Shown: positions 1-64,000 of the stretch, piece by piece
Layout of the letters: every line of letters starts with the position of its first letter
Position numbering within the stretch: position 1 is the first letter of the stretch
Source: an uncultured Chloroflexia bacterium
GTDB taxonomy: Bacteria; Chloroflexota; Limnocylindria; Limnocylindrales; CSP1-4
Direction: 5' to 3'
DNA length: 64,000 nt
Assembly (NCBI GenBank): GCA_963760735.1
Contig: CAVXEB010000007.1
Location: 149,600-213,599 of the forward strand
Translations under genes and position numbers: made by a program
The notes under the pieces: generated by a model
Databases searched by the model: none
What the model saw: only the letters and a program-made list of their open reading frames with translations
Told to the model about the DNA's origin: nothing

Positions 1-974
1 CCGCAGCGGCGGATTGACGCGCAACGACGAGGCATAGGGCGAGGCCGCCAGCGCCGAACCTCCGTCGGCCCACGGGTCACCCGTGCCGTCCCACGACCAG
101 CGGCGCGCGCCCGCGAGCCACTCGTCGGAGAGCGCCAGGTGATGGGGCGTCACGTCGCTGCTGACCGGCAGCCCGGCCGCCTTCGCGCGGCGGATGAGAT
201 CCAGCGCGCCGGCCGTCGAGCAGTGCGTCACGTGGAGCCTGGCGGTCGGCACGTCGCGAACGACGTCACGGAGGAGGGCGAGATCGCGGGCGACGGCCGC
301 CTCCTCTGCCGCCGCGGGCCAGCCGCGCAGCCCGAGGACCGTCGCGACGTATCCGTCGTTCGCCTCTGCCCCGACCGTCAGCGCCGGATCCTCGGCGTGC
401 TCGACGATCGGCAGCCCGAGAGCGCCCGCGTACGCCAGGGCGTTCCGCATCAGGGCCGGCGACGCGACCGGAGCCCCATCGTCGCTGAACCCGGCGACGC
501 CCGCATCGGCCAGCTCCCCGAGGGCCGCGAGCGTCTCCCCGGATCGCCCCGCGGAGATCGCGCCCCAGGCCACTGCCCGGACCGGAGAGCCGGAGGCCGC
601 TGCCGCCGCGGCGAGGCGTTCGAACCCGGCCGGATCGTCGAGGACCGGCGTGGTGTTCGGCATCGCACAGACGGTGGTGAACCCGCCGTGGGCGGCCGCC
701 GCGAGTCCCGTGGCGATCGTCTCGGCGTCCTCGTTGCCCGGCTCTCGCAGGTGGACGTGGAGGTCGACGAAGCCCGGCGCGACCACGACCCCGCGATCGT
801 CGACCCCGTTGGCCTCGTCCGCGTCGAGCCAGGTGACGGCGGCCAGGATCCCGTCCGACACGACGATCTCTCCCGGTCCCTCCCGTCCCGACGCGGGGTC
901 GACGAGCCACGCTCGCGAGATCTCCAGGTCGGCCACGAGGCGCCCGACCTCGCCGTCCGCGGGCGCAACCGCAC

Positions 975-978
<4 letters not shown>
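1..978 (-). CDS. pyrC: dihydroorotase, N-terminal part (gene continues beyond window start)
   Basis: Manual minus-strand translation downstream of the pyrB stop gives ...LEISRAWLVDPASGREGPGEIVVSDGILAAVTWLD...APGFVDLHVHLREPG.... This contains the DxHVHLREPG metal-binding signature of dihydroorotases. GTG at 978-976 overlaps the pyrB stop (GTGA). Absent from the ORF track because the ORF runs off the window edge. pyrR-pyrB-pyrC synteny is typical of actinobacteria. Confidence 0.8.
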
Positions 979-2608
<1,630 letters not shown>

Positions 2609-2611
2609 TCA

Positions 2612-2648
2612 GTGCGGCCTCACGGGGCCGTCGAAAGGGTTGGTGCGA
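2612..2648 (-). promoter_or_regulatory. candidate PyrR-binding RNA loop (attenuator/translational operator) in pyrR leader
   Basis: Minus-strand transcript reads ...CCCUUUCGACGGCCCCGUGAGGCCGCAC.... The GCCCCGUGAGGCC core matches the PyrR binding-loop consensus ARUCCNGNGAGGYU at 11 of 13 positions. It sits immediately upstream of the pyrR start. Confidence 0.45.
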
Positions 2649-2799
2649 AGCATACTCAAAGGCTGTCGCGCCCGGACGACGCTGGACTTCGTTGGCGATT
2701 GCGGTCCTCGCTCACGCACCTGAAGTGCGCTCGCTCCGGTCCTCCTCGCCGCCTCGCCCACGCGCGACGAACGCAGTCGGGCCGGCATTCAGGGCGGGG

Positions 2800-3381
2800 T
2801 CAGTAGACCGAGACCGTCACCCAGGCCGTGCCCGAGTACGACGGGCAGCCGCAGATGTCGAAGAAGTCGGGTGTGTACATGTCGATCACGCGGTTCTTCG
2901 CTGAGACGGACGGGCCGTAGTCCGTGACCGTGCGCTCGATACAGCCGCCACGGCCGCAGATGATGATCGTGGTGCCCCGCGGAAGGCGCATCGCGGTCGT
3001 GCCGTGGCCGTAGAAGGTGGCATAGCCGCTGACCTTGTAACGCGGCGGCTTCTGGGCCGATCCGCTGTGGGCCCCGGGCAGCGTGACCATGGGCCGCTTG
3101 ACGCGCGGCGCCGGCTTGCCGGAGCCGGGCTCGGTGAAGACCGTCGATCCGTCGATCCGGCCGGCCGAGGCGTACAGCGAATCGAACGACTCGACGGACT
3201 GTTCCGCCGTTGCGAACGCGGGCACTTGAACCGACTGGAAGGCTGCCGGGTCGGCGACGGAGGCGGGCGTTGGCCCGGCCGATCCGGCGATCCCCGGCAA
3301 CGCGACCAGGGCGAGTGCGGCGGTGAGCGCCGCTCCCGCCACCATCCTGGTGGGTCGCACGATCGGCGCACGATACCGCAA
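2800..3381 (-). CDS. secreted RlpA-like double-psi beta-barrel (DPBB) domain protein
   Basis: N-terminal signal peptide (AGAALTAALALVALPGIAGSAG). C-terminal ...YKVSGYATFYGHG...CIERTVTDYGPSV...VIDMYTPDFFDICG... resembles RlpA/expansin-like DPBB domains. Confidence 0.7.
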   Translation of the reverse strand: MRYRAPIVRPTRMVAGAALTAALALVALPGIAGSAGPTPASVADPAAFQSVQVPAFATAEQSVESFDSLYASAGRIDGSTVFTEPGSGKPAPRVKRPMVTLPGAHSGSAQKPPRYKVSGYATFYGHGTTAMRLPRGTTIIICGRGGCIERTVTDYGPSVSAKNRVIDMYTPDFFDICGCPSYSGTAWVTVSVY

Positions 3382-3429
3382 ATGCCGTATCCGTGGACGG
3401 GTCGTATCGCGTCCACGAGGACGGCGTGA

Positions 3430-5316
3430 TCAGCGGATGACGAGGACCTTGTCGGGGAGCGTCTCGATCTTGCCCACGCCCTGCTCCGTCCAGGCGAGGA
3501 CGAGGATCCGGCCCGTTCCCGAGCCATCCTCGGCGGGCTCGGCCCAGACCAGCTTTCCGTCCGAGATCGAGAAGCCCGTCGTTGCGCGCCTCGCGTCGAG
3601 GAGCGGCTTCTTGAGGTCGACCCGCCCATTGAACGGATCGACATCGTAGAGGCTGAGCGCGCCGACGTTCGGATCCTTCGGGTCGGCGATCCAGACGGCG
3701 AGCTTCGTGCCGCTCGCGTCCCAGCGGGCATCCCAGTCGCTCAGCCGGCCGTGGGCGATGGTCGTCTCGTGGCGTTCCGACCCCTGATCGCCGGTGAGCG
3801 GCGTGGCCGCCGGCGCATCGCTGCCCTCTGCGTCGGCCGCGACCCAATCGCCGATGACGAGCCGGCCATCGTCGGGAAGGTCGACCGGAGCGTCCCCGGA
3901 TCGCCGAAGCGAGCCGGTCCAGTACACGGCGCGGCGACCGGACGGGTCGACGGACGGGCGCCAGGCACTGCCCGTCTGGGGCAGGGCGACCTGCGTGCCG
4001 GTGGCGGGATCGAGGAGGAAGGACTGCCCGGTCCGACCGGTGGCAGGTGACGCGGCCGGGACCTCGGTCGCGTCGACGACCGAGCTGCCGACCATCGTGT
4101 CGTTCGCGAGCCACGACCCGAAGGTGGACCGGTGATCCGTCGTGATCGCGCGGGCCTCCGGCTCGCCGACCTTCCAGACATAGATGTCGGGGCCGCCCGA
4201 TCCATCGGACGGTCGGGCGGTGAAGGCGAACCAGTCGCCGTTCCGCGAATACGCCGCGGACTGGCCGACGAGGACGACGTCCTGGGCGATCTCGATCGCG
4301 CCACCCGGCGTCGGGGACGGCGTGATCGCGACCGACTGGGTCGGCGTCGCCGAGGGGGTGGGCTCGGCCGATGGCGGGGTGCTCGACCCGGCCGGCGTGG
4401 GCGTGGGGGTCGGCGACGGCTTCGAGCTCGCCGCTTCGCCGGACGGCGTCGGGGTCTTCGACGGGGGTGCCGCACTTGCCGTCGTCGCGGGGGTCTCGGA
4501 CGGCGCGACCGTCGCGGACGCCGGCGGCGTTGCCGCGGCGGACTCGCGCGGCGTTGCGGACGGAGTCGGCTTGGGTGCGATGGCGACGACCGAGATCGAC
4601 GCGGGCTGGCTCACGTCGGCTCCGTTGACGACGATCAGCCGCTTGCCGCCCTGATCCCCGAAGACGGTCTGTGGGGTCGTGGTGAGGTCGAGGTGCTGAT
4701 CCTGGACGGGCGCGTTCGCGTCGCATGGCTCGTTGTCGTTGGGGCAGACGGACCGGACGTCGGCCTCGTTCAGCCGGTAGTTGCCGTTCGCGTCGCGACT
4801 GATCCACTGCACGTGCTGGCCCACCGGGATCGGCGTGGCGAAGGCGATATCCGACGCGGCAGGCCCGCTCGCCCCGGCCGCGGTCCCGCCATCCGGTTGC
4901 GCTGTCGGGCCGCCGTCGACGAGAAGCCGGGAGGAGGTCAGCGTCCCGACGACGACGGCCACGACGAGCGCCGCGGCAAACAGGGGAGCCCAGGCGAGCC
5001 GCCGGCGGCGACTGCCACCGGTGACGCCGCGCTGGTCGCGGAAGCGGGATTCATGTTCAATCGCGGCCGCCGTCCGGGCCCACAGGTCACGGGGCGGGGT
5101 CGGCGGCTGGTCGCGCATCGCGCGAAGCTCGGTGTGCTGGGCCTCGTAGGCGACGGCCGTCGCGCGACACTCGGCGCACGCGTTGAGATGTCCGTCGAGC
5201 CAGGCCGCCTCGCCCGGATCGATCACGCCGTCGAGCCGGTCCGACAGGGCGGCCTGGGCGCGGGCGTGCTTCGTCGACCAGTCGTCCGGCCGTCGCGCCC
5301 GTCGCCGGAAGCTCAT
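3430..5316 (-). CDS. transmembrane anti-sigma factor (ZAS-type zinc-binding N-domain, extracytoplasmic beta-propeller-like C-domain)
   Basis: True start MSFRRRARRPDDW... (ATG 5316-5314) overlaps the sigma-factor stop (ATGA). HLNACAECR = HxxxCxxC zinc-binding anti-sigma motif. Single TM segment (LAWAPLFAAALVVAVVVGTL), Pro/Thr-rich linker, C-terminal TolB/PD40-like repeats. The ORF-track 850-aa ORF is a 5' over-extension in another frame than the sigma gene. Confidence 0.8.
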   Translation of the reverse strand: MSFRRRARRPDDWSTKHARAQAALSDRLDGVIDPGEAAWLDGHLNACAECRATAVAYEAQHTELRAMRDQPPTPPRDLWARTAAAIEHESRFRDQRGVTGGSRRRRLAWAPLFAAALVVAVVVGTLTSSRLLVDGGPTAQPDGGTAAGASGPAASDIAFATPIPVGQHVQWISRDANGNYRLNEADVRSVCPNDNEPCDANAPVQDQHLDLTTTPQTVFGDQGGKRLIVVNGADVSQPASISVVAIAPKPTPSATPRESAAATPPASATVAPSETPATTASAAPPSKTPTPSGEAASSKPSPTPTPTPAGSSTPPSAEPTPSATPTQSVAITPSPTPGGAIEIAQDVVLVGQSAAYSRNGDWFAFTARPSDGSGGPDIYVWKVGEPEARAITTDHRSTFGSWLANDTMVGSSVVDATEVPAASPATGRTGQSFLLDPATGTQVALPQTGSAWRPSVDPSGRRAVYWTGSLRRSGDAPVDLPDDGRLVIGDWVAADAEGSDAPAATPLTGDQGSERHETTIAHGRLSDWDARWDASGTKLAVWIADPKDPNVGALSLYDVDPFNGRVDLKKPLLDARRATTGFSISDGKLVWAEPAEDGSGTGRILVLAWTEQGVGKIETLPDKVLVIR

Positions 5317-5966
5317 CGGGCACCCCGCGATGGATGGTTGGTGGCCGCTCGGGCCGCCTCCGCCTCGGATTCGGCAGCGGCCTCGGCGTCGCGCTCGGCC
5401 GCGAGCGCCTGCCGGAGGCTCTCGCGGGCCCGGGTCAGGAGCGCCCGAGCCGCGACGTGGCTCACGCCCAGGGCCGCGGCAAGCTCGAGGCCGGTGAGGT
5501 CGTGGAGCTCGGCCAGGAGGAGTGCGGCACGCTGGCGCTCGGGGATCCGCTCGAGGGCCCGCTGCATGTCCGAGGAGAGGTGGGCGTCCATCACCAGCCG
5601 CTCGGTCGAGGGGGCGGCGCCGCGGCTCTCGCCGGTCCATGGCAGGAATCGCACGATCTTCTGGCGCCGGATGTGATCGAGGGCGACCCGGTGCGCGATC
5701 TGGTAGAGCCAGGCCCTGGCGTTCTCCGGCTTCTCGAGCGTGTCGTAGTTGCGATACGCCTTCACGAACGCGTCCTGGGTGAGGTCGGCGGCGAGCTCCG
5801 GATCCCGCAGCATCCGGATCAGGTAGGCGTAGATCTCGCCGTGGTGGGCTGCGAACAGCTCCTCGACGAAGCCCGCGGCGGCATCGTGCTCCCAGGCGCC
5901 GCTCATGGCTGCGCCCCGACCGAAACCGCGGGTCGTGCCGATCCGGCTGTCGAGCGCGCCGACCAT
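5313..5966 (-). CDS. ECF (sigma-70 family) RNA polymerase sigma factor
   Basis: Regions 2 and 4 recognisable (DLTQDAFVKAYRNYD..., ...LTGLELAAALGVSHVAARALLTRARESLRQAL HTH). GGAGG 6 nt upstream of ATG 5966. Alternative start at 5906. Coupled to the anti-sigma gene. Confidence 0.85.
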   Translation of the reverse strand: MVGALDSRIGTTRGFGRGAAMSGAWEHDAAAGFVEELFAAHHGEIYAYLIRMLRDPELAADLTQDAFVKAYRNYDTLEKPENARAWLYQIAHRVALDHIRRQKIVRFLPWTGESRGAAPSTERLVMDAHLSSDMQRALERIPERQRAALLLAELHDLTGLELAAALGVSHVAARALLTRARESLRQALAAERDAEAAAESEAEAARAATNHPSRGAR

Positions 5967-6087
5967 GCAGCCTCCGATTCACGCGAGGATGGGATCGGAG
6001 CGCGGGAAAGTGGGCACGCGCTCCTGGTCCCTGTGACGCGAGGCTCTCGACCGGTGTGACGCCGCCCCCCTTCCGGCGTTGCTCCCA

Positions 6088-7095
6088 TCAGCCGGTCGCC
6101 TCGACGGCGCCCGCCCCCGCCCGTCGCGTGCGCGCGAGCAGCTCCTCCACGGCATCCTCGGGCGACACCGGGTTCACCGGCAACCCGGTCCCGAGCTCCA
6201 GCCCCGCGATCTCGCGAAGGCGGGGATGGATCTCCCAGTGCCAGTGATACGTGGCGTCGACCTGCTCGCGCAGCGGGGAGGTGTGGAGAACGAGGTTGTA
6301 CGGCGGACCGTCCAGCGTGATGGCAAGGGCGCCGAGCACCTGACGAAGGGCCTCGCCGGCCGCTGCGACGTCCGCATCGCCGGCCCGGCCGAAGTCCGCC
6401 TCGTGGCGGCGCGGGACGACCCAGACCTCGAACGGCGACCGCGAGGCGAACGGCGCGAACGCGACGGTGTCGGTGTCCTGCCAGATCAGCCGGTCGGGTC
6501 GGATCGCCTCGGTGCGGACGAGGCGACACCACGGGCACTCGCCTTCCCGGATCACGAACCGGGCCGCGCCTCCGAGCTCCTCGGCGATCCGGTGCGGGAT
6601 CTGGGGCAGGTCGTACAGGTCGAGGCAGAGATGGTTCGTCCGCGCCCCGGCCTGGGCACCCCAGTTCTGGACGACCTGGAGGTGGTCGGTCTGGCCGAGC
6701 CGGCGCGCGTCCGACAGCGCGCCACGGGCCGCCGATAGCAGCGACACGATCGTCTCCGAGCCGACGGCGTGGAGCGCCCGATGCTCGCCCGGTGGGGCGA
6801 CGATCGTTCGCCAGCTGCCGCTGGCCCGCGCGTCGCCGAGCGACACCTGGGCGACGCTCGCCTCGAGCTCGCGGGCCTGCTCGCCCGTCCCGATCACGTG
6901 GAAGGCGTAGTCCTTGAGCGTCCGGAGGCGGATGCCGTCACCCGCGGGCAGGCGGCAGTTCTGGCAGTCCCCGCCGTCGTCGATCGGCTCTGCCGCACGA
7001 GCGAACCGGTCGCGATCGAAGGCGCGGTCCACGACCGTCGCGACCCACCAGCCCGTGATCGCGTCCTTGCGGAGCTCGAAGAGGCCCGCGGCCAC
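6088..7095 (-). CDS. GalT-like HIT-superfamily nucleotidyltransferase (galactose-1-phosphate uridylyltransferase family)
   Basis: FELRKDAITGWWV... N-terminus, CPWC zinc-knuckle-like motif and HWHWEIHPR histidine motif are reminiscent of GalT/ADP-glucose phosphorylase. GTG start at 7095 directly abuts the lipB stop (7097), which avoids the 65-nt overlap the ATG at 7161 would imply. Confidence 0.55.
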   Translation of the reverse strand: MAAGLFELRKDAITGWWVATVVDRAFDRDRFARAAEPIDDGGDCQNCRLPAGDGIRLRTLKDYAFHVIGTGEQARELEASVAQVSLGDARASGSWRTIVAPPGEHRALHAVGSETIVSLLSAARGALSDARRLGQTDHLQVVQNWGAQAGARTNHLCLDLYDLPQIPHRIAEELGGAARFVIREGECPWCRLVRTEAIRPDRLIWQDTDTVAFAPFASRSPFEVWVVPRRHEADFGRAGDADVAAAGEALRQVLGALAITLDGPPYNLVLHTSPLREQVDATYHWHWEIHPRLREIAGLELGTGLPVNPVSPEDAVEELLARTRRAGAGAVEATG

Positions 7096-7096
7096 G

Positions 7097-7921
7097 TCAG
7101 CGCGTCCCGGCGAGGGACGGCATCGCGGCAGGCCGCTCGATCGGGACGCTCGCGGCCGCAAGGTCCGTGTCGTCGACGCGGACGTCGACGTCGATCGCCG
7201 CCGCGAACGCCCGGGCGAAGACCCGGCCGGCGTGCTCGACGGCCGCCGTCGAGGGCTGCTCCGTGGGCCGGCCTGCCTCGATCGCGATCGACGTCGACAC
7301 GACGCCGGGCATCCCGCAGGCCTCGATCAGATCGAAGTCGGCCAGGTCCGGATCGACGTTGAGGGCGATGCCGTGATAGCTGACGCCGCGCTCGACCCGG
7401 ATCCCGAGGGCACCGATCTTCCGGGGCCGTGGGCCGTCCGCCTCGATCCAGCAGCCTGGATGACCGTCGCGTCGCGTCGCGGCCACGCCGAACGACCCAC
7501 AGGTCTCGACCATTGCGGCCTCCAGCGCTCGGACGAACGGCCGGAGCATCAACCCCCGCCGGGACAGGGCGATGATCGGATACGCGACGAGCTGGCCCGG
7601 GCCGTGGTAGGTGACCTCGCCGCCACGCTCGACCCGGATGACGTCGATCCGGCGCGCCTCGAGCTCGGCGGCCGAGGCGAGGACGTGCGTCTCGTCCGCC
7701 TGACGGCCCAGGGTCAGGACGCGCTCGTGCTCGACCAGGAGCAGGCGATCGCCGATCTCGCCGCGGGCGCGGGCAGCCGCCAGCTCCTTCTGGAGCATCC
7801 AGGCCAGGCGATAGGCGCTCCGCCCGAGCCAGACCACGGTCAGCGGACCGGTCTCCGGCGTGTCGATCGGGGCGGCCGAGCCTACCGCCGGCGGAGCGTC
7901 GACCAGGAGGGGTTCATCCAC
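7097..7921 (-). CDS. lipB: lipoyl(octanoyl) transferase
   Basis: LLLVEHERVLTLGR...RGGEVTYHGPGQLVAYPII...KIGALGIRVERGVSYHGIALNV matches LipB catalytic motifs. Start uncertain: GTG at 7921 chosen. The ORF-track 606-aa version has an implausible Arg-rich 5' extension. Confidence 0.8.
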   Translation of the reverse strand: MDEPLLVDAPPAVGSAAPIDTPETGPLTVVWLGRSAYRLAWMLQKELAAARARGEIGDRLLLVEHERVLTLGRQADETHVLASAAELEARRIDVIRVERGGEVTYHGPGQLVAYPIIALSRRGLMLRPFVRALEAAMVETCGSFGVAATRRDGHPGCWIEADGPRPRKIGALGIRVERGVSYHGIALNVDPDLADFDLIEACGMPGVVSTSIAIEAGRPTEQPSTAAVEHAGRVFARAFAAAIDVDVRVDDTDLAAASVPIERPAAMPSLAGTR

Positions 7922-7998
7922 CCGGGCACGATAGCAAACGACCCGCTCCTGGCCCTCTCGAGGGAGCCGCCGACGTCTCCTCGCCGATCGCGGTCGGG

Positions 7999-8805
7999 TC
8001 AGGCCGGTGCCCGGATCCGGTTGGACCGGTCGTTGACGCCGGACACGTCGATCCGGAGGGTGATCGCGGTCGGCGTACCGTCGACGTCCCACGTTCCGTC
8101 CACATCGAGAGCGACGAGGTAGCCGCCCGCGGCGGCCAGCCAGATGTCCGCCGCGCCCGTCGTGAGCCCTGCCGCAGCCGCGTCGGCACTCGCCGAATCG
8201 ACGCGATAGTGACGGCTGGCGATCCCGTTCCTCCGCCCGGAGCCGGCCGGAACGATCGCGCTCGACAGCCCCTCGAACCCACCGGCGAGGTCGATCGGCG
8301 ACAGGGTCGTGAAGGCCGCGTCGAAGTCGGCCGCGCCGCCCGGGCTCTTCATCCATCGACCGGCCCCGGCCTTGAGCCAGGCCTCGTCGCCGATCACGAC
8401 GGCCTGCAGCCTTCCGCCCTCGAGCCCGTCGACGCCGATCATCGTGAACTCCGCGGCCGGGGCATCGCCCTGGACGAGCGTGGAGGTCATCGTCACGCGG
8501 CCGTCGGTCGACGAGGCCGGCACGAGCCCGGTGCTGACGACCGAGACCCGATAGGAGCCCAGGTCGGCGAGGGCGTTCGCCGCATCGAGGATGTCGGGAC
8601 CCTCGCCGGACGTGGGCGGCCGCGGGGTCGGCACCTCGTCGGGCTCCTCGAGGAGCGACGGCAGTGGCTCCGGGGTCCGGCTCAGCCGGCTCGGCTGTGG
8701 GGTGACGGTGGCCACCATCAGGTCGCAGCCGGACAGCGTGGCAACGGTGAAGGCGACGAGGAAGAGCCCGATCGGGCGGACGGCGATCGAGGGCGAGCGA
8801 CCCAA
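7999..8805 (-). CDS. lipoprotein (LppX/LprG-like?), start uncertain
   Basis: Candidate TTG start gives MGRSPSIAVRPIGLFLVAFTVATLSGC, a signal peptide with lipobox LSGC. No in-frame ATG lies before the hydrophobic region. The annotated M at 9246 would overlap the divergent neighbour. Confidence 0.5.
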   Translation of the reverse strand: MGRSPSIAVRPIGLFLVAFTVATLSGCDLMVATVTPQPSRLSRTPEPLPSLLEEPDEVPTPRPPTSGEGPDILDAANALADLGSYRVSVVSTGLVPASSTDGRVTMTSTLVQGDAPAAEFTMIGVDGLEGGRLQAVVIGDEAWLKAGAGRWMKSPGGAADFDAAFTTLSPIDLAGGFEGLSSAIVPAGSGRRNGIASRHYRVDSASADAAAAGLTTGAADIWLAAAGGYLVALDVDGTWDVDGTPTAITLRIDVSGVNDRSNRIRAPA

Positions 8806-9028
8806 GCGGGGAACCTCGGGCGGCGCGAGAACCCCGCGAGGATAGCAGCGGCCGCGGCCGCGAACGGCCCGCGCGGGCCACGCGCGGGCCAGCCAATGTC
8901 GTCGCGCCCGGACGCACCCCGAACCGGGTGCCCGCAGGGTGGACGTTCGGCGTCGTGTGCGGTCAACTCGCCTCGACGTCGCGCGTCTTCGCGCGTCCGT
9001 CACGTCCCGACCACCGCGAGGGGGCACG

Positions 9029-10486
9029 ATGTCGTTCGTCCGATCCGCCGCCGTTGTCGTCCTCGCGCTCGTCATCGCCGCCTGCTCGTCGATCACGAGC
9101 ACGGGCGCGGGCGGGCAGCTGGAGGGGACGCAGTGGGTGCTGCGGGCGTACGCCGACGCCGGGTCGCTGAAGATCGTCCCGGAGACCGTCTTCGCGGACG
9201 CGAAGTTCCAGGGCCACCAGGTCACCGGCCAGTCCGGCTGCAACACCTATCGCGCGCTCTATCAGTCGAGCGGTCGGACCCTCCTGGTCTCCCAGGCCTC
9301 GGCGACGCTCATGGCGTGTGACGAGGCGTCGATGACGTTCGAGCAGACCTATCTGGCGCTGCTCCAGAGCAGCCGGTTCTACGGGGTCGAGCGCGACACC
9401 CTGACGATCTACGACGGGATCGGGTCGGCGAGCCTCGTCTTCGACGCGGCTCCGAAGAATCCGCTGCTCGGACGCTGGGACGTCGACTCGTACCTGGTCC
9501 CGCCGTCCACGATCACGGCGGTGCTTCCCGACACGACGGTCGACGTCGTCTTCGGAATCGCCAGCGTCGGCGGGTCGGCCGGCTGCAACGACTTCACCGG
9601 CACCTACGGGACGAACGGGAACGTCGTGCGGATCAGCCAGCTCGCGACCACCCGGAAGGCGTGCCCCGAGGACGTGATGAACCAGGAGACGGCGTTCCTC
9701 GCCGCCCTCCAGGGCGCGGCGCTCATCGACTACCGGGGTAACCAGGTCAACCTCCAGGACCTCCGGCGCGACCTCACCGTGGCGCTGATCCGGCCGGCCG
9801 CGGAGGCCGCGGCGTCGGCGAGCCCGTCCGCGAGCCAGGCGCCCGCGGCCAGCGCGACGGCGCGCCCGAGTGCCTCCCCGACTCCGTCCCCGACGCCGAC
9901 GAAGGCGCCGACGCCGAAGCCCAGCGCGACCCCGACGAAGGCGCCGACGCCGTCGGTCCCGGTCGAGCCGTCGGCCCGGCCGTCGGCCTCGATCCCGGTC
10001 ATCCCGCCGACGACGACCTGCAACCTGGCCGCCGGCACCGCCACTGTCGCCACGATCGTCTACCCGGGCGACTGGTTTACCGTGACGACGCCGGCCAATC
10101 TCGCGTGCCAGTACTTCTCCCCGGATCCGATCACGGTCCCGTCGGACCCGTCGACGCTCCAGACCCCGGTCATGGCGTCCGTCTCGTCGACGCCGTACGC
10201 CGACGCGATCGCCGCGGCGACGGACCCGACGAACTGGACCGTGACGCAGACCGGCAGCGCGAACTCGCCCAGCGGGACGACCTTCACGTGCATCGACGCG
10301 ACCGCCGTGACGGACGCGTCGGGGATCGCGGTGGGACAATCGCGTGGCTCGTGCCTGATCGACGTCGGGGCCGCGGGCACCGTGATCATCCAGACGATCG
10401 GCTCGGCCACCGACCCGACGTATGAGGCCTACAGCGCGGTGGTCCTGCTGATGACGCTGCAGTCGACGTTCACGCCGACCGCCTGA
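9029..10486 (+). CDS. lipoprotein with two HslJ-like META (DUF306) domains and Pro/Thr-rich linker
   Basis: Start MSFVRSAAVVVLALVIAACSS (lipobox IAAC). Two copies of the motif LEGTQWVL...GQSGCNTY...L.ACDE...E..YL.AL...Y....D.L....G. The same domain family occurs in the 45778-46884 gene. Confidence 0.75.
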   Translation: MSFVRSAAVVVLALVIAACSSITSTGAGGQLEGTQWVLRAYADAGSLKIVPETVFADAKFQGHQVTGQSGCNTYRALYQSSGRTLLVSQASATLMACDEASMTFEQTYLALLQSSRFYGVERDTLTIYDGIGSASLVFDAAPKNPLLGRWDVDSYLVPPSTITAVLPDTTVDVVFGIASVGGSAGCNDFTGTYGTNGNVVRISQLATTRKACPEDVMNQETAFLAALQGAALIDYRGNQVNLQDLRRDLTVALIRPAAEAAASASPSASQAPAASATARPSASPTPSPTPTKAPTPKPSATPTKAPTPSVPVEPSARPSASIPVIPPTTTCNLAAGTATVATIVYPGDWFTVTTPANLACQYFSPDPITVPSDPSTLQTPVMASVSSTPYADAIAAATDPTNWTVTQTGSANSPSGTTFTCIDATAVTDASGIAVGQSRGSCLIDVGAAGTVIIQTIGSATDPTYEAYSAVVLLMTLQSTFTPTA

Positions 10487-10604
10487 GGCCGGGGATGGCC
10501 GCCCGCGCCGCGAGGTGGCAAGGCGAACCGCCTAGTACGAATGCCGAAGCCGTCGCACTGGGGTCCCATGGTCGGGTCACCCATCGAGACGGCATCGTGT
10601 CGTC

Positions 10605-13600
10605 GTGACTCCACCGCACCACCGCCCGACCGCACACGCCCGGACATCGCGCGTTCACCTCATGGCGTTCCTCCAGATGTTCCTGGTCGTCGCCACGCTC
10701 GTCGCCCCGGTTTCGGGGATGGCGGCCGATTCGAGTTCCTCCGGCGGTACGCCGTCCTCGGCCGAGCCGACGAGCCAGCCCGAGCCGGATCCGTCGAGCT
10801 CGCCGACGCCTACGCCGACGCCCACCCCGGAGCCGGTCGCCGAGCCATCACCGGAGCCGAATCCGTCCGCCGAATCCCCCTCGCCCGCGGCCGAGTCACC
10901 CGCACCGACACCCGAGACGCCGGCGCCCACCGCCGAGCCGACGGTCGCGCCGACCGACGCGCCGACCGTGGCACCGGCCGCCACCCGCGACTTCGTCGTC
11001 ACGTTCGCCCCCGGGACGAACGCAACCGCGCGCGCGAGCATCCTCGCGGACGCCGGCGCCGAGGTCGTCGACACGATCGCGCCACTGAGGATGGCCGTCA
11101 TCCGCGTCGTGACCGGCTCGTCCGTCGTCGCGACCCTGCAGGATCGGACCGAAGTCGTCCGCGTGGAGCCCGACCGCGTCCGGGAGGCCGAGGCGGCACC
11201 GGACGATCCCGGCTATGCCGACCAGTGGTCACTCGGCCGGATCGGCTGGGACCGGGTCCACGACACGCTCGATCCCACGGGTTCCGTCGTCGTCGCCGTC
11301 CTCGACACCGGCGTCGACGCGGAGCATTCGGATCTCGCCGGACGGCTCGTCTCGGGCGTCTCGCTCGTTCCCGGCGGGGATCCGATGGCGGACCCGAACG
11401 GCCACGGCACGGCGATGGCCGGCATCATCGCCGCCGTCACCGACAACGGCGAGGGCATCGCGGGGATCGGCTGGTCCGGCGTGAAGGTCATGCCCGTCAC
11501 CGTCCTCGGTGTCGACGGGCTCGGCCAGGACAGCGACATCATCGAGGGCATCGTCTGGGCGGTGGACCACGGCGCGAGCGTCGTCAACCTCTCGTTCAGC
11601 AACCCTGGCTACAGTGCCGCCCTCCAGGCCGCCGTCGACTACGCCTGGGATCACGATGTCGTCGTCGTCGCGGCGACCGGCAACGACGGCTCGAGCGCGC
11701 CGACCTACCCGGCCGGCGATCGCGGCGTCGTCGGGGTCTCGAACACGAACCGGGCCGATGAGCTCGACGGCTCCTCGAACCACGGAGCTGACACGTTCCT
11801 CGGCGCGCCGGGGACCGACATCGCGACGCTCCTCGCGGGCGGCGGCACGACGTCCGTCAACGGAACGTCCGCGTCGTCCGCCGAGGTCGCGGCGTCGGCG
11901 GCGCTGCTCCGGGCGATCGACCCGGCGGCCTCGAACGCGGTGATCGTCGGGCGGCTGGCGCGGAGCGCCGCCGACGTCGGCACGCGGTCCGAGACGGGCA
12001 ACGGCCGGCTCGACCTCGCGCGTGCCGCGGCCGACCATGGTTCCGCCGGTGTGAAGCCGCTCGGCGCGGCGCCGACCGGCAGCGGTGGGCCGTTCGTCGG
12101 GCCGTACGTCGCGGCGGCGGCAACGGTCCAGGCGACAACGACCCTGAACGGCTCCGTCGGGAGCATCAGCGTCGCTCCGGGCGCCTCCATCACGCTCGTG
12201 ATGTTCGTGAACACGAACGGCGCGTCGCCGGCCAACAACTGGTTCTCGTCCCGCTGGGCGCTCGCGACCTCCGCGCCGCTGCCCGGCGCGATGACCTGCG
12301 TCGATCACGCCAACCACGTCGGTGGCGGCGCCTACTCGGAGACGATGACGATCACCGCGCCTGCGGCAGCGGGGACGTACAACCTCTACCTCTACGCCTA
12401 CAACGGCGACGCCTGCGGAGCGGGCCAGAGCGCCCTGTTCACGCGCGCGAACGCGCTCGACAACGTCGCTCCGACCGTCACGATCAACCAGGCGGTCGGC
12501 CAGCTCGACCCGACGAACGGGGCCACGATCACGTTCACGGTCGTCTTCAGCGAGCCGGTCGTCGGCTTCGCCACCGGCGACGTGTCGTTCGCCGGCAGCA
12601 CGGTCCCGGGGACCCTCGTCGGGACCGTCTCGGGTGCCGGCCCGACGTACACCGTCGCGGTCACCGGGATGACCGGCTCGGGAACCGTCGTCGCGTCCCT
12701 CGCCGCCGGCGTCGCGGCCGATCCCGCGGGCAACGCCAACGCCGCCTCGACCTCGACCGACAACACCGTCACCCGCGACGTCGTCGTCCCGACGGTCACG
12801 ATCAACCAGGCGGTCGGCCAGGTCGACCCGACGAACACCAGCCCGATCCTCTTCACCGTCGTCTTCAGCGAGCCGGTCACCGGCTTCATCACCGGCGACG
12901 TGACGTTCGCCGGCACGGCCGGCGGGGCGAAGGTCGGGACCGTCTCGGGCTCGGGTGCGAACTACACCGTCAGCGTCACCGGGATGACGACGTCCGGCAC
13001 GGTCATCGCCTCGATCGCGGCCAGCCGGGCGATCGATCTCGCGGGCAACAACAACACCGCCTCGAGCTCGACCGACAACAGCGTCACGTGGGACGTCACG
13101 GCTCCGACCGTGACGATCAACCAGGCGGTCGGCCAGGTCGACCCGACGAACACCAGCCCGATCACCTACACGGTCGTCTTCAGCGAGCCGGTCACCGGCT
13201 TCGCGACGGGCGACGTGACGTTCACCGGCACCGCCGGCGGGACGAAGGTCGGCGCGGTCAGCGGCGGTCCGACAACCTACACCGTCAGCGTCACCGGGAT
13301 GACGACGCCCGGCACGGTCATCACCTCGATCGCGGCCGGTGTCGCGACCGACCTGTCCGGCAACGCCAACGCGGTCTCGACCTCGGCCGACAACAGCGTC
13401 ACCTGGGACAACGTCGCGCCGACCGTCACGATCAACCAGGCGGTCGGCCAGCTCGACCCGACGAACGGGGCCACGATCACGTTCACGGTCGTCTTCAGCG
13501 AGCCGGTCGTCGGCTTCGCCACCGGCGACGTGTCGTTCGCCGGCAGCACGGTCCCGGGGACCCTCGTCGGGACCGTCTCGGGTGCCGGCCCGACGTACAC

Positions 13601-16600
13601 CGTCGCGGTCACCGGGATGACCGGCTCGGGAACCGTCGTCGCGTCCCTCGCCGCCGGCGTCGCGGCCGATCCCGCGGGCAACGCCAACGCCGCCTCGACC
13701 TCGACCGACAACACCGTCACCCGCGACGTCGTCGTCCCGACGGTCACGATCAACCAGGCGGTCGGCCAGGTCGACCCGACGAACACCAGCCCGATCCTCT
13801 TCACCGTCGTCTTCAGCGAGCCGGTCACCGGCTTCATCACCGGCGACGTGACGTTCGCCGGCACGGCCGGCGGGGCGAAGGTCGGGACCGTCTCGGGCTC
13901 GGGTGCGAACTACACCGTCAGCGTCACCGGGATGACGACGTCCGGCACGGTCATCGCCTCGATCGCGGCCAGCCGGGCGATCGATCTCGCGGGCAACAAC
14001 AACGCCGCCTCGAGCTCGACCGACAACAGCGTCACGTGGGACGTCACGGCTCCGACCGTGACGATCAACCAGGCGGTCGGCCAGGTCGACCCGACGAACA
14101 CCAGCCCGATCACCTACACGGTCGTCTTCAGCGAGCCGGTCACCGGCTTCGCGACGGGCGACGTGACGTTCACCGGCACCGCCGGCGGGACGAAGGTCGG
14201 CGCGGTCAGCGGCGGTCCGACAACCTACACCGTCAGCGTCACCGGGATGACGACGCCCGGCACGGTCATCACCTCGATCGCGGCCGGTGTCGCGACCGAC
14301 CTGTCCGGCAACGCCAACGCGGTCTCGACCTCGGCCGACAACAGCGTCACCTGGGACAACGTCGCTCCGACCGTCACGATCAACCAGGCGGTCGGCCAGC
14401 TCGACCCGACGAACGGGGCCACGATCACGTTCACGGTCGTCTTCAGCGAGCCGGTCGTGGGCTTCGCCACCGGCGACGTGTCGTTCGCCGGCAGCACGGT
14501 CCCGGGGACCCTCGTCGGGACCGTCTCGGGTGCCGGCCCGACGTACACCGTCGCGGTCACCGGGATGACCGGCTCGGGAACCGTCGTCGCGTCCCTCGCC
14601 GCCGGCGTCGCGGCCGATCCCGCGGGCAACGCCAACGCCGCCTCGACCTCGACCGACAACACCGTCACCCGCGATGTGACGCCGCCCACCGCGACCATCG
14701 ACCTGCAGGCCGGTTCGGACACGGGCGCCTCGAGCACGGACGACATCACGAACGCAACCACCCTCGTCTTCGACGTCACGTTCAGCGAGTCGGTGACCGG
14801 CCTCCTCGCCAATGACTTCTCCAACGTCGGGACCGCCACCACCTGCGCCTTCGGGGCTCCGACCGGCGCCGGTACGACCTACACCGTCACCGTGACCGGA
14901 TGCTCGCAGGGCACCGTGATCGTGCGGATCCGGGTCAACGCGGTCACGGATGTCGTGGGCAACAACAACGCGGTGATCAACGGCCCGACCGTCACCATCG
15001 ACCGGACCGGACCCACGGTCACGATCAACCAGGCGGTCGGCCAGGTCGACCCGACGAACGCCAGCCCGATCCTCTACACGGTCGTCTTCAGCGAGCCGGT
15101 CACCGGCTTCGCCACGGGCGACGTGTCGTTCACCGGCAGCACCTCGGGCGGGGCGAAGGTCGGGACCGTCTCGGGCGGTCCGACGACGTACACCGTCAGC
15201 GTCACCGGGATGACGACGCCGGGGACGGTGATCGCGACGATCGGGGCCGGCGTCGCGACCGATCTCAGCGGCAACGCCAACGTCGTCTCGACCTCGACCG
15301 ACAACACGGTCGCCTGGGACGCCACGCCTCCGACCGTCACGATCAACCAGGCGGTGGGCCAGGTCGACCCGACGAACGCCAGCCCGATCACGTTTACCGT
15401 GGTCTTCAGCGAGACGGTCACCGGCTTCGCCACCGGCGACGTCAGCTTCACCGGCAGCACGGTCGGCGGGACCCTCGTGGGGACCGTCTCCGGAGGTCCG
15501 ACCACGTACACCGTCGCGGTCACCGGGATGACCGGCTCAGGGACCGTCGTCGCCTCGCTCGGCGCCGGCGTGGCGACGGACGCGACCGGCAACGGCAACG
15601 TCACCTCGACCTCGACCGACAACACGGTCACATTCGACAACGTCGCCCCGACCGTCACGATCAACCAGGCCGTCGGCCAGGCTGATCCCACGAACACCAG
15701 CCCGATCCTCTACACCGTCGTGTTCAGCGAACCGGTCATCGGCTTCGCGACCGGCGACGTGACCTTTGCCGGCAGCACGTCCGGCGGGACGAAGGTCGAC
15801 ACGGTCAGCGGATCGGGCGCGAACTACACCGTGACCGTCACCGGGATGACGACCTCCGGCAGCCTGATTGCCGCGATCGCCGCCAGCCAGGCGACCGATC
15901 TCGCAGGCAACAACAACGCCGCGTCGACATCGTCCGACAACACCGTCACGTGGGACGTCACCGCCCCGACCGTCACGATCAACCAGGCGGTCGGTCAGGT
16001 CGACCCGACGAACGCGAGCCCGATCACGTTCACAGTCGTGTTCAGCGAGCCGGTCACCGGCTTCGCGACCGGCGACGTCACGTTCACGGGGACGGCCGGC
16101 GGGACGAAGGTCGGCACGGTCAGCGGGTCCGGCGCGAACTACACCGTGACCGTCACAGGGATGACGATCTCCGGCACCGTGATCGCCACGATCGCGGTAG
16201 GCGTCGCGGCCGACCTCGCGGGCAACGGCAACACGGCCTCGACGTCGACCGACAACACCGTGACCTGGAACCGCGCCACCCATCTCGGGTTCGGCCAGGG
16301 GCCGACGGACGCGATCTATCGCTCGACGATCAGCCCGGCCGTGACCGTCCTCGTCCTCGACGACAACGGCTTCGTCGTGACCGAGAGCTCTGCATCTGTC
16401 TCGCTGACCCTGGCCCCGGCGGGTCCGACCCTCGGCGGGACGGTCACCGTCGCGGCCGTCAATGGCATCGCGACGTTCAACGACCTGACCGTCGACCAGG
16501 TCGGGACCTACAGCCTGAATGCGGCCAGCGCCGGCTTGATCGGGACGTCGAGCGCGACGTTTTCGATCCTGCCCGCCCCGCTGACGATCACGGCGACCGA

Positions 16601-19010
16601 CCAGTTCAAGATCTACGGGCAGACGCTGGCGTTCGCGGGAACGGAATTCACGGTGAGCGGGCTGCTCGGACCCGACTCGGTCGGGGGCGTCACCCTCACC
16701 AGCCCCGGGTCGCCCGCCACGGCGTCGGTGGTCGGCAGCCCGTACCCGATCACGCCGTCGAATGCCGTCGGCGCCGGCCTCGCGAACTACACGATCACCT
16801 ACCTGAACGGTCAGCTCACGGTGCTGCCGGCGGTCCTCGTCGTCATCGCGAACGATCGGACCAAGACGTACGGCCAGAGCGTGGTCTTCGCAGGCACCGA
16901 GTTCTCCGTCTTCGGTCTGGTCAACACCGACACGGTCACGAGCGTCACGTTGTCCAGCCCGGGCACGGTCGCCACGGCGACCGTCGCCGGGAGTCCCTAC
17001 CCGATCACGCCGTCGTCGGCGATCGGCAGCGGCCTCGCGAACTACGTGATCTTCTACGGCCCCGGCCAGCTCACCGTGACGCCGGCGCCGCTGGCGATCA
17101 CCGCGAACGACCGGACCAAGACCTACGGCCAGACGGTCGTCTTCGCCGGGACGGAGTTCTCCACGAGCGGCCTGCTCAACGCCGATACGGTCACGAGCGT
17201 CAGCCTGGCCAGCTCGGGCGCGGTCGCCACGGCGACCGTCGCCGGGAGTCCCTACCCGATCACCCCGTCGGCGGCGGTCGGCAGCGGGCTGTCCAATTAC
17301 GCGATCACCTACCTCGACGGCGAGATGGGTGTGACCGCCGCGCCTCTCGCGATCACCGCCGATGACCGGACGAAGACCTACGGCCAGACGGTCACGTTCG
17401 CCGGGACGGAGTTCTCCACGAGCGGCCTGCTCAACGCCGATACGGTCACGAGCGTCAGCCTGGCCAGCCCCGGAGCGGTCGACACCGCGACGGTCGTAGG
17501 CAGCCCGTACCCGATCACGCCGTCGGCGGCGGTCGGGACAGGCCTCGGCAACTACACGATCACCTACGTCGACGGCGAGCTGACCGTCACGCCGGCCACC
17601 GCCGTCATCGTCGTGACGGGCTTCTCCGTCACCTATGACGCGCTGCCACACACGGCGACCGGCTCTGTGACAGGCGTGTTCGGCGAGAATCTCTCTGCGG
17701 GTCTCGACCTGTCGGCGACAACCCGGACGAACGTCGGCCTCTACAGCGATCCATGGACGTTCACGGATCCCGCGGGCAACTACCTGGCCGACAGCGGGAC
17801 CGTGGACAGCGACATCAGCCAGGCCGCGTTGACGATCACCGCCGACGACGCGACGAAGACCTACGGCCAGGCGGTCACCTTCGCCGGGACGGAGTTCTCC
17901 ACGAGCGGGCTGCTCGGGACCGACACGGTCACGAGTGTCACCCTCGCGAGCCCCGGTGCGAGCCCGACGGCCACCGTCGCCGGGAGCCCGTACCCGATCA
18001 CCCCATCGGCGGCGGTCGGCAGCGGCCTTGCGAACTACGCGATCAGCTACGTCGACGGTGCGCTCACGGTCATGCAGGCCGCGCTCACCGTCACCGCCGC
18101 TGACCAGACGAAGCCGTTCGGGGTCACGTTCGTCTTCGCCGGCACCGAGTTCTCGACCGTCGGCCTCGTGAACGGCGACACGGTCGACTCCGCGACCCTG
18201 ACGAGCGCCGGCTCACCGGCCCTCGCCGCACCGACCACGTATCCGATCCTCCTCTCGAACGCGGTCGGGACGGGCCTGGCCAACTACGCGATCAGCTACG
18301 TGGCGGGCACCCTGACGGTCGGCAACACGGCGCCGGTCATCGGCGATGCCAGCGTCACGACGGACGCGATGACCGCGGTCAGCGGCGCGGTCACCGTGAC
18401 CGATCCGGACACTGGCCAGACGGTGACATTGACAATCGCGACCGGACCGGCCAACGGCACGGCCACCGTGGCCGGTGACGGCTCGTTCGTCTACACGCCG
18501 ACCGGCACGTTCACCGGCCGCGACTCGTTCTCGATCCAGGGCTGCGACGACGCCCTGATCCCGGCCTGCGACACTGGCACCGTCGACGTGGAGATCATCC
18601 CGGTCGCCGTCGCCGACACCGGCGTCACGACCGAGGGCAAGACCATCGAGGTCGATGTCGAGGCCAACGACATCGGGGACGCCGGACCTCTCCAGATCGT
18701 CGGGCAGCCGGCGCACGGGACGGCAACGATCGGCTCGATCATCTACACGCCCGATGCCGGCTTCAGCGGCGTCGACCAGGTCGTCTACCGGATTTGCAGC
18801 CCGAACGACCAGACCGTCTGCGACGACGGGACCCTGACGATCACCGTCAACGCCGCCCTACCGGACACCGACGCCGGCGTGATCCTGTCGACCCCGCTCG
18901 GACCGGTCCGGTCCGGGAGCGCGTGGCTCGCCGGGATCCTGGCCCTGCTGTTCGCGGTGGGTGCGGGGGCCGCGGTCGCCATCGGTCGCCGCCGCCGGGA
19001 CGTCGACTGA
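10605..19010 (+). CDS. giant (2801 aa) secreted cell-surface subtilisin-like serine protease with Ig-like, MBG-like and cadherin-like repeat domains and C-terminal membrane anchor
   Basis: Single uninterrupted ORF. Signal peptide; PT-rich linker; I9-like propeptide; S8 catalytic domain (DTGVD, NGHGTAMAG, GTSASSAEVAA). About 12 Ig-like domains of ~105 aa (VTINQAVGQxDPTN...FSEPVTGF...GTVSG.G..YTV.VTGMT..GTV...). 6 MBG-like repeats (TA.D.TKTYGQ..VFAGTEFS..GL...DTV.SV.L.S.G...A.V.GSPYPITPS.AVG.GL.NY.I.Y..G.LTV) plus one variant MBG-like domain. 2 cadherin-like domains. C-terminal LPDTDAG + hydrophobic segment + RRRRD. Confidence 0.85.
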   Translation: MTPPHHRPTAHARTSRVHLMAFLQMFLVVATLVAPVSGMAADSSSSGGTPSSAEPTSQPEPDPSSSPTPTPTPTPEPVAEPSPEPNPSAESPSPAAESPAPTPETPAPTAEPTVAPTDAPTVAPAATRDFVVTFAPGTNATARASILADAGAEVVDTIAPLRMAVIRVVTGSSVVATLQDRTEVVRVEPDRVREAEAAPDDPGYADQWSLGRIGWDRVHDTLDPTGSVVVAVLDTGVDAEHSDLAGRLVSGVSLVPGGDPMADPNGHGTAMAGIIAAVTDNGEGIAGIGWSGVKVMPVTVLGVDGLGQDSDIIEGIVWAVDHGASVVNLSFSNPGYSAALQAAVDYAWDHDVVVVAATGNDGSSAPTYPAGDRGVVGVSNTNRADELDGSSNHGADTFLGAPGTDIATLLAGGGTTSVNGTSASSAEVAASAALLRAIDPAASNAVIVGRLARSAADVGTRSETGNGRLDLARAAADHGSAGVKPLGAAPTGSGGPFVGPYVAAAATVQATTTLNGSVGSISVAPGASITLVMFVNTNGASPANNWFSSRWALATSAPLPGAMTCVDHANHVGGGAYSETMTITAPAAAGTYNLYLYAYNGDACGAGQSALFTRANALDNVAPTVTINQAVGQLDPTNGATITFTVVFSEPVVGFATGDVSFAGSTVPGTLVGTVSGAGPTYTVAVTGMTGSGTVVASLAAGVAADPAGNANAASTSTDNTVTRDVVVPTVTINQAVGQVDPTNTSPILFTVVFSEPVTGFITGDVTFAGTAGGAKVGTVSGSGANYTVSVTGMTTSGTVIASIAASRAIDLAGNNNTASSSTDNSVTWDVTAPTVTINQAVGQVDPTNTSPITYTVVFSEPVTGFATGDVTFTGTAGGTKVGAVSGGPTTYTVSVTGMTTPGTVITSIAAGVATDLSGNANAVSTSADNSVTWDNVAPTVTINQAVGQLDPTNGATITFTVVFSEPVVGFATGDVSFAGSTVPGTLVGTVSGAGPTYTVAVTGMTGSGTVVASLAAGVAADPAGNANAASTSTDNTVTRDVVVPTVTINQAVGQVDPTNTSPILFTVVFSEPVTGFITGDVTFAGTAGGAKVGTVSGSGANYTVSVTGMTTSGTVIASIAASRAIDLAGNNNAASSSTDNSVTWDVTAPTVTINQAVGQVDPTNTSPITYTVVFSEPVTGFATGDVTFTGTAGGTKVGAVSGGPTTYTVSVTGMTTPGTVITSIAAGVATDLSGNANAVSTSADNSVTWDNVAPTVTINQAVGQLDPTNGATITFTVVFSEPVVGFATGDVSFAGSTVPGTLVGTVSGAGPTYTVAVTGMTGSGTVVASLAAGVAADPAGNANAASTSTDNTVTRDVTPPTATIDLQAGSDTGASSTDDITNATTLVFDVTFSESVTGLLANDFSNVGTATTCAFGAPTGAGTTYTVTVTGCSQGTVIVRIRVNAVTDVVGNNNAVINGPTVTIDRTGPTVTINQAVGQVDPTNASPILYTVVFSEPVTGFATGDVSFTGSTSGGAKVGTVSGGPTTYTVSVTGMTTPGTVIATIGAGVATDLSGNANVVSTSTDNTVAWDATPPTVTINQAVGQVDPTNASPITFTVVFSETVTGFATGDVSFTGSTVGGTLVGTVSGGPTTYTVAVTGMTGSGTVVASLGAGVATDATGNGNVTSTSTDNTVTFDNVAPTVTINQAVGQADPTNTSPILYTVVFSEPVIGFATGDVTFAGSTSGGTKVDTVSGSGANYTVTVTGMTTSGSLIAAIAASQATDLAGNNNAASTSSDNTVTWDVTAPTVTINQAVGQVDPTNASPITFTVVFSEPVTGFATGDVTFTGTAGGTKVGTVSGSGANYTVTVTGMTISGTVIATIAVGVAADLAGNGNTASTSTDNTVTWNRATHLGFGQGPTDAIYRSTISPAVTVLVLDDNGFVVTESSASVSLTLAPAGPTLGGTVTVAAVNGIATFNDLTVDQVGTYSLNAASAGLIGTSSATFSILPAPLTITATDQFKIYGQTLAFAGTEFTVSGLLGPDSVGGVTLTSPGSPATASVVGSPYPITPSNAVGAGLANYTITYLNGQLTVLPAVLVVIANDRTKTYGQSVVFAGTEFSVFGLVNTDTVTSVTLSSPGTVATATVAGSPYPITPSSAIGSGLANYVIFYGPGQLTVTPAPLAITANDRTKTYGQTVVFAGTEFSTSGLLNADTVTSVSLASSGAVATATVAGSPYPITPSAAVGSGLSNYAITYLDGEMGVTAAPLAITADDRTKTYGQTVTFAGTEFSTSGLLNADTVTSVSLASPGAVDTATVVGSPYPITPSAAVGTGLGNYTITYVDGELTVTPATAVIVVTGFSVTYDALPHTATGSVTGVFGENLSAGLDLSATTRTNVGLYSDPWTFTDPAGNYLADSGTVDSDISQAALTITADDATKTYGQAVTFAGTEFSTSGLLGTDTVTSVTLASPGASPTATVAGSPYPITPSAAVGSGLANYAISYVDGALTVMQAALTVTAADQTKPFGVTFVFAGTEFSTVGLVNGDTVDSATLTSAGSPALAAPTTYPILLSNAVGTGLANYAISYVAGTLTVGNTAPVIGDASVTTDAMTAVSGAVTVTDPDTGQTVTLTIATGPANGTATVAGDGSFVYTPTGTFTGRDSFSIQGCDDALIPACDTGTVDVEIIPVAVADTGVTTEGKTIEVDVEANDIGDAGPLQIVGQPAHGTATIGSIIYTPDAGFSGVDQVVYRICSPNDQTVCDDGTLTITVNAALPDTDAGVILSTPLGPVRSGSAWLAGILALLFAVGAGAAVAIGRRRRDVD
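11217..12015 (+). other. S8 (subtilase) catalytic domain within giant ORF; Asp ~11307, His ~11403, Ser ~11868
   Basis: Motifs VAVLDTGVD / DPNGHGTAMAGIIAA / VNGTSASSAEVAASAALL in canonical D-H-S order and spacing. Confidence 0.8.
12460..14674 (+). repeat. near-identical 948-bp tandem repeat (2.3 copies) inside giant protease gene; each unit encodes three Ig-like domains (316 aa)
   Basis: ggcggtcggccagctcgacccgacgaacgggg recurs at 12491 and 13439 (period 948). Antisense ORFs 12398-12916, 13277-13864 and 14225-14842 translate identically. Only about 1-2 nt differences between units (e.g. NNNTASSS vs NNNAASSS). Third unit diverges after ~14674. Confidence 0.9.
16560..18330 (+). other. array of 6 MBG-like repeats plus one variant domain within giant ORF
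   Basis: Repeated ~85-aa units containing ...TKTYGQ.V.FAGTEFST.GLL..DTVTSV.L.SPG...ATV.GSPYPITPS.AVG.GLANY.I.Y..G.LTV. Partially identical at nucleotide level (e.g. ~17140 vs ~17400). Confidence 0.65.
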
Positions 19011-19043
19011 CGTCGCGATCGGATTGAGCCGACGCCGCCTGCC

Positions 19044-20096
19044 TCAGGCGGGCGGCACAGGCGCCGTCGACTGGCGAACGACGAGCAGGGGCGCGACGAC
19101 GACGTCGGCAACATCGCCGCTCTGGCTCGTACCCTCGATCATGTCGAGCAGCATGTTCGCCGCGGTCCGCCCCATCGCCACGCCCGACTGGCTGATCGTC
19201 GTGAGGGGTGGCACGGTGAAGGAGGCGATGTCGATGTCGTCGAACCCGACGATCGAGAGTCGGTCCGGCACGACGACTCGCGCCTGGAACGCCGCCTGGA
19301 GCAAGCCGATCGCGATCGTGTCCGAGGCCGCGAACACCGCCGTCGGCCGACCGGGCCGATCGAGGTGGGCGAAGAGCTCCCGGCCGAGGCGATAGCCCGG
19401 CTCGGGGTCCGGCTGGGTCGTGAAGTAGGTCCGGATCCGGTCGCCGGCGCCGCGCTCGCGCATGAACTGTTCGTAGACCGCGGCACGGAGCGGACCGTCC
19501 GCCATCCGTTCGTCGGCGACGCAGATGATCGCCCGGTGGCCGAGCTGCCAGAGATGCTCGAGGGCAAGCATCGTTCCCCTGGCGTTGTCGACGTAGACGC
19601 CCGGCACGCGCCGCGGTCCGACGCGGTCGCTGACCCCGACGACGTGCTCGTGATGCTCCACGAGGTCGTCAAGGGTCGCGTCGCCGCCCGCGATGTCGCC
19701 CATGAGCAGGATCCCGTCGGCGTGCGACTGCTCGAACATCGAGCCGTAGATCGCAGCGACGTCCGGACTCCAGTCGACGTGGCCGAGGAACAGCCGGTAT
19801 CCCCGCGTCCGGGCGACCTCGTTGACGCCGCGCAGGACCTGGGTGTGGAACGGATCGCTGATGTCGCGGACGATCACGCCGAGCAGCGAGCTGCGACTGC
19901 CGCGCAGGGCTCGGGCGAGGAGGTTCGGCTTGTAGCCGAGCTCGTCGGCGACGGCGAGGATCCGCTCCCGGGTCTCCGGCCGGACGGGAACACCGGATTC
20001 GCGGCCGTTGAGGATCCGCGACACGGTCGTGATCGAGACCCCGGACCGCTCGGCGACGTGGCGGAGCGTGATCGTCCCGCCGGCCGGCTTCACCAC
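19044..20096 (-). CDS. LacI family transcriptional regulator
   Basis: N-terminal HTH (ITLRHVAERSGVSITTVSRILNG) plus periplasmic-binding-protein-like sugar-binding core. Divergent from the 20266-27583 operon, so it is the likely regulator of that operon. Confidence 0.9.
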   Translation of the reverse strand: MVKPAGGTITLRHVAERSGVSITTVSRILNGRESGVPVRPETRERILAVADELGYKPNLLARALRGSRSSLLGVIVRDISDPFHTQVLRGVNEVARTRGYRLFLGHVDWSPDVAAIYGSMFEQSHADGILLMGDIAGGDATLDDLVEHHEHVVGVSDRVGPRRVPGVYVDNARGTMLALEHLWQLGHRAIICVADERMADGPLRAAVYEQFMRERGAGDRIRTYFTTQPDPEPGYRLGRELFAHLDRPGRPTAVFAASDTIAIGLLQAAFQARVVVPDRLSIVGFDDIDIASFTVPPLTTISQSGVAMGRTAANMLLDMIEGTSQSGDVADVVVAPLLVVRQSTAPVPPA

Positions 20097-20265
20097 GATG
20101 CGCCCTCCCGCCCCTTGACACGCGCACTATCGTTCCCGTTGAGCGCAAACGTCAAGGCTTATCGTTAAACCGACGATTTCGGCCCTCAGCGGACGTTCCC
20201 GGAGGCACCGTGGCGGACAGCCCGCGACTCCGTCCCAGCGGTTCGACGACGCGCGAGGCGCGGGC

Positions 20266-21366
20266 GTGAACGCGGTCGAAGCGCCGATCCGGCTCGCCGA
20301 CGTCGGGTTCCCGACGGTCTACGGGCGCGGGCTGCTCGCAGAGCTGCCGAACTTCGTCCATCGCCCGTACCTCGTCGTGACGATGGCGGACCTGTGGCCG
20401 CGGTTCGAGCACCTCTTCGACGGCAATCTGGCCGGCGTTCACGAGGTGACGACGATCGAGGTGCCGGCGCTCGACGAGCAGATCGCCGGGCTGCCGGACT
20501 TCGGGGCGATCATCGGCCTCGGTGGTGGACGTGCCCTGGACGTCGCCAAGTTCTTCGCCTGGCGGCGGGGCCGACCGCTCTTCCAGGTCCCGACGTCGAT
20601 GACGACGAACGCTCCGTTCGCCCACCGGGCAGCGTTGCGCCACGAAGGGCGCGAGGTGGGTCTGGCCTGGGCGATCCCCGAGGCGGTCTACGTCGACATC
20701 GACGTGATCCGGAGCGCGCCGCCCGAGCTCAATCGAACCGGCGTCGGCGACGTGCTCTGTCATCACACGGCGCACGTCGACTGGAAGCTGGCCCGCGACG
20801 CGGGGCAGGAGGATCGTCGCTGGCCGTACGACGAGCGACTCGTCGCCGAGGCGCTCGAGCAGCTCGAGCTCGTCGTCGCCGGCCTCGACGAGATCCACGA
20901 CATCACCGATGCCGGCATCCGTGTGCTGATGTCGGCGCACCGCTGGGGCGGTGCCGCGTTCCACAACGCAGGCTGGAACGCCCGCCATCTCGACGGCGTC
21001 GACCACGCATTCCTGTACTGCCTGGAATTCCAGACCGGCCGCAGCTTCGTCCACGGACAGGCCGTGGGGCTCGGCACCTACCTGGGGGCCGTCCTCCAGA
21101 ACAACCAGCCCGAGATCGTCCTCGGCTGGCTCCATCGCGCCGGGGTGGACATCCGGCCTGAGGCGATGGGCATCGATTGGGAGGCCGCCGGCACGGCGAT
21201 GCAGCGGCTCGCCTGGTTCGTCCGCCACGCGGACCAGCCCTACACGATCGCCGATGCCCGGCCGGTGACCGCCGACGTCGTCGACGGCATCCGTGACCGG
21301 ATCACCGCCACGTTCGGGGCGTGGCCCGCGGAGGGGCCGGCCGCCCCGAGAGGAGGGTTCGTCTGA
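20266..21366 (+). CDS. DHQS-like superfamily dehydrogenase (glycerol dehydrogenase / glycerol-1-phosphate dehydrogenase AraM-like, Fe-ADH fold), paralog 1
   Basis: GLGGGRALDVAKF (GGGxxxDxAK) and PTSMTTNAPF (PTxxSxDAP-like) motifs of the DHQS/glycerol-DH superfamily. 366 aa. Stop overlaps the next gene's start (TGATG). Confidence 0.7.
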   Translation: MNAVEAPIRLADVGFPTVYGRGLLAELPNFVHRPYLVVTMADLWPRFEHLFDGNLAGVHEVTTIEVPALDEQIAGLPDFGAIIGLGGGRALDVAKFFAWRRGRPLFQVPTSMTTNAPFAHRAALRHEGREVGLAWAIPEAVYVDIDVIRSAPPELNRTGVGDVLCHHTAHVDWKLARDAGQEDRRWPYDERLVAEALEQLELVVAGLDEIHDITDAGIRVLMSAHRWGGAAFHNAGWNARHLDGVDHAFLYCLEFQTGRSFVHGQAVGLGTYLGAVLQNNQPEIVLGWLHRAGVDIRPEAMGIDWEAAGTAMQRLAWFVRHADQPYTIADARPVTADVVDGIRDRITATFGAWPAEGPAAPRGGFV

Positions 21367-22649
21367 TGGACGATCGACTGCGCAGGAGCAGGTTGGGGAC
21401 GATCGGCGCGCTCGCCGGGTTCGTCCTGATCGTCGCGAGCGCATGCACGAGCGGTGCATCTCCCTCGACCGGGGGCGGTGCCAGCGCGCCCGTCGCGAGC
21501 ACCGGCGGCGGGGCCTCGAGCAGTGCCCCCGCCGGCAGCGCGACGGCCGGCACGAAGCATGTCGCCATCGTCAACAAGGACATGACCGACGACGAGATCA
21601 AGGCCGCGATCGCGGCCGAGGGCTCGCTCAACGTCGGCAACTGGACGTACTCGGCGACGAGCGAGATCGTCAACCAGTTCCAGAAATACGTGAAGGACAC
21701 ATACGGCGCAGACATCAAGCTCAACTACGTCGGGTCGCAACAGCCGAGCGAGTACCTGACCAAGCTCGCCGCTGACCAGAAGGCCGGCAACAAGGCCAGC
21801 TTCGACGTGATCGCGGTCGAGGAGAACTACTGGTACGACGCGTCCCAGCAGGGCCTCGTCGACGATGTGCTCACGTCGGATCTGATCCCGAACCAGAAGA
21901 TGGTCCTCGACGTCTTCAAACACGCCCCGCAGTCGATCGCGTTCCAGTCGACGGCCTACCCGGGCGTCGTCTACGACAAGAAGGACGCGGGCTACCTGAC
22001 GAAGCTCATGGACCTCGCCGACCCACGACTCAAGGGCAAGCTGACCCTGCCCAAGCCGACGGACATCACCGCCGGCGGGTTCCTCCTCGGCCTCGCCGCC
22101 GAAATGGGCAAGGACTACAAGGACCCCGAGCAGATGAAGCAGGTCGTGGACTGGGCGGTCCAGAACCTCGGCCCCAATGTCCTCAAGTACACGACCGACC
22201 AGGCGACGCCGCAGAAGCTGTTCGAGTCAGGTGCGATCGACGCGGTCGGATTCTGGAACAGCCTCGCTCGCCTGGAGTACCTGGGCGGGCATACGGAGGC
22301 GGCGCTGCTCGTGCCGCCGACGATCTACCCGGCCAATGGCTACCTGTGGGTCCCGAAGAATGCGCAGCACCCGGTGCTTGCCCAGGTCTTCATGAACTGG
22401 CGGCTCGCCAAGGACGTCCAGTTCCCGAACGCGTGGCCCATCGACCACGGCCAGTGGAGCGAGCTCTCCGAGGGCTTCCTGGGCCCCGACTACGTCGACC
22501 AGGTGCCCGACTGGTTCAAGACCGACTACTACACCTACTTCCCGAAGCTCGACCAGATCCAGTCGGGGTTCAAGGCGATCGACTGGGAGGCCTACAACGC
22601 CAGCTCGAAGATCTTCCTCGACTACTACGCCAAGCAGCTGGGCGCGTAG
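21366..22649 (+). CDS. ABC transporter substrate-binding lipoprotein (PotD/FbpA-type family)
   Basis: Start MDDRLRRSRLGTIGALAGFVLIVASAC with lipobox. Periplasmic SBP fold. Followed by PotB/PotC-like permeases and a PotA/FbpC-like ATPase. Confidence 0.85.
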   Translation: MDDRLRRSRLGTIGALAGFVLIVASACTSGASPSTGGGASAPVASTGGGASSSAPAGSATAGTKHVAIVNKDMTDDEIKAAIAAEGSLNVGNWTYSATSEIVNQFQKYVKDTYGADIKLNYVGSQQPSEYLTKLAADQKAGNKASFDVIAVEENYWYDASQQGLVDDVLTSDLIPNQKMVLDVFKHAPQSIAFQSTAYPGVVYDKKDAGYLTKLMDLADPRLKGKLTLPKPTDITAGGFLLGLAAEMGKDYKDPEQMKQVVDWAVQNLGPNVLKYTTDQATPQKLFESGAIDAVGFWNSLARLEYLGGHTEAALLVPPTIYPANGYLWVPKNAQHPVLAQVFMNWRLAKDVQFPNAWPIDHGQWSELSEGFLGPDYVDQVPDWFKTDYYTYFPKLDQIQSGFKAIDWEAYNASSKIFLDYYAKQLGA

Positions 22650-22728
22650 GCCCCGCTGACGCGCAAGATGTGGCTCGCCCGTCGGCGACGGCGGGCGAGC
22701 CGATCCATCCCTGGCACCGAGGCCGATC

Positions 22729-23625
22729 GTGGTCAGTGAACGCCTGTCGATGCCGATGTCCGGCGTCGCCCCGGAGCTCCGGCGGCGCGTGCGCAACACC
22801 CGCCTGATCGGCCTCGCCCTGCTCATCCCCGCAGGGGTCCTGGCGGTGCTGTTCCTGTACTACCCCCTGGTGTTCATCCTCCAGATGAGCTTCACCGAGG
22901 GCAGCACGTATCTGTCGCAGGCGGGTCCGGTCCAGACGGTCGACAACTACCGCCTCATCGTCGAGCGCTACCTGCCGAACCTGTTCGTGACGATCCAGCT
23001 GGCCCTGCTGGCGACGGGGGTCGACCTCGTGCTCGGCTTCCCGTTCGCCTACATCCTCGTTCGCCGGATCCGGTACCGCGACGTCGTCCGGGCGCTGATG
23101 GTCTTCCCGATGTTCGGGGCGCTGTACGTCACCTTCGGGGTCAGCACGGTCCTCCTGCCCGGCGGCCCGCTCGACCCACTGTTCAGCGCGCTCGGAGTCT
23201 CCGGCGCGTCGCTGCTCTTCAGCCTGCCGTCGGTCGTGTTCGCGATGGCGATCTTCACGTTCCCGTTCATGGTCATGAGCATCGGGACGGCGCTGTCGAA
23301 CGTCGACCCGACGCTCGAGGAGGCCGCGGCCTGCCTCGGCGCGGGCCCGTTCACGACGTTCCGCCGCGTCGTGCTGCCGCTCGCCCGCTCCGGCGTCGTG
23401 GCGGGCTCGCTCCTGGTCTTCGGCTGGAGCATCGGCGCGTTCGCGGAGCCGGCGCTGCTCGGCGGTCTCCACGAGCAGCGCTCACTGGCGGTAACGATCT
23501 ACGACCGGGGTGTGGTCCAGAACGACTACGGGCTCGCCTCGGCGATGGGCATGATGCTGCTGGCGATCGCCTTTGTCGTGACGTACTTCTCGCTGCGCTA
23601 CTCGCGCGGAGCGCTGGCCGAATGA
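22729..23625 (+). CDS. ABC transporter permease (PotB-like)
   Basis: 6 predicted TM segments. EAA loop LEEAAACLGAGPFTTFRRVVLPL. Confidence 0.85.
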   Translation: MVSERLSMPMSGVAPELRRRVRNTRLIGLALLIPAGVLAVLFLYYPLVFILQMSFTEGSTYLSQAGPVQTVDNYRLIVERYLPNLFVTIQLALLATGVDLVLGFPFAYILVRRIRYRDVVRALMVFPMFGALYVTFGVSTVLLPGGPLDPLFSALGVSGASLLFSLPSVVFAMAIFTFPFMVMSIGTALSNVDPTLEEAAACLGAGPFTTFRRVVLPLARSGVVAGSLLVFGWSIGAFAEPALLGGLHEQRSLAVTIYDRGVVQNDYGLASAMGMMLLAIAFVVTYFSLRYSRGALAE

Positions 23626-24476
23626 CGGCGAGCGCCCACGGCGGGCCGAGTCCGGCGAGCGCCGCTACGCCGGCCGTCCGTCCCCCGCGCGTCACGACGC
23701 GCCGCGTCACCGCAGTCGTCAGCCACGCGTACATCTGGTTCTGCCTGTTCCTGTTCGTCCTGCCGTTCGGGGCGCTGCTGTTCCAATCGTTCGCCGCCTA
23801 TGGCGGGAGCTCCGGTCTCGAGAACTACCGGGGCGCGATCGGCGACTTCAAGGAGAACCTCTTCTGGAGCGTCAAGATCACCGGCCTGGCCCTCGCGATC
23901 GACCTCGCGGTCAGCCTCCCGGCGGCGTACGCGCTCGTTCGCTACCCGGTCCCGGGGCGGCGGATCATCTTCTCGATCCTGCAGCTGTCGCTGTACGTGC
24001 CGGGCGCCGTCATCGGCCTGGCGCTGCTGCTGACGTACACGTTCACGTATCACGCCGTGTCGATGTGGGGGCTCGTGCTGGCGATGGCGGTCGGGACGTT
24101 CCCGTTGATGCTGACCCCGATCGTCGTGGCGTTGAAGGACCTGCCACCCGAGTTCGAGGAGGCCGCCCGCTGCCTCGGGGCGACCGGCTGGCAGACCTAC
24201 CGAAAGGTCGTGTTCCCGCTCATCGGACCGGGCGTGTCGGCCGGCCTGCTGCTGTGCTTCATCATCGTCTTCAACGAGTACCTGGTCACGCTGTTCGTCC
24301 ATCCGGTCGACATCGAGACCGCGCCGCTCCGGATCTTCAACCTCCAGAAGACCGGCGGGCTGTCGCCGGCGACGGCGGCCCTCGCCGTCACGATGCAGCT
24401 CGTGTCGTTCGCGGCCGTGCTCGTGTTCTTCCGGGTCTTCGGGACCCGCCACTTCAAAGGGACCTACATCCTCTGA
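23622..24476 (+). CDS. ABC transporter permease (PotC-like)
   Basis: TM-rich. EAA loop FEEAARCLGATGWQTYRKVVFPLI. 4-nt overlap with the upstream permease. Confidence 0.85.
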   Translation: MTASAHGGPSPASAATPAVRPPRVTTRRVTAVVSHAYIWFCLFLFVLPFGALLFQSFAAYGGSSGLENYRGAIGDFKENLFWSVKITGLALAIDLAVSLPAAYALVRYPVPGRRIIFSILQLSLYVPGAVIGLALLLTYTFTYHAVSMWGLVLAMAVGTFPLMLTPIVVALKDLPPEFEEAARCLGATGWQTYRKVVFPLIGPGVSAGLLLCFIIVFNEYLVTLFVHPVDIETAPLRIFNLQKTGGLSPATAALAVTMQLVSFAAVLVFFRVFGTRHFKGTYIL

Positions 24477-25567
24477 TGGCGACCGTCCGCCTGGCCTCGA
24501 TCACGAAGCGCTACGGCCAGACCGTTGCCGTCGACGGCCTCGACCTGGAGATCGCCAACGGCGAGCTGGTCACGCTGCTCGGCCCGTCGGGCTGCGGCAA
24601 GACCACCACGCTGCGGATGGTCGCGGGGCTCATCGAGCCGACCGACGGCCGGGTCTTCTTCGATGCCGACGACGTCACGTTCCTGCCACCACGGAAGCGG
24701 AACATCGGCTTCGTCTTCCAGTCGCCGGCACTCTTTCCGCACCTGTCTGTCGCCGACAACGTCGCGTTCGGGCTCTCGGTCAAGGGCGCCAGGAAGGACG
24801 CGATCCGGGACCGCGTCGACGAGATGCTGGCCATGGTCGGGCTATCGGGCTATGGAGCGAGGCTGCCGGCGCAGCTTTCCGGAGGCCAGCAGCAGCGGGT
24901 CGCGCTCGCCAGGGTCCTCGCAACGGATCCCCGCGTCCTGCTGTTCGACGAGCCCCTGTCCGCGCTCGACCGGAATCTCCGCGACACGCTGAAGTACTCG
25001 ATCCTCGACCTCCAGCGGCGGACCGGCAAGACCGCGATCTACGTCACCCACGACCAGTCCGAGGCCTTCGCGATCTCGGATCGCATCGTCGTGATGAACG
25101 CCGGCCGGGTGGAGCAGATCGGGACCCAGACCGAGATCTACCTCCAGCCGCAGACCCGCTTCGTCGCCGAGTTCATCGGCGCCAACAACGGCCTCGAGGG
25201 GACGGTCGCGAGCGTCGACGGGTCCGGCGAGGACGGTCGGGCGACGGTTCGCGTTGGCGACCTGACGCTGCGCGCGCACGCGCACGACGGGCTGTCGGTC
25301 GGCGACCCGGTCATCGCCTATCTCCGTCCCGAAGACGTCCGGGTGCTCGAGGACGCTCACGACGGCGGCTGGCCGAACGTCGTGGAGGGCGTCGTCGACC
25401 GGGTGATCTTCGAGGGGCCGACGGCCCAGCTCCGTGTCGATCTCGGGGGTCGCGAGATCCGCGCCGACATCAGCGGCAACCGCCGGCTGACCGTCGGCCA
25501 GGACGCGGGCCGGATCGTCCTTGGGTTCGACGAGCTGACGCTCATCCCGGCAGAGCCACCGGCGTGA
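24477..25567 (+). CDS. ABC transporter ATP-binding protein with C-terminal TOBE/regulatory domain (PotA/FbpC-like)
   Basis: True start MATVRLASITKRYG (ATG 24477, just after the permease stop). Walker A GPSGCGKTT, signature LSGGQQQRVALAR, Walker B LLFDEPLSALD. The ORF-track 500-aa version is a 5' over-extension. Confidence 0.9.
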
Positions 25568-25571
25568 TGCG

Positions 25572-26672
25572 GTGACCGATGCCGTCGCCCTCGCGAGGCA
25601 GGGCTTCCGAACGGTCTTCGGGCACGAGCTCGTCGGCGAGCTGCCGGCGTTCGTCCACCGGCCGTACCTCGTCGTGACGATGGCCGACCTGTGGCCTCGG
25701 TTCGAGGCCCAGCTGGCAGGTCCGTCCATGGCCGGCGTTCACCTGGTCGACACGCTCGAGCTGAGCGAGCTGGTCGCCCTGGAGGAGCGCCTGCCGAGGA
25801 CCGCGGCGATCATCGGTCTCGGCGGTGGACAGGCCCTCGACGTGGCGAAGTTCCTGGCCTGGACGCGCCGGCTGCCGCTGTTCCAGCTGCCGACCGCGAC
25901 CACCGTCAACGCGCCGTTCGGCCACCGCGCCGGCCTCCGCGACCAGGGGCGCGTCCGCTACCTCGGCTGGGCGGTCCCCGAGGCGGTCTACATCGACTTC
26001 GAGGTCATCGGATCGGCGCCACCGAACCTGAACCGGTCCGGCGTCGGCGACGTGCTCTGCTACCACACCGCTCGCCACGACTGGCAGCTCGCCGACCGGC
26101 TCGAGCGGAGCGAGCCGCGCTGGCCGTTCGACGCCGGCCTGATCGCCGACGCGGCGATCGTGATGGGCTGGGTCGTCGACGCGCTCGACGAGATCCGGGC
26201 CGGCTCGGAGGCGGGGGTTCGGGCCCTCGTCAACGCCCATCGCTGGGGCGGGACGACCTTCCACGACTCCGGCTGGAACCCGCGCCACATCGAGGGCGTG
26301 GAGCACTTCGTGTTCTACAACCTCGAGCGGATCACGGGCCGTCACTTCATCCACGGCCAGCCGGTCGGGCTGGGAATCATCGCCGGGTCCGTGCTGCAGG
26401 ACAACGAGCCCGACGCGATGGCCGCCGCGATCGCCCGTGCCGGCGTCGACATCCGGCCGGAGGCGATGGGCGTCACCTGGGACGACGTCGGCGAGGCGCT
26501 CCGGACACTCGGCTCGTATGTCCGGGAGGTCGGACTCTGGTTCACGGTCGCCGACACCGTCACGGTCACCGATGACCACGTCGCACGGATTCGCGACCTC
26601 GTCGAACGGACCTTCGGCGCGTGGGAGCCCATCACTCCGGGGCCCGCGGCCGATGTCGGAGGAGCGCGATGA
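25572..26672 (+). CDS. DHQS-like superfamily dehydrogenase, paralog 2
   Basis: Co-linear with the 20266-21366 protein over the full 366 aa (GLGGGQALDVAKF, PTATTVNAPF, HRWGG.FH..GWN.RH.-GV-H.). Stop overlaps the next start (ATGA). Confidence 0.7.
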   Translation: MTDAVALARQGFRTVFGHELVGELPAFVHRPYLVVTMADLWPRFEAQLAGPSMAGVHLVDTLELSELVALEERLPRTAAIIGLGGGQALDVAKFLAWTRRLPLFQLPTATTVNAPFGHRAGLRDQGRVRYLGWAVPEAVYIDFEVIGSAPPNLNRSGVGDVLCYHTARHDWQLADRLERSEPRWPFDAGLIADAAIVMGWVVDALDEIRAGSEAGVRALVNAHRWGGTTFHDSGWNPRHIEGVEHFVFYNLERITGRHFIHGQPVGLGIIAGSVLQDNEPDAMAAAIARAGVDIRPEAMGVTWDDVGEALRTLGSYVREVGLWFTVADTVTVTDDHVARIRDLVERTFGAWEPITPGPAADVGGAR

Positions 26673-27583
26673 AGCTGGGGCTGACGCTGCCGCAGGGATG
26701 CGATCGCGAGTACCTGGGCCTCGATGCGGCCACGGCCTGGCGACGGACCGACGAGGTCGCGCGCTGGGCGGAGGATGTCGGCTTCGAGTCCCTGTGGGTC
26801 TACGACCACATGCAGGTCGACCCGCCGCCCGAGGAAGCACCGATCTTCGAACCCATCGCTGAGCTGGCCGCACTGGCGGTCGCGACGAGCCGCGCCCACC
26901 TCGGCCACCTCGTGCTTGCGGCGTCCTATCGCAACCCGGGCCTGACCGCGAAGGCCATCTCGACGATCGACGTGGTCAGCGGCGGTCGGGCGATCCTCGG
27001 GATCGGTGCCGGGTGGAAGGAGGATGAGTGGCTGGCCTACGGCTACGGCTTCCCCGCGGCACCCGAGCGGCTGGCCGTCCTCGCCGACCACCTCGAGATC
27101 ATCACCCGGATGCTCGCGCCCGGGCGCGCCACGTACGAAGGCAAGCACGCCCATGTCCGCGATGCGATCCACGAGCCGAAGGGCCTGCAGCAGCCGCGGA
27201 TCCCGATCCTCGTCGGCGGGAACGGCCCGAAGGTCACCTGGCACCTCGCCGCGCGCTTCGCGGACGAGCTGAACCTGGATGCCCTCACCCCGGCGCAGGT
27301 CGAGGCGGCCCTGCCCGTGATCCGCCAGCGCTGCGCCGAGGTGGGTCGCGACCCTGAGTCGCTCGCCGTCTCGGTCCACGTCTGGGGCGAGGCGGCCGCG
27401 GCTCCGGCCGGCGCCGCCCGGCGGCAGCGGCTCCGCGACTACGCGGATCTCGGCCTCTCCCGCGTCATCGTCCAGGGGTTCGCCTGCGCCAAGGATCCGC
27501 ACGCGATCGACGACGTCATCGAGGACGCCACGGCGGTCGGCCTGCTCGAGGCGGATCGGAGCCCGGTCCAGGCCCGGCCCTAG
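26669..27583 (+). CDS. LLM-class (luciferase-like) flavin/F420-dependent oxidoreductase
   Basis: MKLGLTLPQ... start. TIM-barrel LLM motifs (ESLWVYDHM, ILGIGAGW, ILVGGNGPK) typical of actinobacterial F420-dependent LLM family. Confidence 0.75.
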   Translation: MKLGLTLPQGCDREYLGLDAATAWRRTDEVARWAEDVGFESLWVYDHMQVDPPPEEAPIFEPIAELAALAVATSRAHLGHLVLAASYRNPGLTAKAISTIDVVSGGRAILGIGAGWKEDEWLAYGYGFPAAPERLAVLADHLEIITRMLAPGRATYEGKHAHVRDAIHEPKGLQQPRIPILVGGNGPKVTWHLAARFADELNLDALTPAQVEAALPVIRQRCAEVGRDPESLAVSVHVWGEAAAAPAGAARRQRLRDYADLGLSRVIVQGFACAKDPHAIDDVIEDATAVGLLEADRSPVQARP

Positions 27584-28224
27584 GGGCCGGCCCGCAGCAG
27601 GTCGAGCTCGCGCAGGTCGGACCGGAGGCGAGCCGGATCCACGTACCGGATGGCCCGGATCCCGAGCCGGGCCGCGGCCTCGACGTTCTCGAGCTGGTCG
27701 TCGACGAAGAGCGTCTCGCCAGGGACGAGCCCGTATCGATCCAGCAGGACCTCGAAGATCCGCGGATCCGGCTTGGCGAGACGCTCGTTGCCGGAGATCA
27801 CGATCCCGTCGAACCAGTCGAGGAACGGATAGCGCGGCCGAGCGAGGGGGAACGTCTCGCCCGACCAGTTGCTCAGGGCGAACAGACGGATGCCCCGCCG
27901 GCGCAGATCGGCGAGGACCGCGACGGTCGGCTCGATGGCGTCACCGAGGGTCTCGGGCCACCGCTTCCACCAGGCCTCGATCAGCTCCCGCTGATCCGGG
28001 TGACGGGTCGCCAGCTCTGCGACCGCGTCCGCCCACGGTCTGCCGGCATCCTGGGCCCGGTTCCACTCCGGCGTCGCGACGGTCGCGAGGAAGTCCTCCA
28101 TCGCGGCCTCGTCGTCGAACAGGCTCCGGTACAGGTAGCGCGGATTCCAGTCGATCAGGACGCCGCCCAGATCGAAGATCGCGGCACGAATCGGCTGCTC
28201 CACGGCGGCCGGCTCGACGCTCAC
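27580..28224 (-). CDS. HAD-superfamily hydrolase (phosphatase)
   Basis: GTG start at 28224 (GTGA overlap with upstream PEBP gene). Motif I AAIFDLGGVLIDW (DxG), motif III K (RLAKPDP), motif IV FVDDQLENV. Confidence 0.75.
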   Translation of the reverse strand: MSVEPAAVEQPIRAAIFDLGGVLIDWNPRYLYRSLFDDEAAMEDFLATVATPEWNRAQDAGRPWADAVAELATRHPDQRELIEAWWKRWPETLGDAIEPTVAVLADLRRRGIRLFALSNWSGETFPLARPRYPFLDWFDGIVISGNERLAKPDPRIFEVLLDRYGLVPGETLFVDDQLENVEAAARLGIRAIRYVDPARLRSDLRELDLLRAGP

Positions 28225-28898
28225 GCCCGGAAGGTGCCGGTGAGGGTCGCCCGGTCGACGACGCGAGCCTTTGCGAGCGCCGCCCGCACGGCGGCGCCGT
28301 CCGGGTGGCCGGTGAGCGCGAGCGGCGCCTCGAGCGCGTAGAGGGTGAACCGGTAGTGGTGCGTGCCCGACGGCGGGCATGGACCGCCGTAGCCGACACG
28401 GCCGAAGTCGTTCATCCCCTGCTGCGGTGGGTTCGTCTTCGGTGACAGGCCGGCCGGCAGGCTCGAGGTCGTCGGGTCGACGTCGAGGACCGACCAGTGG
28501 ACCCAGTTGCGCCCGTCCGGGTCGTCGACGAACAGCACGAGTGCCTTCGCACCCGGCGGGACGCCCGACCAGGCGAGGGGCGGCGAGCGGTCCGCGCCCT
28601 TGCAGGTGAATTCTGCCGGGATCGCCCGGTCCGACTCGAATGCGGTCGAGGTGAGAGTGAGCGGACTCGTGCTCGGGGCCACGGATGTCTCCTCTGATGG
28701 TCCCGCGGCGGGCTCCACGGAACGGGATGCGCCGGGCGACGGGCTGACCGGGGCCACCTGGCTCCGGGCGGTCGGGGTCGAGGACTGCGGTTCGGCGACG
28801 GCGGACGACCCGGCGCTCGACGCACAACCAGCGAGGACCGCCAGCAGGGCCATCGCCAGACCCGCCAACCGGCGTCGTGAAGCGCCGGATCGTCCCAC
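28221..28898 (-). CDS. YbhB/YbcL (PEBP/RKIP) family lipoprotein
   Basis: GTG start at 28898 gives VGRSGASRRRLAGLAMALLAVLAGC (lipobox LAGC). HHYRFTLYALE and GYGGPCPP are hallmark PEBP motifs. Confidence 0.75.
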   Translation of the reverse strand: MGRSGASRRRLAGLAMALLAVLAGCASSAGSSAVAEPQSSTPTARSQVAPVSPSPGASRSVEPAAGPSEETSVAPSTSPLTLTSTAFESDRAIPAEFTCKGADRSPPLAWSGVPPGAKALVLFVDDPDGRNWVHWSVLDVDPTTSSLPAGLSPKTNPPQQGMNDFGRVGYGGPCPPSGTHHYRFTLYALEAPLALTGHPDGAAVRAALAKARVVDRATLTGTFRA

Positions 28899-29090
28899 CG
28901 TGGCGCTCAGCGCACGGGATTGGGCCAGGAGGAGAGGATCGACTCGGTCCGCCACGTTGGATCCACCGTTCGTCAGCCGCTCGTCGAGCCTAGACGACGT
29001 GGGGTGAGCGCACAACGTCCCACGGATTCGTGCCGCCGGGGCCGGCACACCGCCGAGCGGCTCGTCTCACCGAACCCGGTCCGATCCCTC

Positions 29091-29903
29091 TCAGAGCACC
29101 CGTGACACGGTGAACAGGACGGCCGCGGCGACCGTGGCCGTGAAGCCGACCGGTCGCTGGAAGAAGCCGGACTCGGTCGCGTCGTCGGGCATCGTGTCCG
29201 TCTTCCAGGCCTCCTCGATGTGGATCTCCCGTGGCGAGATGCGATACCAGACGCGCGCCCCGGAGGAGATCGCTTCGCGGGCCGGTGCGCCGGCCACGAG
29301 GTAGACGAAGTACTGGATCGGAACGACGACCACGAGCCAGATGACATAGGCGATGACGAACGCAAAGGCGATGACGGCCGTGAACAGGAAGTCGACCCAG
29401 AGGCCCGTCGGGTCTTCGCCCTCGACGTCGGAACCAGGAGTCGCGGGATCGACCCCCGCCGCCTGAGGCGCCCCGGCGACGATCCGTGACGTGAGCTCAT
29501 CGCTCAAGGCGGGATCGGCTAGGAGCTCCTGCTGCTGCCGTTGAAGCTCCGCCTGCGCGCGTCGCATTCTGCCGCGTTCACGCCACGTGTTCCGCGTCTC
29601 CGGGTTCAGCATCGTCGACCAGGCGAGCGGAGGCAGCGCGCCGAGTCTCACCCACGCGGCCAGGTACTCGACGGGATGCGCCGAGATCAGCGTGGTCATC
29701 TTGTTCAGGTCACCCCAGGCCAGCGTCACGAACCCGAAGACGATGCTGATCAACGCCCCGTTTGCCAGATACCAGCGGAAGTAGTCGGTCGCAAGCCAGG
29801 TCCTGAACACCAGCTCGTTGAGCAGCGAGACGCCGACGATGAAGCCCAGGCCGACGACGCCCGAGATGAACCGTTGCCTGCGCCCAGCTCCGACCAACCC
29901 CAT
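29091..29903 (-). CDS. hypothetical integral membrane protein
   Basis: Start MGLVGAGRRQRF... (ATG 29903). 3-4 hydrophobic helices. No recognisable family. The ORF-track 5' part is Arg-rich and implausible. Confidence 0.5.
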   Translation of the reverse strand: MGLVGAGRRQRFISGVVGLGFIVGVSLLNELVFRTWLATDYFRWYLANGALISIVFGFVTLAWGDLNKMTTLISAHPVEYLAAWVRLGALPPLAWSTMLNPETRNTWRERGRMRRAQAELQRQQQELLADPALSDELTSRIVAGAPQAAGVDPATPGSDVEGEDPTGLWVDFLFTAVIAFAFVIAYVIWLVVVVPIQYFVYLVAGAPAREAISSGARVWYRISPREIHIEEAWKTDTMPDDATESGFFQRPVGFTATVAAAVLFTVSRVL

Positions 29904-30206
29904 CGTCGTCGTCCCCCGATCCCGCTGTTCCACTGCCGAGGAGCGCCGCCCGCCCGCCGCATGCCGCGTCGTGGTGAGGGCGCGAACATAGTCCCTTGCC
30001 GTCTCTTGATCATCGCCTCGGGGCGCGAGTGGCGGTCTTCCGACTGACAGGCCCGGGTTGACCGCACGCCCAGCGGAATCGTGACCCCGCCCGGTCGCCG
30101 CACGGGTATCGTTCCGCGCATCAAGGCGCCCCCACCGCCCGCCCAGCGTTCGCGCTTCGACCATCCGTCACGGCGATCCAGCGTTCCCGCATGGAGGTGA
30201 GGTTCG

Positions 30207-31091
30207 ATGTCCACGGATGCCCTCGATTCCGAGCAGCGCTCGCGTCGAGCGTTGCTTGCCGCCGCGGCCGGAAGCGCCGCGGCCCTCGTCGCCGGCTCGC
30301 TCGTCCGGCCCTCGTCGGCAGATGCTGCGTCGGCAGCGCTGATGACGGAGGTCGACAACGCGACCGATGCCACGACGTCGATCACGTCAACGGTGAACGG
30401 CGAGACGTCGGTCGGCTTCGCAACGACGGTCGGCGACCAGGCGACGGCGCTCCAGGGAAACAGCCCAGGCGGGATCGGCGTGCAGGGCACGAACGACGCG
30501 TCGGGTGCCGGCGTCGTCGGCGACTCCGGGGGATCGGTCGGCGTCTTCGGCCGGACCGGCGACCCGAACGGCTTTCCGGGCATCGCCGGCACCACGGCCG
30601 GGGTCGTCGGCTATAGCGGCGTCGAATTCCAGCCCGGCGTCTTCGGAAGCGGTGACATCGGCGTCGAAGCCGCCGGATCCATCGGGACGTTCGCAGTGGG
30701 TGCGCCTGCGCTGGTCGGGATCGGAGACGGGCTCGGGCCTCCCGGTCAGTTCGGCTCCGGGATCTACGGGTATTCCGGTTCGGTCAGCCCGCCGGAGCCG
30801 CCCGACAACGTCGGCGTCTACGCCCGCGGGGACGGCACGGCGGTCGCGCTCAAGGTCCAGGGCAAGACCGCGTTCAGTCGCAGCGGACGGTCGTACGTCA
30901 GCTCCGGAGGGCGCTCCCGGTCGATCTCGGTCGCCGGCCTCACGTCCGCCAACCTCGTCCTGGTGACGCTCCAGACCTACCGGTCCGGCGTCTATCTGGC
31001 CGCGGCCGTTCCGACGACCGGGAAGTTCACCGTCTATCTGAACAAGACCGTGACGGGAACGACCTACTTCGCCTGGTTCATCATCAACTAG
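30207..31091 (+). CDS. Tat-signal secreted glycine-rich repeat protein, unknown function
   Basis: RRALLAAAAGSAAALVAGS twin-arginine-like signal. Central region of ~9-10-aa glycine-rich repeats (GVQGTNDASGAGVVGDSGGSVGVFG...). C-terminal beta-rich domain. Confidence 0.6.
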   Translation: MSTDALDSEQRSRRALLAAAAGSAAALVAGSLVRPSSADAASAALMTEVDNATDATTSITSTVNGETSVGFATTVGDQATALQGNSPGGIGVQGTNDASGAGVVGDSGGSVGVFGRTGDPNGFPGIAGTTAGVVGYSGVEFQPGVFGSGDIGVEAAGSIGTFAVGAPALVGIGDGLGPPGQFGSGIYGYSGSVSPPEPPDNVGVYARGDGTAVALKVQGKTAFSRSGRSYVSSGGRSRSISVAGLTSANLVLVTLQTYRSGVYLAAAVPTTGKFTVYLNKTVTGTTYFAWFIIN

Positions 31092-31462
31092 GCCGGATCC
31101 GATGAAGCGAGACGTCACGATCAAGGCGCTCCTCCAGCGAGAGCGTCGCCTCCGACCCGGGGGCGGCGCGGCGGCCCCGGCCGGCGTGTTCACGAGGGCC
31201 GTTCGCCGCCGGGTCACGGCTCCGGGTCGAACCCGGATCGGCAGCGTCGGCGACCGACGGGCGACCTGGCGCGCGACGATCGACCGGCTGTTGACGAGTC
31301 CTCGAGAGCGTCCGTAGGCCGTCTGTTCCTGGCGACTGGAGCGCCCGCGCCAGCCCGCGACGAGTGTCGAGCCCGACCCCACGACCACGAGTCGGGCTCG
31401 ATGTCCGTCCCCGCGTCGTGTTGGCGCACCGGGGTCGAATCGTTACACTGGCGGTCTCCCGA

Positions 31463-31538
31463 GCGGGAGTAACTCAGTTGGCAGAGTGTCAGCTTCCCAA
31501 GCTGAATGTCGCGGGTTCGAACCCCGTCTCCCGCTCCA
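31463..31538 (+). tRNA. tRNA-Gly (anticodon CCC)
   Basis: Cloverleaf folds by hand. Acceptor GCGGGAG/CTCCCGC; D-arm ACTC/GAGT; anticodon stem TCAGC/GCTGA with loop TTCCCAA; T-arm GCGGG-TTCGAAC-CCCGT; discriminator T; encoded CCA. Confidence 0.9.
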
Positions 31539-31709
31539 TTTCCTCAACTCGGCTTCCCGGCCCCTCTTCCTCCGCGACTTCGTCCGATCGACGCAGGAAC
31601 TCCGGGATGGACTCACCCCTGCCGGCGATCCCACCACCGTAACGGCGCGTTTCGTGCGGGCCCGGGACCGCCGAGGTGGCCGCTCCTCGACCCGTCAGCC
31701 GCCGTGGCA

Positions 31710-32894
31710 TCAGAGCGGATCTGGCGGTCGCTCGCCGGCGTCGAGCCGTTGCAGCTGTGCCGGCGTGAATGGCGGGTCGAACAGGAACGGTGATTCCTGG
31801 AAGCAACGGAACATCTCGGCGATGAACTGCACGCGATCATCGAGATCGGCCCAGTCGACGGCCCCGGATTCCCGCGGGTCATCACGCGTCGGATCGATCC
31901 GATCGAGAAGATCGCGGAGCTCGGGCAGGACGATTTCCCGGAGTGACGGCGGGAAATCGGCGACGAGGTCCTCGCCGAGCCGGAGGTGGACGGCGGTCCC
32001 GAGGTCGATGGACATGAGGTGTCCTGTCAGGACGCGTCGCACGAGCGCTTGCTCTTCGAGAACGAGCGCGTCGATGGCGAGATCGAGCAGCGTTCGTCGC
32101 CCGAGCAGCCGGGCGATCAACACACGCAGCCGAACGATCCAGCCGGCATCCGGAAAGAGTGCTGCGACGACGCGATCCCGCACGTCGCGGGGATCCACGA
32201 CGCCCGCGTTAAGCGCAGCCGCGATCTCGGGCTGGAGACGGGTCTGCTCGTGGAAGCCGATCTCGAGGTTGGCGAGCAGGACGAGCTGGGCGCGCGTCAT
32301 CGGGTCGACCTCGAAGCGCGCCTGCTGGTAGTGGACGAAGGCCTGGCGCAGGTAGCGCTGCCCTTCGGGCGGTTCGCCCGGCAAGAGACCCTCCACGAAC
32401 CGGGCGAGGGTGTCCGAGTCGACGGCCGCATCCCCGCCGCACTCGACGTCGAAGCGCGCGAACTCGCGGCCGATCTCCTCGAACACCCGAAGGTTGCCAC
32501 GGGCAACCGCCGCGCTCGCCCGATCCAGTGCGGCCGCAGGATCGATGACCTCCCGAACAGACCGGAGCGAGTCGCTGACAGAGATGCCCGCGCCGAATCG
32601 GCCTGCCTCCGTCATGACCTCGGTCGCGGCGCCCGTCGCGGCCGGTGAGGCTCGAAACGCCGCCTCGAGCGCGCGTTGGATGTCCTCCTTGCGGATCGTG
32701 CGTCCGGCCTGCTTCGACGCCCACGTCGCGTACGTGCACCAGTTGGCGACGGGCCCAAGGCGCGCCGCCGCCGCGTCCGAGAGATCGTGATAGGCCCGGG
32801 TGATCTGGAGGTTGCGGATCACGGGATCGGCGATGCCCGCGATGCGATCGATGTCCTCGGGGGTCCTGAGGCGGGAGAGCGATGGCGTCGACAC
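31710..32894 (-). CDS. hypothetical protein (394 aa), no family recognised
   Basis: Codon-usage-consistent ORF with conserved-looking motif ITRAYHDLS...ANWCTYATWASKQAG. Lies in the first cargo block after tRNA-Gly. Confidence 0.5.
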   Translation of the reverse strand: MSTPSLSRLRTPEDIDRIAGIADPVIRNLQITRAYHDLSDAAAARLGPVANWCTYATWASKQAGRTIRKEDIQRALEAAFRASPAATGAATEVMTEAGRFGAGISVSDSLRSVREVIDPAAALDRASAAVARGNLRVFEEIGREFARFDVECGGDAAVDSDTLARFVEGLLPGEPPEGQRYLRQAFVHYQQARFEVDPMTRAQLVLLANLEIGFHEQTRLQPEIAAALNAGVVDPRDVRDRVVAALFPDAGWIVRLRVLIARLLGRRTLLDLAIDALVLEEQALVRRVLTGHLMSIDLGTAVHLRLGEDLVADFPPSLREIVLPELRDLLDRIDPTRDDPRESGAVDWADLDDRVQFIAEMFRCFQESPFLFDPPFTPAQLQRLDAGERPPDPL

Positions 32895-32964
32895 GGCAGG
32901 CCCCGGAGTCTACCGGCCTTGACCATGCACCAAGGCGAGCCCATCTTGGGGCCATCCATTCCCT

Positions 32965-33678
32965 GTGGTCACGATCGAAGAGGGCTCGGGCTCGATGGAG
33001 CGTGACGATCCCGCCTACGCAGGCCAACGGGAATACTCACCGCAGTTCCTGAAGGTCTACGACCCCATCATCCTCGGCTTCTTCACCCGAGTCGTGTGGC
33101 GCTGCCCGACCATCCGACTGGTGGAGCCGTACCGGCGGTACATCGGCCACCGGCACCTGGACGTGGGTCCGGGGACGGGTTACTTCCTGGAACGGGCCGG
33201 CCTTCCTGACCACAGCCCGGTCACGCTCCTCGACCCGAATGCGCACGTCCTCGATCATGCATCTCGGCGCCTGCACCACCTCGACATCACGACCGTCGAA
33301 GCCGACGTCTGCAAGCCGCTTCCCGTCGATGGACCCTTCGACTCCGCCGCGCTGGCCGGCGTGCTCCACTGCCTTCCCGGACCGCTCTCGCGCAAGGCCG
33401 GGGCGGTGGCCAACGTCGCCGCGGTCCTCGCACCGACTGGCGTGCTGTTCGGCAGCTCGATCCTCGGCACCTCGGGGTCGCAGACGTGGCTGTCCCGGAG
33501 GGCGCTCGACGTCCTCAACCGACGCGGCACCTTCGACAACCTCGGGGACACGCAAGAGGGGCTCTCCGAGATCCTCCGGGCATCGTTCGATCAGGTCGAA
33601 CTCGAGACGATCGGCTCGATGGCGATCTTCGCGGCGACGAATCCGCGCACGAACTCGTCAACTATCGCGACACCATGA
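32965..33678 (+). CDS. class I SAM-dependent methyltransferase
   Basis: Motif I LDVGPGTGYF. Rossmann-fold methyltransferase length. Alternative start at 32995 (MERDDPAYAG). Confidence 0.7.
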   Translation: MVTIEEGSGSMERDDPAYAGQREYSPQFLKVYDPIILGFFTRVVWRCPTIRLVEPYRRYIGHRHLDVGPGTGYFLERAGLPDHSPVTLLDPNAHVLDHASRRLHHLDITTVEADVCKPLPVDGPFDSAALAGVLHCLPGPLSRKAGAVANVAAVLAPTGVLFGSSILGTSGSQTWLSRRALDVLNRRGTFDNLGDTQEGLSEILRASFDQVELETIGSMAIFAATNPRTNSSTIATP

Positions 33679-33692
33679 CTCTGCCTGATTCG

Positions 33693-33758
33693 CATGGTGA
33701 TCCACGCGTTGTCACATGGTGATCCACGCGTTGTCACATGGTGATCCACGCGTTGCAC
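33693..33758. repeat. 22-bp direct repeat catggtgatccacgcgttgtca, 2.9 tandem copies
   Basis: Read directly: catggtgatccacgcgttgtca | catggtgatccacgcgttgtca | catggtgatccacgcgttg(cacgc). Intergenic, immediately 5' of the tRNA-3'-half remnant at 33778. Confidence 0.85.
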
Positions 33759-33777
33759 GCACAGGCACCAGGGCTGG

Positions 33778-33813
33778 CTGAAAGTCGCGGGTTCGAACCC
33801 CGTCTCCAGCTCC
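33778..33813 (+). other. tRNA-Gly 3'-half remnant (att-like relic)
   Basis: ctgaaAgtcgcgggttcgaaccccgtctccAgctcc matches the T-arm and acceptor 3' strand of tRNA-Gly(CCC) at 31463 with 2 substitutions. No 5' half upstream. Confidence 0.6.
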
Positions 33814-33951
33814 TACATCCCTTTCTCGATCTCAAGGCGTCGAAGTGCGCGCTCACGACGACGTTCTGCTCGGAATCGTGGCCCTGGCGGTCCCGCTGCC
33901 GGAGGGCCGCCGACCGATCGCACGAGTCGATCGGGGCGAGTCCGGCGTGTG

Positions 33952-34632
33952 CTAGCCGTCGTCGTCTTCGAAATCCGGCCAGGCCGCGATGTCGACGCCG
34001 TGGTTCTCCGGCGAAGCGAGCGTCCACCAGTGGGGCGCGTGTGTCTCATCGGCCAGGCGTCCGCCCGCTGCGAGAGCCGCCGCGACTCTAGCATCCGCCT
34101 GATCTGCGGGCACGCTGACGTCGATGTGCGTACGGCCGCGGCCAGGCTTGGGAGGGTGCAGACGTTGGAACGAGACGTGTGGATTGCGTCTGTGTCGATC
34201 GACTACGTCCTCATCCGCGCCGAGGCTCTTGTACCCGAGTACGGCGGCCCAGAAAGGACCAACATCGCTGCCGGCATCCTGCGCCACGGCGATGCCTACT
34301 ACCTGGACCTGGGAGGGGTCTGGCTCGACCTGCAGCCTCCTGGCCTCGACCGAGATCCGGCGGGCCAGCTCAACATCGCGCTGGCTCAAGGCCCCGTACT
34401 CTCCGGAGGCTGTGCGGACAGTCACTCCCTCGGGCCGCAGGTCTACGTCGGGGAAGTGGCCAACAGCCTCGGCAACCTCGGCGATTGCCGCCACGAACCT
34501 GGCGCCATGCTCGAACGACCTGACGCGGAAGTAGGCGTGTGCGCCCGAGAACAGGACCCGCCAGTCCTCGACTCCGTCAGCGTCGTGCAGGGCTCGAGCC
34601 GTCGTTCTCTTCTCGTTCATCCGGGGAACCAT
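33952..34632 (-). CDS. fusion protein: pterin-4a-carbinolamine dehydratase (PCD/DCoH) domain + VOC/glyoxalase-like domain
   Basis: N-half EDWRVLFSG...FRVRSFEHGARFVAAIAEVAEAVGHFPDVDLRPEGVTVRTASGEYGALSQRDVELARRI fits the PCD signature. C-half ...WAAVLGYK...HIDVSVPADQADARVAAALAAGGRL is glyoxalase/VOC-like. Confidence 0.7.
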   Translation of the reverse strand: MVPRMNEKRTTARALHDADGVEDWRVLFSGAHAYFRVRSFEHGARFVAAIAEVAEAVGHFPDVDLRPEGVTVRTASGEYGALSQRDVELARRISVEARRLQVEPDPSQVQVVGIAVAQDAGSDVGPFWAAVLGYKSLGADEDVVDRHRRNPHVSFQRLHPPKPGRGRTHIDVSVPADQADARVAAALAAGGRLADETHAPHWWTLASPENHGVDIAAWPDFEDDDG

Positions 34633-34808
34633 AGCTCACATCGTGAGTGATTTCTGGCTACACCACCTCGCGGACCGCAGACGTTCACGACCCGCGGTAC
34701 GTAACTGGCGTTTGCCGACGGCCGACCTGTCGGCAAGGCCCGGCATGGCTCCGTCTGGCCCCCCGTTTGACCCCTTGACCCGGAACCCTCTGCAGCGAGG
34801 ACACGCTG

Positions 34809-35795
34809 CTTCCCAAGCTGAATGTCGCGGGTTCGAACCCCAGTCCTCCCGCTCCTCTTCCCTCGCCTGACGTTCGCCTGAGCGCGACCGCAGTCAGGGG
34901 AGCGGCTCGTAGACGAGCGTCCCCCCGTCCTCGAGGGTGATGGTCAGGGCGTTCGACGCAATCGCGTAGCTCGCGCTGTTCGTCAGGGCCAGCACGTACA
35001 GGTCGCCGTGGGACCCGTCACCGCAGGGCACGATCGCCGACGGCCCGGGCACGATCGACAGGCCGCCCGCCGCCGTCGCCGTCCACTGGCCGACGAGGGT
35101 GTTGCAGTCGGCGATCGCGCTGAACTGCCCGCCCGCCTTGAACGAGACGGTGTACTTCGAGCGCTCGGCGGCCGGGATGACGCCCTGATGCACGGGGTCG
35201 CGCGTGGTGATGCTGACGAGCTGCCAGTTCGTCCCGACCAGGTCGGCGCCCGGGCTCGGGGCGGGTGTCGGGGACGGCGTCGGCTTGGGCGTCGGGGTCG
35301 GTGTCGGGGTCGGGGTCGGGGTCGGTGTGGGCGTCGGTGACTTCGTGGGTGCCTCGGTCGGCTCCGTCGTCGGCGAGGCGGACGCGCTCGGCGGGGCCGA
35401 AGCGGTCACCGTGGGCGTCGGGCTCGCGGTCGGCGTGGCCGTCGGGGTCGGGCTCGGTGACGCGCTCGGTGACGGGCTCGCGCTGGCTGACGCGGAAGGC
35501 GACGAGCTGGCGCTGGGTGACGCCGAGGGACTCGGGACCACCGCCGTGCCGGAGCTCGCCACGAACGTGCCGGTCCCACCGTCGGCTGTCGTGAGCGTCA
35601 GCTGACCGCCGGCGATGACCCAGGTCGTCACATTCGCGAGCTCGTGGGCGAAGATGTCCCCGTACGACCCGTCCGGGCAGGCCACGAGCGTGCTTGGCCC
35701 GGGCGTGATCGTGATGCCGTCCTTGCCGCGCAGGCTGTAGGTCCCGGCCAGGGCATTGCAGTCCGCCCTGGCGCTGAACGTGCCGTCGGTGGCGA
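34809..35795. repeat. 985-bp direct repeat, copy A (100% identical to 45693-46679); begins with tRNA-Gly 3'-half remnant 34809-34855
   Basis: Identity starts exactly at cttcccaag (anticodon loop of tRNA-Gly CCC) and ends at ...tgccgtcggtggcga. ORFs in all frames translate identically in both copies. Offset 10884 bp. Confidence 0.9.
34894..35795 (-). pseudogene. 5'-truncated duplicate of the META-domain gene at 45778-46884
   Basis: C-terminal ~300 codons are identical to 45778-46677. The upstream part is replaced by unrelated sequence. It lacks the signal/TM segment and first META half, so it is probably non-functional. Confidence 0.7.
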
Positions 35796-35995
35796 GGCCC
35801 CGACCCCGCGATCCGCGGGTGGCGCAACCGCGCAACGTGTTCGCGACCCTTGACACGGTTGCACACGAGTGCATACACTCGTGTGCCGCAACGCGTGTTC
35901 GTTCCTGTAGCGGACCACGCGACGTCGTCGGCCCCGAGGCGTGGCGGTCAGTCGTTGCCGATGGACCGGTTGTCCATCGGCGCGAGGAGCGTCGG

Positions 35996-37501
35996 ATGAA
36001 GGTCCTGGCCGACCGCGAGGTCTGGCTCGTCACCGGCAGCCAAGCGCTCTACGGTGACGACGCCCTGCGCACCGTGGCCGAACACGCCATGGAGATCGGC
36101 AGTGCGCTCGACGCCGCCGATGTGATCCCGGTCCGGATCGTGACCAAACCCGTCGTCACGACCACGGAACAGATCCGGGGGGTCCTGCTCGAGGCGACCG
36201 CAGCGGCCCGTTGCATCGGTGTCATCGCCTGGATGCACACCTTCTCGCCCGCCCGGATGTGGATCCCGGGCCTGATCGCCCTGCAGAAGCCCCTCCTGCA
36301 CCTGCACACGCAGCACAACCGCGATCTCCCCTGGGCCGAGATCGACATGGATTTCATGAACCTCAACCAGTCGGCGCACGGCGATCGCGAGTTCGGCTAC
36401 ATCGAGACCCGCCTGCGATGCAGCCGGACCACCGTGGTCGGCCATTGGCGCGACCCCGAGGTCATCGATCGGATCGCCGCCTGGACCCGCGCCGCAAGCG
36501 GCGTCCACGAGCTCCAGCGTCTCCGACTCGCCCGCTTCGGCGACAACATGCGCCAGGTCGCGGTCACCGAAGGTGACAAGGTCGAGGCCCAGATCCGGCT
36601 CGGCGTCCGGGTCGACGGCTACGGCATCGGCGAGCTCGTCGCCGCGGTCAGGGCGGCTTCCGACGGGGACGTGGACCAGCTGGTCGACGAGTACGACGCG
36701 ACCTATCACCTGGCGCCAGCACTGCGCAGCGGCGGCGAACGTCGTTCGGCGCTCCGCGAGGCCGCCCGGATCGAGATCGGTCTTCGGGCGTTCCTCGAGA
36801 CCGGAGGCTTCGAAGCCTTCACGGACACCTTCGAGGATCTCGGCGACCTCGTTCAGCTCCCCGGACTCGCCGTCCAGCGCCTCATGGCCGACGGCTACGG
36901 CTTCGGTGCCGAGGGCGACTGGAAGACTGCCCTCCTCGTCCGGGCGATGAAGGTCATGGCGACCGGCCTGGCCGGCGGGACGTCGTTCATGGAGGACTAC
37001 ACCTACCACCTGGCGCCCGACGGACCGATGGTCCTGGGCGCCCATATGCTCGAGGTCTGCCCGAGCATCGCGGATGGGACCCCCTCGTGCGAGATCCATC
37101 CCCTGTCGATCGGCAATCGGTCGGACCCCGTCCGGCTCGTGTTCATGGCCCGGCCCGGGCCGGCCGTCGTCGTCGGCCTCCTCGATCTTGGTGATCGCTT
37201 CCGACTCGTCCTCAACGAGGTCGAGGTGGTCAGGCCTCCCGAGGACCTGCCGCGCCTGCCGGTCGCCCGCGCCCTCTGGAAGCCGCTTCCGGGGCTGAAA
37301 GGGGCGGCCGAGGCATGGCTGCTCGCGGGCGGCCCGCACCACACGAGCCTGAGCACCGCATTGAGCCGCACCCACCTCGAGGATTTCGCCGAGATGGTCG
37401 GCATCGAGCTCATCACCATCGGCCTGGGGACCGCGGCCACCGACATCAAGAAGGAGCTGCGCTGGAACCAGGCGTACTACCAGCTCGCCCGGGGGCCGTA
37501 G
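35996..37501 (+). CDS. araA: L-arabinose isomerase
   Basis: Start [20 protein letters not shown] (ATG 35996, GAGGAG 9 nt upstream). AraA-specific motifs [22 protein letters not shown], full ~500-aa length. Confidence 0.95.
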
Positions 37502-37687
37502 GTCACGGGTGAGCTGCGGTCGGCAGTGGACGTCGTCGTCCGAGTCGACGAGACCCTGCCGCCGAACGACGATCAGGACGCGCCGGCCTGCGACACGGGC
37601 GGCGCGCAGAAGGGAGGTTCTGCGACTGGAGGAGACCTCAGACCCGGCATGTCGGGCAGTGTGATCAGGTGCTTGGAGGTTTTCGGG

Positions 37688-38731
37688 ATGATGAGACATG
37701 GCGCGCGACGTGGTGGGCTGGCGATCCTCGTGACCGCCATGCTCGTCGTGAGCGCATGCAACGCTTCGTCAACGCCGTCACCCGCCGCGAGCGGCGGCAC
37801 GGGGACGCCCGCCAGCGCGCAGTTCTGCTCTGGGGTGACCCTGGTGTTCTTCCCTGGTGGCACGGCGGGCGGCGGTTTCGAGACGGTCGTCTACAACGGT
37901 GCGAAGGCCGCCGAGGCGGCATTCGGGCCCAAGATCACGTACCAGTGGTCCGATTGGGACCCGAACAAGATGATCACCCAGTTCTCCCAGGCGATGGCGA
38001 CCAAGCCCGACGGCATCGCCGTCATGGGTCACCCCGGTGATGCAGCCTTCGACCCGCTCATCAAGCAGGCCGAGGACCAGGGCATCTTCGTGACTGTCAT
38101 GAACACCGAGCTCTCCAACGCCCAGACGGCCTACGCGACCAAGGGCCTCGGCTACGTCGGTGCGGTCCTCCACGACGCGGGCTCGGCGCTCGCCAACGAG
38201 GCCATCGCGCGTGGCGGGCTCAAGTCCGGGGACCGTGCCTTCGTCTGGGGCCTCAAGGCCCAGGCCGGGCGCGGCGAGCGGACGCAGGGGATCATCGACG
38301 CGCTCGACAAGGCGGGCCTGAAAGTCGACTACCAGGAGATCGACGACGCGACCAACAAGGATCCGGCCAGCGGGACGCCGGTGTTCACGGGCTACGCCTC
38401 TTCGCATGCTGACGTCAAGGCCATGTTCATCGACCACGGCAACCTGACGTCGACCATCCCCACCTACATGAAGGCCGCCAACCTCGCCGCCGGCAGCGTG
38501 TACATGGCCGGCTTCGACGCCTCTGCCGCGACGGTGAAGGGGATCCAGGACGGCTACATCAGCCTGGTCATCGACCAGCAGCAGTATCTCCAGGGCTTCA
38601 TGGCCGTCCAGCAGCTGTGCCTGACCAAGAAGTACGGCTTCAGCGGCCTCTTCATCAACACCGGTGGCGGCTTCGTCGACAAGTCCAACATCGACGCGAT
38701 CGCCCCGCTGGTGCAACAGCAGATCCGGTAG
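37688..38731 (+). CDS. sugar ABC transporter substrate-binding lipoprotein (periplasmic-binding-protein type I, ribose/arabinose class)
   Basis: Start MMRHGARRGGLAILVTAMLVVSAC (lipobox). RbsB/AraF-like fold. The 5' part of the ORF-track ORF is non-coding. Confidence 0.85.
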   Translation: MMRHGARRGGLAILVTAMLVVSACNASSTPSPAASGGTGTPASAQFCSGVTLVFFPGGTAGGGFETVVYNGAKAAEAAFGPKITYQWSDWDPNKMITQFSQAMATKPDGIAVMGHPGDAAFDPLIKQAEDQGIFVTVMNTELSNAQTAYATKGLGYVGAVLHDAGSALANEAIARGGLKSGDRAFVWGLKAQAGRGERTQGIIDALDKAGLKVDYQEIDDATNKDPASGTPVFTGYASSHADVKAMFIDHGNLTSTIPTYMKAANLAAGSVYMAGFDASAATVKGIQDGYISLVIDQQQYLQGFMAVQQLCLTKKYGFSGLFINTGGGFVDKSNIDAIAPLVQQQIR

Positions 38732-39616
38732 ATGAAGGTCTCTCCGGCGGATGACCGCCAGATTGGCGGGCGCGACAGCGCCCGCCAATCGGCTCCCGCC
38801 TCTCCGCCTCGCCTCGAGCTGCGCGGGGTCTCCAAGTCGTTCGGCGGCGTTCACGTCCTCGAGCGCATCGACTTCCGACTCGGCTCGAGCGAAGTGGTGG
38901 GCCTGCTCGGCGACAATGGCGCCGGCAAGTCCACCCTCATCAAGATCATCACCGGCGTCCATCAGCCCGACCATGGCGAGATCTTCTTCGGCGGCGAGCC
39001 GGTCCAGGGCCTCACCGTCGAGAAGGCGCGCGGTCTGGGCGTCGAGACCGTCTACCAGGAGCGGGCGCTGGCAGATCAGCAGCCGCTCTGGCGCAACATC
39101 TTCATGGGGCGGCCGCTGACCTATTCGCTCGGCTTCCTGCGGGTCGGCCAGATGCGCCGCATCACCGAGGAGCTCATGGGCGAGTCCATGGGCTTCACCT
39201 CGGCGGCCCTGACACCGAACACGACCGTCCTGGGCCTGTCGGGCGGCGAGCGGCAGGGCCTGGCGATCGTCAGGGCCCTCCACTTCGAAGCCGACATCAT
39301 CGTGCTCGACGAGCCGACGATGGGCCTGTCGCTGAAGGAAACCGAGAAGCTCCTCGGCTTCGTCGAGGGTATCCGGGCGGCGGGCAAGTCGGCGATCTTC
39401 ATCGACCACAACATCTTCCACGTGTACTCGGTTGCCGATCGAATCGTGGTGCTGGATCGGGGACGGGTCGCGGGCGAGTTTCCGACGTCGCGCTACTCCC
39501 TCGAGGAGCTCATGGACATCATGCGCGAGGTTGCGTCGAGCGGGACGTACACCGAGGCCGAGCGCTACCGGCCGCCGAGCCAGCCGGCCTCCGAACCTGC
39601 GGGGGGGCTCGCATGA
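38732..39616 (+). CDS. sugar ABC transporter ATP-binding protein (single NBD)
   Basis: Walker A GDNGAGKSTL, signature LSGGERQGLAIVRAL, Walker B IIVLDEPT, H-loop. Confidence 0.85.
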   Translation: MKVSPADDRQIGGRDSARQSAPASPPRLELRGVSKSFGGVHVLERIDFRLGSSEVVGLLGDNGAGKSTLIKIITGVHQPDHGEIFFGGEPVQGLTVEKARGLGVETVYQERALADQQPLWRNIFMGRPLTYSLGFLRVGQMRRITEELMGESMGFTSAALTPNTTVLGLSGGERQGLAIVRALHFEADIIVLDEPTMGLSLKETEKLLGFVEGIRAAGKSAIFIDHNIFHVYSVADRIVVLDRGRVAGEFPTSRYSLEELMDIMREVASSGTYTEAERYRPPSQPASEPAGGLA

Positions 39617-40611
39617 GCGCGCGGCCCGCGGCGGTCGGAACCCAGCGGGGCGGCCGGAGCGCGTTCCTCGCCTCCTGGGCCTCGCAGATCGGCATCACGG
39701 TGGCGTTCCTCGTCCTGTGGATCGCCTTCGTCATCCTCGCGCCGAACACATTCCTGAAGGCGCCGATCTACCAGTCGTTCGCCCAGACGACGCCGTTCTT
39801 CGCGATCATGGCGATGCCCCTCACGATGGTGATCGTTGCCGGCGACATCGACCTGTCGTTCCCGGCGACGATGTCCCTCGGCATGGTCGGGTTCGTCGGC
39901 GTGTGGCAGGCCACGGGAAGCGTCGCGCTCGGGGTCGCCGCAGCCCTTGGCGTCGGCGTCCTGTGCGGCCTCTTCAACGGGTTCTTCGTCGTGTTCATCG
40001 GCATCCCGTCGCTGGTCGTGACGATCGGGACACAGTTCCTCTTCCGCGGCCTCGCGCTGGTTCTGGTCGGCGGCAAGCAGTACCCGCTGGTCACCACCCA
40101 GACATCGCCCGCGTACGAGGTCCTCGTTGGGAGGCTGTTCGGCATCCCGATGGAGTTCTACTGGCTCGTCCTCATCGCCGTCGCCACCTGGATCCTGCTC
40201 AACCGTCACCGGCTGGGCCAGAACGCGTACGTCACCGGCGACAACAGGCAGGCCGCCGCGCTCATGGGCATCCCCATCGGTCGGACGCGGATCGCGCTGT
40301 TCGTCCTCGTCGGGCTCGCTGCAACGTTCGCGGGCGTCCTCAACAGCCTCCAGGTCGTCAACTACTACCCGTCGATGGGTGACGGCTATCTCCTGCCGAC
40401 CCTCGCGGCGATCTTCGTCGGCGGCACGTCGGTGTTCGGTGGTCGCGGCAGCGTCTGGGGGACGGCCCTCGGCGCGTTCATGATCGGCGGGATCCAGGCC
40501 GGTCTCGTCGCCATCGGACTGAGCGACTACTACCCCAGCGTCGTGTACGGCGCCGTCATCCTGATCTCCGTCTCCATCCACGCCCTGCTGCGGCGCCGCT
40601 TCGAGTACTGA
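39613..40611 (+). CDS. sugar ABC transporter permease (RbsC/AraH-like)
   Basis: About 9-10 TM helices. Branched-chain/sugar permease family signature region. 4-nt overlaps with both neighbours. Confidence 0.85.
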   Translation: MSARPAAVGTQRGGRSAFLASWASQIGITVAFLVLWIAFVILAPNTFLKAPIYQSFAQTTPFFAIMAMPLTMVIVAGDIDLSFPATMSLGMVGFVGVWQATGSVALGVAAALGVGVLCGLFNGFFVVFIGIPSLVVTIGTQFLFRGLALVLVGGKQYPLVTTQTSPAYEVLVGRLFGIPMEFYWLVLIAVATWILLNRHRLGQNAYVTGDNRQAAALMGIPIGRTRIALFVLVGLAATFAGVLNSLQVVNYYPSMGDGYLLPTLAAIFVGGTSVFGGRGSVWGTALGAFMIGGIQAGLVAIGLSDYYPSVVYGAVILISVSIHALLRRRFEY

Positions 40612-40712
40612 TGGACGGCACGAGGGCGACCGCGGGCGCGCACGACGACCATGCCGGCGGCACCCGCCGCGGCCGGTCCCGGCCGCCCGGCCGAGGGAGC
40701 CGGCCCGCGACG

Positions 40713-41894
40713 ATGAAGGACATCGCGAACGCGACCGGGGTTTCGCGGAGCACGGTGTCACGCATCCTCAACAACACCCCGCTCACCGTCCCGATCGCCC
40801 AGGAGACCCGGGAGCGCGTCCTGGCCGCGGCTCGCGACCTCGAGTACCGCCCGAACCCCCTCGCGCGGGCGCTGCGGGGGGCGCCCACGATGCTTCTCGG
40901 GGCGATCGTCCGCGACATCACCGACCCCTTCTTCGCCGGCGCGATCGAGGCCGTCTCGCGCGCCGCCCGGGCCCGCGGCTACAACATCGTGCTCGGCCTC
41001 GCTCACGCCCGGGCGACGGAGGCGCACGAGCTGGCGACCGTGCTCGAGGCCCGCCATTGCGACGGGATCCTCCTCCTCGGCGACATGGGCGATCAGCCCC
41101 GCCTCCTGGCCGACCTCCGTGGCTCGCACGTCCCGGTGGTCGCGATGTGGCAGGGCACCAGGCTCGACCTCATTCCAGGCGTCCAGGTCGACAACCACCT
41201 GGGCATCAGGATCGCCATCGAGCACCTCGCCGGTCTGGGTCATCGGCGGATCGCCTTCATCGGCGGCCGCCCGCTCGGCGACATCCGCGAGCGGCAGGCC
41301 GCCTACGCCGAGGCCGTGTCGGAGATCCTGGGCGAGATCCCGGCCGACTACCTCCAGCACGTCGCCAACACTCCCGAGGGTGGGGCGGCGGCGCTGGATG
41401 CGCTCCTGCGCGTCTCGCCCAGGCCGACCGCGATCGTCGCCTCGACGGACGTCCTGGCGATCGGCGTCCTGCGCGGCGCGCTCCTTCGTGGCGTGAAGAT
41501 CCCCGGCGAGCTCTCGGTCGTCGGGTTCGACGACATCCCGATGGCGAAGTCCACCGTGCCCGGCCTGACCACGATCCGGATGCCGATCGCGGCCATGGCC
41601 ACGGAGGCGATCGCCATGGCCGTGGGCTTGTCCGACGCCGACGGGGATGGGGATCGGGACGGGCGAGCACCGGGGGCCGGCCCCGCCGGTACATCATCGG
41701 CAGCGCCGCGGACCGCGGCGGCTGCTCGAGGCGACGACGCAACCACGCAGCCGCAGGGTCGGTCGACGATCCGGGTCTTTCCGCCATCGCTTGTCGTCCG
41801 CGGCTCGTCGGCAGCGCCTCCTCCGGGTGAGCGTGAGCCGTCCGAAGGCCCACGATCGGAGCCCGAGCAGGCGTCGCGTGAGGGAGCGCCGTGA
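40713..41894 (+). CDS. LacI family transcriptional regulator (likely arabinose-island repressor)
   Basis: HTH MKDIANATGVSRSTVSRILNN plus sugar-binding core. Unusual ~90-aa low-complexity C-terminal tail. Alternative upstream start at 40611. Stop overlaps the araD GTG (GTGA). Confidence 0.85.
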   Translation: MKDIANATGVSRSTVSRILNNTPLTVPIAQETRERVLAAARDLEYRPNPLARALRGAPTMLLGAIVRDITDPFFAGAIEAVSRAARARGYNIVLGLAHARATEAHELATVLEARHCDGILLLGDMGDQPRLLADLRGSHVPVVAMWQGTRLDLIPGVQVDNHLGIRIAIEHLAGLGHRRIAFIGGRPLGDIRERQAAYAEAVSEILGEIPADYLQHVANTPEGGAAALDALLRVSPRPTAIVASTDVLAIGVLRGALLRGVKIPGELSVVGFDDIPMAKSTVPGLTTIRMPIAAMATEAIAMAVGLSDADGDGDRDGRAPGAGPAGTSSAAPRTAAAARGDDATTQPQGRSTIRVFPPSLVVRGSSAAPPPGEREPSEGPRSEPEQASREGAP

Positions 41895-42604
41895 GCCTCG
41901 ACGACCTCCGGGAGCAGGTCTGCTCCGCCAACACTGCCCTGGTCCGCGCCGGCCTGGTGACCCTGTCCTTCGGCAATGCCAGTGGCGTCGATCGAGGGGC
42001 CGGCGTGATGGTCATCAAGCCCAGCGGCGTGCCGTGTGACGCCCTGCAGCCGGCCGACCTGGTCGCCGTCGATCTGGCCTCGGGCGCCGCGATCGCCGGC
42101 ACCTTTCGCCCGTCCTCCGATACCCCGACCCATCTCGCCCTCTACCGGCGCTACCCGGAGATCGGGGGGGTCGTCCATACCCACTCACCGTGGGCCTCGG
42201 CATGGGCCCAGGCCGGCCGGGCGATCGCCTGCTTCGGGACGACGCACGCCGACCACTTCCACGGACCCGTACCCGTGACACGGGCGCTCACCCCGGTCGA
42301 GCTCGGGGAGACCTACGAGGCGGATACCGGCGCCGTCATCATCGAGACCCTGGACGCGCTCGAGCTCGCACCCCTCGAGATGCCGGCGGTCCTGGTCCGC
42401 TCGCACGGGCCGTTCACCTGGGGGATCGACGCCACCGAGGCGGTCGCAAATGCCATCGCGCTCGAGGCGGTAGCGGCGATGGCCCAGCGAACACTGGCGA
42501 TCGACGATGTCGCGGACGCGATCGACGAGGCGCTCCTCGAGCGCCACTTCCGACGAAAGCATGGGCCCACCGCCTACTACGGCCAGGTGGGCCGCCATGG
42601 CTGA
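41891..42604 (+). CDS. araD: L-ribulose-5-phosphate 4-epimerase
   Basis: Class II aldolase/adducin fold with AraD motifs ([25 protein letters not shown], metal-binding His cluster). Sits between lacI and the ribulokinase gene. Confidence 0.9.
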
Positions 42605-42701
42605 CCCAAGGGGCGGGGCAACGCCACCGGGATGCGGCACCGTGCGGCAGGCCTCCGGGATCGTCGGGGGCGGCGGTGGCCGGCTCGGGCGGAGGAGGAT
42701 C

Positions 42702-44306
42702 GTGAAGCAGCAGGACGATCACGCGGCCGAGCTGATCAGGGCCGGTGACGCGATCCTCGGGATCGAGCTCGGCTCGACGCGGATCAAGGCATCGCTGATC
42801 GCGCCCGACACGACGCCTCTCGCCTCCGGCTCACACTCCTGGGCAAGCCGGCTCGACGAAGGTGTCTGGACCTACGACATGGCGGACGTCTGGAGCGGCC
42901 TGGCGGCGAGCTACGCGTCGCTCGTCGAGGACGTCCGCGACCGCTATTCCCTTCAGCTGACGACCGTGGCAGCCATGGGCGTGAGCGGGATGATGCACGG
43001 GTACCTGCCGCTGGACGTCGATGGAAGGCTCTCGGTGCCATTCCGGACCTGGCGGAACAACATCACCGGCGAGGCGTGCGCCGCCTTGACCCCGCTCCTC
43101 GGCTTCGCCGTGCCGCAGCGCTGGAGCATCGCCCACCTGTACCAGTCGATCCTGGAGGGGCAGCCACATGTCAGCCGGATCGACCGGCTCACCACGCTGG
43201 CGGGGTACGTGCACCTGACGCTCACCGGCAACCACGCGGTGGGTGTCGGCGAGGCCTCGGGCATGTTCCCCATCGACCCGCGGAGCGGTGACTGGGACAC
43301 CGCGCGGATGGCGACGTTCGACGCGCTCATCGCGCCGCAGGGGTTGGGTTGGGCCCTCCGCGACATCCTTCCCACCGTCCTCGCCGCCGGCCGCCCAGCC
43401 GGACAGCTGTCGGCAACCGGTGCGCGGCTGCTCGACCAGTCCGGGGGGCTCCCCGCCGGGATCCCCCTCTGTCCTCCCGAGGGCGACGCCGGGACGGGCA
43501 TGGTCGCGACCAACGCGGTGCGGCCGCGCTCGGGGAACGTGTCGGCGGGCACGTCGGTGTTCGCCATGATCGTTCTGGAGAAGAGCCTGGGCGGCATCCA
43601 CGATGGGATCGACATCGTGGTCACGCCCGACGGCAAGCCCGTGGCCATGGCCCACTCGAACAACGGGTCCGGCGACCTCGACGCATGGATCGCGCTCTTC
43701 GGCCAGGTGGCACGGGCACTCGGGATGGACGCCCGTCCGGAGGACCTCTACGACCGCCTCCTCCCGCTGGCGGTGGACGGTGACCCGGACGCAGGCGGCC
43801 TCCTCGCCATCAACTACGTGTCGGGTGAGCACGTGACGGGCTTCACGGAAGGCCGGCCCCTGTTCGCGCGGAACCAGGACAGCAGGTTCACCCTCGAGAA
43901 CTTCGTGCGGGCCATGTTCTTCGCTTCGCTCTGCGCCCTGCGGACGGGCGTGGACATCCTGACCCGGCAGGAGGGCGTCGTCATCGAGGAGATCCGGGGC
44001 CACGGTGGGTTCTTCCAGGGCGGCGACACCGGGCAACGGATGATGGCGGCCGCACTCGACGTTCCGGTCTCCATTCCTGCGACGGCCGCCGAAGGTGGCG
44101 CCTGGGGCATGGCCGTGCTCGCCGCCTACATGCTCCGTCGCGACGCCGGGCAGTCGCTACCCGACTTCCTCGACGAACGGATCGCCGGCACCATCGGCCC
44201 GCCGGTCAGACCCGAGCCGCGTGACGTGCAGGGCTTCGCGGAATTCTTCGCTCGCCACACGCGGGGGCTTGCCATCGAGCGAGCGGCCGTGGACACGCTG
44301 CGTTGA
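42702..44306 (+). CDS. araB: ribulokinase (FGGY carbohydrate kinase)
   Basis: FGGY N-terminal motif [15 protein letters not shown]. Full FGGY length (534 aa) from GTG 42702, preceded by GGAGGAGGA. The ORF-track ATG-less 5' extension overlaps araD and is unlikely. Confidence 0.85.
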
Positions 44307-44451
44307 GCTGCGTTCCTGCCGGTTCATCGCCACCGATGGATGGTCATCGGGATCATCCGACGGCCGTCGCCGCACGTCCCTGGTGCCCAGCTGCCCGGTC
44401 CCGAGCCGTTGCCGCAGTCGCTGTCCGACAGTAGAATCCGGTTCCTCCCGA

Positions 44452-44527
44452 GCGGGAGTAACTCAGTTGGCAGAGTGTCAGCTTTCCAAGCAGAATGTCG
44501 CGGGTTCGAATCCCGTCTCCCGCTCCA
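44452..44527 (+). tRNA. tRNA-Gly (anticodon TCC); one A.A mismatch in anticodon stem
   Basis: Same scaffold as tRNA-Gly(CCC) (identical acceptor, D-arm and T-arm apart from AAT in the T-loop) but with anticodon loop TTTCCAA. Anticodon stem TCAGC/GCAGA has an A-A mismatch at 29-41. Confidence 0.8.
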
Positions 44528-44634
44528 CTTCCCATCGGAACTCCGGAAGACACCCTACTTGGTGTCGTCTCTTGTCTTCTGGGCTCTTCGGACTCGTGCT
44601 CGCCGGCCGCCGCCGACCTGCGGCATCGGCGCCT

Positions 44635-45513
44635 TCAGTGCAGCCAGGCGAGCATCTCGGCCCAGCGCGTCAGCGGCGCAAGGTGTCCATCGCCAGGGAA
44701 GATCGCGAACGTCGCTCCCGGGATGGTGGCAGCGAGGTAGTCCGCCTCGTCGCGGTCGGCCGGGGCACCATCTCCCACCCAGACCGCAGCGTCGCACCTG
44801 ATCTCGGCGAGAGAGAAACCCCAAGGCTGGATGAACGCCATCGTGTCGGCGACCGCGCCGGCGGAGCCCTGCCGCGCCGCGTCGCGTGCCCACTCGATCA
44901 TGGCCTCGCGCACGTCCGAACGCGCGAAGAGCCGCTGGTCCGGACCCGGAGGCTCATCCGAGTTCTCGAACAAGCCGTCGTAGACGGACGCGGGATTGTC
45001 GGCGAAGCCCTTCCATTGATTGACCACGCCATCGAGTGCCCCCTGCGGATCGACGGGCAGCAGGCGGCTCAGCCTGCGAGTCTCATCGTCGAATGAGCCT
45101 GGGACCTCAGTCATCGGCCCGACGCTGCCCGACACGCCGACCGACGTGACGATGGCGGGAAGACTGAAGGCGCACGCGAGGGCATAGGGACCGCCGCCGG
45201 ACCATCCCATCAGAGGGCAAGGCCGCAGGTCGAGCTGCGCGTGGAGCTCAGCGAAGTCATCCGCCCAGCTCAGGAGCGAACGGCCCGGCTTCGGATCCGA
45301 CCAGCCGTAGCCCGGTCGGTCGACGGTGATAAGGCGGACGCCAGCGGCCGCGGTGGCATCCGTGTCCGGGCACTGGAGCCGGGTGGCGGGCATGCCGTGG
45401 AACATGACCACCGGACGTCCTCGCAGGTCGCCCCACTCGGCGTAGGCGAGCGACCTGCCGTCGCGGAGCGTGACCCGGCCTTCGGACCGAGGAGTCGCGG
45501 AGACACTGGCCAT
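44635..45513 (-). CDS. alpha/beta-hydrolase fold protein
   Basis: HGMPATR oxyanion region, nucleophile elbow GWSGGG (GxSxG), C-terminal His. Confidence 0.8.
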   Translation of the reverse strand: MASVSATPRSEGRVTLRDGRSLAYAEWGDLRGRPVVMFHGMPATRLQCPDTDATAAAGVRLITVDRPGYGWSDPKPGRSLLSWADDFAELHAQLDLRPCPLMGWSGGGPYALACAFSLPAIVTSVGVSGSVGPMTEVPGSFDDETRRLSRLLPVDPQGALDGVVNQWKGFADNPASVYDGLFENSDEPPGPDQRLFARSDVREAMIEWARDAARQGSAGAVADTMAFIQPWGFSLAEIRCDAAVWVGDGAPADRDEADYLAATIPGATFAIFPGDGHLAPLTRWAEMLAWLH

Positions 45514-45692
45514 CCCAACCTCCGCGCGCGGACGACAACCATCCGCAGTATTGCCCGGTCCATCGCGACCATAGCGGCGAGCGCCTCGTTGTCGGCCACC
45601 GGTGTCGAGACTTGGAGGCGGTCACGACACCATGACAATCTGTGATTCGCTCGACCCTCCATGCTCGTGCTGCTGCGCTCACGAGCTCAGGA

Positions 45693-46679
45693 CTTCCCAA
45701 GCTGAATGTCGCGGGTTCGAACCCCAGTCCTCCCGCTCCTCTTCCCTCGCCTGACGTTCGCCTGAGCGCGACCGCAGTCAGGGGAGCGGCTCGTAGACGA
45801 GCGTCCCCCCGTCCTCGAGGGTGATGGTCAGGGCGTTCGACGCAATCGCGTAGCTCGCGCTGTTCGTCAGGGCCAGCACGTACAGGTCGCCGTGGGACCC
45901 GTCACCGCAGGGCACGATCGCCGACGGCCCGGGCACGATCGACAGGCCGCCCGCCGCCGTCGCCGTCCACTGGCCGACGAGGGTGTTGCAGTCGGCGATC
46001 GCGCTGAACTGCCCGCCCGCCTTGAACGAGACGGTGTACTTCGAGCGCTCGGCGGCCGGGATGACGCCCTGATGCACGGGGTCGCGCGTGGTGATGCTGA
46101 CGAGCTGCCAGTTCGTCCCGACCAGGTCGGCGCCCGGGCTCGGGGCGGGTGTCGGGGACGGCGTCGGCTTGGGCGTCGGGGTCGGTGTCGGGGTCGGGGT
46201 CGGGGTCGGTGTGGGCGTCGGTGACTTCGTGGGTGCCTCGGTCGGCTCCGTCGTCGGCGAGGCGGACGCGCTCGGCGGGGCCGAAGCGGTCACCGTGGGC
46301 GTCGGGCTCGCGGTCGGCGTGGCCGTCGGGGTCGGGCTCGGTGACGCGCTCGGTGACGGGCTCGCGCTGGCTGACGCGGAAGGCGACGAGCTGGCGCTGG
46401 GTGACGCCGAGGGACTCGGGACCACCGCCGTGCCGGAGCTCGCCACGAACGTGCCGGTCCCACCGTCGGCTGTCGTGAGCGTCAGCTGACCGCCGGCGAT
46501 GACCCAGGTCGTCACATTCGCGAGCTCGTGGGCGAAGATGTCCCCGTACGACCCGTCCGGGCAGGCCACGAGCGTGCTTGGCCCGGGCGTGATCGTGATG
46601 CCGTCCTTGCCGCGCAGGCTGTAGGTCCCGGCCAGGGCATTGCAGTCCGCCCTGGCGCTGAACGTGCCGTCGGTGGCGA
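45693..46679. repeat. 985-bp direct repeat, copy B (intact copy); begins with tRNA-Gly 3'-half remnant 45693-45739
   Basis: See copy A. Here the repeat is continuous with the intact 5' end of the META-domain gene. Confidence 0.9.
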
Positions 46680-46884
46680 ACTTGATCGTGTAGCGCGTCT
46701 GCTCTTCGGCCGGGAATACCCCCTGGAACGCCGGGGTCTGGCCGGTGATCGCGGCCAGCTGCCAGGTCGAGCCGGTCAGGGTGCCGGTGTCCGGGCCGCG
46801 GCCCAGGATGGCGAAGAGGGCGAGCCCGCCGATGACGACGGCGGCGACGACGCCGATGACGACGACCACGGGGCGTTGCTGCAT
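45778..46884 (-). CDS. membrane-anchored protein with two HslJ-like META (DUF306) domains and Pro/Thr-rich linker
   Basis: Start MQQRPVVVVIGVVAAVVIGGLALFAILG (N-terminal TM anchor; ATG 46884 with GGAGAGGGA upstream). Two META-like halves (TWQLAAI..., ...NWQLVSI...DCNTLVGQW...). Paralogous to the 9029-10486 protein. Confidence 0.75.
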   Translation of the reverse strand: MQQRPVVVVIGVVAAVVIGGLALFAILGRGPDTGTLTGSTWQLAAITGQTPAFQGVFPAEEQTRYTIKFATDGTFSARADCNALAGTYSLRGKDGITITPGPSTLVACPDGSYGDIFAHELANVTTWVIAGGQLTLTTADGGTGTFVASSGTAVVPSPSASPSASSSPSASASASPSPSASPSPTPTATPTASPTPTVTASAPPSASASPTTEPTEAPTKSPTPTPTPTPTPTPTPTPKPTPSPTPAPSPGADLVGTNWQLVSITTRDPVHQGVIPAAERSKYTVSFKAGGQFSAIADCNTLVGQWTATAAGGLSIVPGPSAIVPCGDGSHGDLYVLALTNSASYAIASNALTITLEDGGTLVYEPLP

Positions 46885-47068
46885 CAGTCCCTCTCCATCG
46901 GGTGGACCATCGAAGGAGGCATCGACTCGGCGACAGCTGATCGTCGCCATGCCGGTTCGTCCGAGTCCGGCGTGCACACTGCGGCCCGCGCCGCGGTCTC
47001 GTCAAGGCGGACGGCACGCCTCTAACTGAGGCCCACTCCCCTCACCCGACCCGGGCGGCCGTGGCGCG

Positions 47069-47518
47069 TCACTGTGTCGACGCATCCTCGATGCCGAACG
47101 GCACGCCCTCGCGCCATTCCGACGGCGCCAACGACGCCAGCGGATCGAATGGCGTGGACCACTCGGTCCGGACGGGCGACGGCCCGAAGCCCTCCATGGC
47201 GTAGATGGTCTCGCGGTCGATCTTGTCGCCACGGAACCGGACCATGCTGACGCCGAACATCGGCGGCGACCCGTCGTAGCTGACGAGGACCTCGAGGAAC
47301 CAGAGGTCGCCGTGGCCGGTGATCCGGCGCAGCCGGTAGTCGACCTTCGCGGGGTACTGCTTGCGCCAGGTCAGGAAGCTGTCCTTCCCGATGAACCGCT
47401 CGCCCGACTGCGGGAACTCGAGCACGGCGTCGTCGTGGTAGATCTCGTGCGTCTCGTCGAGGTCGCGACCTTCCTCGAATTGGCGGACCAGGGCCCGGCG
47501 AATGGCGGCGTCGTCCAT
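47069..47518 (-). CDS. NTF2-like / SnoaL-like domain protein
   Basis: 149 aa, alpha+beta cone fold motifs (YHDDAVLEFP, WFLEVLVSYDG). No other family features. Confidence 0.65.
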   Translation of the reverse strand: MDDAAIRRALVRQFEEGRDLDETHEIYHDDAVLEFPQSGERFIGKDSFLTWRKQYPAKVDYRLRRITGHGDLWFLEVLVSYDGSPPMFGVSMVRFRGDKIDRETIYAMEGFGPSPVRTEWSTPFDPLASLAPSEWREGVPFGIEDASTQ

Positions 47519-47682
47519 GGGCGTACCTCCCCCGTGTTCGCGCCCATGCCAGGCGGGGTCGGCCCTCGGCGCCGAAGGAAGGACGGCGTGCGCGCCTTGC
47601 CGCGGCAGTCCTCGACTCGGACGACTACTCCTGCGCGCGCTGCCCGATGAGCGACGGCGACTGATCCGCGGAGAGTCCGGCG

Positions 47683-48444
47683 TCAGCCGGGGTCATCGCT
47701 CCGGCCGGGCTCGTCGACCACGGCAGTCGCGGACTCCGCCTCGACGCTCGCGCGCGACGACCCGCGGACGATCGTCCGGCCGATGTTTCCGACGAGCAAC
47801 GCCACAGCCGATACCAGATACAGCTGTCCCGCCAAGGCTTCCGACACGGCCATCATCCGGCCCACGGGCGTCGACGCCGTGAAGTCCCCGTAGCCGACGG
47901 TCGTCAGGGTCACGTAGCTGAAGTAGAGGTAGTCGATCGCCGCCGGATTGGCCGTCTGGACAAAGAACGGCGCGTCGGTCACGGCACTGATCAAGGGATA
48001 GAGGTAGGCGTAGGTCAGTCCGACCAGGAGGTAGATCGCCAACGCTCCCAGGACAATCCTGAAGGTGATCGTCGGCGTGGCCAGGATCCGCCTCAGGATG
48101 ACGACCGGCGCGGCGAACGCGAGCAGCAAGCCGATCAGGCCGGCCGCGAAGGTCCCCCGGTCGGCACCGCTGACGAGACCCGCGGCTGCGCCGGCGACGG
48201 CGATCAGGACGACCACGAGCGCCGCCCGGTAGGTCCGGCGCCGGGCACCCGACGTATGGAGGACGAAGAGGAGCGTGAATCCGCTCAGGCACACGCCCAC
48301 GAACTGGCCGACCGCGCCGATGCCAAGTGAGATCGTGACGATCGTCGCGAGGACGAGCAGCAGGACCAGGCCGAAGTCGTCTCGCTCCTCGAGGCGCGCG
48401 ACCACACGGTCTCTTCGTTTCGCCGGCGTGGCGGGTCCGAGCAT
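47683..48444 (-). CDS. two-TM potassium channel family protein
   Basis: Selectivity filter TTVGYGD within a pore helix between two TM helices. Additional N-terminal TM helices. Confidence 0.8.
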   Translation of the reverse strand: MLGPATPAKRRDRVVARLEERDDFGLVLLLVLATIVTISLGIGAVGQFVGVCLSGFTLLFVLHTSGARRRTYRAALVVVLIAVAGAAAGLVSGADRGTFAAGLIGLLLAFAAPVVILRRILATPTITFRIVLGALAIYLLVGLTYAYLYPLISAVTDAPFFVQTANPAAIDYLYFSYVTLTTVGYGDFTASTPVGRMMAVSEALAGQLYLVSAVALLVGNIGRTIVRGSSRASVEAESATAVVDEPGRSDDPG

Positions 48445-48464
48445 CGGAACGGATCAGCGGACGG

Positions 48465-48887
48465 TCAGTCGAGCCACTCCCGGTCCTGGTTGTCCGGGTC
48501 ATCGATCGGCGACGAGATGAACAGCACCTTCGGGGCGTCCTCGAACTGCCCGCCGTGGGGCGTGTTCGCGGGGATGACCCAGACGTCGCCCTTCGTCACC
48601 GGCCGCGTCACGCCGCCGACCGTCACCGATCCGGTTCCCTCGAGCACGTAGCCGATCTCGTCGTGGGTCACGTGGACGTGGCGCCGAAAGGGGCCCGGGT
48701 GGCCCTGGAAGACGAACACGCTCGATTGGGTCCCATGGCCGAGATAGGTCCGCTTGAAGACGTCCGCCTCGGTCAGTGCATCCGCCGCGACGGCGGCCGC
48801 GACGTCGACGACGTCGACCTTCGTCCGGGGGATCAACTGCTGGCAGGTCGGGCAAAGGTGCTGGTCGGCGCGGTCGTGCTCCGTCAT
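48465..48887 (-). CDS. cupin-domain protein, acireductone dioxygenase (ARD/MtnD)-like
   Basis: Start MTEHDRADQ (ATG 48887, ATGA overlap with the upstream MtnB-like gene). HVHVTHDEIGYVLEGTG fits ARD HxH...E...EG metal-binding pattern. N-terminal CPTC pair. Confidence 0.6.
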   Translation of the reverse strand: MTEHDRADQHLCPTCQQLIPRTKVDVVDVAAAVAADALTEADVFKRTYLGHGTQSSVFVFQGHPGPFRRHVHVTHDEIGYVLEGTGSVTVGGVTRPVTKGDVWVIPANTPHGGQFEDAPKVLFISSPIDDPDNQDREWLD

Positions 48888-49531
48888 GGCATGGGCTCCT
48901 GTCGTCGGTCGCGTCGGGCGACCACCGCCTCGAAGAGGAAGTGATAGACCTCCGTGTGGCGCTTCGCCTCCCACACGTCCTCGCCCCAGATGTAAGCGCC
49001 GTGGTCGGCGACGACGACCGCGAAGCTCGACGCGAACCGGGGATCGCCGAGGACCCGCGCCAGCTGCTCGGTCAGCTCCGCCTCGCGCGGCGTGTTCCGG
49101 ATGATGGGGAGCAGGTGGGTGTCGCGGTTGGCGACGCCGCGGATGCCCTTGAGCATCTCGAGGTCGCGGATCGCCACGTGGTCGGCGTCATCGGCCACCG
49201 CGAGATCGCCGGCGAGGACCGCCGACAGCGCGTGCGAGTGGACGACGCTCCGGGCGCCACGCTCCCGGGCGGCCATCGAGAAGATCGCGTTGCACTCGCT
49301 CGGGCGGAGCGCGGGGTTGTCGGGCCGGGCGAGGACGCTGCAGTCGGCCGGGTCGACGGTGAAGAACTCGTCCGGCCGGATCCGCTCCTTGTGGACGCCG
49401 GTCGGGGCCAGCAGGAGTCCGCCCCCGTCCGCCGGGCCGCAGATCCCGCCGCCGGTGCCCGACACCCAGCCCTTCGCGTAGAACACACCGAGCAGCTCGA
49501 CCATCAGCTCGCGGGTGGCCTGTTCGTCCAT
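48884..49531 (-). CDS. class II aldolase/adducin-family protein, methylthioribulose-1-phosphate dehydratase (MtnB)-like
   Basis: GWVSGTGGGI and HSHALSAVLA / metal-binding His motifs of the MtnB/FucA family. 215 aa. Confidence 0.65.
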   Translation of the reverse strand: MDEQATRELMVELLGVFYAKGWVSGTGGGICGPADGGGLLLAPTGVHKERIRPDEFFTVDPADCSVLARPDNPALRPSECNAIFSMAARERGARSVVHSHALSAVLAGDLAVADDADHVAIRDLEMLKGIRGVANRDTHLLPIIRNTPREAELTEQLARVLGDPRFASSFAVVVADHGAYIWGEDVWEAKRHTEVYHFLFEAVVARRDRRQEPMP

Positions 49532-49574
49532 GAGGGGATCGTAGGACGACGCGGGCCGTGTCGTCCCGGCAGGG

Positions 49575-50297
49575 TCAGGTCCGGAACGGCTTCGGATCGA
49601 TCGCCTGGTAGACGTAGGTGAAGAAGCACTGCAGCTCGTCGCGCTCCTTGTGCGACCAGAGCGGCTTCATCGTGCCCATCGGGTCGGACGTGTCGAACGT
49701 GATCGTGACGTTCGGGTCGCGGGGCCAGTTCGGGTCGCAGATCCGGAGGACGACCGTCGAGCCGTTCGTGTCGTAGCCCCAGGCCAGGACCTGGTGGTTG
49801 TGCGACAGGTCCTTGGGGTCGGCACTGACGATCCGGACAAGGCCGATCATCGCGAGCTTGCCTGCGTCGATCGTCTTCTGGATCGCCGGCCACTCCTGGC
49901 GGATCATCGTCCAGGTCCGGCTGTGGCGGTCGACCCCGACCCGGCCGAGGAACACGGACAGCTGTGACTCCCTGTCGGACCGGGTCGGGCTCATCAGCTG
50001 GAAGAAGCGCCACGGCAGGCGGCCGTCGTCGAAGCTCGTGATCTGACGGTTGACGATGTAGCGGTAGCGGTCCTCGCCGCCCGTCGGCTGGGGCGAGTCG
50101 CCCGGCGTCAGGCCGAGGGCGTACAGGTCCGCGGTCGTGAACGACATCCCGCCGCACAGCCCGTTCGCGGCGTCGCCGATGTCCAGGGTCGCCACATTGC
50201 CGAGCTTGAACTGCTGGATCGGGGTGTGCGGCCACGCGTTCGGGTAGATGAACCCGTTGACCTTCGGATCGAAGTTCGGGACACGAACACTGGCCAC
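49575..50297 (-). CDS. peptidase C39-like (papain-fold) domain protein, start uncertain
   Basis: GLCGGMSFTTADLYALGL (Cys nucleophile context CGxxS) and HNHQVLAWGYD (His motif) as in C39-like/BtrH-type peptidases. GTG 50297 preceded by GGAGGG. The upstream Arg-rich extension is rejected. Confidence 0.5.
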   Translation of the reverse strand: MASVRVPNFDPKVNGFIYPNAWPHTPIQQFKLGNVATLDIGDAANGLCGGMSFTTADLYALGLTPGDSPQPTGGEDRYRYIVNRQITSFDDGRLPWRFFQLMSPTRSDRESQLSVFLGRVGVDRHSRTWTMIRQEWPAIQKTIDAGKLAMIGLVRIVSADPKDLSHNHQVLAWGYDTNGSTVVLRICDPNWPRDPNVTITFDTSDPMGTMKPLWSHKERDELQCFFTYVYQAIDPKPFRT

Positions 50298-50500
50298 TGG
50301 CGCCCTCCGAGCTTGGTTGCGTCGTGAGCCTAGCCGGGGCTCGTCACCGCGCCGTCGCAGCGGACGCCTGCAGTATGGAGTCGACCCGGATCGTGTGACG
50401 ACGGCCCTCCCGAGGTTCCGGAACCTTATCCGGGCGCCGCCCCGCGGCTGGTCGAAATGGGTGATGCCGGCGGGCCTGCCGCTGGTCATCATGCGCGCGG

Positions 50501-51157
50501 ATGAACGCCAGGCAGTCCGATCTCACGAGCGCCGAGCTCGAGCAGGCACGATGGGTCGCGCGGTTCCTGCTCGAGCTGATCGACGCGTGGGCCGGTCTCT
50601 GGCCGGACATCCGGTTCGAGGACCGGAAGGGCCGGACCGCCGATTCGATCGTCGACATCGCCCAGGCGCGGTTCCTCGATGCGCTCGCGACGGTCGAGGT
50701 CCGCCTGACGTTCGCCGTGCCGACCCGACCCCTCCGCGGCTCCGCACCGAACCACCATCTGAGCGTCTGGCGCCACAACGCCGAGCCCGACAAGGGTTCG
50801 GTCGGTGAGTCGATCGCGATCGGGCCGAACCCCTCGGTCGGCTTCGTGCTGGATTCGTCGATCCGGTTGCTCGGCCGTGCGGGTGGCCCGCGGGGCAGCC
50901 CGGTGCCGATGCTCGCCCGGCTGCGGAACGTCGCGTCGGCCGAGCGCGACCTCGTCGAGCTCCGTGAGCCCCGGCAGCGGTCGGCGACGCGGCTCGAGCG
51001 GGCCGGCCCGGAAGGCGATGCCGCGCGCGACGCCACGGGACCCGGGGGCCGCGTCTCCGACTCGGGCAGGCGGGAGCGGGAGCGGAGGGCGGAGATGCGC
51101 CGGACGCGGTTCCTGCTGATCGGCCGCGATCGGCTGGCGGCGGAGCCTGCGGACTAG
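50501..51157 (+). CDS. hypothetical protein
   Basis: 218-aa ORF with coding-like composition in the N-half. C-terminal third is Arg/Glu-rich low complexity. No family recognised. Confidence 0.4.
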   Translation: MNARQSDLTSAELEQARWVARFLLELIDAWAGLWPDIRFEDRKGRTADSIVDIAQARFLDALATVEVRLTFAVPTRPLRGSAPNHHLSVWRHNAEPDKGSVGESIAIGPNPSVGFVLDSSIRLLGRAGGPRGSPVPMLARLRNVASAERDLVELREPRQRSATRLERAGPEGDAARDATGPGGRVSDSGRRERERRAEMRRTRFLLIGRDRLAAEPAD

Positions 51158-51828
51158 TCGGGCGCGGTCCCGTTCGGGACGAGCGCGACGCAGCAGTAGC
51201 CGTCGATCGGCTCGGCGCGCGCCTCGACCCCAGCCGCGTCGTAGTCGTCGGCGACCGCGGTCAGCATCGCGAGGTTGAGCGAACAGGTCAGCTCACGATG
51301 GTCGGTGGCGAGCCGATCGAACGGGCAGTTCCGCAGACGCACGACGCCATCCGGTCCGACCGCGGGTTCGTAGCCGCGCTCGGCCAGCGCGGCGACGAGC
51401 GCCGTCCGGTCGCGCGGCGCCGGTGCCTCCGCGGCGAGCTCATGGCCGCGCCGGGTCGCCGCCGCGAGCGCCTCCGTCCGGGCGTCGCCGGATCGCTCGA
51501 CCGCCTCGGCCAGGATCTCCGCGACCTCGTCGTAGCGGCGGGGCGGCAGGGACACGGACGTCTCGCGACCGCGCGCCCGGCGGTAGAACTTGGCCGGTCG
51601 GCCAGCCCCGGGACCGCTCCGACCGCTGCGCCGGTGGTACTCGACGTCGAACAGACCGGCCGCAGCGAGCCGGTCGAGGTGGAAGGCCGCCAGCGGCCGG
51701 CCGATCCCGACCCCGGCCGCGGCCGCGTCCCGATCGACTGCGTCGGGCTGGGCCACGACGAAGTCGTACAACGAACGCCGGACGGGGTCTGCCAGCGGTG
51801 CCAGTCGGTGGAGCGCGTCGTCGGTCAT
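51154..51828 (-). CDS. ArsR-like winged-HTH transcriptional regulator with C-terminal Cys-containing domain
   Basis: LADPVRRSLYDFV HTH. C-terminal CPFDRLATDHRELTCSLN. Divergent from the MFS gene, so it is the probable local regulator. Confidence 0.65.
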   Translation of the reverse strand: MTDDALHRLAPLADPVRRSLYDFVVAQPDAVDRDAAAAGVGIGRPLAAFHLDRLAAAGLFDVEYHRRSGRSGPGAGRPAKFYRRARGRETSVSLPPRRYDEVAEILAEAVERSGDARTEALAAATRRGHELAAEAPAPRDRTALVAALAERGYEPAVGPDGVVRLRNCPFDRLATDHRELTCSLNLAMLTAVADDYDAAGVEARAEPIDGYCCVALVPNGTAPD

Positions 51829-51957
51829 CGGGTCCCAACTCTATCGCACGCGTGGACTGGTCAAACAGTTGACCGCCTTGGTGGGTCGAGAGGCTCCGTC
51901 AGGGTCGCGGGCCCTGAGGTCGCGACCGGATTCGGCCCCGTCCCGTACGATCCGGCG

Positions 51958-53277
51958 GTGCCCTCGACGCCGGAACGATCCCTCTTCGCCCTCCGCGAGT
52001 TCAAGGCACTCGTCGGCGCCCGGGCGACGAACGCCCTGGCGGTCAGCGCCCTCGCGACGGTCGTCGCGTTCCAGACCTACCAGCTGACCCGCGATCCACT
52101 CTCGCTGGGCTGGCTCGGCCTCGTCGAGGCGATCCCGGCGCTGTCGCTCGTCTTGTTCGGGGGTCAGCTGGCCGACCGCCGCGAGCGGCGGACGATCGTC
52201 GTCGTGACCAGTGCGATCGTGACCCTCTGCGCGGTCATCCTCGCGGGCATCTCGCTCGCCGGCGCCACGCTCCTCGGCATCCTCGCCGTGATCTTCGCGA
52301 CCGGGATCGCCAGTGGCTTCGAGCGGCCCGCGCTGACCGCGCTCGAGGCGCAGGTCGTTCCACGCGAGGAGGCGGCCCGGGGCGTCTCGACGTTGAGCAG
52401 CGTCAGCCAGGGTGGCGCGATCCTCGGCCCGGCCGCGGGCGGCCTCGCGATCGCGGCGATCGGCATCCCCGCGACGTACGGGGTGATCGCGATCCTCCTC
52501 GCGGTCTCGACCGCCTGCCTGATGACGATCGGCCGGAAGCCGATCCCCGCGCCGGTCCTGGGCGAGCCATTCATCCAGAGCCTCCTCGGCGGGATCCGCT
52601 ACGTCCGCCGGACGCCGGCCCTCATCGGGTCGATGGCGCTCGACCTCTTCGCCGTGTTCTTCGGCGGCGCGATCGCCCTGCTCCCGATCTACGCGACCGA
52701 CATCCTCCATGTCGGGGCGATCGGGCTTGGCGTGCTCCGGACGGCGCCGTCGGTCGGCGCGCTGCTCGTGATGCTCGTGGCCACCCACCGCCCGCCGAGC
52801 CGGCACGCCGGTGCGACCCTGCTCGTCTGCGTCGCCGGGTTCGGGCTGAGCATGATCGTGTTCGGGGCGTCGACGGTCTTCGCCGTCTCGCTCATCGCGC
52901 TGTTCGTGTCGGGCGTCACCGACGGGGTGAGCATGGTGATCCGGAACACGATCCTCCGCGTCCTGTCGCCGGAGCGGATCCGCGGCCGGGTCGCCTCCGT
53001 GAACTGGGTCTTCATCGGGGCGTCGAACGAGCTCGGCGCGTTCGAGAGCGGCTTCGCGGCGAAGGCCTTCGGGACGGTTCCGAGCGTCGTTGGCGGCGGC
53101 ATCCTGACGCTCGCGGTCGTGGGAGCCACGGCCCTGCTCGTTCCGCAGCTCCGGACCCTGGACCTCGACACGGCGGAGCCCGGCGACGACGGGCTGGGAC
53201 CGATCGAGCCGCCGGGCCTGGTCGTCGAGCCGGTCGGCGCGTCACGTTCTCCCACCGGGCAGCTCGCCGAGGAGTGA
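51958..53277 (+). CDS. MFS transporter (EntS/enterobactin-exporter-like)
   Basis: 12 TM helices. MFS signature GGQLADRRERR between TM2 and TM3. GTG start at 51958. The upstream ORF-track extension overlaps the ArsR gene and is rejected. Confidence 0.8.
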   Translation: MPSTPERSLFALREFKALVGARATNALAVSALATVVAFQTYQLTRDPLSLGWLGLVEAIPALSLVLFGGQLADRRERRTIVVVTSAIVTLCAVILAGISLAGATLLGILAVIFATGIASGFERPALTALEAQVVPREEAARGVSTLSSVSQGGAILGPAAGGLAIAAIGIPATYGVIAILLAVSTACLMTIGRKPIPAPVLGEPFIQSLLGGIRYVRRTPALIGSMALDLFAVFFGGAIALLPIYATDILHVGAIGLGVLRTAPSVGALLVMLVATHRPPSRHAGATLLVCVAGFGLSMIVFGASTVFAVSLIALFVSGVTDGVSMVIRNTILRVLSPERIRGRVASVNWVFIGASNELGAFESGFAAKAFGTVPSVVGGGILTLAVVGATALLVPQLRTLDLDTAEPGDDGLGPIEPPGLVVEPVGASRSPTGQLAEE

Positions 53278-53284
53278 CGCGGGG

Positions 53285-54121
53285 CTAGCCGGTCGCGAAC
53301 GAGCGGACGAGGCCGAAGAACCCGTCGGGGTCGTCGAGCCAGAGGAAGTGGCCCATGCCCCGGAGGACCTCGAGCCGGCCGACTCCTGGCGCAAGCCCGT
53401 CGACGATCTCCCGGGACGCCCCGACCGGCGTGACGGGATCGAGGTCGCCTACGCAGACGAGGGTCGGCGAGGCGATCCGGGGCAGCTGGTCGACGATGTC
53501 CAGCCGGATCATCAGCTCCCCGCCGACGGCTCCGACCTCGCGGTTCGCGATCCGCCGGGCCAGGGCGTCGGCGTCCGGGATGTGGGGGCCGAAGGCCGCG
53601 AAGACCCGGTCCCACTCGGGGTCGCTCACCGCGTCGCCACCGTAGTCCCGCCGGGCGAGCTCGGCGACCTCGTCACCGGCGACCGTGCGAAATCCCTCCG
53701 TGAGCCGGTCGAGATCGAGCCGTGCCATCGTGGACGCGAGGATCAGGCCGCCCGCGTGACCCGGGTGACGCGCGCCGTACAGGATCGCGACGAAGCCGCC
53801 CATCGAGTGACCGAAGACGATCGGTCGGTCGATGCCGAGCGCGTCGCAGAATGCCCGGACGTCGTCGGCGCAGGTCTCGAACGTCCACGACGCCGGGTCG
53901 TGCCGAGCCGACCGGCCGTGGTCCCGGAGGTCGAGGTAGACGACCTGCATCGCGTCCGCGAGGGTCGCGAACCACGGCTTGAAGTAGCTGTGGTCGTAGC
54001 TCCCGGGCCCGCCGTGGACGAGGACGATCGTCGGACGCTCGCGCGTGGTCGGGCCATCCGGGACGACGGACGGGCCCTCGACGTCGAACCAGAGGCGGGT
54101 TCCGTTGACGTCGATCCGCAT
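53285..54121 (-). CDS. alpha/beta-hydrolase (proline iminopeptidase-like)
   Basis: HGGPG oxyanion motif, GHSMGG nucleophile elbow, C-terminal GHF. Confidence 0.8.
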   Translation of the reverse strand: MRIDVNGTRLWFDVEGPSVVPDGPTTRERPTIVLVHGGPGSYDHSYFKPWFATLADAMQVVYLDLRDHGRSARHDPASWTFETCADDVRAFCDALGIDRPIVFGHSMGGFVAILYGARHPGHAGGLILASTMARLDLDRLTEGFRTVAGDEVAELARRDYGGDAVSDPEWDRVFAAFGPHIPDADALARRIANREVGAVGGELMIRLDIVDQLPRIASPTLVCVGDLDPVTPVGASREIVDGLAPGVGRLEVLRGMGHFLWLDDPDGFFGLVRSFATG

Positions 54122-54132
54122 CGCGATGGCCG

Positions 54133-54846
54133 TCAGGCGCGGCCGTCGAGGGGGATCCGCGCCCCGTTGATCGTCGCCGCCTCGTCGCTGCAGAGGAACC
54201 GGAACACCGCGACGAACTCATCGGGCGTCGTCCAGCTCGCGTTCTTCGGGCTCGGCTCGCGCTCGCGGGCGTGCTCGGTGTCGATCGCCCGCGCCGCGAC
54301 GACGTTGACCGTGACGCCCGACGCCGCGACCTCCTTGGCGAGCACCTTGAGCAGGGTCTCCTGGGCGGCCTTCGTCGTGGCGTAGATCCCGGCGTGGGCA
54401 GGAGTGGACACCGTCGTGAACGACGTCACGGCGATGACCCGGCCCCAGCCGCGTCCCACCATCCCGGGCACCACCGCCCGGACGACGTTGAGCGTCGTCC
54501 AGAGATGCTGGTCGAGCATGAACCGGAGCTGATCAGGGTCGAGCACCGTGATCGCGGCACCGGGGACGAACCCGCCGACGAGGTGGAGGAGCACGTCCAC
54601 GCGGCCGAACCGATCGACCACACGGGCGACCGCGGCCGCCGCCTGCTCGGGGTCGCGGAGGTCGGCGGTTGCCGCCACCCATCGGTCGTCCGGGATCACG
54701 GCCTCCGCCGCGACTGCGGCAAGCCGGCCGGCGTCGGTGCCGACCAGCCCGAGGCTCGCACCGTCGTCGGCGAGCGCCCGGGCGGCGCCCCGCCCGAGGG
54801 CCCCGGTGGCACCGGCGATCAGCACGACTCGCTCGGTCGGGGACAT
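54133..54846 (-). CDS. SDR-family oxidoreductase
   Basis: N-terminal cofactor-binding GATGALG Rossmann motif, NVV(N)-like region and catalytic YxxxK context. ~237 aa, typical SDR size. Confidence 0.8.
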   Translation of the reverse strand: MSPTERVVLIAGATGALGRGAARALADDGASLGLVGTDAGRLAAVAAEAVIPDDRWVAATADLRDPEQAAAAVARVVDRFGRVDVLLHLVGGFVPGAAITVLDPDQLRFMLDQHLWTTLNVVRAVVPGMVGRGWGRVIAVTSFTTVSTPAHAGIYATTKAAQETLLKVLAKEVAASGVTVNVVAARAIDTEHAREREPSPKNASWTTPDEFVAVFRFLCSDEAATINGARIPLDGRA

Positions 54847-55017
54847 CGCCTTGCTCCTCGCCTCCGGTCGGTCAACGGGTCCGGTCGGCTCGGGCCCGCC
54901 CTGATCCTCTCACGGTCCCGAGCTTTCGCGCGGGCACCGGACCCACCGGCGTGTGGACCACCTCGCCGCGGCGGGGGCCGCGGCGTAGCGTCGGCGACGA
55001 CGACGGGGGCACGGCTG

Positions 55018-57817
55018 ATGATCGTCAACGGCAGCTTCGAGGACGGGCTCAAAGGCTGGCGGACTGTGTCCGGCGGGGCGTTCGGCGGCCAGCCCGTCGA
55101 TGCGTCGACCGTCATGGCCCAGGACGTCGTCCTGGACGGCCCTCCCCTCGTGCCCCTCGGCGGCGACTACTGGCACGTCCCCTACGAGATCGGTCAGGAC
55201 GGTGACCACCTCGTGCGCGCGATCGGCCAGGGGCCGGGCGTTCTCGAGTCCGACCCGTTCCGCATCGACGGGCGCTTCCTCGCGTTCCGGATCGGCGGCA
55301 GCGCCGAGGCCGGAGCCGTGGTCGAGCTCCGCGTCGCCGCCAAGTGGCTCGAGAGGAATCCGGTCTACAAGGCGCTCGACCCGCCCGACGCCGCCGGCTT
55401 CGTCGCCGTCCGGCGGGCGACCCCGAGCGGCGCCGACATCCTGCGCGAGGACGTCTGGTCAATGGAGGGCAAGCGCGGGACGACGCTCGTCGGCGGCCCG
55501 GGGAAGATCCGCCTCTCGGTCGACGAGCGCGGCACGCATCGCCTCCTCGCCGACCACTTTCGGCTGCTTCCGGACCGTCCGCCGCCGTTCCACCGCAAGC
55601 TCTGGGGCTGGGCCGACCTCCACTGCCATCCGATGGCCCAGGCAGGCTTCGGCGGCCTGCTCGCCGGCCACATGCATGGACCGGTCGAGGACCTCGGCTC
55701 CTGCGTGCTGCAACACGGCGTGAACCACGCGAGCGGCCTCCATCCGATCCCGATGCTCTCGGAGACCGGGCCGCGAACGAACGACGGATCGCTCACGGTC
55801 CCCGGCTGGACGATCGGGACGCCGGCCCCAGGTGAGCAGCTCGAGTTCCGGGGCTGGCCGACGTTCGACGACCTCACCCACATCAAGGTCCACCAGGACT
55901 GGATCCGGCGGGCGTGGGAAGGCGGTCAGCGGCTGATGTGCGCCCTTGTCGTCCACAGCGAGCTGCTCGCCACGGTCATGAACTCACCCCAGTCCGACCG
56001 CGACACGGTGGAGCCGCAGATCCGGATGCTCCGCGAGTTCGTCGCCCACAACGGGGCCTGGTGCGGCATCGCCAGGACGCCGGCCCGGGCTCGCGAGCTC
56101 ATCGAGGCGAACAAGCTCGCCTTCGTCCTCGGCATCGAGACCGATTTCGATCAACGGCTGGATCGACGCGACCGAGTTCTCATCCGATCCCAGCCAGGCC
56201 AACCGCGACGCGATCCACGCGGTGCTCCACCCGTACTTCAAATACCTCCGCGATCTCGGCGTCGTCCAGGTGAACCTCCTCCACCTCAGCGACAACGCTT
56301 TCGGCGGCATGGCCCTCTACGACTTCATGTTCATGATCAACTCGTGGTTCCGGACGGGCCGGCTGCCGTCGACGATCGACGGGTTCAGCGGCCGGGCGAC
56401 CGACGATCAGATCTCGCGGAAGGTCACCGTCAAGTCGACCGTCTGGGCGCAGCTCGACTCGCTGGCCCAGCAGATCGGGTTCCCGAGCGCGGCACCGATC
56501 ACCGGGCCCTGGACGCCGAACGGCGACCGGAACGCAGCGGGCCTGACGATTGCCGGTGAGGTGGCCGTGCTCGAGGCCATGCGTTTCGGGATGGTCATCG
56601 ACCTCGACCACATGTCCGAGGTCAGCGCCATCACGGCGCACGACATCGCGACCACCGTCGCCTCGCCGGGCGTCTATCCGCTCGTCTCCGCCCACAACGG
56701 CGCGCGGCGGATGGCGCCGCGGGCGCTGGCTCCCGACAAGCCCATCCCTGCATCGACTCCGCCGCCGCCGAAGTCGGAGTTCCGTCGCTCCCCGCACGCC
56801 CACCCCAATGAGAACGCGAAGTCCGACGAGCAGCTCGGCTGGATCCGCGAGACCGGCGGGATGTTCGGCCACGGCACGGCCGGTGCCGATTCGCGGTCGT
56901 GGGGCGCGGTCGCGAACGATTGCCCGGGCTCGTCGAAGACCTTCGCCCAGGGCTACGAGTACGTCCGGGCGGTCATGAGCACCGACGCGCAGGGCGCGCC
57001 GTTGCCGGTCCCCGTCGCGGTCGGGCTGGGCACAGACTGGAACTCGCTCCTCGAGGGCGCGGGGCCGCGGTTCGGGCCGCAGTCGGCCCACGGTCTCGGC
57101 GGCGAAGTCGAGGCGTCGGCGACCGGCGCGCTGAAGGACGTCGTGCTGGCCGAGCGCCGGGACGACGTCAAGGCCCAGTCGTCCCCCGTCCTGTACGACA
57201 CCGGCCTTGCCGTCTGGAACCGGCACCGGTTTCCGGACGGCGGGCTCTACGAGGGGACCCGGGTCGCAACCGAAGGAAGTCAACTGTGGCAGGCGACGGC
57301 GATCGTCCGCATCGGCATCGATACGGCGACGGCCGAGGCGGGCGAGCCTCTCGCCGAGGCCGTGCGAGAGACGATCCGCGGACTCCGCGGCGAGGCATCG
57401 ATGGCGGCGACGCAGTCGGGTGTCGACTGCTACCGAGCCGGCCAGCTGCGCGACGACACCGCGGCCGTCGGGCAAGCGCTCACGAACGAAGGGCTGCACG
57501 TCGAGGCGCTCGTCCTGACCCTACGGGACATCGACGCCCAGTGGACCGTGGTGACCAATTCGGGCGCCCCTGGTGCCCCGAGCTCGCCGCAGACCGACGT
57601 CCTCACTCGGTCGACGGCAGGGAAACGAGAGTTCGACTACAACCTCGACGGGCTCGCCCACTACGGAATGATCCCGGACATGTTCCAGGACCTGAAGAAC
57701 GTGGGGTTCCCGATGGACGCCCTGCGCTCCCTGTTCGGCTCCGCCGAGCAATACGTGCGGACGTGGGAGCAGAGCGACGCCGTCGGTCGGGGATTGCCCG
57801 ACCCGATGCCGCGATGA
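55018..57817 (+). pseudogene. M19 (membrane dipeptidase)-like amidohydrolase with extra ~190-aa N-terminal domain; reading frame broken by +1 shift near 56150-56165 (pseudogene or sequencing error)
   Basis: Frame 1 (from ATG 55018) carries WADLHCHP (DxHxD-type zinc site) and AFVLGIETD, then degenerates. Frame 2 (ORF 56222-57817 and the ~20 codons upstream of it) carries YFKYLRDLGVVQVNLLHLSDNAFGG, VIDLDHMSEVS and GLGTDWNS. These are the next M19 motifs in the correct order. Confidence 0.6.
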
Positions 57818-57830
57818 CGCAGGTGCGCTG

Positions 57831-64000: not shown

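What the first reader, a model, noticed from the sequence alone, without database searches (positions are those of the whole stretch)
10605..19010. 2801-aa surface-anchored subtilisin with Ig-like/MBG-like/cadherin-like repeat stalk - an unusual giant protease-adhesin architecture
One uninterrupted ORF encodes, in order: a signal peptide, a PT-rich linker, an I9-like propeptide, an S8 catalytic domain with intact D/H/S motifs, ~12 Ig-like domains, a distinct beta-sandwich domain, 6 MBG-like repeats plus one variant domain, 2 cadherin-like domains, and a C-terminal anchor. MBG-like domains are usually found in adhesins, and Ig stalks are typical of S-layer or cell-envelope proteinases. Combining a catalytically intact subtilase with such a long spacer suggests a protease displayed far from the cell surface, for example for nutrient-polymer degradation or host/biofilm interaction. 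The gene follows a lipoprotein gene and precedes a LacI-regulated transport locus.
Basis: partly seen in the sequence, partly recalled or inferred. Interest (0 to 1): 0.75.

Follow-up and report, generated by a model that had tools for sequence, protein, structure and literature searches.

The report
Giant membrane-tethered subtilisin on a stalk
One real 8.4-kb gene encodes a subtilisin-type protease, apparently active, at the far end of a stalk of about 23 domains tied to the cell membrane; it is an uncharacterised but not rare design in soil Chloroflexota and Actinomycetota.

Summary
ORF 10605-19010 (+) is intact. It encodes, in order:
- a signal peptide and a Pro/Ser/Thr-rich spacer
- a subtilisin-type prodomain
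- an S8 catalytic domain with D234/H267/N360/S422
- a beta-sandwich
- 12 Ig-like units (11 Big_12, one Big_13-like)
- an invasin-D3-like Ig domain
- 6 MBG_2 units plus one variant
- 2 Big_9 (cadherin-like) domains
- a C-terminal transmembrane helix followed by RRRR.

An AlphaFold model of the head (pLDDT 86.8) best matches unprocessed pro-subtilisins, fervidolysin and Tk-SP. Colinear orthologs in independent assemblies argue against a chimera. Only the copy number of a near-identical 948-bp three-domain block is uncertain.

"Unusual" is overstated. About 100 of the 120 best database hits are S8 proteins of at least 1,551 aa with other repeat stalks, mostly from soil Chloroflexota (Limnocylindria-like) and Actinomycetota MAGs. 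The exact combination occurs in roughly a dozen protein clusters.

It works like a cell-envelope proteinase but is not a member of that family: no PA domain, no Fn3-type domains, no LPXTG. It is not a mycosin either.

Two extras stand out. Stalk blocks have duplicated independently in several orthologs. A conserved P-x-T-D / TPxGPV element lies just outside the membrane anchor.

Verdict: new variant of a known kind, moderate interest.

The parts
10605..10724 (+). Signal peptide, residues 1-40. Arg-containing n-region, hydrophobic core LMAFLQMFLVVATLVAPV, and a likely cleavage site SGMA|AD. The database start is the ATG at 10662.
   Evidence: Kyte-Doolittle maximum 2.12 at residues 15-41. The conserved pattern R-x-R..hydrophobic..AP.SG.A|ADP is present in orthologs. 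DNA read. No dedicated signal-peptide predictor was available.
10725..10979 (+). Low-complexity Pro/Ser/Thr/Ala/Glu spacer (residues 41-125) between the signal peptide and the prodomain.
   Evidence: Composition P31 S18 T14 A14 E11 %. An equivalent spacer is present in orthologs P0002-P0006 and P0011.
10980..11219 (+). Subtilisin-type prodomain (residues 126-205) with a beta-alpha-beta-beta-alpha-beta fold.
   Evidence: Fervidolysin_NPro-like, 26.5 bits, E 8e-6. pLDDT 94-97 in the model. Best Foldseek matches are unprocessed pro-subtilisin E 3whi (TM 0.91 on the target, 360 columns) and pro-Tk-subtilisin.
11220..12086 (+). S8 catalytic domain (residues 206-494). D234 = 11304-11306, H267 = 11403-11405, oxyanion N360 = 11682-11684, S422 = 11868-11870.
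   Evidence: Pfam E 2e-35. PDB phmmer: AK.1 protease E 1.6e-39, thermitase and subtilisins. Catalytic residues conserved. Model pLDDT mostly above 90.
12117..12464 (+). Post-catalytic beta-sandwich (residues 505-620) after the conserved linker GPFVGPYVAA. It has a conserved Cys pair, C565/C604.
   Evidence: No significant Pfam match. Seven to eight strands, pLDDT about 73-91. Same domain order as fervidolysin 1r6v and Tk-SP 3afg. Both Cys are invariant in orthologs. Replaced by a different domain in P0010 and P0012.
12471..16280 (+). Twelve tandem Ig-like units of 105-109 aa (residues 623-1892). Eleven are Big_12; unit 8 (14685-15011) is Big_13-like.
   Evidence: Tandem Repeats Finder: period 315, 12.0 copies. 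Pfam Big_12, 12 stretches. Unit 8: Big_13 E 4e-7. Unit identities.
12458..14675 (+). Near-identical 948-bp block (three Ig units) present about 2.3 times inside the Ig array.
   Evidence: Two mismatches between copies 1 and 2. Five mismatches in the whole self-shifted span. The block is in frame and starts about 13 bases before a domain boundary.
16281..16574 (+). Single Ig-like domain (residues 1893-1990) joining the Ig array to the MBG array.
   Evidence: Weak Invasin_D3 match, E 0.004, below the cut-off. Conserved at the same position in all orthologs.
16575..18332 (+). MBG array: four MBG_2 (YGX-type) units (residues 1991-2330), one variant unit with no Pfam match (2331-2406, 17595-17822), and two more MBG_2 units (2407-2576).
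   Evidence: Pfam MBG_2, 6 stretches, E 6e-46. Tandem repeat of period 255. Units are 56-86% identical to each other. Variant unit has no Pfam hit. Orthologs carry 'YDG' at the matching position.
18333..18848 (+). Two Big_9 / cadherin-like domains (residues 2577-2748), each with a Cys pair.
   Evidence: Big_9 E 3e-13 and 7e-12; Cadherin_4 and Cadherin_5 weaker. Cys at 2647/2655 and 2731/2739.
18849..19007 (+). C-terminal tail. P-D-T-D = 18861-18872, TPLGPV = 18891-18908, transmembrane helix A2773-G2794 = 18921-18986, RRRR = 18987-18998. Stop codon at 19008-19010.
   Evidence: Kyte-Doolittle maximum 2.46. P, T and D of the motif are invariant in 8 orthologs. The same layout is seen in L004, L005, L007, L008, L036 and L050. 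No LPXTG motif; sortase-signal models reach only E 0.11-0.45.

Best explanation
This is one gene for a 275-kDa, very acidic (pI about 4) type I membrane protein.

Proposed steps:
1. The Sec signal peptide exports the chain.
2. The C-terminal helix, with RRRR on the cytoplasmic side, holds it in the cytoplasmic membrane.
3. The N-terminal pro-subtilase folds with help from its prodomain and then cleaves the prodomain off. This also removes the Pro/Ser/Thr spacer.
4. The result is an active thermitase-like S8 protease with an accessory beta-sandwich. It sits at the outer end of about 23 beta-rich domains. That would span very roughly 70-100 nm if extended, assuming 3-5 nm per domain.

The most likely role is cell-bound extracellular proteolysis at a distance. 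The enzyme could reach through or beyond the envelope to particulate or polymeric protein while the products stay close to the cell. This is what lactococcal PrtP does on a shorter spacer.

Shown here: the gene, the domains and their order, the catalytic residues, the pro-subtilase fold, the two hydrophobic ends, the conservation, and the family distribution.

Inferred: export, topology, autoprocessing, extension of the stalk, the substrate and the physiological role.
For: - Intact ORF with uniform coding signal.
- Domains.
- Catalytic D/H/N/S aligned to subtilisins and conserved in relatives.
- Head model pLDDT 86.8, pTM 0.76.
- Best structural matches are unautoprocessed pro-subtilisin E, pro-Tk-subtilisin, fervidolysin and ProN-Tk-SP.
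- Only the N- and C-terminal segments are strongly hydrophobic; net charge about -143, with 157 Asp against 16 Lys.
- Colinear orthologs at 54-70% identity in independent assemblies: P0002 with 98% coverage, P0003-P0009, and L004 and L007 intact.
- Several genomes carry two or more paralogous heads, for example MFD05513.bin.2.235 and MFD02134.bin.2.11.
Against: - There are no expression, activity or localisation data.
- No peptide-uptake genes lie in the window; the neighbours are sugar ABC, L-arabinose and META-lipoprotein genes. The neighbourhood is not conserved, so context supports no particular role.
- The motif around the catalytic Ser is GTSASSAEVA. It lacks the Pro and His of the classical GTSMASPHVAG, so specificity or kinetics may differ.
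- The conserved juxtamembrane motif could mean the protein is cleaved or transferred rather than staying membrane-anchored.
- The envelope of the source organism is unknown.
Confidence: 0.6

Rival explanations
1. Adhesin first. The MBG_2 and Big_9 units bind a glycan or a surface. The S8 head then serves locally, remodelling matrix or biofilm or trimming other surface proteins (a sheddase or maturase), rather than feeding the cell.
For: MBG_2, Big_9 and Big_12 occur in many large surface or adhesin-like proteins without a protease, for example P0015, P0024, P0029, P0037 and P0100. The head is combined with many different stalks among relatives, as if the stalk sets the target.
Against: The putative binding units lie nearest the membrane and the protease lies at the tip. 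In typical adhesins the ligand-binding module is distal. No binding function is documented for these Pfam families in the papers searched. No solved structure matches the stalk by sequence.
Confidence: 0.2
2. Processed or released form. The conserved P-x-T-D and TPxGPV elements 15-20 residues outside the membrane helix are a cleavage or sorting site. The mature protein would then be transferred to the wall or S-layer, or shed, as with sortase or exosortase substrates.
For: P, T and D are invariant in 8 orthologs although the flanks vary. The layout of motif, helix and Arg cluster mimics sorting signals: the only non-family hit of the tail profile is a Firmicutes-type PKTGD sortase signal (P0254). 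In related loci a DUF11 protein (L013, L014), a cupredoxin-like protein (L037) and another S8 giant (L064) also end with P-x-T-D ... helix ... RRR.
Against: An exhaustive profile search of 1.84 billion representatives found only fragments of this same family plus that single hit. The motif is not LPXTG. It lies unusually far from the helix. P-x-T-D can arise by chance in Pro/Thr-rich linkers. No sortase-like gene lies next to the gene in three contexts.
Confidence: 0.15
3. Assembly artefact: the ORF is a chimera or mis-expanded repeat assembly rather than a single real gene.
For: Repeats of 948 bp with 99.8% identity are hard to assemble. Consensus polishing can also homogenise copies. Many orthologous loci in the same type of long-read MAGs are broken by frameshifts (tails of P0005, P0011 and P0012).
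Against: The same domain order from signal peptide to tail is found in independent assemblies and samples: L001 from ERZ25039520, L002 from ERZ25039547, and L004 and L007. There is one frame with uniform GC3 and no internal stop over 8.4 kb. The unique head, the junction domains and the tail are all single-copy.
Confidence: 0.04

Closest known systems
Cell-envelope proteinases of Gram-positive bacteria (lactocepin PrtP, streptococcal C5a peptidase ScpA); comparison from established knowledge
   Same: Pre-pro-S8 head at the N-terminus, beta-rich spacer domains, a C-terminal anchor, and the protease displayed outside the cell on its own polypeptide.
   Different: No PA domain inserted in the catalytic domain. 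No Fn3-type A-domain. No LPXTG or wall-spanning region. The stalk is far longer and is built of Big_12, MBG_2 and Big_9. The anchor is a transmembrane helix.
Fervidolysin (1r6v) and Tk-SP (3afg)
   Same: Prodomain, S8 domain and C-terminal beta-sandwich in the same order. Fervidolysin_NPro-like prodomain. Structural matches at E about 5e-24.
   Different: Those enzymes end after one or two sandwich domains and are secreted. Sequence identity is only 19-23%.
Thermitase, AK.1 protease and subtilisins (MEROPS S8A)
   Same: Best sequence matches for the catalytic domain, E 1e-39 to 1e-36. Identity is 34-36% in the structural alignments, rmsd about 1.5 A.
   Different: Small secreted enzymes of about 270-280 aa. 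The classical GTSMASPHVAG motif is GTSASSAEVA here.
STABLE protease on the tetrabrachion stalk of Staphylothermus marinus (from my own knowledge, not checked here)
   Same: A subtilisin-family protease held tens of nanometres from the membrane on a long stalk.
   Different: There the protease binds non-covalently to a separate coiled-coil S-layer protein in an archaeon. Here the head and the Ig-like stalk are one polypeptide.
Giant RTX adhesins with Ig-like extender arrays (MpIBP and LapA type; from my own knowledge for the named proteins)
   Same: Long tandem arrays of acidic Ig-like units. Big_12 co-occurs with RTX repeats (PF00353) in hits P0024 and P0029.
   Different: No RTX or type I secretion signal. 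It has a Sec signal peptide and a C-terminal helix. The distal module is an enzyme.
Type VII secretion mycosins (TIGR03921)
   Same: An S8 protease with a C-terminal membrane anchor. The profile matches positions 14-336 of 353.
   Different: 154 bits against a cut-off of 278.75. About 2,280 residues separate the S8 domain from the anchor. No ESX-type genes were seen among the annotated neighbours.

Membership tests
Subtilase family S8 (Pfam PF00082, MEROPS S8A) | Score above the curated threshold for the catalytic-domain model. | tested here: met
   122.8 bits against a cut-off of 21.8, E 2.2e-35. PDB subtilases at E 1e-39.
Subtilase family S8 (Pfam PF00082, MEROPS S8A) | Catalytic triad in the order Asp-His-Ser, plus the oxyanion-hole Asn. 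| tested here: met
   D234 (VLDTGVD), H267 (NGHGTAMAG), N360 (ATGNDG) and S422 (NGTSASS) align to subtilisin residues and are conserved in relatives.
Subtilase family S8 (Pfam PF00082, MEROPS S8A) | Subtilisin alpha/beta fold with an N-terminal prodomain (zymogen form). | tested here: met
   Model pLDDT 86.8. TM-score 0.91 on the target to pro-subtilisin E 3whi, and rmsd 1.5 A to mature subtilisins.
Subtilase family S8 (Pfam PF00082, MEROPS S8A) | Proteolytic activity and autoprocessing. | not testable with these tools
   Needs an enzyme assay.
Cell-envelope proteinases (PrtP / ScpA type) | PA (protease-associated) domain inserted in the catalytic domain. | tested here: not met
   No PA family among the Pfam hits. 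The catalytic domain aligns to 269-280-aa subtilisins without a large insert.
Cell-envelope proteinases (PrtP / ScpA type) | Fn3-like A-domain after the catalytic domain. | tested here: not met
   No Fn3-type family. The post-catalytic domain has no Pfam match.
Cell-envelope proteinases (PrtP / ScpA type) | LPXTG sortase signal or a wall-binding region at the C-terminus. | tested here: not met
   The tail reads LPDTDAG, then 16 residues, then the helix and RRRR. Orthologs have PETDT, PQTDA or PPTDA. Sortase-signal models reach only E 0.11-0.45, on the helix and Arg part.
Type VII secretion mycosin (TIGR03921) | Score above the equivalog cut-off. | tested here: not met
   154 bits against 278.75.
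Type VII secretion mycosin (TIGR03921) | Located in an ESX / type VII secretion locus. | tested here: not met
   The window ORFs scanned against Pfam are META lipoproteins, a sigma factor, LacI regulators, sugar ABC transporters, ara genes and others. Ortholog contexts have none either.
Giant RTX adhesins | C-terminal RTX nonapeptide repeats and a type I secretion signal. | tested here: not met
   No HemolysinCabind match. The protein has a Sec-type N-terminus and a C-terminal helix.
The S8-Big_12-MBG_2-Big_9 ortholog group (unnamed) | Colinear head, GPFVGPYVAA linker, Cys-pair sandwich, Ig array, junction Ig, MBG array, two Big_9 domains, then P-x-T-D ... helix ... RRRR tail. | tested here: met
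   P0002 at 62% identity over 98% of the query. P0003-P0009 and L004 and L007 have the same order.

The most novel reading that the evidence does not exclude
The gene belongs to a modular, fast-evolving system in soil Chloroflexota: one conserved pro-subtilase head on exchangeable stalks. Reach would be tuned by recurrent duplication of three-domain blocks. Attachment would depend on a previously undescribed juxtamembrane sorting or processing signal (P-x-T-D, then TPxGPV, then helix, then RRRR) shared with other surface proteins of the lineage.
Probability: 0.12. Interest if true: 0.6.

Novelty: new variant of a known kind. Interest (0 to 1): 0.38.

Why it matters
Limnocylindria-like Chloroflexota and related Actinomycetota are abundant, mostly uncultured soil bacteria. 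How they reach polymeric nitrogen is poorly known.

A family of proteases held tens of nanometres from the cell on their own stalk would be a concrete mechanism for privatised protein degradation in soil. Several paralogs occur per genome, and stalk lengths change quickly.

The family also offers a natural scaffold for enzyme display. The stalk domain families (Big_12, MBG_2) have no solved structure detectable by sequence, and the C-terminal element is conserved but unexplained.

It does not overturn anything: surface-anchored subtilases are a known idea.

Tried and rejected
- First structure job with 9 close orthologs: mean pLDDT 45, usable only for the prodomain. It was replaced by a 66-sequence alignment.
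- Foldseek against afdb50: the library was not available.
- Exact-sequence look-ups of P0001 and of an araD-like window protein, to name the source sample: nothing on record. The taxon is therefore inferred from relatives.
- Tail profile against 1.84 billion representatives, to test for a shared sorting signal: only family fragments plus one sortase-type protein. The sorting-signal idea was downgraded.
- Sortase-signal and other NCBIfam C-terminal models on the tail: not significant.
- PDB sequence searches with the Ig block and the MBG region: no match. The Big_9 region gave only weak hits, to a phage collar sheath protein and to protocadherin.
- Literature searches (MBG domain, subtilisin, giant proteins with Peptidase_S8, Limnocylindria with peptidase, Chloroflexi with sortase) found nothing on this architecture.
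- Promoter and terminator scan: nothing above chance.
- Mycosin reading: rejected on score and context.
- Conserved-operon reading: rejected, because neighbours differ between orthologs.
- Method caveat: both homolog searches returned only proteins between about 0.55 and 1.75 times the query length (1551-4862 aa, 312-876 aa). The length distribution of relatives cannot be read from them.
Full report
**1. Is it there?**

Yes. The window is about 70% G+C. ORF 10605..19010 on the + strand is 2801 codons long. It has the coding signature of the genome, GC3 0.94 overall and 0.89-0.98 in every 900-nt slice. The antisense and off-frame ORFs listed over it are the usual by-product of high G+C.

The same protein, started at Met20 (2782 aa), is already in NCBI and ENA on a 793,593-bp contig (P0001, 100% identity). 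The alternative start is the ATG at 10662. Orthologs carry Arg residues ahead of the hydrophobic core.

**2. Anatomy**

Pfam finds these families:

| Family | Stretches | E-value |
|---|---|---|
| Peptidase_S8 (227-467) | 1 | 2e-35 |
| Big_12 | 12 | 1e-83 |
| MBG_2 | 6 | 6e-46 |
| Big_9 | 2 | 1e-20 |

Segment scans add the following:
- A prodomain that passes the Fervidolysin_NPro-like threshold (26.5 bits). Inhibitor_I9 itself does not match (E 0.33).
- Ig unit 8 is Big_13-like.
- A junction Ig domain at 1893-1990 has a weak Invasin_D3 match.
- Neither the post-catalytic domain (505-620) nor the variant unit inside the MBG array (2331-2406) has a Pfam match.

The catalytic Asp234, His267 and Ser422 and the oxyanion Asn360 align with those of thermitase, AK.1 protease and subtilisins (E down to 1.6e-39). 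They are invariant in nine orthologs. In a 66-sequence alignment His and Ser are invariant and Asp and Asn are at least 90% conserved. One deviation is that the Ser motif reads GTSASSAEVA, without the Pro-His of GTSMASPHVAG.

A first AlphaFold run on nine sequences was poor. With 66 sequences the head (residues 126-630) gave pLDDT 86.8 and pTM 0.76. Its best matches are unautoprocessed pro-subtilisin E (TM 0.91 on the target), pro-Tk-subtilisin, fervidolysin and ProN-Tk-SP. The head is therefore a pro-subtilase zymogen followed by a beta-sandwich, the same order as in fervidolysin and Tk-SP.

Only two segments reach the hydrophobicity of a membrane helix (19-residue Kyte-Doolittle mean above 2): residues 15-41 and 2770-2796. 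The second is followed by RRRR. The protein is 275 kDa, pI about 4, with 157 Asp against 16 Lys. A Pro/Ser/Thr-rich spacer of about 85 residues sits, unusually, between the signal peptide and the prodomain. It is present in orthologs too.

**3. Real gene or chimera?**

Orthologs with the same order of parts occur in independent assemblies:
- P0002: 62% identity over 98% of the query, from ERZ25039520.
- P0007: from ERZ25039547.
- P0003, P0004, P0006 and P0009.
- Intact ORFs in L004 (2175 aa) and L007 (3426 aa).

They rule out a chimera of unrelated repeat genes.

What remains uncertain is repeat number. A 948-bp block of three Ig units is present about 2.3 times at 12458-14675, with only 2 mismatches between the first two copies.

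Orthologs show independent block duplications of their own:
- Exact runs of 962-971 nt at periods 945 and 963 in L001.
- An exact run of 1008 nt at period 738 in L001, inside the MBG array.
- An exact run of 1006 nt at period 963 in L002.

Duplicated units are 99-100% identical within a protein. They are only 75-90% identical to the best unit of any other ortholog. Stalk length therefore changes quickly and repeatedly in this family. Consensus polishing of long-read assemblies could exaggerate the identity.

Many orthologous loci in the related MAGs are broken by frameshifts. This makes the intact 8.4-kb frame here notable.

**4. Who has it?**

A scan of one genome per species returned 80 loci. 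Most are from 'uncultured Chloroflexia' MAGs with MFD names and from Candidatus Limnocylindrales. Others are from Actinomycetota (Gaiellaceae, Nocardioides, Marmoricola, Oryzobacter). The best match is 76% identical, so the source species itself is not a representative.

MFD MAGs come from deep Nanopore sequencing of Danish soils and sediments (PMC12313526). The window therefore most likely comes from a soil Chloroflexota of the Limnocylindria type. This is an inference.

Among the 120 best hits to the full protein, about 100 are S8 proteins of at least 1,551 aa. Their stalks are built from other repeats: Big_3_5, VCBS or Big_9 with cadherin-like, DUF11, PKD and autotransporter-type beta strands. 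The head alone finds 928 relatives at E below 1e-20, many of them partial or truncated. Some genomes hold two or more such loci.

The exact S8-Big_12-MBG_2-Big_9 combination is limited to roughly a dozen protein clusters. Both homolog searches appear to return only proteins within about 0.55-1.75 times the query length. Length statistics from them are therefore not meaningful.

**5. Context**

- Upstream, at 9029-10486, lies a lipoprotein (lipobox LVIAAC) with two META domains.
- Downstream lies a convergent LacI gene, then an Fe-ADH-like gene and a sugar-type ABC transporter.
- Orthologs sit among unrelated genes: P450, TetR and GGDEF in L001; MscS, PAS and sigma factor genes in L002.

The gene appears to stand alone. 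Its neighbours say nothing about function. No sortase-like, ESX or peptide-transport gene was seen in the annotated parts of the window.

**6. How it most likely works**

1. Export by Sec.
2. Retention by the C-terminal helix, with the Arg cluster inside the cell.
3. Prodomain-assisted folding and autocleavage.
4. An active S8 head at the far end of about 23 domains, very roughly 70-100 nm if extended.

The architecture and the topology logic come from the sequence. Export, processing, extension and substrate are inferences.

The simplest role is cell-bound proteolysis at a distance for nutrient acquisition. Rivals are:
- An adhesin-first or sheddase role.
- Processing or transfer at the conserved juxtamembrane element.
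- An assembly artefact, which is very unlikely.

**7. The tail**

Orthologs conserve P-x-T-D[T/A], then about 6 residues, then TP[LI]GPV, then 4-8 residues, then a 20-residue helix and RRRR. It is not LPXTG, and sortase-signal models do not match.

In related loci a DUF11 protein, a cupredoxin-like protein and another S8 giant end similarly. However, an exhaustive profile search found only fragments of this family plus one Firmicutes sortase-type tail. A lineage-wide sorting signal is therefore possible but weakly supported.

**8. Comparison with known systems**

It works like a cell-envelope proteinase (PrtP, ScpA) but fails their defining features: no PA insert, no Fn3-type domains and no LPXTG.

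The head resembles fervidolysin and Tk-SP in domain order, and thermitase and subtilisins in sequence. It is not a mycosin (154 bits against 278.75) and not an RTX adhesin.

The stalk domains have no solved relative detectable by sequence. No paper in the searchable library describes this architecture.

**9. Verdict**

- Novelty: a new variant of a known kind. It is a surface-anchored subtilase with an unusually long, fast-evolving Ig/MBG stalk and a non-canonical anchor. It belongs to a widespread but unstudied class.
- Interest is moderate.

Noticed in passing
window 34809-35795 and 45693-46679: A perfect 987-bp direct repeat, 10,884 bp apart. It covers the 3' parts of two META-domain lipoprotein-like genes on the minus strand. 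It brackets an L-arabinose cluster: araA, binding protein, ABC ATPase, permease, LacI, class II aldolase, FGGY kinase and an alpha/beta hydrolase. It may be a recent segmental duplication junction or an assembly artefact.
   Followed up: partly
window 9029-10486 (+), 34894-36033 (-), 45778-46977 (-): Three paralogous META-domain proteins lie in one 64-kb window. The first has a clear lipobox (LVIAAC), a Pro/Thr-rich linker and an extra C-terminal domain with no family match.
   Followed up: partly
L001 11881-13800 and 16011-17750; L002 12117-14090: Orthologs carry their own exact block duplications (periods 945, 963 and 738 nt), in the MBG array as well as the Ig array. They are independent of the 948-nt block in the window.
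   Followed up: yes
L003, L005, L008, L009, L012, L016, L036, L050, L069, L079, L080 (match starts at 10001): Many orthologous giant protease genes in long-read MAGs are interrupted by apparent frameshifts, with wrong-frame Arg/Asp/His-rich tails. Public protein sets therefore hold many truncated 'S8 family peptidase, partial' entries for what are probably giant genes.
   Followed up: partly
L013 3750-4595 (-), L014 8318-9367 (-), L037 18372-19601 (-), L064 12688-14787 (+): Unrelated surface proteins in related genomes (DUF11-type, cupredoxin-like, and an S8 with DUF11 repeats) also end with P-x-T-D, a spacer, a hydrophobic helix and RRR.
   Followed up: partly
window 10605 vs 10662: The public record starts the protein at the ATG at 10662. 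That removes the positively charged n-region which orthologs have before the hydrophobic core. The GTG at 10605 looks like the better start.
   Followed up: partly
window 57831-60341 (+): An 836-aa ORF with an N-terminal zinc-dependent phospholipase C domain (E 3e-9) and a long unassigned remainder.
   Followed up: no

Follow-up and report, generated by a model that had tools for sequence, protein, structure and literature searches.

A near-identical 948-nt three-domain repeat in the stalk of a putatively surface-anchored subtilase from an uncultured soil Chloroflexota bacterium

Does a protease gene of an uncultured Chloroflexia bacterium contain a genuine higher-order tandem repeat, and what keeps the repeat units so similar at the DNA level? 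The gene lies in the window, by which we mean the whole 64,000-nt stretch of DNA analysed here. Its reading frame is unbroken through 8.4 kb, including the repeat array, and an identical protein starting at Met20 (P0001, 2,782 aa) is on record from a contig of 793,593 bp. A Pfam scan of the 2,801-residue protein finds Peptidase_S8, Big_12 in twelve stretches, six MBG_2 and two Big_9 domains. In our inventory, the Ig-like part consists of eleven Big_12 domains and one Big_13 domain, followed by the MBG_2 array and two Big_9 domains. The features of the gene are listed below.

10605-19010, + strand: host gene, a putatively surface-anchored subtilase with a long Ig-like stalk, 2,801 aa (single ORF, GC3 0.94, Pfam)
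10605-10991, + strand: signal-peptide-like N-terminus (basic stretch, hydrophobic stretch, GMAAD), then a Pro/Thr/Glu-rich linker (read from the translation)
10992-12062, + strand: Fervidolysin-like prodomain and subtilisin/thermitase-type S8 catalytic domain with DTG, HGT and GTS motifs (Pfam PF22148 and PF00082, E 2e-35)
12063-12458, + strand: spacer domain of ~130 aa between head and stalk (no significant Pfam match; best Ig_7 at E 0.11)
12459-13406, + strand: repeat unit 1, A1-B1-C1 (domain starts 12471, 12789 and 13104)
13407-14354, + strand: repeat unit 2, A2-B2-C2 (2 of 948 positions differ from unit 1)
14355-14674, + strand: partial repeat unit 3, A3 only (two differences from unit 2, one from unit 1)
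14675-15011, + strand: X domain, Big_13-type Ig-like, at a B-type slot of the three-domain rhythm (Pfam Big_13, 31.1 bits, cut-off 27)
15012-16283, + strand: four older, diverged Big_12 domains, D9-D12, in phase with the array periodicity
16284-16590, + strand: weakly invasin-D3-like Ig domain (Pfam Invasin_D3, E 0.0023, under the family cut-off)
16581-18330, + strand: MBG_2 array of six domains, 255-nt period, 70-82% identity, with one 483-nt spacing that breaks the rhythm (Pfam, repeat search)
18399-18845, + strand: two Big_9 domains (Pfam PF17963)
18852-19007, + strand: C-terminal tail with LPDTD, TPLGPV, a hydrophobic helix and RRRRD, a putative membrane anchor (translation; conserved in orthologues)

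The head matches PF00082 with 122.8 bits (cut-off 21.8), and among solved structures its closest match is Ak.1 protease (1dbi, E 2e-39); it also aligns to thermitase and savinase. The three catalytic motifs are invariant in an alignment of nine orthologues, which also keep a G-x-A-A-D-P motif in the N-terminus. These matches assign the head to peptidase family S8, with a predicted Asp-His-Ser triad in a subtilisin fold. Mycosin, the S8 peptidase associated with type VII secretion (TIGR03921), was rejected as an identity because the score of 154 bits is below the equivalog cut-off of 278.75. In the host protein, Pfam finds no PA-domain insertion, no Fn3-type domains and no RTX or type I secretion signal. 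At the other end, LPDTD lies ~20 residues upstream of the hydrophobic helix and reads P-E-T-D-T in most orthologues. The NCBIfam sorting-signal models match the tail best with LAETG (E 0.077) and LAVTG (E 0.32), far under their cut-offs, and by these known models the tail does not appear to be a sortase LPXTG-type sorting signal. The tail was also considered as a new general sorting signal and rejected: among 1.84 billion proteins, a profile of the tail found seven matches, and the four that were inspected are fragments of its own family. The overall layout suggests display at the cell surface, with the S8 head distal to the membrane anchor. After export, the head would occupy the free N-terminal end, and the chain of Big_12, Big_13, MBG_2 and Big_9 domains would link it to the C-terminal anchor.

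A preliminary description had reported a near-perfect 948-bp repeat with three Ig-like domains per unit at 12460-14674. Base-by-base comparison at an offset of 948 bears this out: the identity spans 12459-14674, a length of 2,216 nt. With a unit of 948 nt (316 codons) this gives 2.34 copies, a number that derives from one assembly. Mismatches occur in 4 of the 1,268 compared pairs (99.7% identity). A repeat search recovers the 948-nt spacing at 99-100% identity, and Tandem Repeats Finder reports an underlying period of 315 nt (12 copies, 75% match, 12468-16268). The array is in frame with the layout ABC-ABC-A, where A, B and C are the three Big_12 Ig-like domains of a unit. Units are 99.7-99.8% identical in DNA and 99.7-100% identical in protein (316 aa); A, B and C share 71-79% protein identity with one another, and domains i and i+3 are ~100% identical. 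Chance cannot account for 99.7-99.8% identity across 2.2 kb. Within the whole array, only three unit positions vary: position 12 (12470 T, 13418 G, 14366 T; GCT/GCG, synonymous Ala), position 105 (12563 C, 13511 C, 14459 G; synonymous Val) and position 598 (13056 A, 14004 G; Thr versus Ala). Positions 12 and 598 are the differences of one or two nucleotides per unit noted earlier (gctccg/gcgccg and NNNTASSS/NNNAASSS).

AlphaFold models the unit as three distinct all-beta Ig-like domains (mean pLDDT 84); the pTM of 0.52 leaves the geometry between domains loosely defined, and the stalk may be rod-like. A fold search with this model matches only generic multi-Ig chains. A PDB sequence search with the repeat unit gave no match, and a full-text literature search on Big_12 / PF19078 found no relevant paper. 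Big_12 also occurs in P0024 and P0146, which their sources label as Ca2+-binding RTX toxin-like.

The array is followed by an older layer of repeats. The four diverged Ig copies that had been described after the array are present as Big_12 domains D9-D12, but they do not follow it directly, as the X domain, 39-42% identical to the Big_12 domains, intervenes first. D9 is C-like (84% aa), D10 A-like (80%), D11 B-like (83-84%) and D12 B-like (82%). A1 and D10 have an exact run of 35 nt in common. More generally, the 5′ ends of non-identical domains match exactly and in register over 20-51 nt. Such runs would offer a substrate for in-phase recombination.

The age of this layout can be judged from relatives. 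The nearest species that shares it (P0005/L001, a long-read Chloroflexota MAG) matches both the (ABC)n-A-X layout and the array boundaries. Its array contains 3.38 orthologous units against 2.34 here, a difference between the two species of exactly one 948-nt unit. The best matches of A, B and C are the corresponding domains of this relative (81, 84 and 78% aa). Within either array dS is 0-0.012, whereas between orthologous units it is 0.43-0.54, with a dN/dS of ~0.25-0.37 that indicates purifying selection between species. Since layout and boundaries are shared at a dS of ~0.5, the repeated A copies should be older than the species split. Four lineages of long-read Chloroflexota MAGs carry their own arrays at 99.8-100% identity, including L002 and L003, which have their own three-domain arrays as well as MBG arrays at 99.8-100%; the sequences of the relatives come from Nanopore assembly with Medaka polishing, in which systematic base-calling errors or polishing through the repeats could inflate homogeneity as well as the concordant differences described below. 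When 300-nt tiles from 46 related loci were compared with their intragenic copies, 370 tiles had a copy of at least 99.5% identity, against ~20-30 tiles per percentage point in the 80-99% range, and 23 of the 46 loci have arrays of this kind. Copy identity is thus strongly bimodal across the family, with a ~30-fold excess at ≥99.5%. We also considered the three-domain unit as a means of avoiding misfolding, by keeping identical domains from being neighbours, and rejected it, because relatives hold single-domain arrays at ≥97% identity (L019, 312 nt x 7.9; L021, 267 nt x 13).

Conspecifics of the window species were sought in three ways. An exact 41-mer from domain A had 0 matches in the JGI metagenomes, the repeat unit as a protein query found a best foreign match of 80% identity, and the flanks, compared by blastn with 82 related loci, reached ~78-79% identity at best. 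Within-species evidence comes from an orthologue (P0007), for which three conspecific alleles from three samples differ by 8-29 nt. These alleles contain nine concordant pairs of the same substitution at equivalent repeat positions, a number that 0 of 20,000 permutations reach. At one position, GGGG stands against CCCC across four MBG copies, such that in one strain all four copies share the substitution. The concordant substitutions are concerted evolution seen directly, and this orthologue is a clean natural case of it in a bacterial coding repeat. The preliminary description had proposed either that the array expanded very recently or that concerted evolution is ongoing, and the dS contrast, the excess of near-identical tiles and these alleles all support that proposal. 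In five conspecific contigs of the same orthologue from five samples, no difference in copy number was found: four have a Big_12/Big_13 array span of 2,400 nt, and the fifth, which is noisier, one of 2,408 nt. This constancy suggests that stalk length does not change fast at 0.1-0.5% divergence.

Could the array instead reflect the assembly, with a copy number that was set wrongly or real unit differences that were erased by the assembler or polisher? Near-identical 948-nt units are hard to assemble. Among relatives, 32 of 38 contigs from non-long-read data end no more than 2.2 kb past the protease domain, that is at the stalk, versus 3 of 42 long-read contigs, and frameshifts occur inside the arrays of the related long-read contigs P0011, P0005, L048 and L086. 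Yet the ORF described here is intact throughout, and three unit-specific single-base differences persist in the array, suggesting that its copies were not merged by polishing. The 2.2-kb array would also be shorter than typical long reads if its 793-kb source contig is a long-read one like those of the relatives. Similar arrays were assembled independently in the four other lineages, the orthologue has an identical array structure in three independent samples, and the complete genome of an isolate, Oryzobacter telluris (L058), also has repeats of ≥97% identity downstream of a related protease domain. Given these observations, we regard an assembly artefact as quite unlikely.

A genuine array might still be the static product of a single recent episode, in which one or two duplications made ABC-ABC-A shortly before sampling, neither homogenisation nor a change of length is under way, and stalk length has no function. 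With just 2.3 copies, one or two events would be enough, the three variable sites give no signal of conversion tracts, and the copy number of the orthologue is constant among the five conspecific contigs. However, the (ABC)n-A-X layout predates the split at dS ~0.5, and identity is nevertheless ≥99.7% within each lineage. Decaying duplicates also predict a flat distribution of ages, not the ~30-fold excess that we found, and the concordant substitutions between conspecific alleles show homogenisation acting. A static duplication is therefore improbable, although we would give it some weight. It is hardly credible that the identity is maintained by purifying selection acting on each domain's amino-acid sequence, without recombination at the DNA level. 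The dN/dS between orthologous units shows that such selection exists, but it predicts many synonymous differences, and the array has two synonymous changes and one amino-acid change. Since only one of the three variable sites changes the protein, the identity of the array is not due to selection at the protein level, and the low dS within the array against that between orthologues refutes this explanation.

We believe that this is probably a real higher-order tandem repeat within a surface-subtilase stalk, homogenised by recombination and variable in length, and that the protein is Periscope-like with an enzyme as its head. The homogenising agent may be homologous recombination: whether by unequal crossing-over or by gene conversion, exchange between misaligned units would hold the copies near-identical, synonymous sites included. 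Repeat junctions sit in inter-domain linkers and the repeat periods are multiples of three, so whole domains would be gained or lost with the reading frame intact. By analogy with other Ig-like rods, stalk length would shift in steps of three Ig domains, or roughly 10-15 nm, and may have adaptive value. More tentatively, concerted evolution could have kept the ABC super-repeat homogeneous since before the split at dS ~0.5, with the repeat persisting as a tunable, selected stalk-length trait; we consider this possible but rather doubtful.

These results also bear on annotation. The earlier caution that short reads are unreliable for copy number is well founded, considering how many contigs of the relatives end at the stalk, and short-read MAGs should not be trusted for the number of stalk repeats in this gene family. 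Phase variation, which had been suggested as well, is unlikely because all repeat periods (948, 315, 318 and 255 nt) divide by three, and the gene contains no frame-shifting simple repeat. The long off-frame ORFs are indeed spurious (GC3 0.59 and 0.55, versus 0.94 in the real frame), but they are due more to the 70% G+C than to the repeat, to which they had been ascribed. Such ORFs across the array should not be annotated as genes.

Several known systems resemble parts of this protein. Super-repeats, in which diverged sub-units are duplicated jointly, include the G5-E pairs of SasG, titin and nebulin, and the higher-order repeats of alpha-satellite DNA. As in these, identity peaks one whole unit apart and not between neighbours; unlike them, the present array is bacterial coding sequence with a three-Ig-domain unit, only 2.3 copies and an older in-phase layer (C′-A′-B′) further along the gene. 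Giant RTX adhesins of the MpIBP or LapA type use long runs of near-identical Ig-like domains as extenders. Unlike them, the host protein shows neither an RTX nor a type I secretion signal, and a signal-peptide-like N-terminus and a protease head take the place of adhesion modules. Lactocepin PrtP and the streptococcal C5a peptidase ScpA have an N-terminal S8 head, a long beta-sandwich spacer and C-terminal attachment to the envelope. This plan is shared here, with putative attachment, and would likewise hold an enzyme off the cell. Unlike PrtP and ScpA, however, the host protein has no PA insertion or Fn3 domains by Pfam and no LPXTG signal, its catalytic domain is nearest to small secreted subtilisins and thermitase, and its stalk consists of Big_12, Big_13, MBG_2 and Big_9 domains.

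The closest parallel is with Periscope Proteins, which include SasG/Aap, Rib/alpha C, Sgo_0707 and CdrA (Whelan et al. 2021, PMC8201768; review PMC9704523). Homologous recombination is the proposed source of repeat gain and loss in this class, and the same study (PMC8201768) built the Pfam families for two domain types of the host protein, Big_13 and the CdrA repeat MBG_2. The host protein is likewise a single chain with an N-terminal functional domain, a putative C-terminal anchor and a predicted stalk of tandem folded domains encoded by highly identical DNA repeats, and the identity of its 316-aa unit is in the range that the class requires. It departs from the class in its subtilisin-type protease head, although the review mentions enzyme-headed examples, namely autolysins and a lysozyme (PMC9704523). 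It also has a three-domain super-repeat, in which neighbours differ and whole units match, has no LPXTG signal, and comes from an uncultured soil Chloroflexota bacterium and not from a host-associated pathogen. Strain-level variation in repeat number defines the class and is absent among the five conspecific contigs of the orthologue. The protein presents no new principle and is an ordinary example of a Periscope-like protein. The variable-length stalk design, homogenised by recombination, that is described for pathogen adhesins appears to recur on a subtilisin-type protease family of abundant uncultured soil Chloroflexota. If the more tentative reading of a long-homogenised, selected stalk-length trait is correct, soil Chloroflexota (Limnocylindria) would have a whole family of enzyme-headed Periscope proteins, and the Periscope concept would reach beyond host-pathogen interfaces to free-living soil bacteria.

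The protease gene of the window (10605-19010, + strand) is a single ORF of 2,801 aa with a GC3 of 0.94, and it contains the 948-nt array in frame. When every base is compared with the one 948 nt downstream, identity is near-perfect over 12459-14674 (2,216 nt, 2.34 units), and find_repeats also detects this spacing, at 99-100% identity. The near-perfect 948-bp repeat that a preliminary description had placed in the protease gene is therefore a real feature, and the two unit differences cited there as examples exactly match observed variable sites. There are just three variable unit positions in the whole array:

12470/13418/14366 (+ strand): T/G/T, Ala GCT versus GCG, synonymous
12563/13511/14459 (+ strand): C/C/G, Val, synonymous
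13056/14004 (+ strand): A/G, Thr versus Ala

Synonymous sites, too, are almost identical between units (dS 0-0.012), which rules out selection at the protein level as the cause of unit identity.

The array encodes three types of Big_12 Ig-like domains (A, B and C), which are mutually 71-79% identical in a protein identity matrix and are arranged in the order A B C A B C A. Domains of the stalk start at 12471, 12789, 13104, 13419, 13737, 14052, 14367, 14685, 15012, 15330, 15648 and 15966. The domain next after the array, X, matches Pfam Big_13 (31.1 bits) and shows 39-42% identity to the other stalk domains. It is followed by four older Big_12 domains, which are C-like (84%), A-like (80%), B-like (83-84%) and B-like (82%). 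The four diverged Ig copies described earlier behind the array are thus present, and X had been overlooked. Given the three-domain order and the C-, A- and B-like domains after it, X occupies the slot of a B-type domain. This arrangement suggests that the domains behind X (within 14675-16283) are an older in-phase copy of the three-domain array, later interrupted or overwritten. Tandem Repeats Finder detects a 315-nt period beneath the array (12468-16268; 12 copies, 75% match) and, at 16581-17596, another array with a period of 255 nt. An AlphaFold model of one unit predicts three separate all-beta domains (mean pLDDT 84). A Foldseek search of the PDB with this model returned multi-Ig chains only, namely antibodies, the S-layer protein SbsC and a protocadherin, and a sequence search of the PDB gave no match.

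GTDB representative genomes were scanned with a profile of the prodomain and S8 region (alignment A1), which gave 80 loci. The nearest come from 'uncultured Chloroflexia bacterium' MFD MAGs, obtained from Nanopore reads by metaFlye assembly and Medaka polishing (PMC12313526), and from Candidatus Limnocylindrales; loci from Actinomycetota are more distant. The window's own species is absent among the 80 loci. The top nucleotide identity to any related locus is ~78%, in the protease part, and upstream synteny with the window is found in L048. Protein-level domain clustering and DNA self-comparison show that near-identical arrays are specific to each lineage.

Near-identical arrays in three related loci (period, copies, identity)
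L001 (protein P0005): 948 nt, 3.33-3.38 copies, 99.91%
L002 (protein P0002): 945 nt, 2.0 copies, 100%
L002 (protein P0002): 963 nt, 2.6 copies, 99.81%
L002 (protein P0002), MBG part: 738 nt, 2.4 copies, 99.9%
L003: 945 nt, 2.7 copies, 99.94%
L003, MBG part: 738 nt, 3.4 copies, 100%

Further loci show many other periods, which range from 243 to 1,440 nt. When 46 loci were cut into 300-nt tiles and each tile was scored by its best copy inside its own gene, 23 loci had three or more tiles at ≥99%. The tile identities are sharply bimodal, with 370 tiles at ≥99.5% and only ~20-30 per percentage point between 80 and 99%. Mere ageing of copies would give a roughly flat distribution, so the spike indicates a strong excess of young or homogenised copies.

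The gene for P0005 at L001 shares the (ABC)n-A-X layout with the window gene (n=3 and n=2, respectively), and the best matches of the window's A, B and C are its counterpart domains, at 81, 84 and 78%. In both genes the array starts 12-14 nt ahead of the first PTVT codons and ends at the A/X junction. Since both arrays end in A before X, the common ancestor had at least two A copies. The dS is 0-0.012 inside each array, whereas orthologous units differ by 0.43-0.54 and the protease domain by 0.74. Old A copies together with near-zero dS within arrays are the classic signature of concerted evolution.

The same process can be followed within a species in the orthologue P0007, whose 90% cluster holds three full-length 2,089-aa alleles from three different samples (L083-L085). 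Each is 6,270 nt long and has the same array structure (963 nt x 2.35 at gene nt 2001-4267 and 255 nt x 3.65 at 4555-5484), and 8-29 nucleotides distinguish them from one another. L083 and L084 have 27 differences, 15 of them inside the arrays. Nine pairs of the same substitution occur at equivalent repeat positions, a number reached in 0 of 20,000 permutations (maximum two). Among the site patterns are GGGG versus CCCC over four MBG copies, CCTT versus CCCC, CCA versus AAA and, within the 963-nt array, CGG versus CCC. The same substitution at equivalent positions of two to four copies indicates spread between copies since the P0007 strains diverged. These alleles are a clean within-species case of concerted evolution; systematic Nanopore errors in identical contexts could mimic the concordance. 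No copy-number difference was found among the conspecific P0007 contigs: the distance between the anchors on either side of the 963-nt array is 2,400 nt in four contigs and 2,408 nt in a fifth, which is noisier. A fourth conspecific contig, L086 (9.5 kb, low quality), carries a 74-nt out-of-frame MBG-like insertion in the MBG array (~7517-7590) that splits the gene in two; the insertion reflects either a mistake in the assembly or a real partial duplication by slippage.

Domains of different types have exact matches of 20-51 nt in register with one another, most of them within the PTVTINQAVGQVDPTN-coding segment at the domain start, and near-identical units have hundreds of bases in common. 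If copies misalign, unequal homologous recombination or gene conversion between them would yield units that comprise one, two or three domains, place junctions within linkers and keep the copies homogeneous. We infer that this is the agent, the same mechanism as proposed for Periscope Proteins (PMC8201768, PMC9704523). It would preserve the reading frame, since the periods of 948, 315, 318 and 255 nt are all multiples of three. Variation of stalk length is plausible, and on/off phase variation is not. The earlier picture of a dynamic repeat is thus supported in two respects, homogenisation and a copy number that has changed between species (n=2 versus 3), and is unsupported as regards phase variation.

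The warning that short-read assemblies cannot reliably give the copy number is borne out by the relatives, whose non-MFD contigs mostly break at the stalk. The contig ends within 2.2 kb behind the protease domain in 32 of 38 non-MFD cases versus 3 of 42 MFD cases (Fisher p = 6e-13). Of the 20 non-MFD contigs that extend 10 kb or more upstream, 16 still end there, as counted from the locus table. The long ORFs at 13088-14815 (+) and 15537-17651 (-) are present in the wrong frame, with GC1/2/3 of 0.96/0.56/0.59 and 0.94/0.57/0.55 versus 0.59/0.58/0.94 in the host gene. They are spurious, as had been proposed, but base composition rather than the repeat is the main cause, since the window has 70.3% G+C and 150 ORFs of at least 150 aa; the second also lies outside the near-perfect repeat.

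Pfam assigns to the host protein a fervidolysin-type prodomain, Peptidase_S8, 12 Big_12 stretches, 6 MBG_2 and 2 Big_9. The catalytic domain can be aligned with Ak.1 protease, thermitase and savinase (E 2e-39 to 1e-36), and its DTG, HGT and GTS motifs are invariant across nine orthologues. Its score is under the mycosin cut-off. The same protein from Met20 is on record as P0001 (793,593-bp contig). The N-terminus carries a signal-peptide-like sequence, followed by a Pro/Thr-rich linker, and the C-terminus reads LPDTD, TPLGPV, a hydrophobic helix and RRRRD. This C-terminal tail (18852-19007) is laid out like a sorting signal and is kept in orthologues as P-[EDQ]-T-D, T-P-[LMI]-G-P-V-P, a membrane helix and RRRR (alignments A3 and A4). 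It matches no NCBIfam model. A tail HMM gave 7 hits among 1.84 billion proteins, and the four inspected are fragments of the same protease family, which rules out a general sorting signal; the tail appears to be family-specific.

Directly upstream of the protease gene is a gene for a two-META-domain protein (8939-10486, +; Pfam E 1e-38), with a CCGACG-type repeat coding Pro/Thr at 9878-9952. A perfect 987-bp dispersed direct repeat (34809-35795 and 45693-46679, 0 mismatches, 10,884 bp apart) spans most of ORF 34894-36033 (minus strand), which encodes another two-META-domain protein whose linker is rich in Pro/Thr; the repeat may stem from recent duplication or conversion of a gene, or else from a fault of the assembly. 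Together these give at least three META-domain genes in the window. An ECF-type sigma-70 gene (Sigma70_r2 and r4_2; 5313-5966, -) lies within a few kb of the protease gene, and such genes are also near the protease in the related loci L001 (185-772, 2558-3097) and L087 (13345-14406), which may reflect a conserved regulatory neighbourhood. Elsewhere there are a perfect tandem repeat of the 22-nt unit CATGGTGATCCACGCGTTGTCA (2.9 copies, 33693-33755), just past an ORF ending at 33678, and two tRNA-Gly genes (31463-31538 and 44452-44527; anticodons CCC and TCC).

The window protein would act in the manner of a cell-envelope proteinase, but it has neither an LPXTG signal nor, by Pfam, that family's accessory domains. 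Among known classes it comes closest to the Periscope Proteins, whose stalk consists of tandem domain repeats of high identity and connects an N-terminal functional domain to a C-terminal anchor (PMC8201768, PMC9704523). The families MBG_2 and Big_13 come from one of these studies (PMC8201768). The strain-level variation in repeat number of Periscope Proteins is not seen among the conspecific P0007 contigs. The window protein resembles them in repeat length, repeat identity and head position, and a rod geometry and surface attachment are suggested for it. The array is thus of a known kind, here on a protein that has an enzyme head and belongs to an unusual host.

Follow-up and report, generated by a model that had tools for sequence, protein, structure and literature searches.

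Closest described systems

The sn-glycerol-1-phosphate dehydrogenases (G1PDHs), represented by EgsA and Bacillus subtilis AraM (PDB 5fb3, 4rgq, and 9h4x), function in lipid synthesis, and the Arg of their SSRP motif has a phosphate-binding role. In B. subtilis araL-araM, a HAD phosphatase lies near such a dehydrogenase, AraL being of HAD subtype IIA. PotABCD, the spermidine importer of Escherichia coli, consists of a substrate-binding protein (SBP), two permeases, and a TOBE ATPase. The SBPs of PhnSTUV, which takes up 2-aminoethylphosphonate (2-AEP), and of AfuABC belong to the same structural cluster as the SBP described here. AfuA binds hexose and heptose phosphates, with Thr150 (numbering of that paper) as a phosphate ligand (PMC4546632). 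[quoted passage not shown]

The operon described here combines known protein families in an arrangement without earlier description. It lies within a 64,000-nucleotide stretch of DNA (the window) from an uncultured, Limnocylindria-like soil Chloroflexota with 70% GC. The locus spans positions 19044-28203 and comprises a divergent LacI gene, a seven-gene operon (DH1, lipoprotein SBP, PermA, PermB, ATPase, DH2, and LLM oxidoreductase, in that order), and a convergent HAD hydrolase gene. All predicted genes were found at their predicted positions or within a few bases. The core of the original prediction, a LacI-controlled uptake/oxidation operon, is supported, although four of its side claims need correcting. 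Literature searches on the block returned nothing, and none of its homologs is characterised. The features are as follows.

19044..20096, minus strand: LacI-family repressor (Pfam LacI 6e-15, Peripla_BP_3 9e-36)
20110..20172, no strand: conserved regulatory region in the lacI-DH1 interval, its motif conserved in 19 DH1-type loci
20115-20120: regulatory element TTGACA
20126-20134: regulatory element ACTATCGTT
20147-20156: regulatory element AAACGTCAAG
20159-20170: regulatory element TTATCGTTAAAC
20155..20126, minus strand: lacI promoter, TTGACG-18 nt-GATAGT, sigma-70-like
20266..21366, plus strand: DH1, metal- and NAD(P)-dependent dehydrogenase of G1PDH-like (Fe-ADH_2) fold (PF13685 1.7e-14)
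21366..22649, plus strand: lipoprotein SBP of PotD-type (cluster D) fold with a divergent pocket (AF2 model and Foldseek)
22667..22709, plus strand: intra-operon RNA hairpin in the SBP-PermA spacer, 14-bp perfect stem without a T-run
22729..23625, plus strand: ABC permease A (PermA), PotB/PhnU/ModB-like (BPD_transp_1 2.5e-14; PotB 101 bits, below cut-off)
23622..24476, plus strand: ABC permease B (PermB), PotC/PhnV-like (BPD_transp_1 1.5e-16; PotC 88 bits, below cut-off)
24476..25567, plus strand: ABC ATPase with a C-terminal TOBE domain (ABC_tran 1e-35, TOBE_2)
25572..26672, plus strand: DH2, paralog of DH1, of a clade always followed by the LLM gene (neighbor-joining [NJ] clade and gene context)
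26669..27583, plus strand: luciferase-like hydride transferase, LLM (PF00296 4.5e-40)
27580..28203, minus strand: HAD-IA hydrolase, YihX-like (PF00702 2.9e-18; motif I FDLGGVLIDW)

Gene junctions and the regulatory region

Overlaps of 1 nt (DH1/SBP and PermB/ATPase) and 4 nt (PermA/PermB and DH2/LLM) are present, but the expectation that nearly every junction overlaps by 1-4 nt holds for only four of the six on the same strand. The ATPase and DH2 genes are separated by 4 nt, with the ATPase starting at ATG 24476 rather than 24473, and SBP and PermA by 79 nt. This last spacer (minimum free energy, -40.6 kcal/mol; z = -2.2) contains the 14-bp hairpin, which may stabilise the mRNA or set expression ratios. 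The LLM and HAD genes converge with overlapping stop codons; the HAD start is GTG 28203 or 28224.

The divergent regulator matches both LacI-family Pfam domains, as predicted, while reaching no NCBIfam equivalog cut-off (top match RbsR, 204 bits versus 382). Of 26 importer loci, 19 have a LacI gene next to the block. A promoter/operator region of ~55 bp, including the motif AAACGTCAAG plus flanks, is kept in 19 DH1-type loci, and a variant motif, AAACGTTAAG/TAAACGTTAAG, occurs at DH2- and CUT2-type loci (L028, L041, L045, and L048), where the LacI relatives have 62-70% identity to that of the window. The motif is found once in the window, where none would be expected (0 matches), and the lacI promoter is the sole sigma-70-like match within 19900-28400. 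We infer one or more candidate LacI operators, centred on CG, within 20110..20172. LacI would block transcription through an operator overlapping its own promoter and be released once a pathway metabolite binds.

Conservation of the block and its two modules

The block recurs with changed flanks in ~20 Limnocylindria-like metagenome-assembled genomes (MAGs), and the best 80 of 141 genome matches are all MAGs; a plasmid search gave no relative above ~30% identity. LacI through LLM, usually plus HAD, is found in L001-L013 and L027 at 63-97% amino acid identity; of the genes tested from its flanks in the window, not one recurred there. The genomic-context search thus recovers the block as a unit with different flanks, placing the gene arrangement far beyond chance.

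The dehydrogenases had been read as a duplicated pair around a transporter. DH1 and DH2 (366 amino acids each, 56% identity over 360) are instead old paralogs, not a recent duplication, and come from two separable modules. In the NJ tree, the family forms four clades; gene context makes the DH1 clade the constant companion of the PotD-fold importer, and DH2 is always with LLM, so the operon is a two-module fusion. Module (i) is DH1 plus the PotD-fold ABC importer, often with the HAD hydrolase, and module (ii) is DH2 plus the LLM oxidoreductase, which is found also beside ribose-type ABC or MFS importers. The importer occurs with DH1 and without DH2 in L015-L020 and L023, and with DH2-LLM and without DH1 in L028, L036, L040, and L045. 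An SDR-CUT2-(NagB-II)-DH2-LLM arrangement is seen in L041, L043, L044, L048, L049, and L058, and MFS-DH2-LLM in L026. In L085, importer and LLM are joined by an SDR in place of a dehydrogenase, and L086 has importer and LLM without any dehydrogenase.

The dehydrogenases appear to form a separate branch of the G1PDH-like fold

DH1 and DH2 share with G1PDHs the Pfam family Fe-ADH_2, the fold (TM 0.69-0.71), the GGGxxxDxxK cofactor motif, and the acid/His/His metal triad. The DH1 model (AF2, pLDDT 84) has G1PDH 5fb3 as its top PDB neighbour (TM 0.71). The GGG/D/K motif is present in 81 of 81 sequences, as is the triad of DH1 D162/H247/H263 (D or E, then H and H). Identity to G1PDHs is nevertheless only 19-24% in fold-search alignments. 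Neither protein reaches the cut-off of the curated G1PDH, GldA, or DHQS models (G1PDH model NF002022, cut-off 413: 111.6 bits for DH1; equivalog scores of 111 and 104 bits for the two). The predicted motifs GGGxxxDxAK (GLGGGRALDVAK) and PTxxTxNAP are both present, but the latter belongs to this family itself and not to G1PDH/AraM: the substrate loop reads PTxxT(V/T)NAPF(G/A)HRAxLR, versus PTxxS(N/H)DG(I/F)xSP in G1PDH. Also distinctive is a conserved N-terminal FxTVFGRxLxxEL...HRPYLVVTMxDLW, and the context is catabolic, unlike that of G1PDH. The two proteins appear to be a separate branch of the G1PDH-like fold. Between the clades, differences beside the active-site motifs are T114/V, D243/E, L250/F, and A266/P, and DH1 holds the derived state.

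Of the solved structures, the one matched best by profile is 3ce9, a Clostridium acetobutylicum "glycerol dehydrogenase" (9e-33 over the whole catalytic region), which differs in having a G1PDH-type PTSTSNDG loop and no SSRP Arg. We know of no published function for this structural genomics entry, and hence no function can be transferred from it.

The importer has a PotD-type fold and a divergent pocket

The SBP begins with a signal peptide ending in LIVASAC, followed by a Ser/Gly/Ala linker, and matches no Pfam model at E<=0.01. Its AF2 model (pLDDT 78) has as Foldseek neighbours 4edp, PotD (TM 0.69), AgtB/MotA, PhnS 4r6y, and AfuA. The importer resembles PotABCD in composition and SBP fold, whereas its regulator is LacI-type and its genes are set between dehydrogenases. 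By hhalign, E. coli PotD residues W34, T35, Y85, W229, and W255 are retained, while three polyamine-binding acids are missing (E36 replaced by Y, E171 lost, D257 deleted); E92/E93 are new invariants. No Arg or Lys is gained at positions aligned to the PotD pocket, and an amine would therefore fit better than a phosphate.

PermA and PermB have PotB/PotC and PhnU/PhnV as top NCBIfam matches, and the ATPase scores best with PhnT2 (362 bits versus a cut-off of 457.7) and PotA (343 versus 482); all Phn cut-offs are missed. The original prediction held that PotD-family importers take no sugars, but AfuA binds sugar phosphates (PMC4546632), and the SBP has the opine binders MotA and AgtB as structural neighbours. 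The direct sequence match to AfuA is weak. An SBP loop, TDITAGG, aligns with the AfuA SSGT loop near Thr150 and may be its equivalent, whereas N238, S239, and P262 of the SBP stand in place of the AfuA sugar ligands H205, D206, and E229. As with AfuABC, no kinase adjoins. The lipoprotein SBP and PotB/C/A-like core would import a small, charged, polyhydroxylated compound.

LLM oxidoreductase and HAD hydrolase

Across loci, no other enzyme accompanies the importer as constantly as LLM. It is probably F420-dependent: F420-type models outscore those for FMN monooxygenases by far, its top PDB relatives are F420-dependent Mer enzymes (2e-24), and it passes the F420-type TIGR03560, by just 6 bits (237.3 versus 231.4). 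Our literature search found no characterised member of TIGR03560 (Rv1855c family). Orthology with FGD is ruled out (TIGR03554, 45 bits versus 420). LLM may perform the step most tightly linked to import, either an FGD-like hemiacetal oxidation or reduction of a keto intermediate.

The HAD protein passes TIGR01509 (59 bits versus 29.4) and matches glucose-1-phosphatase NF006991 below cut-off (2.4e-12). It was predicted to be convergent and outside the operon; convergent it is, yet it is functionally linked to the importer block. HAD adjoins 9 of 26 importer loci versus 0 of 25 sugar-ABC loci. L018 and L023 carry it in the operon's own direction, and in L084 it shares 4 nt with the ATPase gene; full blocks without it are L011 and L027. 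This YihX-like HAD would take off a phosphate. The proposed analogy to araL/araM is not supported. This HAD is of type IA, and the window's ara genes (35756-44306) belong to a separate, unrelated araA/CUT2/LacI/FGGY locus 8 kb away; AraA lies beside the block in no relative.

The substrate and alternative readings

With moderate confidence, we regard the locus as a substrate-inducible catabolic operon. Our preferred reading, of middling conviction, is that the operon inducibly imports a charged derivative of a sugar or polyol, which probably bears a phosphate and/or an amine, and oxidises it with NAD and F420; this substrate class is suggested by gene context and alignment. The imported compound would most likely be a phosphorylated sugar or polyol and/or an amino sugar, and DH1 and DH2, with NAD(P) and a metal, would oxidise secondary carbinols, both on the substrate and on an intermediate closely related to it. 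Several features point to phosphate: the G1PDHs as nearest relatives, an invariant R240 aligned with the SSRP Arg, further invariant arginines (R121, R125, and R157), the HAD linkage, and the 2-AEP importer PhnT2 as top ATPase match. No sugar kinase occurs in any importer locus, while ROK/FGGY kinases accompany CUT1-type loci. AfuA is a precedent for an SBP of this class taking sugar phosphates (PMC4546632). The argument from kinase absence to phosphoester import is weakened, as DH2-LLM loci with CUT2/MFS importers are also kinase-free. Pointing to an amine are the retained PotD aromatic cage, the invariant E92/E93, and genes for (phospho)amino-sugar enzymes (DgaE-like, NagB-II, DegT, AT-III, or PIG-L), which 30 of 79 family members, spread over all four clades, have within 6 kb; the window's operon itself has no aminotransferase, deaminase, or kinase.

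G1PDHs as the closest solved relatives in both sequence and fold, the Arg aligned with SSRP, the HAD linkage, and the missing kinase, together with the importer's likeness to phosphonate and sugar-phosphate systems, would suit uptake of sn-glycerol-1-phosphate (from the head groups of archaeal lipids, lipoteichoic acid, or phosphatidylglycerol) or a like polyol phosphate, with catabolic G1P-type dehydrogenases yielding DHAP or ketose phosphates and HAD freeing phosphate. We consider this quite unlikely, given the low G1PDH equivalog score, the change of S(N/H)DG to T(V/T)NAP with its Asp becoming an invariant Asn, and an invariant Tyr at the second His of HLFxH, four residues past the metal-binding His. 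A protein annotated as G1PDH, at ~22% identity, is actually a glycolaldehyde reductase without G1P activity (PMC9700705), and the constant LLM partner and nearby amino-sugar enzymes would be left unexplained. These enzymes, along with the PotD-fold SBP and HAD linkage, are equally unaccounted for if DH2-LLM is an epimerase or transhydrogenating couple acting on a neutral sugar or polyol without phosphate or amine, in which NAD+ oxidation and F420H2 re-reduction (or the reverse) yield a common stereoisomer from an unusual one, with a second, related substrate added by DH1 and the importer. The two genes are always adjacent and translationally coupled, the minimal pair sits beside CUT2 (RbsB-like) or MFS importers and GolD/DthD-family polyol-type SDRs, and clade-specific DH1/DH2 differences are few; the importer is accompanied by LLM alone in L086, however, and such a couple seems unlikely.

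Ordinary PotD-type uptake of polyamines, 2-AEP, Fe3+, or thiamine, the oxidoreductases handling an amino-alcohol or aldehyde product or being loosely related, draws on PotD and PhnS among the top structural neighbours, on retained NWT, WNS, and other aromatic-cage residues, and on Pot/Phn models as the best permease and ATPase matches. It is very unlikely, since every Pot and Phn equivalog cut-off is missed, three of four acidic polyamine ligands are gone, the repressor is sugar-style, ribose-type ABC loci have the operator and the DH, LLM, and LacI partners in common with it, and no catabolic enzyme for polyamines or phosphonates (PhnW/X/A, PuuA-D, or SpuC) lies near annotated loci. Highly improbable is a biosynthetic role, with a compatible solute, an aminocyclitol, or a G1P-like precursor of lipids or cell wall as the product, for instance: the SBP-dependent importer lies mid-operon, the LacI repressor has an autoregulated divergent promoter, and glycosyl-, prenyl-, and nucleotidyl-transferases occur in none of the annotated loci. 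Such a role would accord with the biosynthetic function of G1PDH/AraM relatives and of the superfamily's sugar-phosphate cyclases, and with DegT aminotransferases, usually biosynthetic, near distant family members. It would also accord with the presence, among the fold neighbours, of KdnB, a metal-dependent alcohol dehydrogenase that acts on a sugar and works with the aminotransferase KdnA, the product being an amino sugar.

Organization and conservation of the gene block

ORF listing, translation and family scans recovered every gene that the original prediction had named, within a window of ~70% G+C.

Genes of the block (window positions)
19044-20096, minus strand: LacI regulator
20266-21366, plus strand: DH1, dehydrogenase, 366 aa
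21366-22649, plus strand: SBP, substrate-binding lipoprotein
22729-23625, plus strand: PermA, ABC permease
23622-24476, plus strand: PermB, ABC permease
from 24476 (corrected start, ATG), plus strand: ATPase
25572-26672, plus strand: DH2, dehydrogenase, 366 aa
26669-27583, plus strand: LLM, luciferase-like oxidoreductase
27580-28203, convergent with the operon: HAD hydrolase

Overlaps had been predicted for nearly every junction. Four of the six same-strand junctions do overlap, by 1 or 4 nt; of the others, one has a 4-nt gap and one, between SBP and PermA, a 79-nt spacer. This spacer carries a strong 14-bp perfect hairpin (22667-22709) with a GC-rich stem and no T-run, which may set the ratio of SBP to the membrane components. 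A terminator-like site was looked for on the plus strand within the block, and none was seen.

Species-representative genomes were scanned with DH1, and nine window proteins were mapped by tblastn onto 79 DH1-family loci taken from among the best 80 of 141 matches listed; these 79 all come from MAGs. The closest genome matches, in MAGs labelled uncultured Chloroflexia, Chloroflexota or Candidatus Limnocylindrales, have DH1 amino acid identities of 85-90%. A genomic-context search for the same gene block had been proposed, and the order LacI / DH1-SBP-PermA-PermB-ATPase-DH2-LLM is indeed intact in related loci L001-L013 and L027, usually with HAD next. Of the window's flanking genes, those examined (PEBP, AraA and neighboring ORFs) do not recur beside the block in relatives, including the closest, the sole exception being a META-domain match in L004. 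As the block is kept without its flanking genes, it is conserved as a functional unit and not by plain synteny. The MAGs found to bear it are all uncultured, many of them from soil surveys. In Limnocylindria-like Chloroflexota it is a nutrient-acquisition system that recurs and is tightly regulated. No relatives above ~30% identity turned up on plasmids, and homologs sought there or in cultured organisms for a known context matched at ≤30% identity only.

A distinct dehydrogenase branch

DH1 and DH2 are 56% identical, and Pfam assigns both to Fe-ADH_2 (PF13685, above cut-off). The best NCBIfam model for each is that of sn-glycerol-1-phosphate dehydrogenase (G1PDH; NF002022), with 111.6 bits for DH1 and 104.3 for DH2 against a cut-off of 413, while the 3-dehydroquinate synthase (DHQS) model TIGR01357 gives 30.9 and 33.5 bits against 305. 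It had been left open that the pair might prove to be ordinary GldA, but the GldA model NF006941 matches the N-terminal domain only and reaches just 52.1 and 49.2 bits against a cut-off of 336. In the AlphaFold2 model of DH1 (pLDDT 84), the closest folds by Foldseek are the G1PDHs 5fb3, 4rfl and 4rgq at TM ~0.7, followed by the uncharacterized 3ce9, the AraM structure 9h4x and GldAs. The family profile searched against solved structures places 3ce9 first (9e-33) and then G1PDHs, and in both profile and fold searches DHQS structures come well after those of G1PDH and GldA.

Like G1PDH (EgsA/AraM), the dehydrogenases have the Fe-ADH_2/DHQS-like two-domain fold and the GGG..D..K nucleotide motif, of which G86-G88, D92 and K95 are the same in all 81 family sequences. 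A metal triad aligned with the ligand positions of G1PDH (Asp or Glu at 162, H247 and H263) is likewise present in all 81. Because both motif and triad are invariant, catalytic competence is likely. The substrate loop is different: the family has its own PTxxT(V/T)NAPF(G/A)HRAxLR, whereas G1PDH has PTxxS(N/H)DG with an Asp. An invariant Asn115 thus replaces the Asp of G1PDH and GldA, and an invariant Tyr251, four residues past the metal-binding His, stands in place of the second His of the G1PDH HLFxH motif. In UniProt/HAMAP annotation, this loop Asp and second His of G1PDH are substrate contacts. Four arginines (R121, R125, R157 and R240) are invariant across the 81 sequences, and R240 lines up with the SSRP-motif Arg of G1PDH, a putative phosphate-binding residue. 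Curated cut-offs and substrate motifs together exclude identity as G1PDH, GldA or DHQS.

A profile built from window and database sequences shows the family to be of modest size: among 1.84 billion representatives, ~195 clusters at 50% identity reach E ≤ 1e-30 and 1470 reach E ≤ 1e-10. This branch is now routinely misannotated as "glycerol-1-phosphate dehydrogenase." A haloarchaeal protein so labelled, of ~22% identity, is in fact a glycolaldehyde reductase with no G1P activity (PMC9700705), a case which indicates that the label is unreliable at such distance. As a practical warning, a "G1PDH" annotation in bacterial MAGs is not evidence of archaeal-type lipid synthesis.

A PotD-fold importer

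The predicted PotABCD-type importer holds at the level of fold. In its AlphaFold2 model (pLDDT 78), SBP falls in the PotD/Fe/opine/phosphonate structural cluster, matching PotD (1pot and 7xjm) at TM 0.69 and E ~1e-15 by Foldseek, with 4edp, AgtB, MotA, PhnS (4r6y), AfuA and P5PA as other structural neighbors. No Pfam model is reached by SBP. The equivalog cut-offs are missed for the Pot system (PotA, 343 bits vs 482; PotB, 101 vs 348; PotC, 88 vs 326) and also for the Phn system (PhnT2, 362 vs 457.7; PhnU2, 82 vs 593; PhnV, 58 vs 359).

The SBP family profile was aligned to Escherichia coli PotD with modest confidence (hhalign probability 39%); in this alignment the spermidine-cage residues W34, T35, Y85, W229 and W255 are kept, while of the polyamine-binding acids of PotD (E36, D168, E171 and D257), E36 becomes Y35, E171 corresponds to G177, D257 is deleted and only a nearby D173 is left. 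E92/E93 are new invariants of the family. The original prediction held that PotD-class importers do not take sugars, which is incorrect given AfuA, a binding protein of this class for hexose and heptose phosphates (PMC4546632). An AfuA-like sugar-phosphate pocket is nonetheless rejected for SBP, since H205, D206 and E229, the sugar ligands of AfuA, are not kept; only the invariant TDITAGG loop is comparable, which aligns with, and is the presumed equivalent of, the AfuA SSGT loop near Thr150 (paper's numbering), a phosphate ligand. Its pocket residues thus set SBP apart from both polyamine binders and AfuA orthologs, and the best-fitting ligand would combine a sugar-like body with a charged group.

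Two modules joined in one operon

A neighbor-joining tree of the 81 family members resolves four clades. Members of the DH1 clade lie in every case directly upstream of a PotD-type SBP, and those of the DH2 clade are in every case followed by LLM; the other two clades (Anaerolineae, Hydrogenedentota, Phototrophicaceae and others) belong to sugar-type clusters. Each module also occurs apart from the other. DH1 accompanies the importer without DH2 in L015-L020 and L023, and the importer is divergent from LacI-DH2-LLM, without DH1, in L028, L036, L040 and L045. DH2-LLM is found in the order LacI / SDR-RbsC-RbsB-RbsA-(NagB-II)-DH2-LLM in MAGs of Acidimicrobiia and Limnocylindrales, and as MFS-DH2-LLM in L026. 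Further loci have an SDR in place of the dehydrogenase (L085; LacI / SDR-SBP-permeases-ATPase-LLM), no dehydrogenase at all (L086; LacI / SBP-permeases-ATPase-LLM), or LLM divergent from the importer plus a convergent DegT aminotransferase (L082 and L083). From these arrangements, the constant core is importer, LLM, LacI and some NAD-type carbinol dehydrogenase, and the window operon is a DH1-importer module fused with a DH2-LLM module.

Consistent differences between DH1 and DH2 are confined to six positions, four of which flank active-site motifs (T114/V, D243/E, L250/F and A266/P), and at these DH1/DH2-specific positions the outgroup clades have the DH2 state. So few differences would fit enzymes that act on closely related substrates, or one on the substrate and the other on an intermediate.

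LLM oxidoreductase and HAD hydrolase

The prediction of an LLM-class, probably F420-dependent enzyme gains support: LLM narrowly passes the F420-type model TIGR03560 (Rv1855c family; 237.3 vs 231.4 bits, E 1.8e-70), scores far lower with FMN-monooxygenase models, and has F420-dependent Mer enzymes as its best solved relatives. It differs from FGD, whose model TIGR03554 gives 45.2 bits against a cut-off of 420. A characterized member of TIGR03560 was sought in the literature, and none was found. In the closest relative (L001, 16264-18088), a second LLM paralog, 52% identical, lies right after the operon LLM in the place of HAD.

HAD is of type IA (TIGR01509, 59 bits vs 29.4), with the nucleophile Asp present. 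Its motif I, FDLGGVLIDW, lacks the Asp+2 of classical phosphatases, a form shared by E. coli YihX (DLGNV), and HAD is called YihX-like here; the glucose-1-phosphatase model NF006991 gives a subthreshold 47 bits vs 295. A phosphonatase (PhnX) role, considered for a 2-AEP-like importer, was rejected, as no PhnX models matched and motif I is YihX-like. HAD had been described as convergent and outside the operon. It is convergent here, but it adjoins 9 of 26 loci with a PotD-fold importer and 0 of 25 sugar-ABC loci, directly follows the ATPase gene on the same strand in L018 and L023, and overlaps that gene by 4 nt in L084; by this linkage, HAD belongs functionally to the system. Directly upstream of HAD and codirectional with it is a PEBP-family gene (28221-29048, minus strand) with a probable lipoprotein signal, which was not found near the block in relatives.

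LacI and the regulatory region

LacI has the two domains of a repressor, a helix-turn-helix (PF00356, 55 bits) and a periplasmic-binding-protein-like effector domain (PF13377, 124 bits). It reaches no equivalog cut-off, so its effector is not assigned by family. The LacI-DH1 spacer holds a conserved region (20110-20172), with AAACGTCAAG and TTATCGTTAAAC among its elements, which in 19 DH1-type loci follows the pattern cTTGACA..ACTATCGTT..(G/C)(C/A)AAACGTCAAG..TTATCGTT(A/G)A. The only sigma-70-like match in 19900-28400 lies on the minus strand (TTGACG-18 nt-GATAGT, 20155..20126), where it is positioned to drive lacI, and its -35 element is overlapped by the conserved AAACGTCAAG.

Neither a repeat search nor a script detected a perfect palindromic operator in the region; the nonperfect conserved motif became visible only on comparing 13 and then 25 loci, and it occurs once in the window. 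A more palindromic variant, (T/C)AAACGTTAAG, is found at the equivalent place in DH2-type loci and in those with CUT2 sugar-type ABC importers, whose LacI proteins are 62-70% identical to that of the window. We infer from this conservation that the motif is a candidate operator, or operators, of an autoregulated LacI. Loci with different importers share this kind of repressor and operator, which makes a common pathway metabolite the probable effector.

Substrate and pathway

Taken as a whole, the block is best explained as taking up a charged sugar or polyol derivative, phosphorylated and/or aminated, and oxidizing it in NAD- and F420-dependent reactions, an explanation whose chances we put at about even. 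Our confidence is fair in the general mechanism but does not extend to the substrate class. A phosphate theme runs through the dehydrogenases, with their G1PDH-like relatives and conserved arginines, the HAD linked to the importer, and the importer itself, which resembles phosphonate and sugar-phosphate systems. No sugar kinase was found in the importer loci, including seven with precomputed Pfam annotation; ROK and FGGY kinases occur only beside CUT1-type sugar importers. An amine theme appears in the PotD-type cage and acidic invariants of SBP, and in amino-sugar enzymes encoded ≤6 kb from 30 of the 79 family members, with each of the four clades represented: a DgaE-family ammonia-lyase (TIGR01437, 1e-55), NagB-II (NF046059, 1.6e-72), DegT and class-III aminotransferases and a PIG-L deacetylase. 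DgaE and NagB-II themselves are known to act on phosphorylated amino sugars. However, DH2-LLM is also paired, without kinases, with RbsB-like or MFS importers and GolD/DthD-family polyol-type SDRs, which counts against a charged substrate.

A more specific version, which we consider rather unlikely, has soil Chloroflexota and Acidimicrobiia processing phosphorylated (amino)sugars or polyol phosphates by an F420-linked route not recognized before. The PotD-fold ABC system would bring a phosphoester in intact, so that no kinase would be needed, and the new G1PDH-fold subfamily, as sugar-, polyol- or amino-sugar-phosphate dehydrogenases, would oxidize it. The FGD-like TIGR03560 enzyme would also act on the substrate and charge F420, DgaE-like or NagB-II enzymes would deaminate it in some lineages, and the YihX-like HAD would remove the phosphate. 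If true, this would be the first function for TIGR03560 and for the dehydrogenase branch.

Each part comes from a known superfamily, and repressor, binding-protein importer and oxidoreductases follow ordinary catabolic-operon logic. What is new is the combination of G1PDH-fold dehydrogenases, PotD-fold importer and F420-type LLM, together with a distinct dehydrogenase branch and a binding-protein family without a Pfam model. Literature searches on the gene combination, TIGR03560, Limnocylindria with F420, and PF13685 returned nothing relevant to the block, in keeping with the original view that this is not a described operon type. Identifying the substrate would reveal what a distinct branch of the G1PDH/DHQS-like superfamily and the TIGR03560 F420-type LLM family do, add a ligand class for PotD-fold binding proteins, and establish catabolic F420 use outside Actinobacteria.

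Other features of the window and of related loci

Distant dehydrogenase members in Phototrophicaceae and Aggregatilineales MAGs (L060, L066, L070 and L078, at ~8-16 kb in each) lie in a recurrent cluster, in which IolG-like Gfo/Idh/MocA and small cupin genes are divergent from DH-DegT aminotransferase-M55 D-aminopeptidase-CUT1 ABC(-M20 peptidase). This looks like a separate, uncharacterized amino-sugar or aminocyclitol pathway.

Beside the block, a giant secreted protein of 2801 aa (10605-19010) ends 34 nt from the lacI stop. An N-terminal signal, a Pro/Ser/Thr-rich linker and subtilase-type motifs (DTGVD and NGHGT) are present in it, and RRRRD comes after a C-terminal hydrophobic anchor. In L081, an S8 peptidase also adjoins the block, on the opposite side from that in the window.

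The suggested araL/araM analogy does not stand: the ara genes are a locus of their own, and in relatives AraA was not found next to the block. This L-arabinose-type locus (35756-44306) encodes AraA (three AraA domains), its own LacI regulator, an FGGY kinase and a CUT2 ABC system with Peripla_BP_4 SBP, ATPase and BPD_transp_2 permease. A 987-bp exact direct repeat (34809-35795 and 45693-46679, spaced 10,884 bp) brackets the whole locus, and it overlaps the araA ORF at its start. The repeat, which could be a segmental duplication, a mobile unit or an assembly artifact, holds an imperfect G-rich internal repeat (GGGGTC/GGTGTC-like, copies spaced 12-18 nt) that yields identical 133-aa Gly/Val-rich ORFs at 35204-35605 and 46088-46489.

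Follow-up and report, generated by a model that had tools for sequence, protein, structure and literature searches.

A flexible region of tRNA-bounded islets and a repeat-flanked arabinose unit downstream of tRNA-Gly(CCC) in a Limnocylindria-like Chloroflexota genome

The window (the whole 64-kb stretch of DNA that was analysed) contains at 31.5-46.9 kb a flexible region downstream of tRNA-Gly(CCC) of a Limnocylindria-like Chloroflexota genome. As shown in Table 1, intact and partial tRNA-Gly copies alternate there with small islets, an arabinose block and a gene for a META-domain protein (META). A preliminary description of this DNA had listed intact tRNA-Gly genes for two anticodons, CCC and TCC, together with three 3'-half copies in the same orientation. 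This inventory was confirmed far above chance: a 3'-half profile search of the 64 kb returned exactly five significant copies (E <= 3.5e-10) and no further decayed remnant right of META, while a T-arm 18-mer had 6 matches at <=3 mismatches against 0.40 expected, a number attained in 0 of 100 shuffles. The concern that the three remnants could belong to unrelated structured RNAs was not borne out, as no Rfam family other than tRNA claims them. The tRNA-Gly(CCC) gene, identical at 76/76 positions in loci L001 and L022 and in 54 further fetched loci, is the anchor (attL-type) gene of the array.

Table 1. Features of the region downstream of tRNA-Gly(CCC), in window coordinates
Feature	Position	Strand	Evidence or remark
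tRNA-Gly(CCC), intact, type 1	31463-31538	+	ARAGORN; Rfam 67.6 bits
Islet 1, 2.24 kb	31539-33776		hypothetical gene and SAM methyltransferase, without integrase
Hypothetical 394-aa gene, islet 1	31710-32894	-	Pfam/NCBIfam scan; GC3 z -2.6
SAM methyltransferase, islet 1	32965-33678	+	Pfam/NCBIfam scan; GC3 z -2.1
Perfect tandem repeat, 22 nt x 2.9 (CATGGTGATCCACGCGTTGTCA)	33693-33755	+	TRF
Remnant 1	33777-33813	+	35/37 identical to CCC gene; profile E = 3.5e-10
Islet 2, 1.0 kb	33814-34808		one fusion gene
Pterin-4a-carbinolamine dehydratase + glyoxalase-like (VOC) fusion, islet 2	33952-34632	-	Pfam
R, left copy	34809-35795	+	remnant 2 and 5'-truncated META fragment
Remnant 2	34809-34855	+	tRNA 3' half from C31
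META fragment, 5'-truncated	34894-35795	-	first ~68 codons absent
araA promoter-like site, TTGACA-18-TACACT	35850-35879	+	promoter scan
Palindrome, 11-nt arms, overlapping araA promoter-like site	35861-35886	+	sequence
Arabinose block: araA, sugar-binding protein, ABC ATPase, permease, LacI-family regulator, araD, araB	35990-44306	+	Pfam
tRNA-Gly(TCC) promoter-like site	44409-44437		promoter scan
tRNA-Gly(TCC), intact, mosaic	44452-44527	+	ARAGORN and Rfam
Hydrolase islet, 1.17 kb	44528-45692		alpha/beta hydrolase, then island-side arm
tRNA-Gly(TCC) hairpin	44549-44566
Alpha/beta hydrolase	44635-45513	-	Pfam; GC3 z = -2.6
Island-side (P-type) arm, ~70 nt	45622-45692		85% identical to L099 arm
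R, right copy	45693-46679	+	remnant 3 and 3' two-thirds of intact META
Remnant 3	45693-45739	+	tRNA 3' half from C31
META-domain (HslJ-like) exported protein, intact	45778-46884	-	Pfam PF03724 x 2

Remnant 1 extends from the anticodon stem (3' strand) as far as the acceptor end of tRNA-Gly. Remnants 2 and 3 both start at C31 (CTTCCCAAG), one base ahead of the anticodon loop, and each carries two 1-nt insertions in the T-stem/acceptor part. Each of these two remnants forms the left end of one copy of a perfect 987-bp direct repeat (R), which the preliminary description had overlooked; the copies match with 0 mismatches at an offset of 10884. R consists of the relic and 940 bp, i.e., the 3' two-thirds of the META gene, and its 100% identity extends through slippage-prone 6- and 12-nt arrays. 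In translation, the META fragment of the left copy has non-coding sequence in place of the N-terminus; the intact META protein carries a Pro/Thr-rich linker. Remnants 2 and 3 are one relic, recently duplicated together with 940 bp of the META gene, and the reading of the three remnants as three successive relics was not upheld. The "ara island" therefore lies between the copies of a 987-bp repeat, which enclose the ara operon, tRNA-Gly(TCC) and the hydrolase, and not between two independent attR scars. No evident microhomology was found at the junction 35795/35796. For annotation, none of the three remnants should be labelled a tRNA gene, and the META fragment should be entered as a pseudogene.

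An empty site, which the preliminary description had suggested looking for in relatives, was present in L001, the closest relative found, where the META stop codon lies 36 nt from tRNA-Gly(CCC); the window therefore carries ~14.15 kb extra. The L001 tRNA with its 41-nt leader aligns to 31422-31545 of the window (92.8%), and its tRNA 3' half with META aligns to 45693-47007 (85.5%), stopping exactly at 45693, the left edge of remnant 3. The META ortholog of L001 has 87% aa identity (alignment A1), and the intact META gene is the ancestral right-hand neighbour of the tRNA. In relatives the same tRNA lies next to various genes from the series to the right in the window: cupin/aldolase in L084, an MFS gene in L146, L077 and L122, an SDR gene in L162 and MTTB in L139. 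This synteny evidence was drawn from short metagenome contigs of several species, and the nearest relatives are distant, with META at most ~87-92% identical at the aa level. A META-centred survey of 32 species-representative genomes, which is no direct test of the array, gave poor synteny and a tRNA-Gly within 10 kb only in L005, L022 and L019. A division of the tRNA leaders into types A and B was dropped, since they form a continuum of one promoter architecture.

A comparison of codon usage and composition, suggested in the preliminary description, found the genes of the small islets atypical (GC3 z-scores -2.1 to -4.4). The most atypical gene of the window is the dehydratase-VOC fusion of islet 2 (GC3 z = -4.4, codon z = -4.4). 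A homologue of the islet 1 methyltransferase (80% aa identity) occurs in L018 with no tRNA close by, and the hydrolase has homologues in L174 and L175, again in contexts without a tRNA, the homology being confined to 44554-45598 of the window. The tandem repeat CATGGTGATCCACGCGTTGTCA lies 22 nt upstream of remnant 1 and may represent arm-type integrase-binding sites; comparable short direct repeats are found on the island side of other att-like remnants. The islets may be deletion-decayed islands or small non-autonomous elements that use an integrase encoded elsewhere.

Codon usage of the ara genes is native-like (z between -0.9 and +1.0), and genes of the araB type are frequent in the lineage, where they stand in other contexts. 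Relatives carry araB, araD and lacI in different orders with no tRNA nearby, an observation that fits transfer of the block as well as its absence. The araA promoter-like site begins 55 nt past the junction 35795/35796, and the palindrome that overlaps it is a putative operator. Arabinose catabolism had been called accessory here; its position agrees with this, but because the ara genes are native-like and araB-type genes common elsewhere, position is all that supports the term.

The first reading had also noted that no integrase, excisionase or transposase is visible in the window. This holds for domains in the scanned coding-like ORFs, a set that leaves out the 2801-aa ORF at 10605-19010; within 31.5-46.9 kb, neither PF00589 nor another recombinase was found in any ORF. 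Phage genes were likewise not found in these scanned ORFs, the array cargo being metabolic or hypothetical only. The boundary of remnants 2 and 3 recurs on other contigs, both in phage attP-integrase modules and in metagenomic att-like remnants. Among 15 IMG/VR contigs, 13 carry the 3' half only, starting at CTTCCCAAG; in seven contigs of this family a 395-aa ORF adjoins the att site, and that of L041, the sole one scanned, is a PF00589 integrase. Furthermore, ~13 of 122 metagenomic matches were non-tRNA remnants that share the boundary CTTCCCAAG with the window.

Right to the junction, the arm on the island side of remnant 3 matches that of L099 at 85% identity, whereas cores, cargo and flanks differ. 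Among the fetched loci this arm occurs in L099 only, and it was not found in viral contigs. Small islets that lack an integrase recur: L099 has one with KatG, L076 one with a PIN gene, and L097, L115 and L142 have others. Integrases beside tRNA-Gly(CCC) were seen only on other contigs (L156 and L076). In L156 the integrase lies 140 nt downstream of a tRNA identical to that of the window, and the leader of this tRNA equals those of L139 and L151, both without an integrase. A jackhmmer search seeded with the L076 integrase gave L156 as the sole match. Across ~55 loci, an integrase within the 3 kb that follow tRNA-Gly(CCC) occurs in L156 alone, and activity in the lineage is therefore sparsely documented. 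The proposal of an integration hotspot at the tRNA-Gly(CCC) 3' half is largely supported by the empty site of L001, the phage and metagenomic boundary and the L099 arm, and further by the atypical islet genes, the mosaic TCC gene and the integrase-bearing element at the identical tRNA of L156.

More than a second target, tRNA-Gly(TCC) is a complete gene that has a promoter-like site and a hairpin of its own and is 95% identical to the CCC gene over 88 nt, a few flanking bases included. Within the tRNA, positions 34, 41 and 60 are the only ones at which the two genes differ. The 5' part of the TCC gene has the type-1 states T16 and A29 and its 3' part the type-2 states A41 and T60, plus T34, so that the breakpoint falls between positions 29 and 41 and the anticodon stem contains an A29.A41 mismatch. 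Judged from these positions, the gene is a type-1/type-2 mosaic with its breakpoint in the anticodon stem-loop. Heterotypic tRNA/remnant pairs occur in L076, L099 and L142; they fit a crossover at the anticodon loop only if two successive events are assumed.

We consider stepwise build-up by tRNA-Gly integrase-type recombination, followed by recent addition of a 10,884-bp ara unit, to be the best explanation of the locus, with a probability of roughly two in three. The flexible region would have been built by tyrosine-integrase-type recombination with crossover at the anticodon loop. In such systems integration regenerates the tRNA from the 3' half borne by the element, and the old 3' half is displaced to the right (Islander, PMC4383910). 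At least three integration events appear to be still readable. One left islet 1 and remnant 1, a second left islet 2 and the relic that is now seen twice, as remnants 2 and 3, and a third left the hydrolase islet, with the mosaic tRNA-Gly(TCC) as putative attL and remnant 3 with its conserved arm as putative attR. A separate and very recent addition would have brought the 10,884-bp unit of ara operon, tRNA-Gly(TCC), hydrolase islet and R. Its likeliest route is a circular intermediate, perhaps an aberrantly excised piece of a sibling locus, that already bore the relic and 940 bp of META. This hypothetical circle would have recombined with the relic-META segment already in place, either through RecA acting within R or through an integrase acting at the core, and the outcome would be the perfect direct repeat of 987 bp together with a truncated META fragment. 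In the lambda dgal/dbio phages, aberrant excision picks up host DNA that flanks att, and re-integration duplicates this flank as a direct repeat. In the present locus, too, a long perfect direct repeat starts at the att core, but there is no phage here and the circle is hypothetical. Points against the integrase-type history are that circle, the lack of any integrase in the scanned ORFs, the sparse record of integrases at this tRNA in other loci, the heterotypic pairs, the native-looking ara genes, the lack of junction microhomology and the distance of the nearest relatives.

The same composition of the ara genes favours a 987-bp duplication without any mobile element, through a template switch or break-induced copying, which we regard as unlikely. 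Copying would have started at an older remnant beside araA, taken the relic and 940 bp of META from the downstream locus and ended in an illegitimate rejoin, which implies that the array already contained the ara block. R begins exactly at shared tRNA-half homology that could prime invasion, and neither a circular form nor an integrase was seen. However, the illegitimate rejoin it requires has left no visible microhomology, the complete second tRNA gene with its own promoter inside the array goes unexplained, and ara genes do not lie upstream of tRNA-Gly in relatives.

The identity of 100% across 987 bp, hypervariable repeat arrays included, might also point to an assembly artefact in the two R copies or their arrangement. 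The real chromosome would then have one relic-META segment, with a variant or circular molecule carrying the ara block, and the same assembly graph would fit a chromosome X-R-Y plus a 10.9-kb circle. We judge this very improbable, since the source contig is 793,593 bp long, relatives from the same projects are long-read MAGs, so that reads would easily span a 1-kb repeat, and the junction 35795/35796 between mid-META and the araA upstream region is physically required under any resolution of the graph. Although the CCC and TCC genes resemble each other into their flanks, decay of tandem tRNA-gene duplicates with unrelated rearrangements bringing in the intervening genes is hardly credible, because all remnants are 3' end fragments, two share the phage attP boundary C31, the island-side arm is common to L099, L001 has an empty site, leader similarity reflects a promoter architecture common to many loci, and neither 5'-half or internal fragments at the locus nor relatives with complete tRNA-Gly arrays here were found.

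The locus resembles several known systems. One is Islander class "A", genomic islands integrated in tDNA whose attP is centred on the anticodon (Williams 2002; Hudson et al. 2015, PMC4383910). As in these islands, displaced 3' fragments in the same orientation lie downstream of an intact tRNA gene, homology begins at the anticodon loop, and a regenerated gene, here the mosaic TCC gene, is partly element-derived. The displaced fragment of an Islander island must be an end and not internal (PMC4383910), and the three fragments found here are 3' ends on the same strand. An empty site is found in a relative, L001. Islet 1 (2.24 kb) and the interval from the tRNA to remnant 3 (14.2 kb) fall within the 2-200 kb range, but islet 2, at 1.0 kb, and the hydrolase islet, at 1.17 kb, lie below it, so that Islander filters would reject two of the three small islets. 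In contrast to Islander islands, no block has an integrase in or overlapping its interval (scanned ORFs, the 2801-aa ORF excluded), and the relic is duplicated with 940 bp of a host gene. An Islander tandem array has an integrase and a tDNA fragment per member; here the fragments are present and the integrases absent.

The tRNA-linked islands of Prochlorococcus (built by tycheposons; Hackl et al., bioRxiv 10.1101/2020.12.28.424599) share successive integrations at one tRNA that push older elements inward, scattered partial tRNAs, degenerated elements and metabolic or nutrient-use cargo. They differ in phylum (here Chloroflexota) and tRNA, and neither an integrase nor a replication module of the tycheposon type was seen in the present locus. 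The cis-mobilizable elements (CIMEs) found at ICE sites of Streptococcus (PMC5704250; ICEberg 2.0, PMC6323972) are likewise tandem att-flanked segments without recombination genes of their own, movable by an integrase in trans. The present islets are bounded by a tRNA or remnant on each side and have no recombinase, and an arm is shared with L099, but no ICE or conjugation module is adjacent, the target is a tRNA and mobility is putative. The locus is not an integron, as its repeats are tRNA 3' halves, a search for other structured RNAs or site families found none and no intI-type gene occurs in the scanned window ORFs, nor a prophage, as no structural, replication or lysis genes lie between the att sites.

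The locus is comparable to tDNA islands and Prochlorococcus tRNA-linked islands and adds to this known kind. Its flexible region, anchored at a tRNA, comes from an abundant but uncultured lineage of soil bacteria, the Limnocylindria-like Chloroflexota, of whose mobile elements, to our knowledge, almost nothing is known. The 10.9-kb arabinose-utilisation unit between 987-bp perfect repeats should be polymorphic in the population. Its repeats make the ara block prone to loss via homologous recombination. The mosaic tRNA with its anticodon inside the exchanged half is directly testable, and the conserved att arm could be used to find the cognate element and its integrase. A bolder reading, which we consider quite doubtful, is that the tRNA-Gly(CCC) 3' half serves in Limnocylindria-like Chloroflexota as a cassette-style gene-capture site, at which an XerC/D-like recombinase shuffles genes and the anticodon is rewritten. 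Gene-sized cargo may be held between the tRNA half and the conserved ~70-nt arm (the hydrolase here, KatG in L099), similarly bounded islets may hold the PIN gene (L076) and a DUF559 gene (L097), and the gene for a small XerC/D-like tyrosine recombinase may lie next to the tRNA or at another place, as in L076 and L156. Since the anticodon belongs to the exchanged half, the decoding identity of the tRNA could change on integration. If true, the change here would have been from CCC to UCC and would have left a mismatch in the anticodon stem.

Two tRNA genes were called in the window by both ARAGORN and Rfam. Direct reading together with repeat finding revealed three additional copies, all co-oriented, of the 3' portion of the tRNA-Gly(CCC) gene, which were designated remnants 1-3. 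As listed in the table, the positions reported in the preliminary description for these elements were right to within one base. Remnants 2 and 3 carry two 1-nt insertions relative to the CCC gene in the T-stem/acceptor part. A search with the T-arm 18-mer (≤3 mismatches) gave 6 matches against 0.40 expected, a number reached in no shuffle, and a profile of the 3' half recovered exactly five copies (E ≤ 3.5e-10), with no further match in the 64 kb. No other RNA family was placed on the remnants by an Rfam scan at a permissive threshold. A weak T-arm-like match (GTCGCGGGATCGACCCCC, 29440-29462; nhmmer E = 0.63) lies within the hypothetical gene hyp29091 and is most likely due to chance.

Features of the tRNA-Gly locus and related genes in the window, with GC3 z-scores against the window background (0.906 ± 0.032)
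Feature	Position	Strand	GC3 z	Remark
META-domain protein gene	8939-10486			515 aa
ORF	10605-19010			2801 aa
PEBP gene			-1.9	upstream of tRNA
hyp29091	29091-30164		-2.4	upstream of tRNA
hyp30207			-1.2	upstream of tRNA
tRNA-Gly(CCC)	31463-31538	+		ARAGORN and Rfam
hyp394			-2.6	islet 1 (31539-33776)
methyltransferase gene			-2.1	islet 1
remnant 1	33777-33813	+		35/37 bases identical to CCC gene
PCD/VOC gene			-4.4	islet 2 (33814-34808)
remnant 2	34809-34855	+		starts at C31, base before anticodon loop (CTTCCCAAG)
repeat R, left copy	34809-35795			987 bp
META fragment	34894-35795	-		in left R copy; first ~68 codons absent
promoter-like site of ara block	35850-35879			TTGACA-18-TACACT
palindrome	35861-35886			11-nt arms
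LacI-family regulator gene	40611-41894			
ara genes			-0.9 to +1.0	
tRNA-Gly(TCC)	44452-44527	+		ARAGORN and Rfam
hydrolase gene			-2.6	hydrolase islet (44528-45692)
remnant 3	45693-45739	+		start as remnant 2
repeat R, right copy	45693-46679			987 bp
META gene, complete	45778-46884	-	+0.8	holds right R copy

Remnants 2 and 3 each form the left end of one copy of a direct repeat, R, whose two copies differ at 0 positions and are offset by 10,884 bp; hence these remnants are not independent. R consists of the tRNA relic and the 3' two-thirds of the META gene, whose product is exported and has two META domains (PF03724) and a Pro/Thr-rich linker. The META fragment in the left copy lacks its start and runs into non-coding sequence, which indicates a pseudogene fragment. 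Between the copies lie, in order, the ara block, the TCC tRNA gene and the alpha/beta hydrolase gene. Thus, the three successive relics described previously are two relic lineages and one duplicated relic, and the supposed pair of attR scars around the ara island is the repeat itself. Since slippage-prone arrays of 6 and 12 nt within R are the same in both copies, the duplication is either very recent or kept uniform by conversion. The simplest one-step origin would be the Campbell-type insertion of a circle carrying R, the ara genes, tRNA-Gly(TCC) and the hydrolase gene into a resident PCD/VOC-R-META locus, and such a circle would have been excised aberrantly from a sibling genome. Duplication of R by a template switch is an unlikely alternative to this insertion, and two copies created by the assembly are very improbable.

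META homologues and the contigs that carry them assign the window to Chloroflexota. An empty site, proposed earlier as a check, was present in a relative. The closest META homologue (P0001, 87% amino acid identity, alignment A1) is encoded on the JGI contig L001, where an intact tRNA-Gly(CCC), identical to the window gene at 76/76 positions, is separated from the META stop codon by 36 nt. In blastn, the L001 tRNA with its 41-nt leader matched window 31422-31545 at 92.8%, and its 3' half with META matched 45693-47007 at 85.5%, the alignment ending at the exact left edge of remnant 3. Compared with L001, the window therefore holds ~14.15 kb extra between tRNA and relic. In other relatives the same tRNA stands beside other genes of the window's right-hand series: a P450 gene and then cupin/aldolase (L084, 1.3 kb to cupin), an MFS gene (L146, L077 and L122, 0.5-3.3 kb), an SDR gene (L162, 6 kb) or MTTB (L139, 6.4 kb). 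On the left, the tRNA is abutted by the HAD hydrolase gene (window 27583-28213, minus strand) in L139 and L151 and directly by the PEBP gene in L117 and L081, so the 5' side is variable as well. The varied genes on both sides indicate that the whole neighbourhood is flexible and the tRNA its fixed point.

The ~70 nt that precede remnant 3 (45622-45692), on the island side, were 85% identical to the left flank of a remnant on another contig, L099, and this identity runs right up to the junction ...CGCTCACGAGCTCAGGA|CTTCCCAAG. The cores, the cargo and the downstream flanks all differ between the two, and the L099 core (1172-1218) carries compensatory T-stem changes. The distal 29 nt of the arm are also present at remnant 1. 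A shared arm with differing core and cargo would be expected of attR sites that related elements have made in different hosts. In L099 and in L142, whose remnant lies ~2 kb downstream of the tRNA, the core belongs to another tRNA-Gly(CCC) type than the adjoining gene, which suggests either that elements move between hosts whose tRNA variants differ or that the 3' half has been replaced repeatedly.

The TCC gene has a promoter-like site and a hairpin of its own, and it departs from the CCC gene (type 1) at positions 34, 41 and 60 only. A natural tRNA-Gly(CCC) variant, type 2, found in L005 and L076, differs from type 1 at 16, 29, 41 and 60, with 29 and 41 forming a compensatory pair. At 16 and 29 the TCC gene agrees with type 1, and at 41 and 60 with type 2. 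Bases 29 and 41 are thereby mismatched (A29.A41), and the fold of minimum free energy does not form a cloverleaf any more. By a rough estimate, the probability that two of three random substitutions give exactly these type-2 states is ~1e-4. The best interpretation of the gene is a recombinant with its breakpoint between positions 29 and 41, as predicted for the attL gene by crossover at the anticodon loop, a model that fits the heterotypic pairs in L076, L099 and L142 only with two successive events. Remnant 3 would then be the type-1 half displaced from the TCC gene.

By their GC3 z-scores, the small islets appear foreign, and the ara block as well as META appear native. The accessory nature attributed earlier to arabinose catabolism is thus borne out by position and not by composition. 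Homologues of the hydrolase gene (83-87% nucleotide identity) occur in contexts without a tRNA in L174 and L175, and this homology covers only window 44554-45598, the gene without tRNA trailer and arm. Three atypical genes, PEBP and two hypotheticals, lie directly upstream of tRNA-Gly(CCC) at 28221-31091; neither hypothetical matched Pfam or NCBIfam. The promoter-like site of the ara block lies 55 nt past the right edge of the left R copy (35795|35796), and its -10 is overlapped by the palindrome GCACACGAGTG-CATA-CACTCGTGTGC, a plausible candidate operator of the LacI-family regulator. Genes similar to araB (~80% identity) abound in the lineage, where they stand in other gene orders with no tRNA. 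On L059 (162-1039), a tRNA-Gly 3'-half remnant is followed ~120 nt on by an araD homologue with 65% amino acid identity to that of the window, so arabinose genes adjoin this att site in another organism too. Elsewhere in the window, a second META-domain protein (515 aa) is encoded directly upstream of the 2801-aa ORF, whose GC3 is very high, and META paralogues stand beside homologues of the 515-aa gene in L014, L029, L030 and L032.

A scan of IMG/VR gave 15 contigs with this 3' half; the tRNA 5' half was absent in 13, in all of which homology begins at CTTCCCAAG. In seven contigs of this viral family (L036-L050) a 395-aa ORF adjoins the att site; the ORF of L041, the single one scanned, is a PF00589 integrase. 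The target of the family is a tRNA-Gly(CCC) of another host type, with a GAATCCC T-loop and no encoded CCA; L042 and L044 hold a complete tRNA with the same trailer. Among the matches listed in the metagenome survey (120 loci), ~13 were non-tRNA remnants with the same boundary. Short direct repeats resembling arm-type sites often precede the metagenomic remnants, and a perfect 22-nt × 2.9 array lies 22 nt upstream of remnant 1. Small islets without an integrase between tRNA and remnant recur in L099 (KatG), L076 (PIN gene), L097 (DUF559 gene), L115 and L142.

On L156 (604-1584), a PF00589 integrase lies 140 nt downstream of an identical tRNA. Its 45-nt leader is that of L139 and L151, which have no integrase; after the tRNA the L156 trailer differs and the integrase follows. 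The comparison resembles an occupancy polymorphism, with occupied and empty alleles in a single population. Integrases near this tRNA are rare: the family had fewer than two members among 134 ORFs ≤3 kb downstream in ~55 loci. On L076 (1207-2163), a XerC/D-like integrase homologous to that of L156 is encoded divergently from a type-2 tRNA-Gly(CCC), 95 nt upstream of the tRNA 5' end. On its 3' side this tRNA has an islet of 0.9 kb with a PIN gene, and a remnant of type 1; the integrase is unusual in lying outside the islet. In the window, the earlier statement that no integrase is visible held for the ORFs scanned, a set without the 2801-aa ORF; the blocks would be decayed or served by a trans-acting enzyme.

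These results indicate that the reading of the locus as a stacked tRNA hotspot is right in kind: site-specific integration at the anticodon loop, by which older material is displaced to the right, stands, with three corrections, to the relic count, the bracket of the ara island and its composition. Such displacement has been described for tDNA islands (PMC4383910) and for Prochlorococcus islands (bioRxiv 10.1101/2020.12.28.424599). The locus is a genuine and clearly bounded case of a phenomenon known elsewhere, found here in a phylum that has been little studied, and its noteworthy details are the perfect repeat of 987 bp, the mosaic tRNA whose anticodon has changed, and a conserved att arm with variable single-gene cargo.
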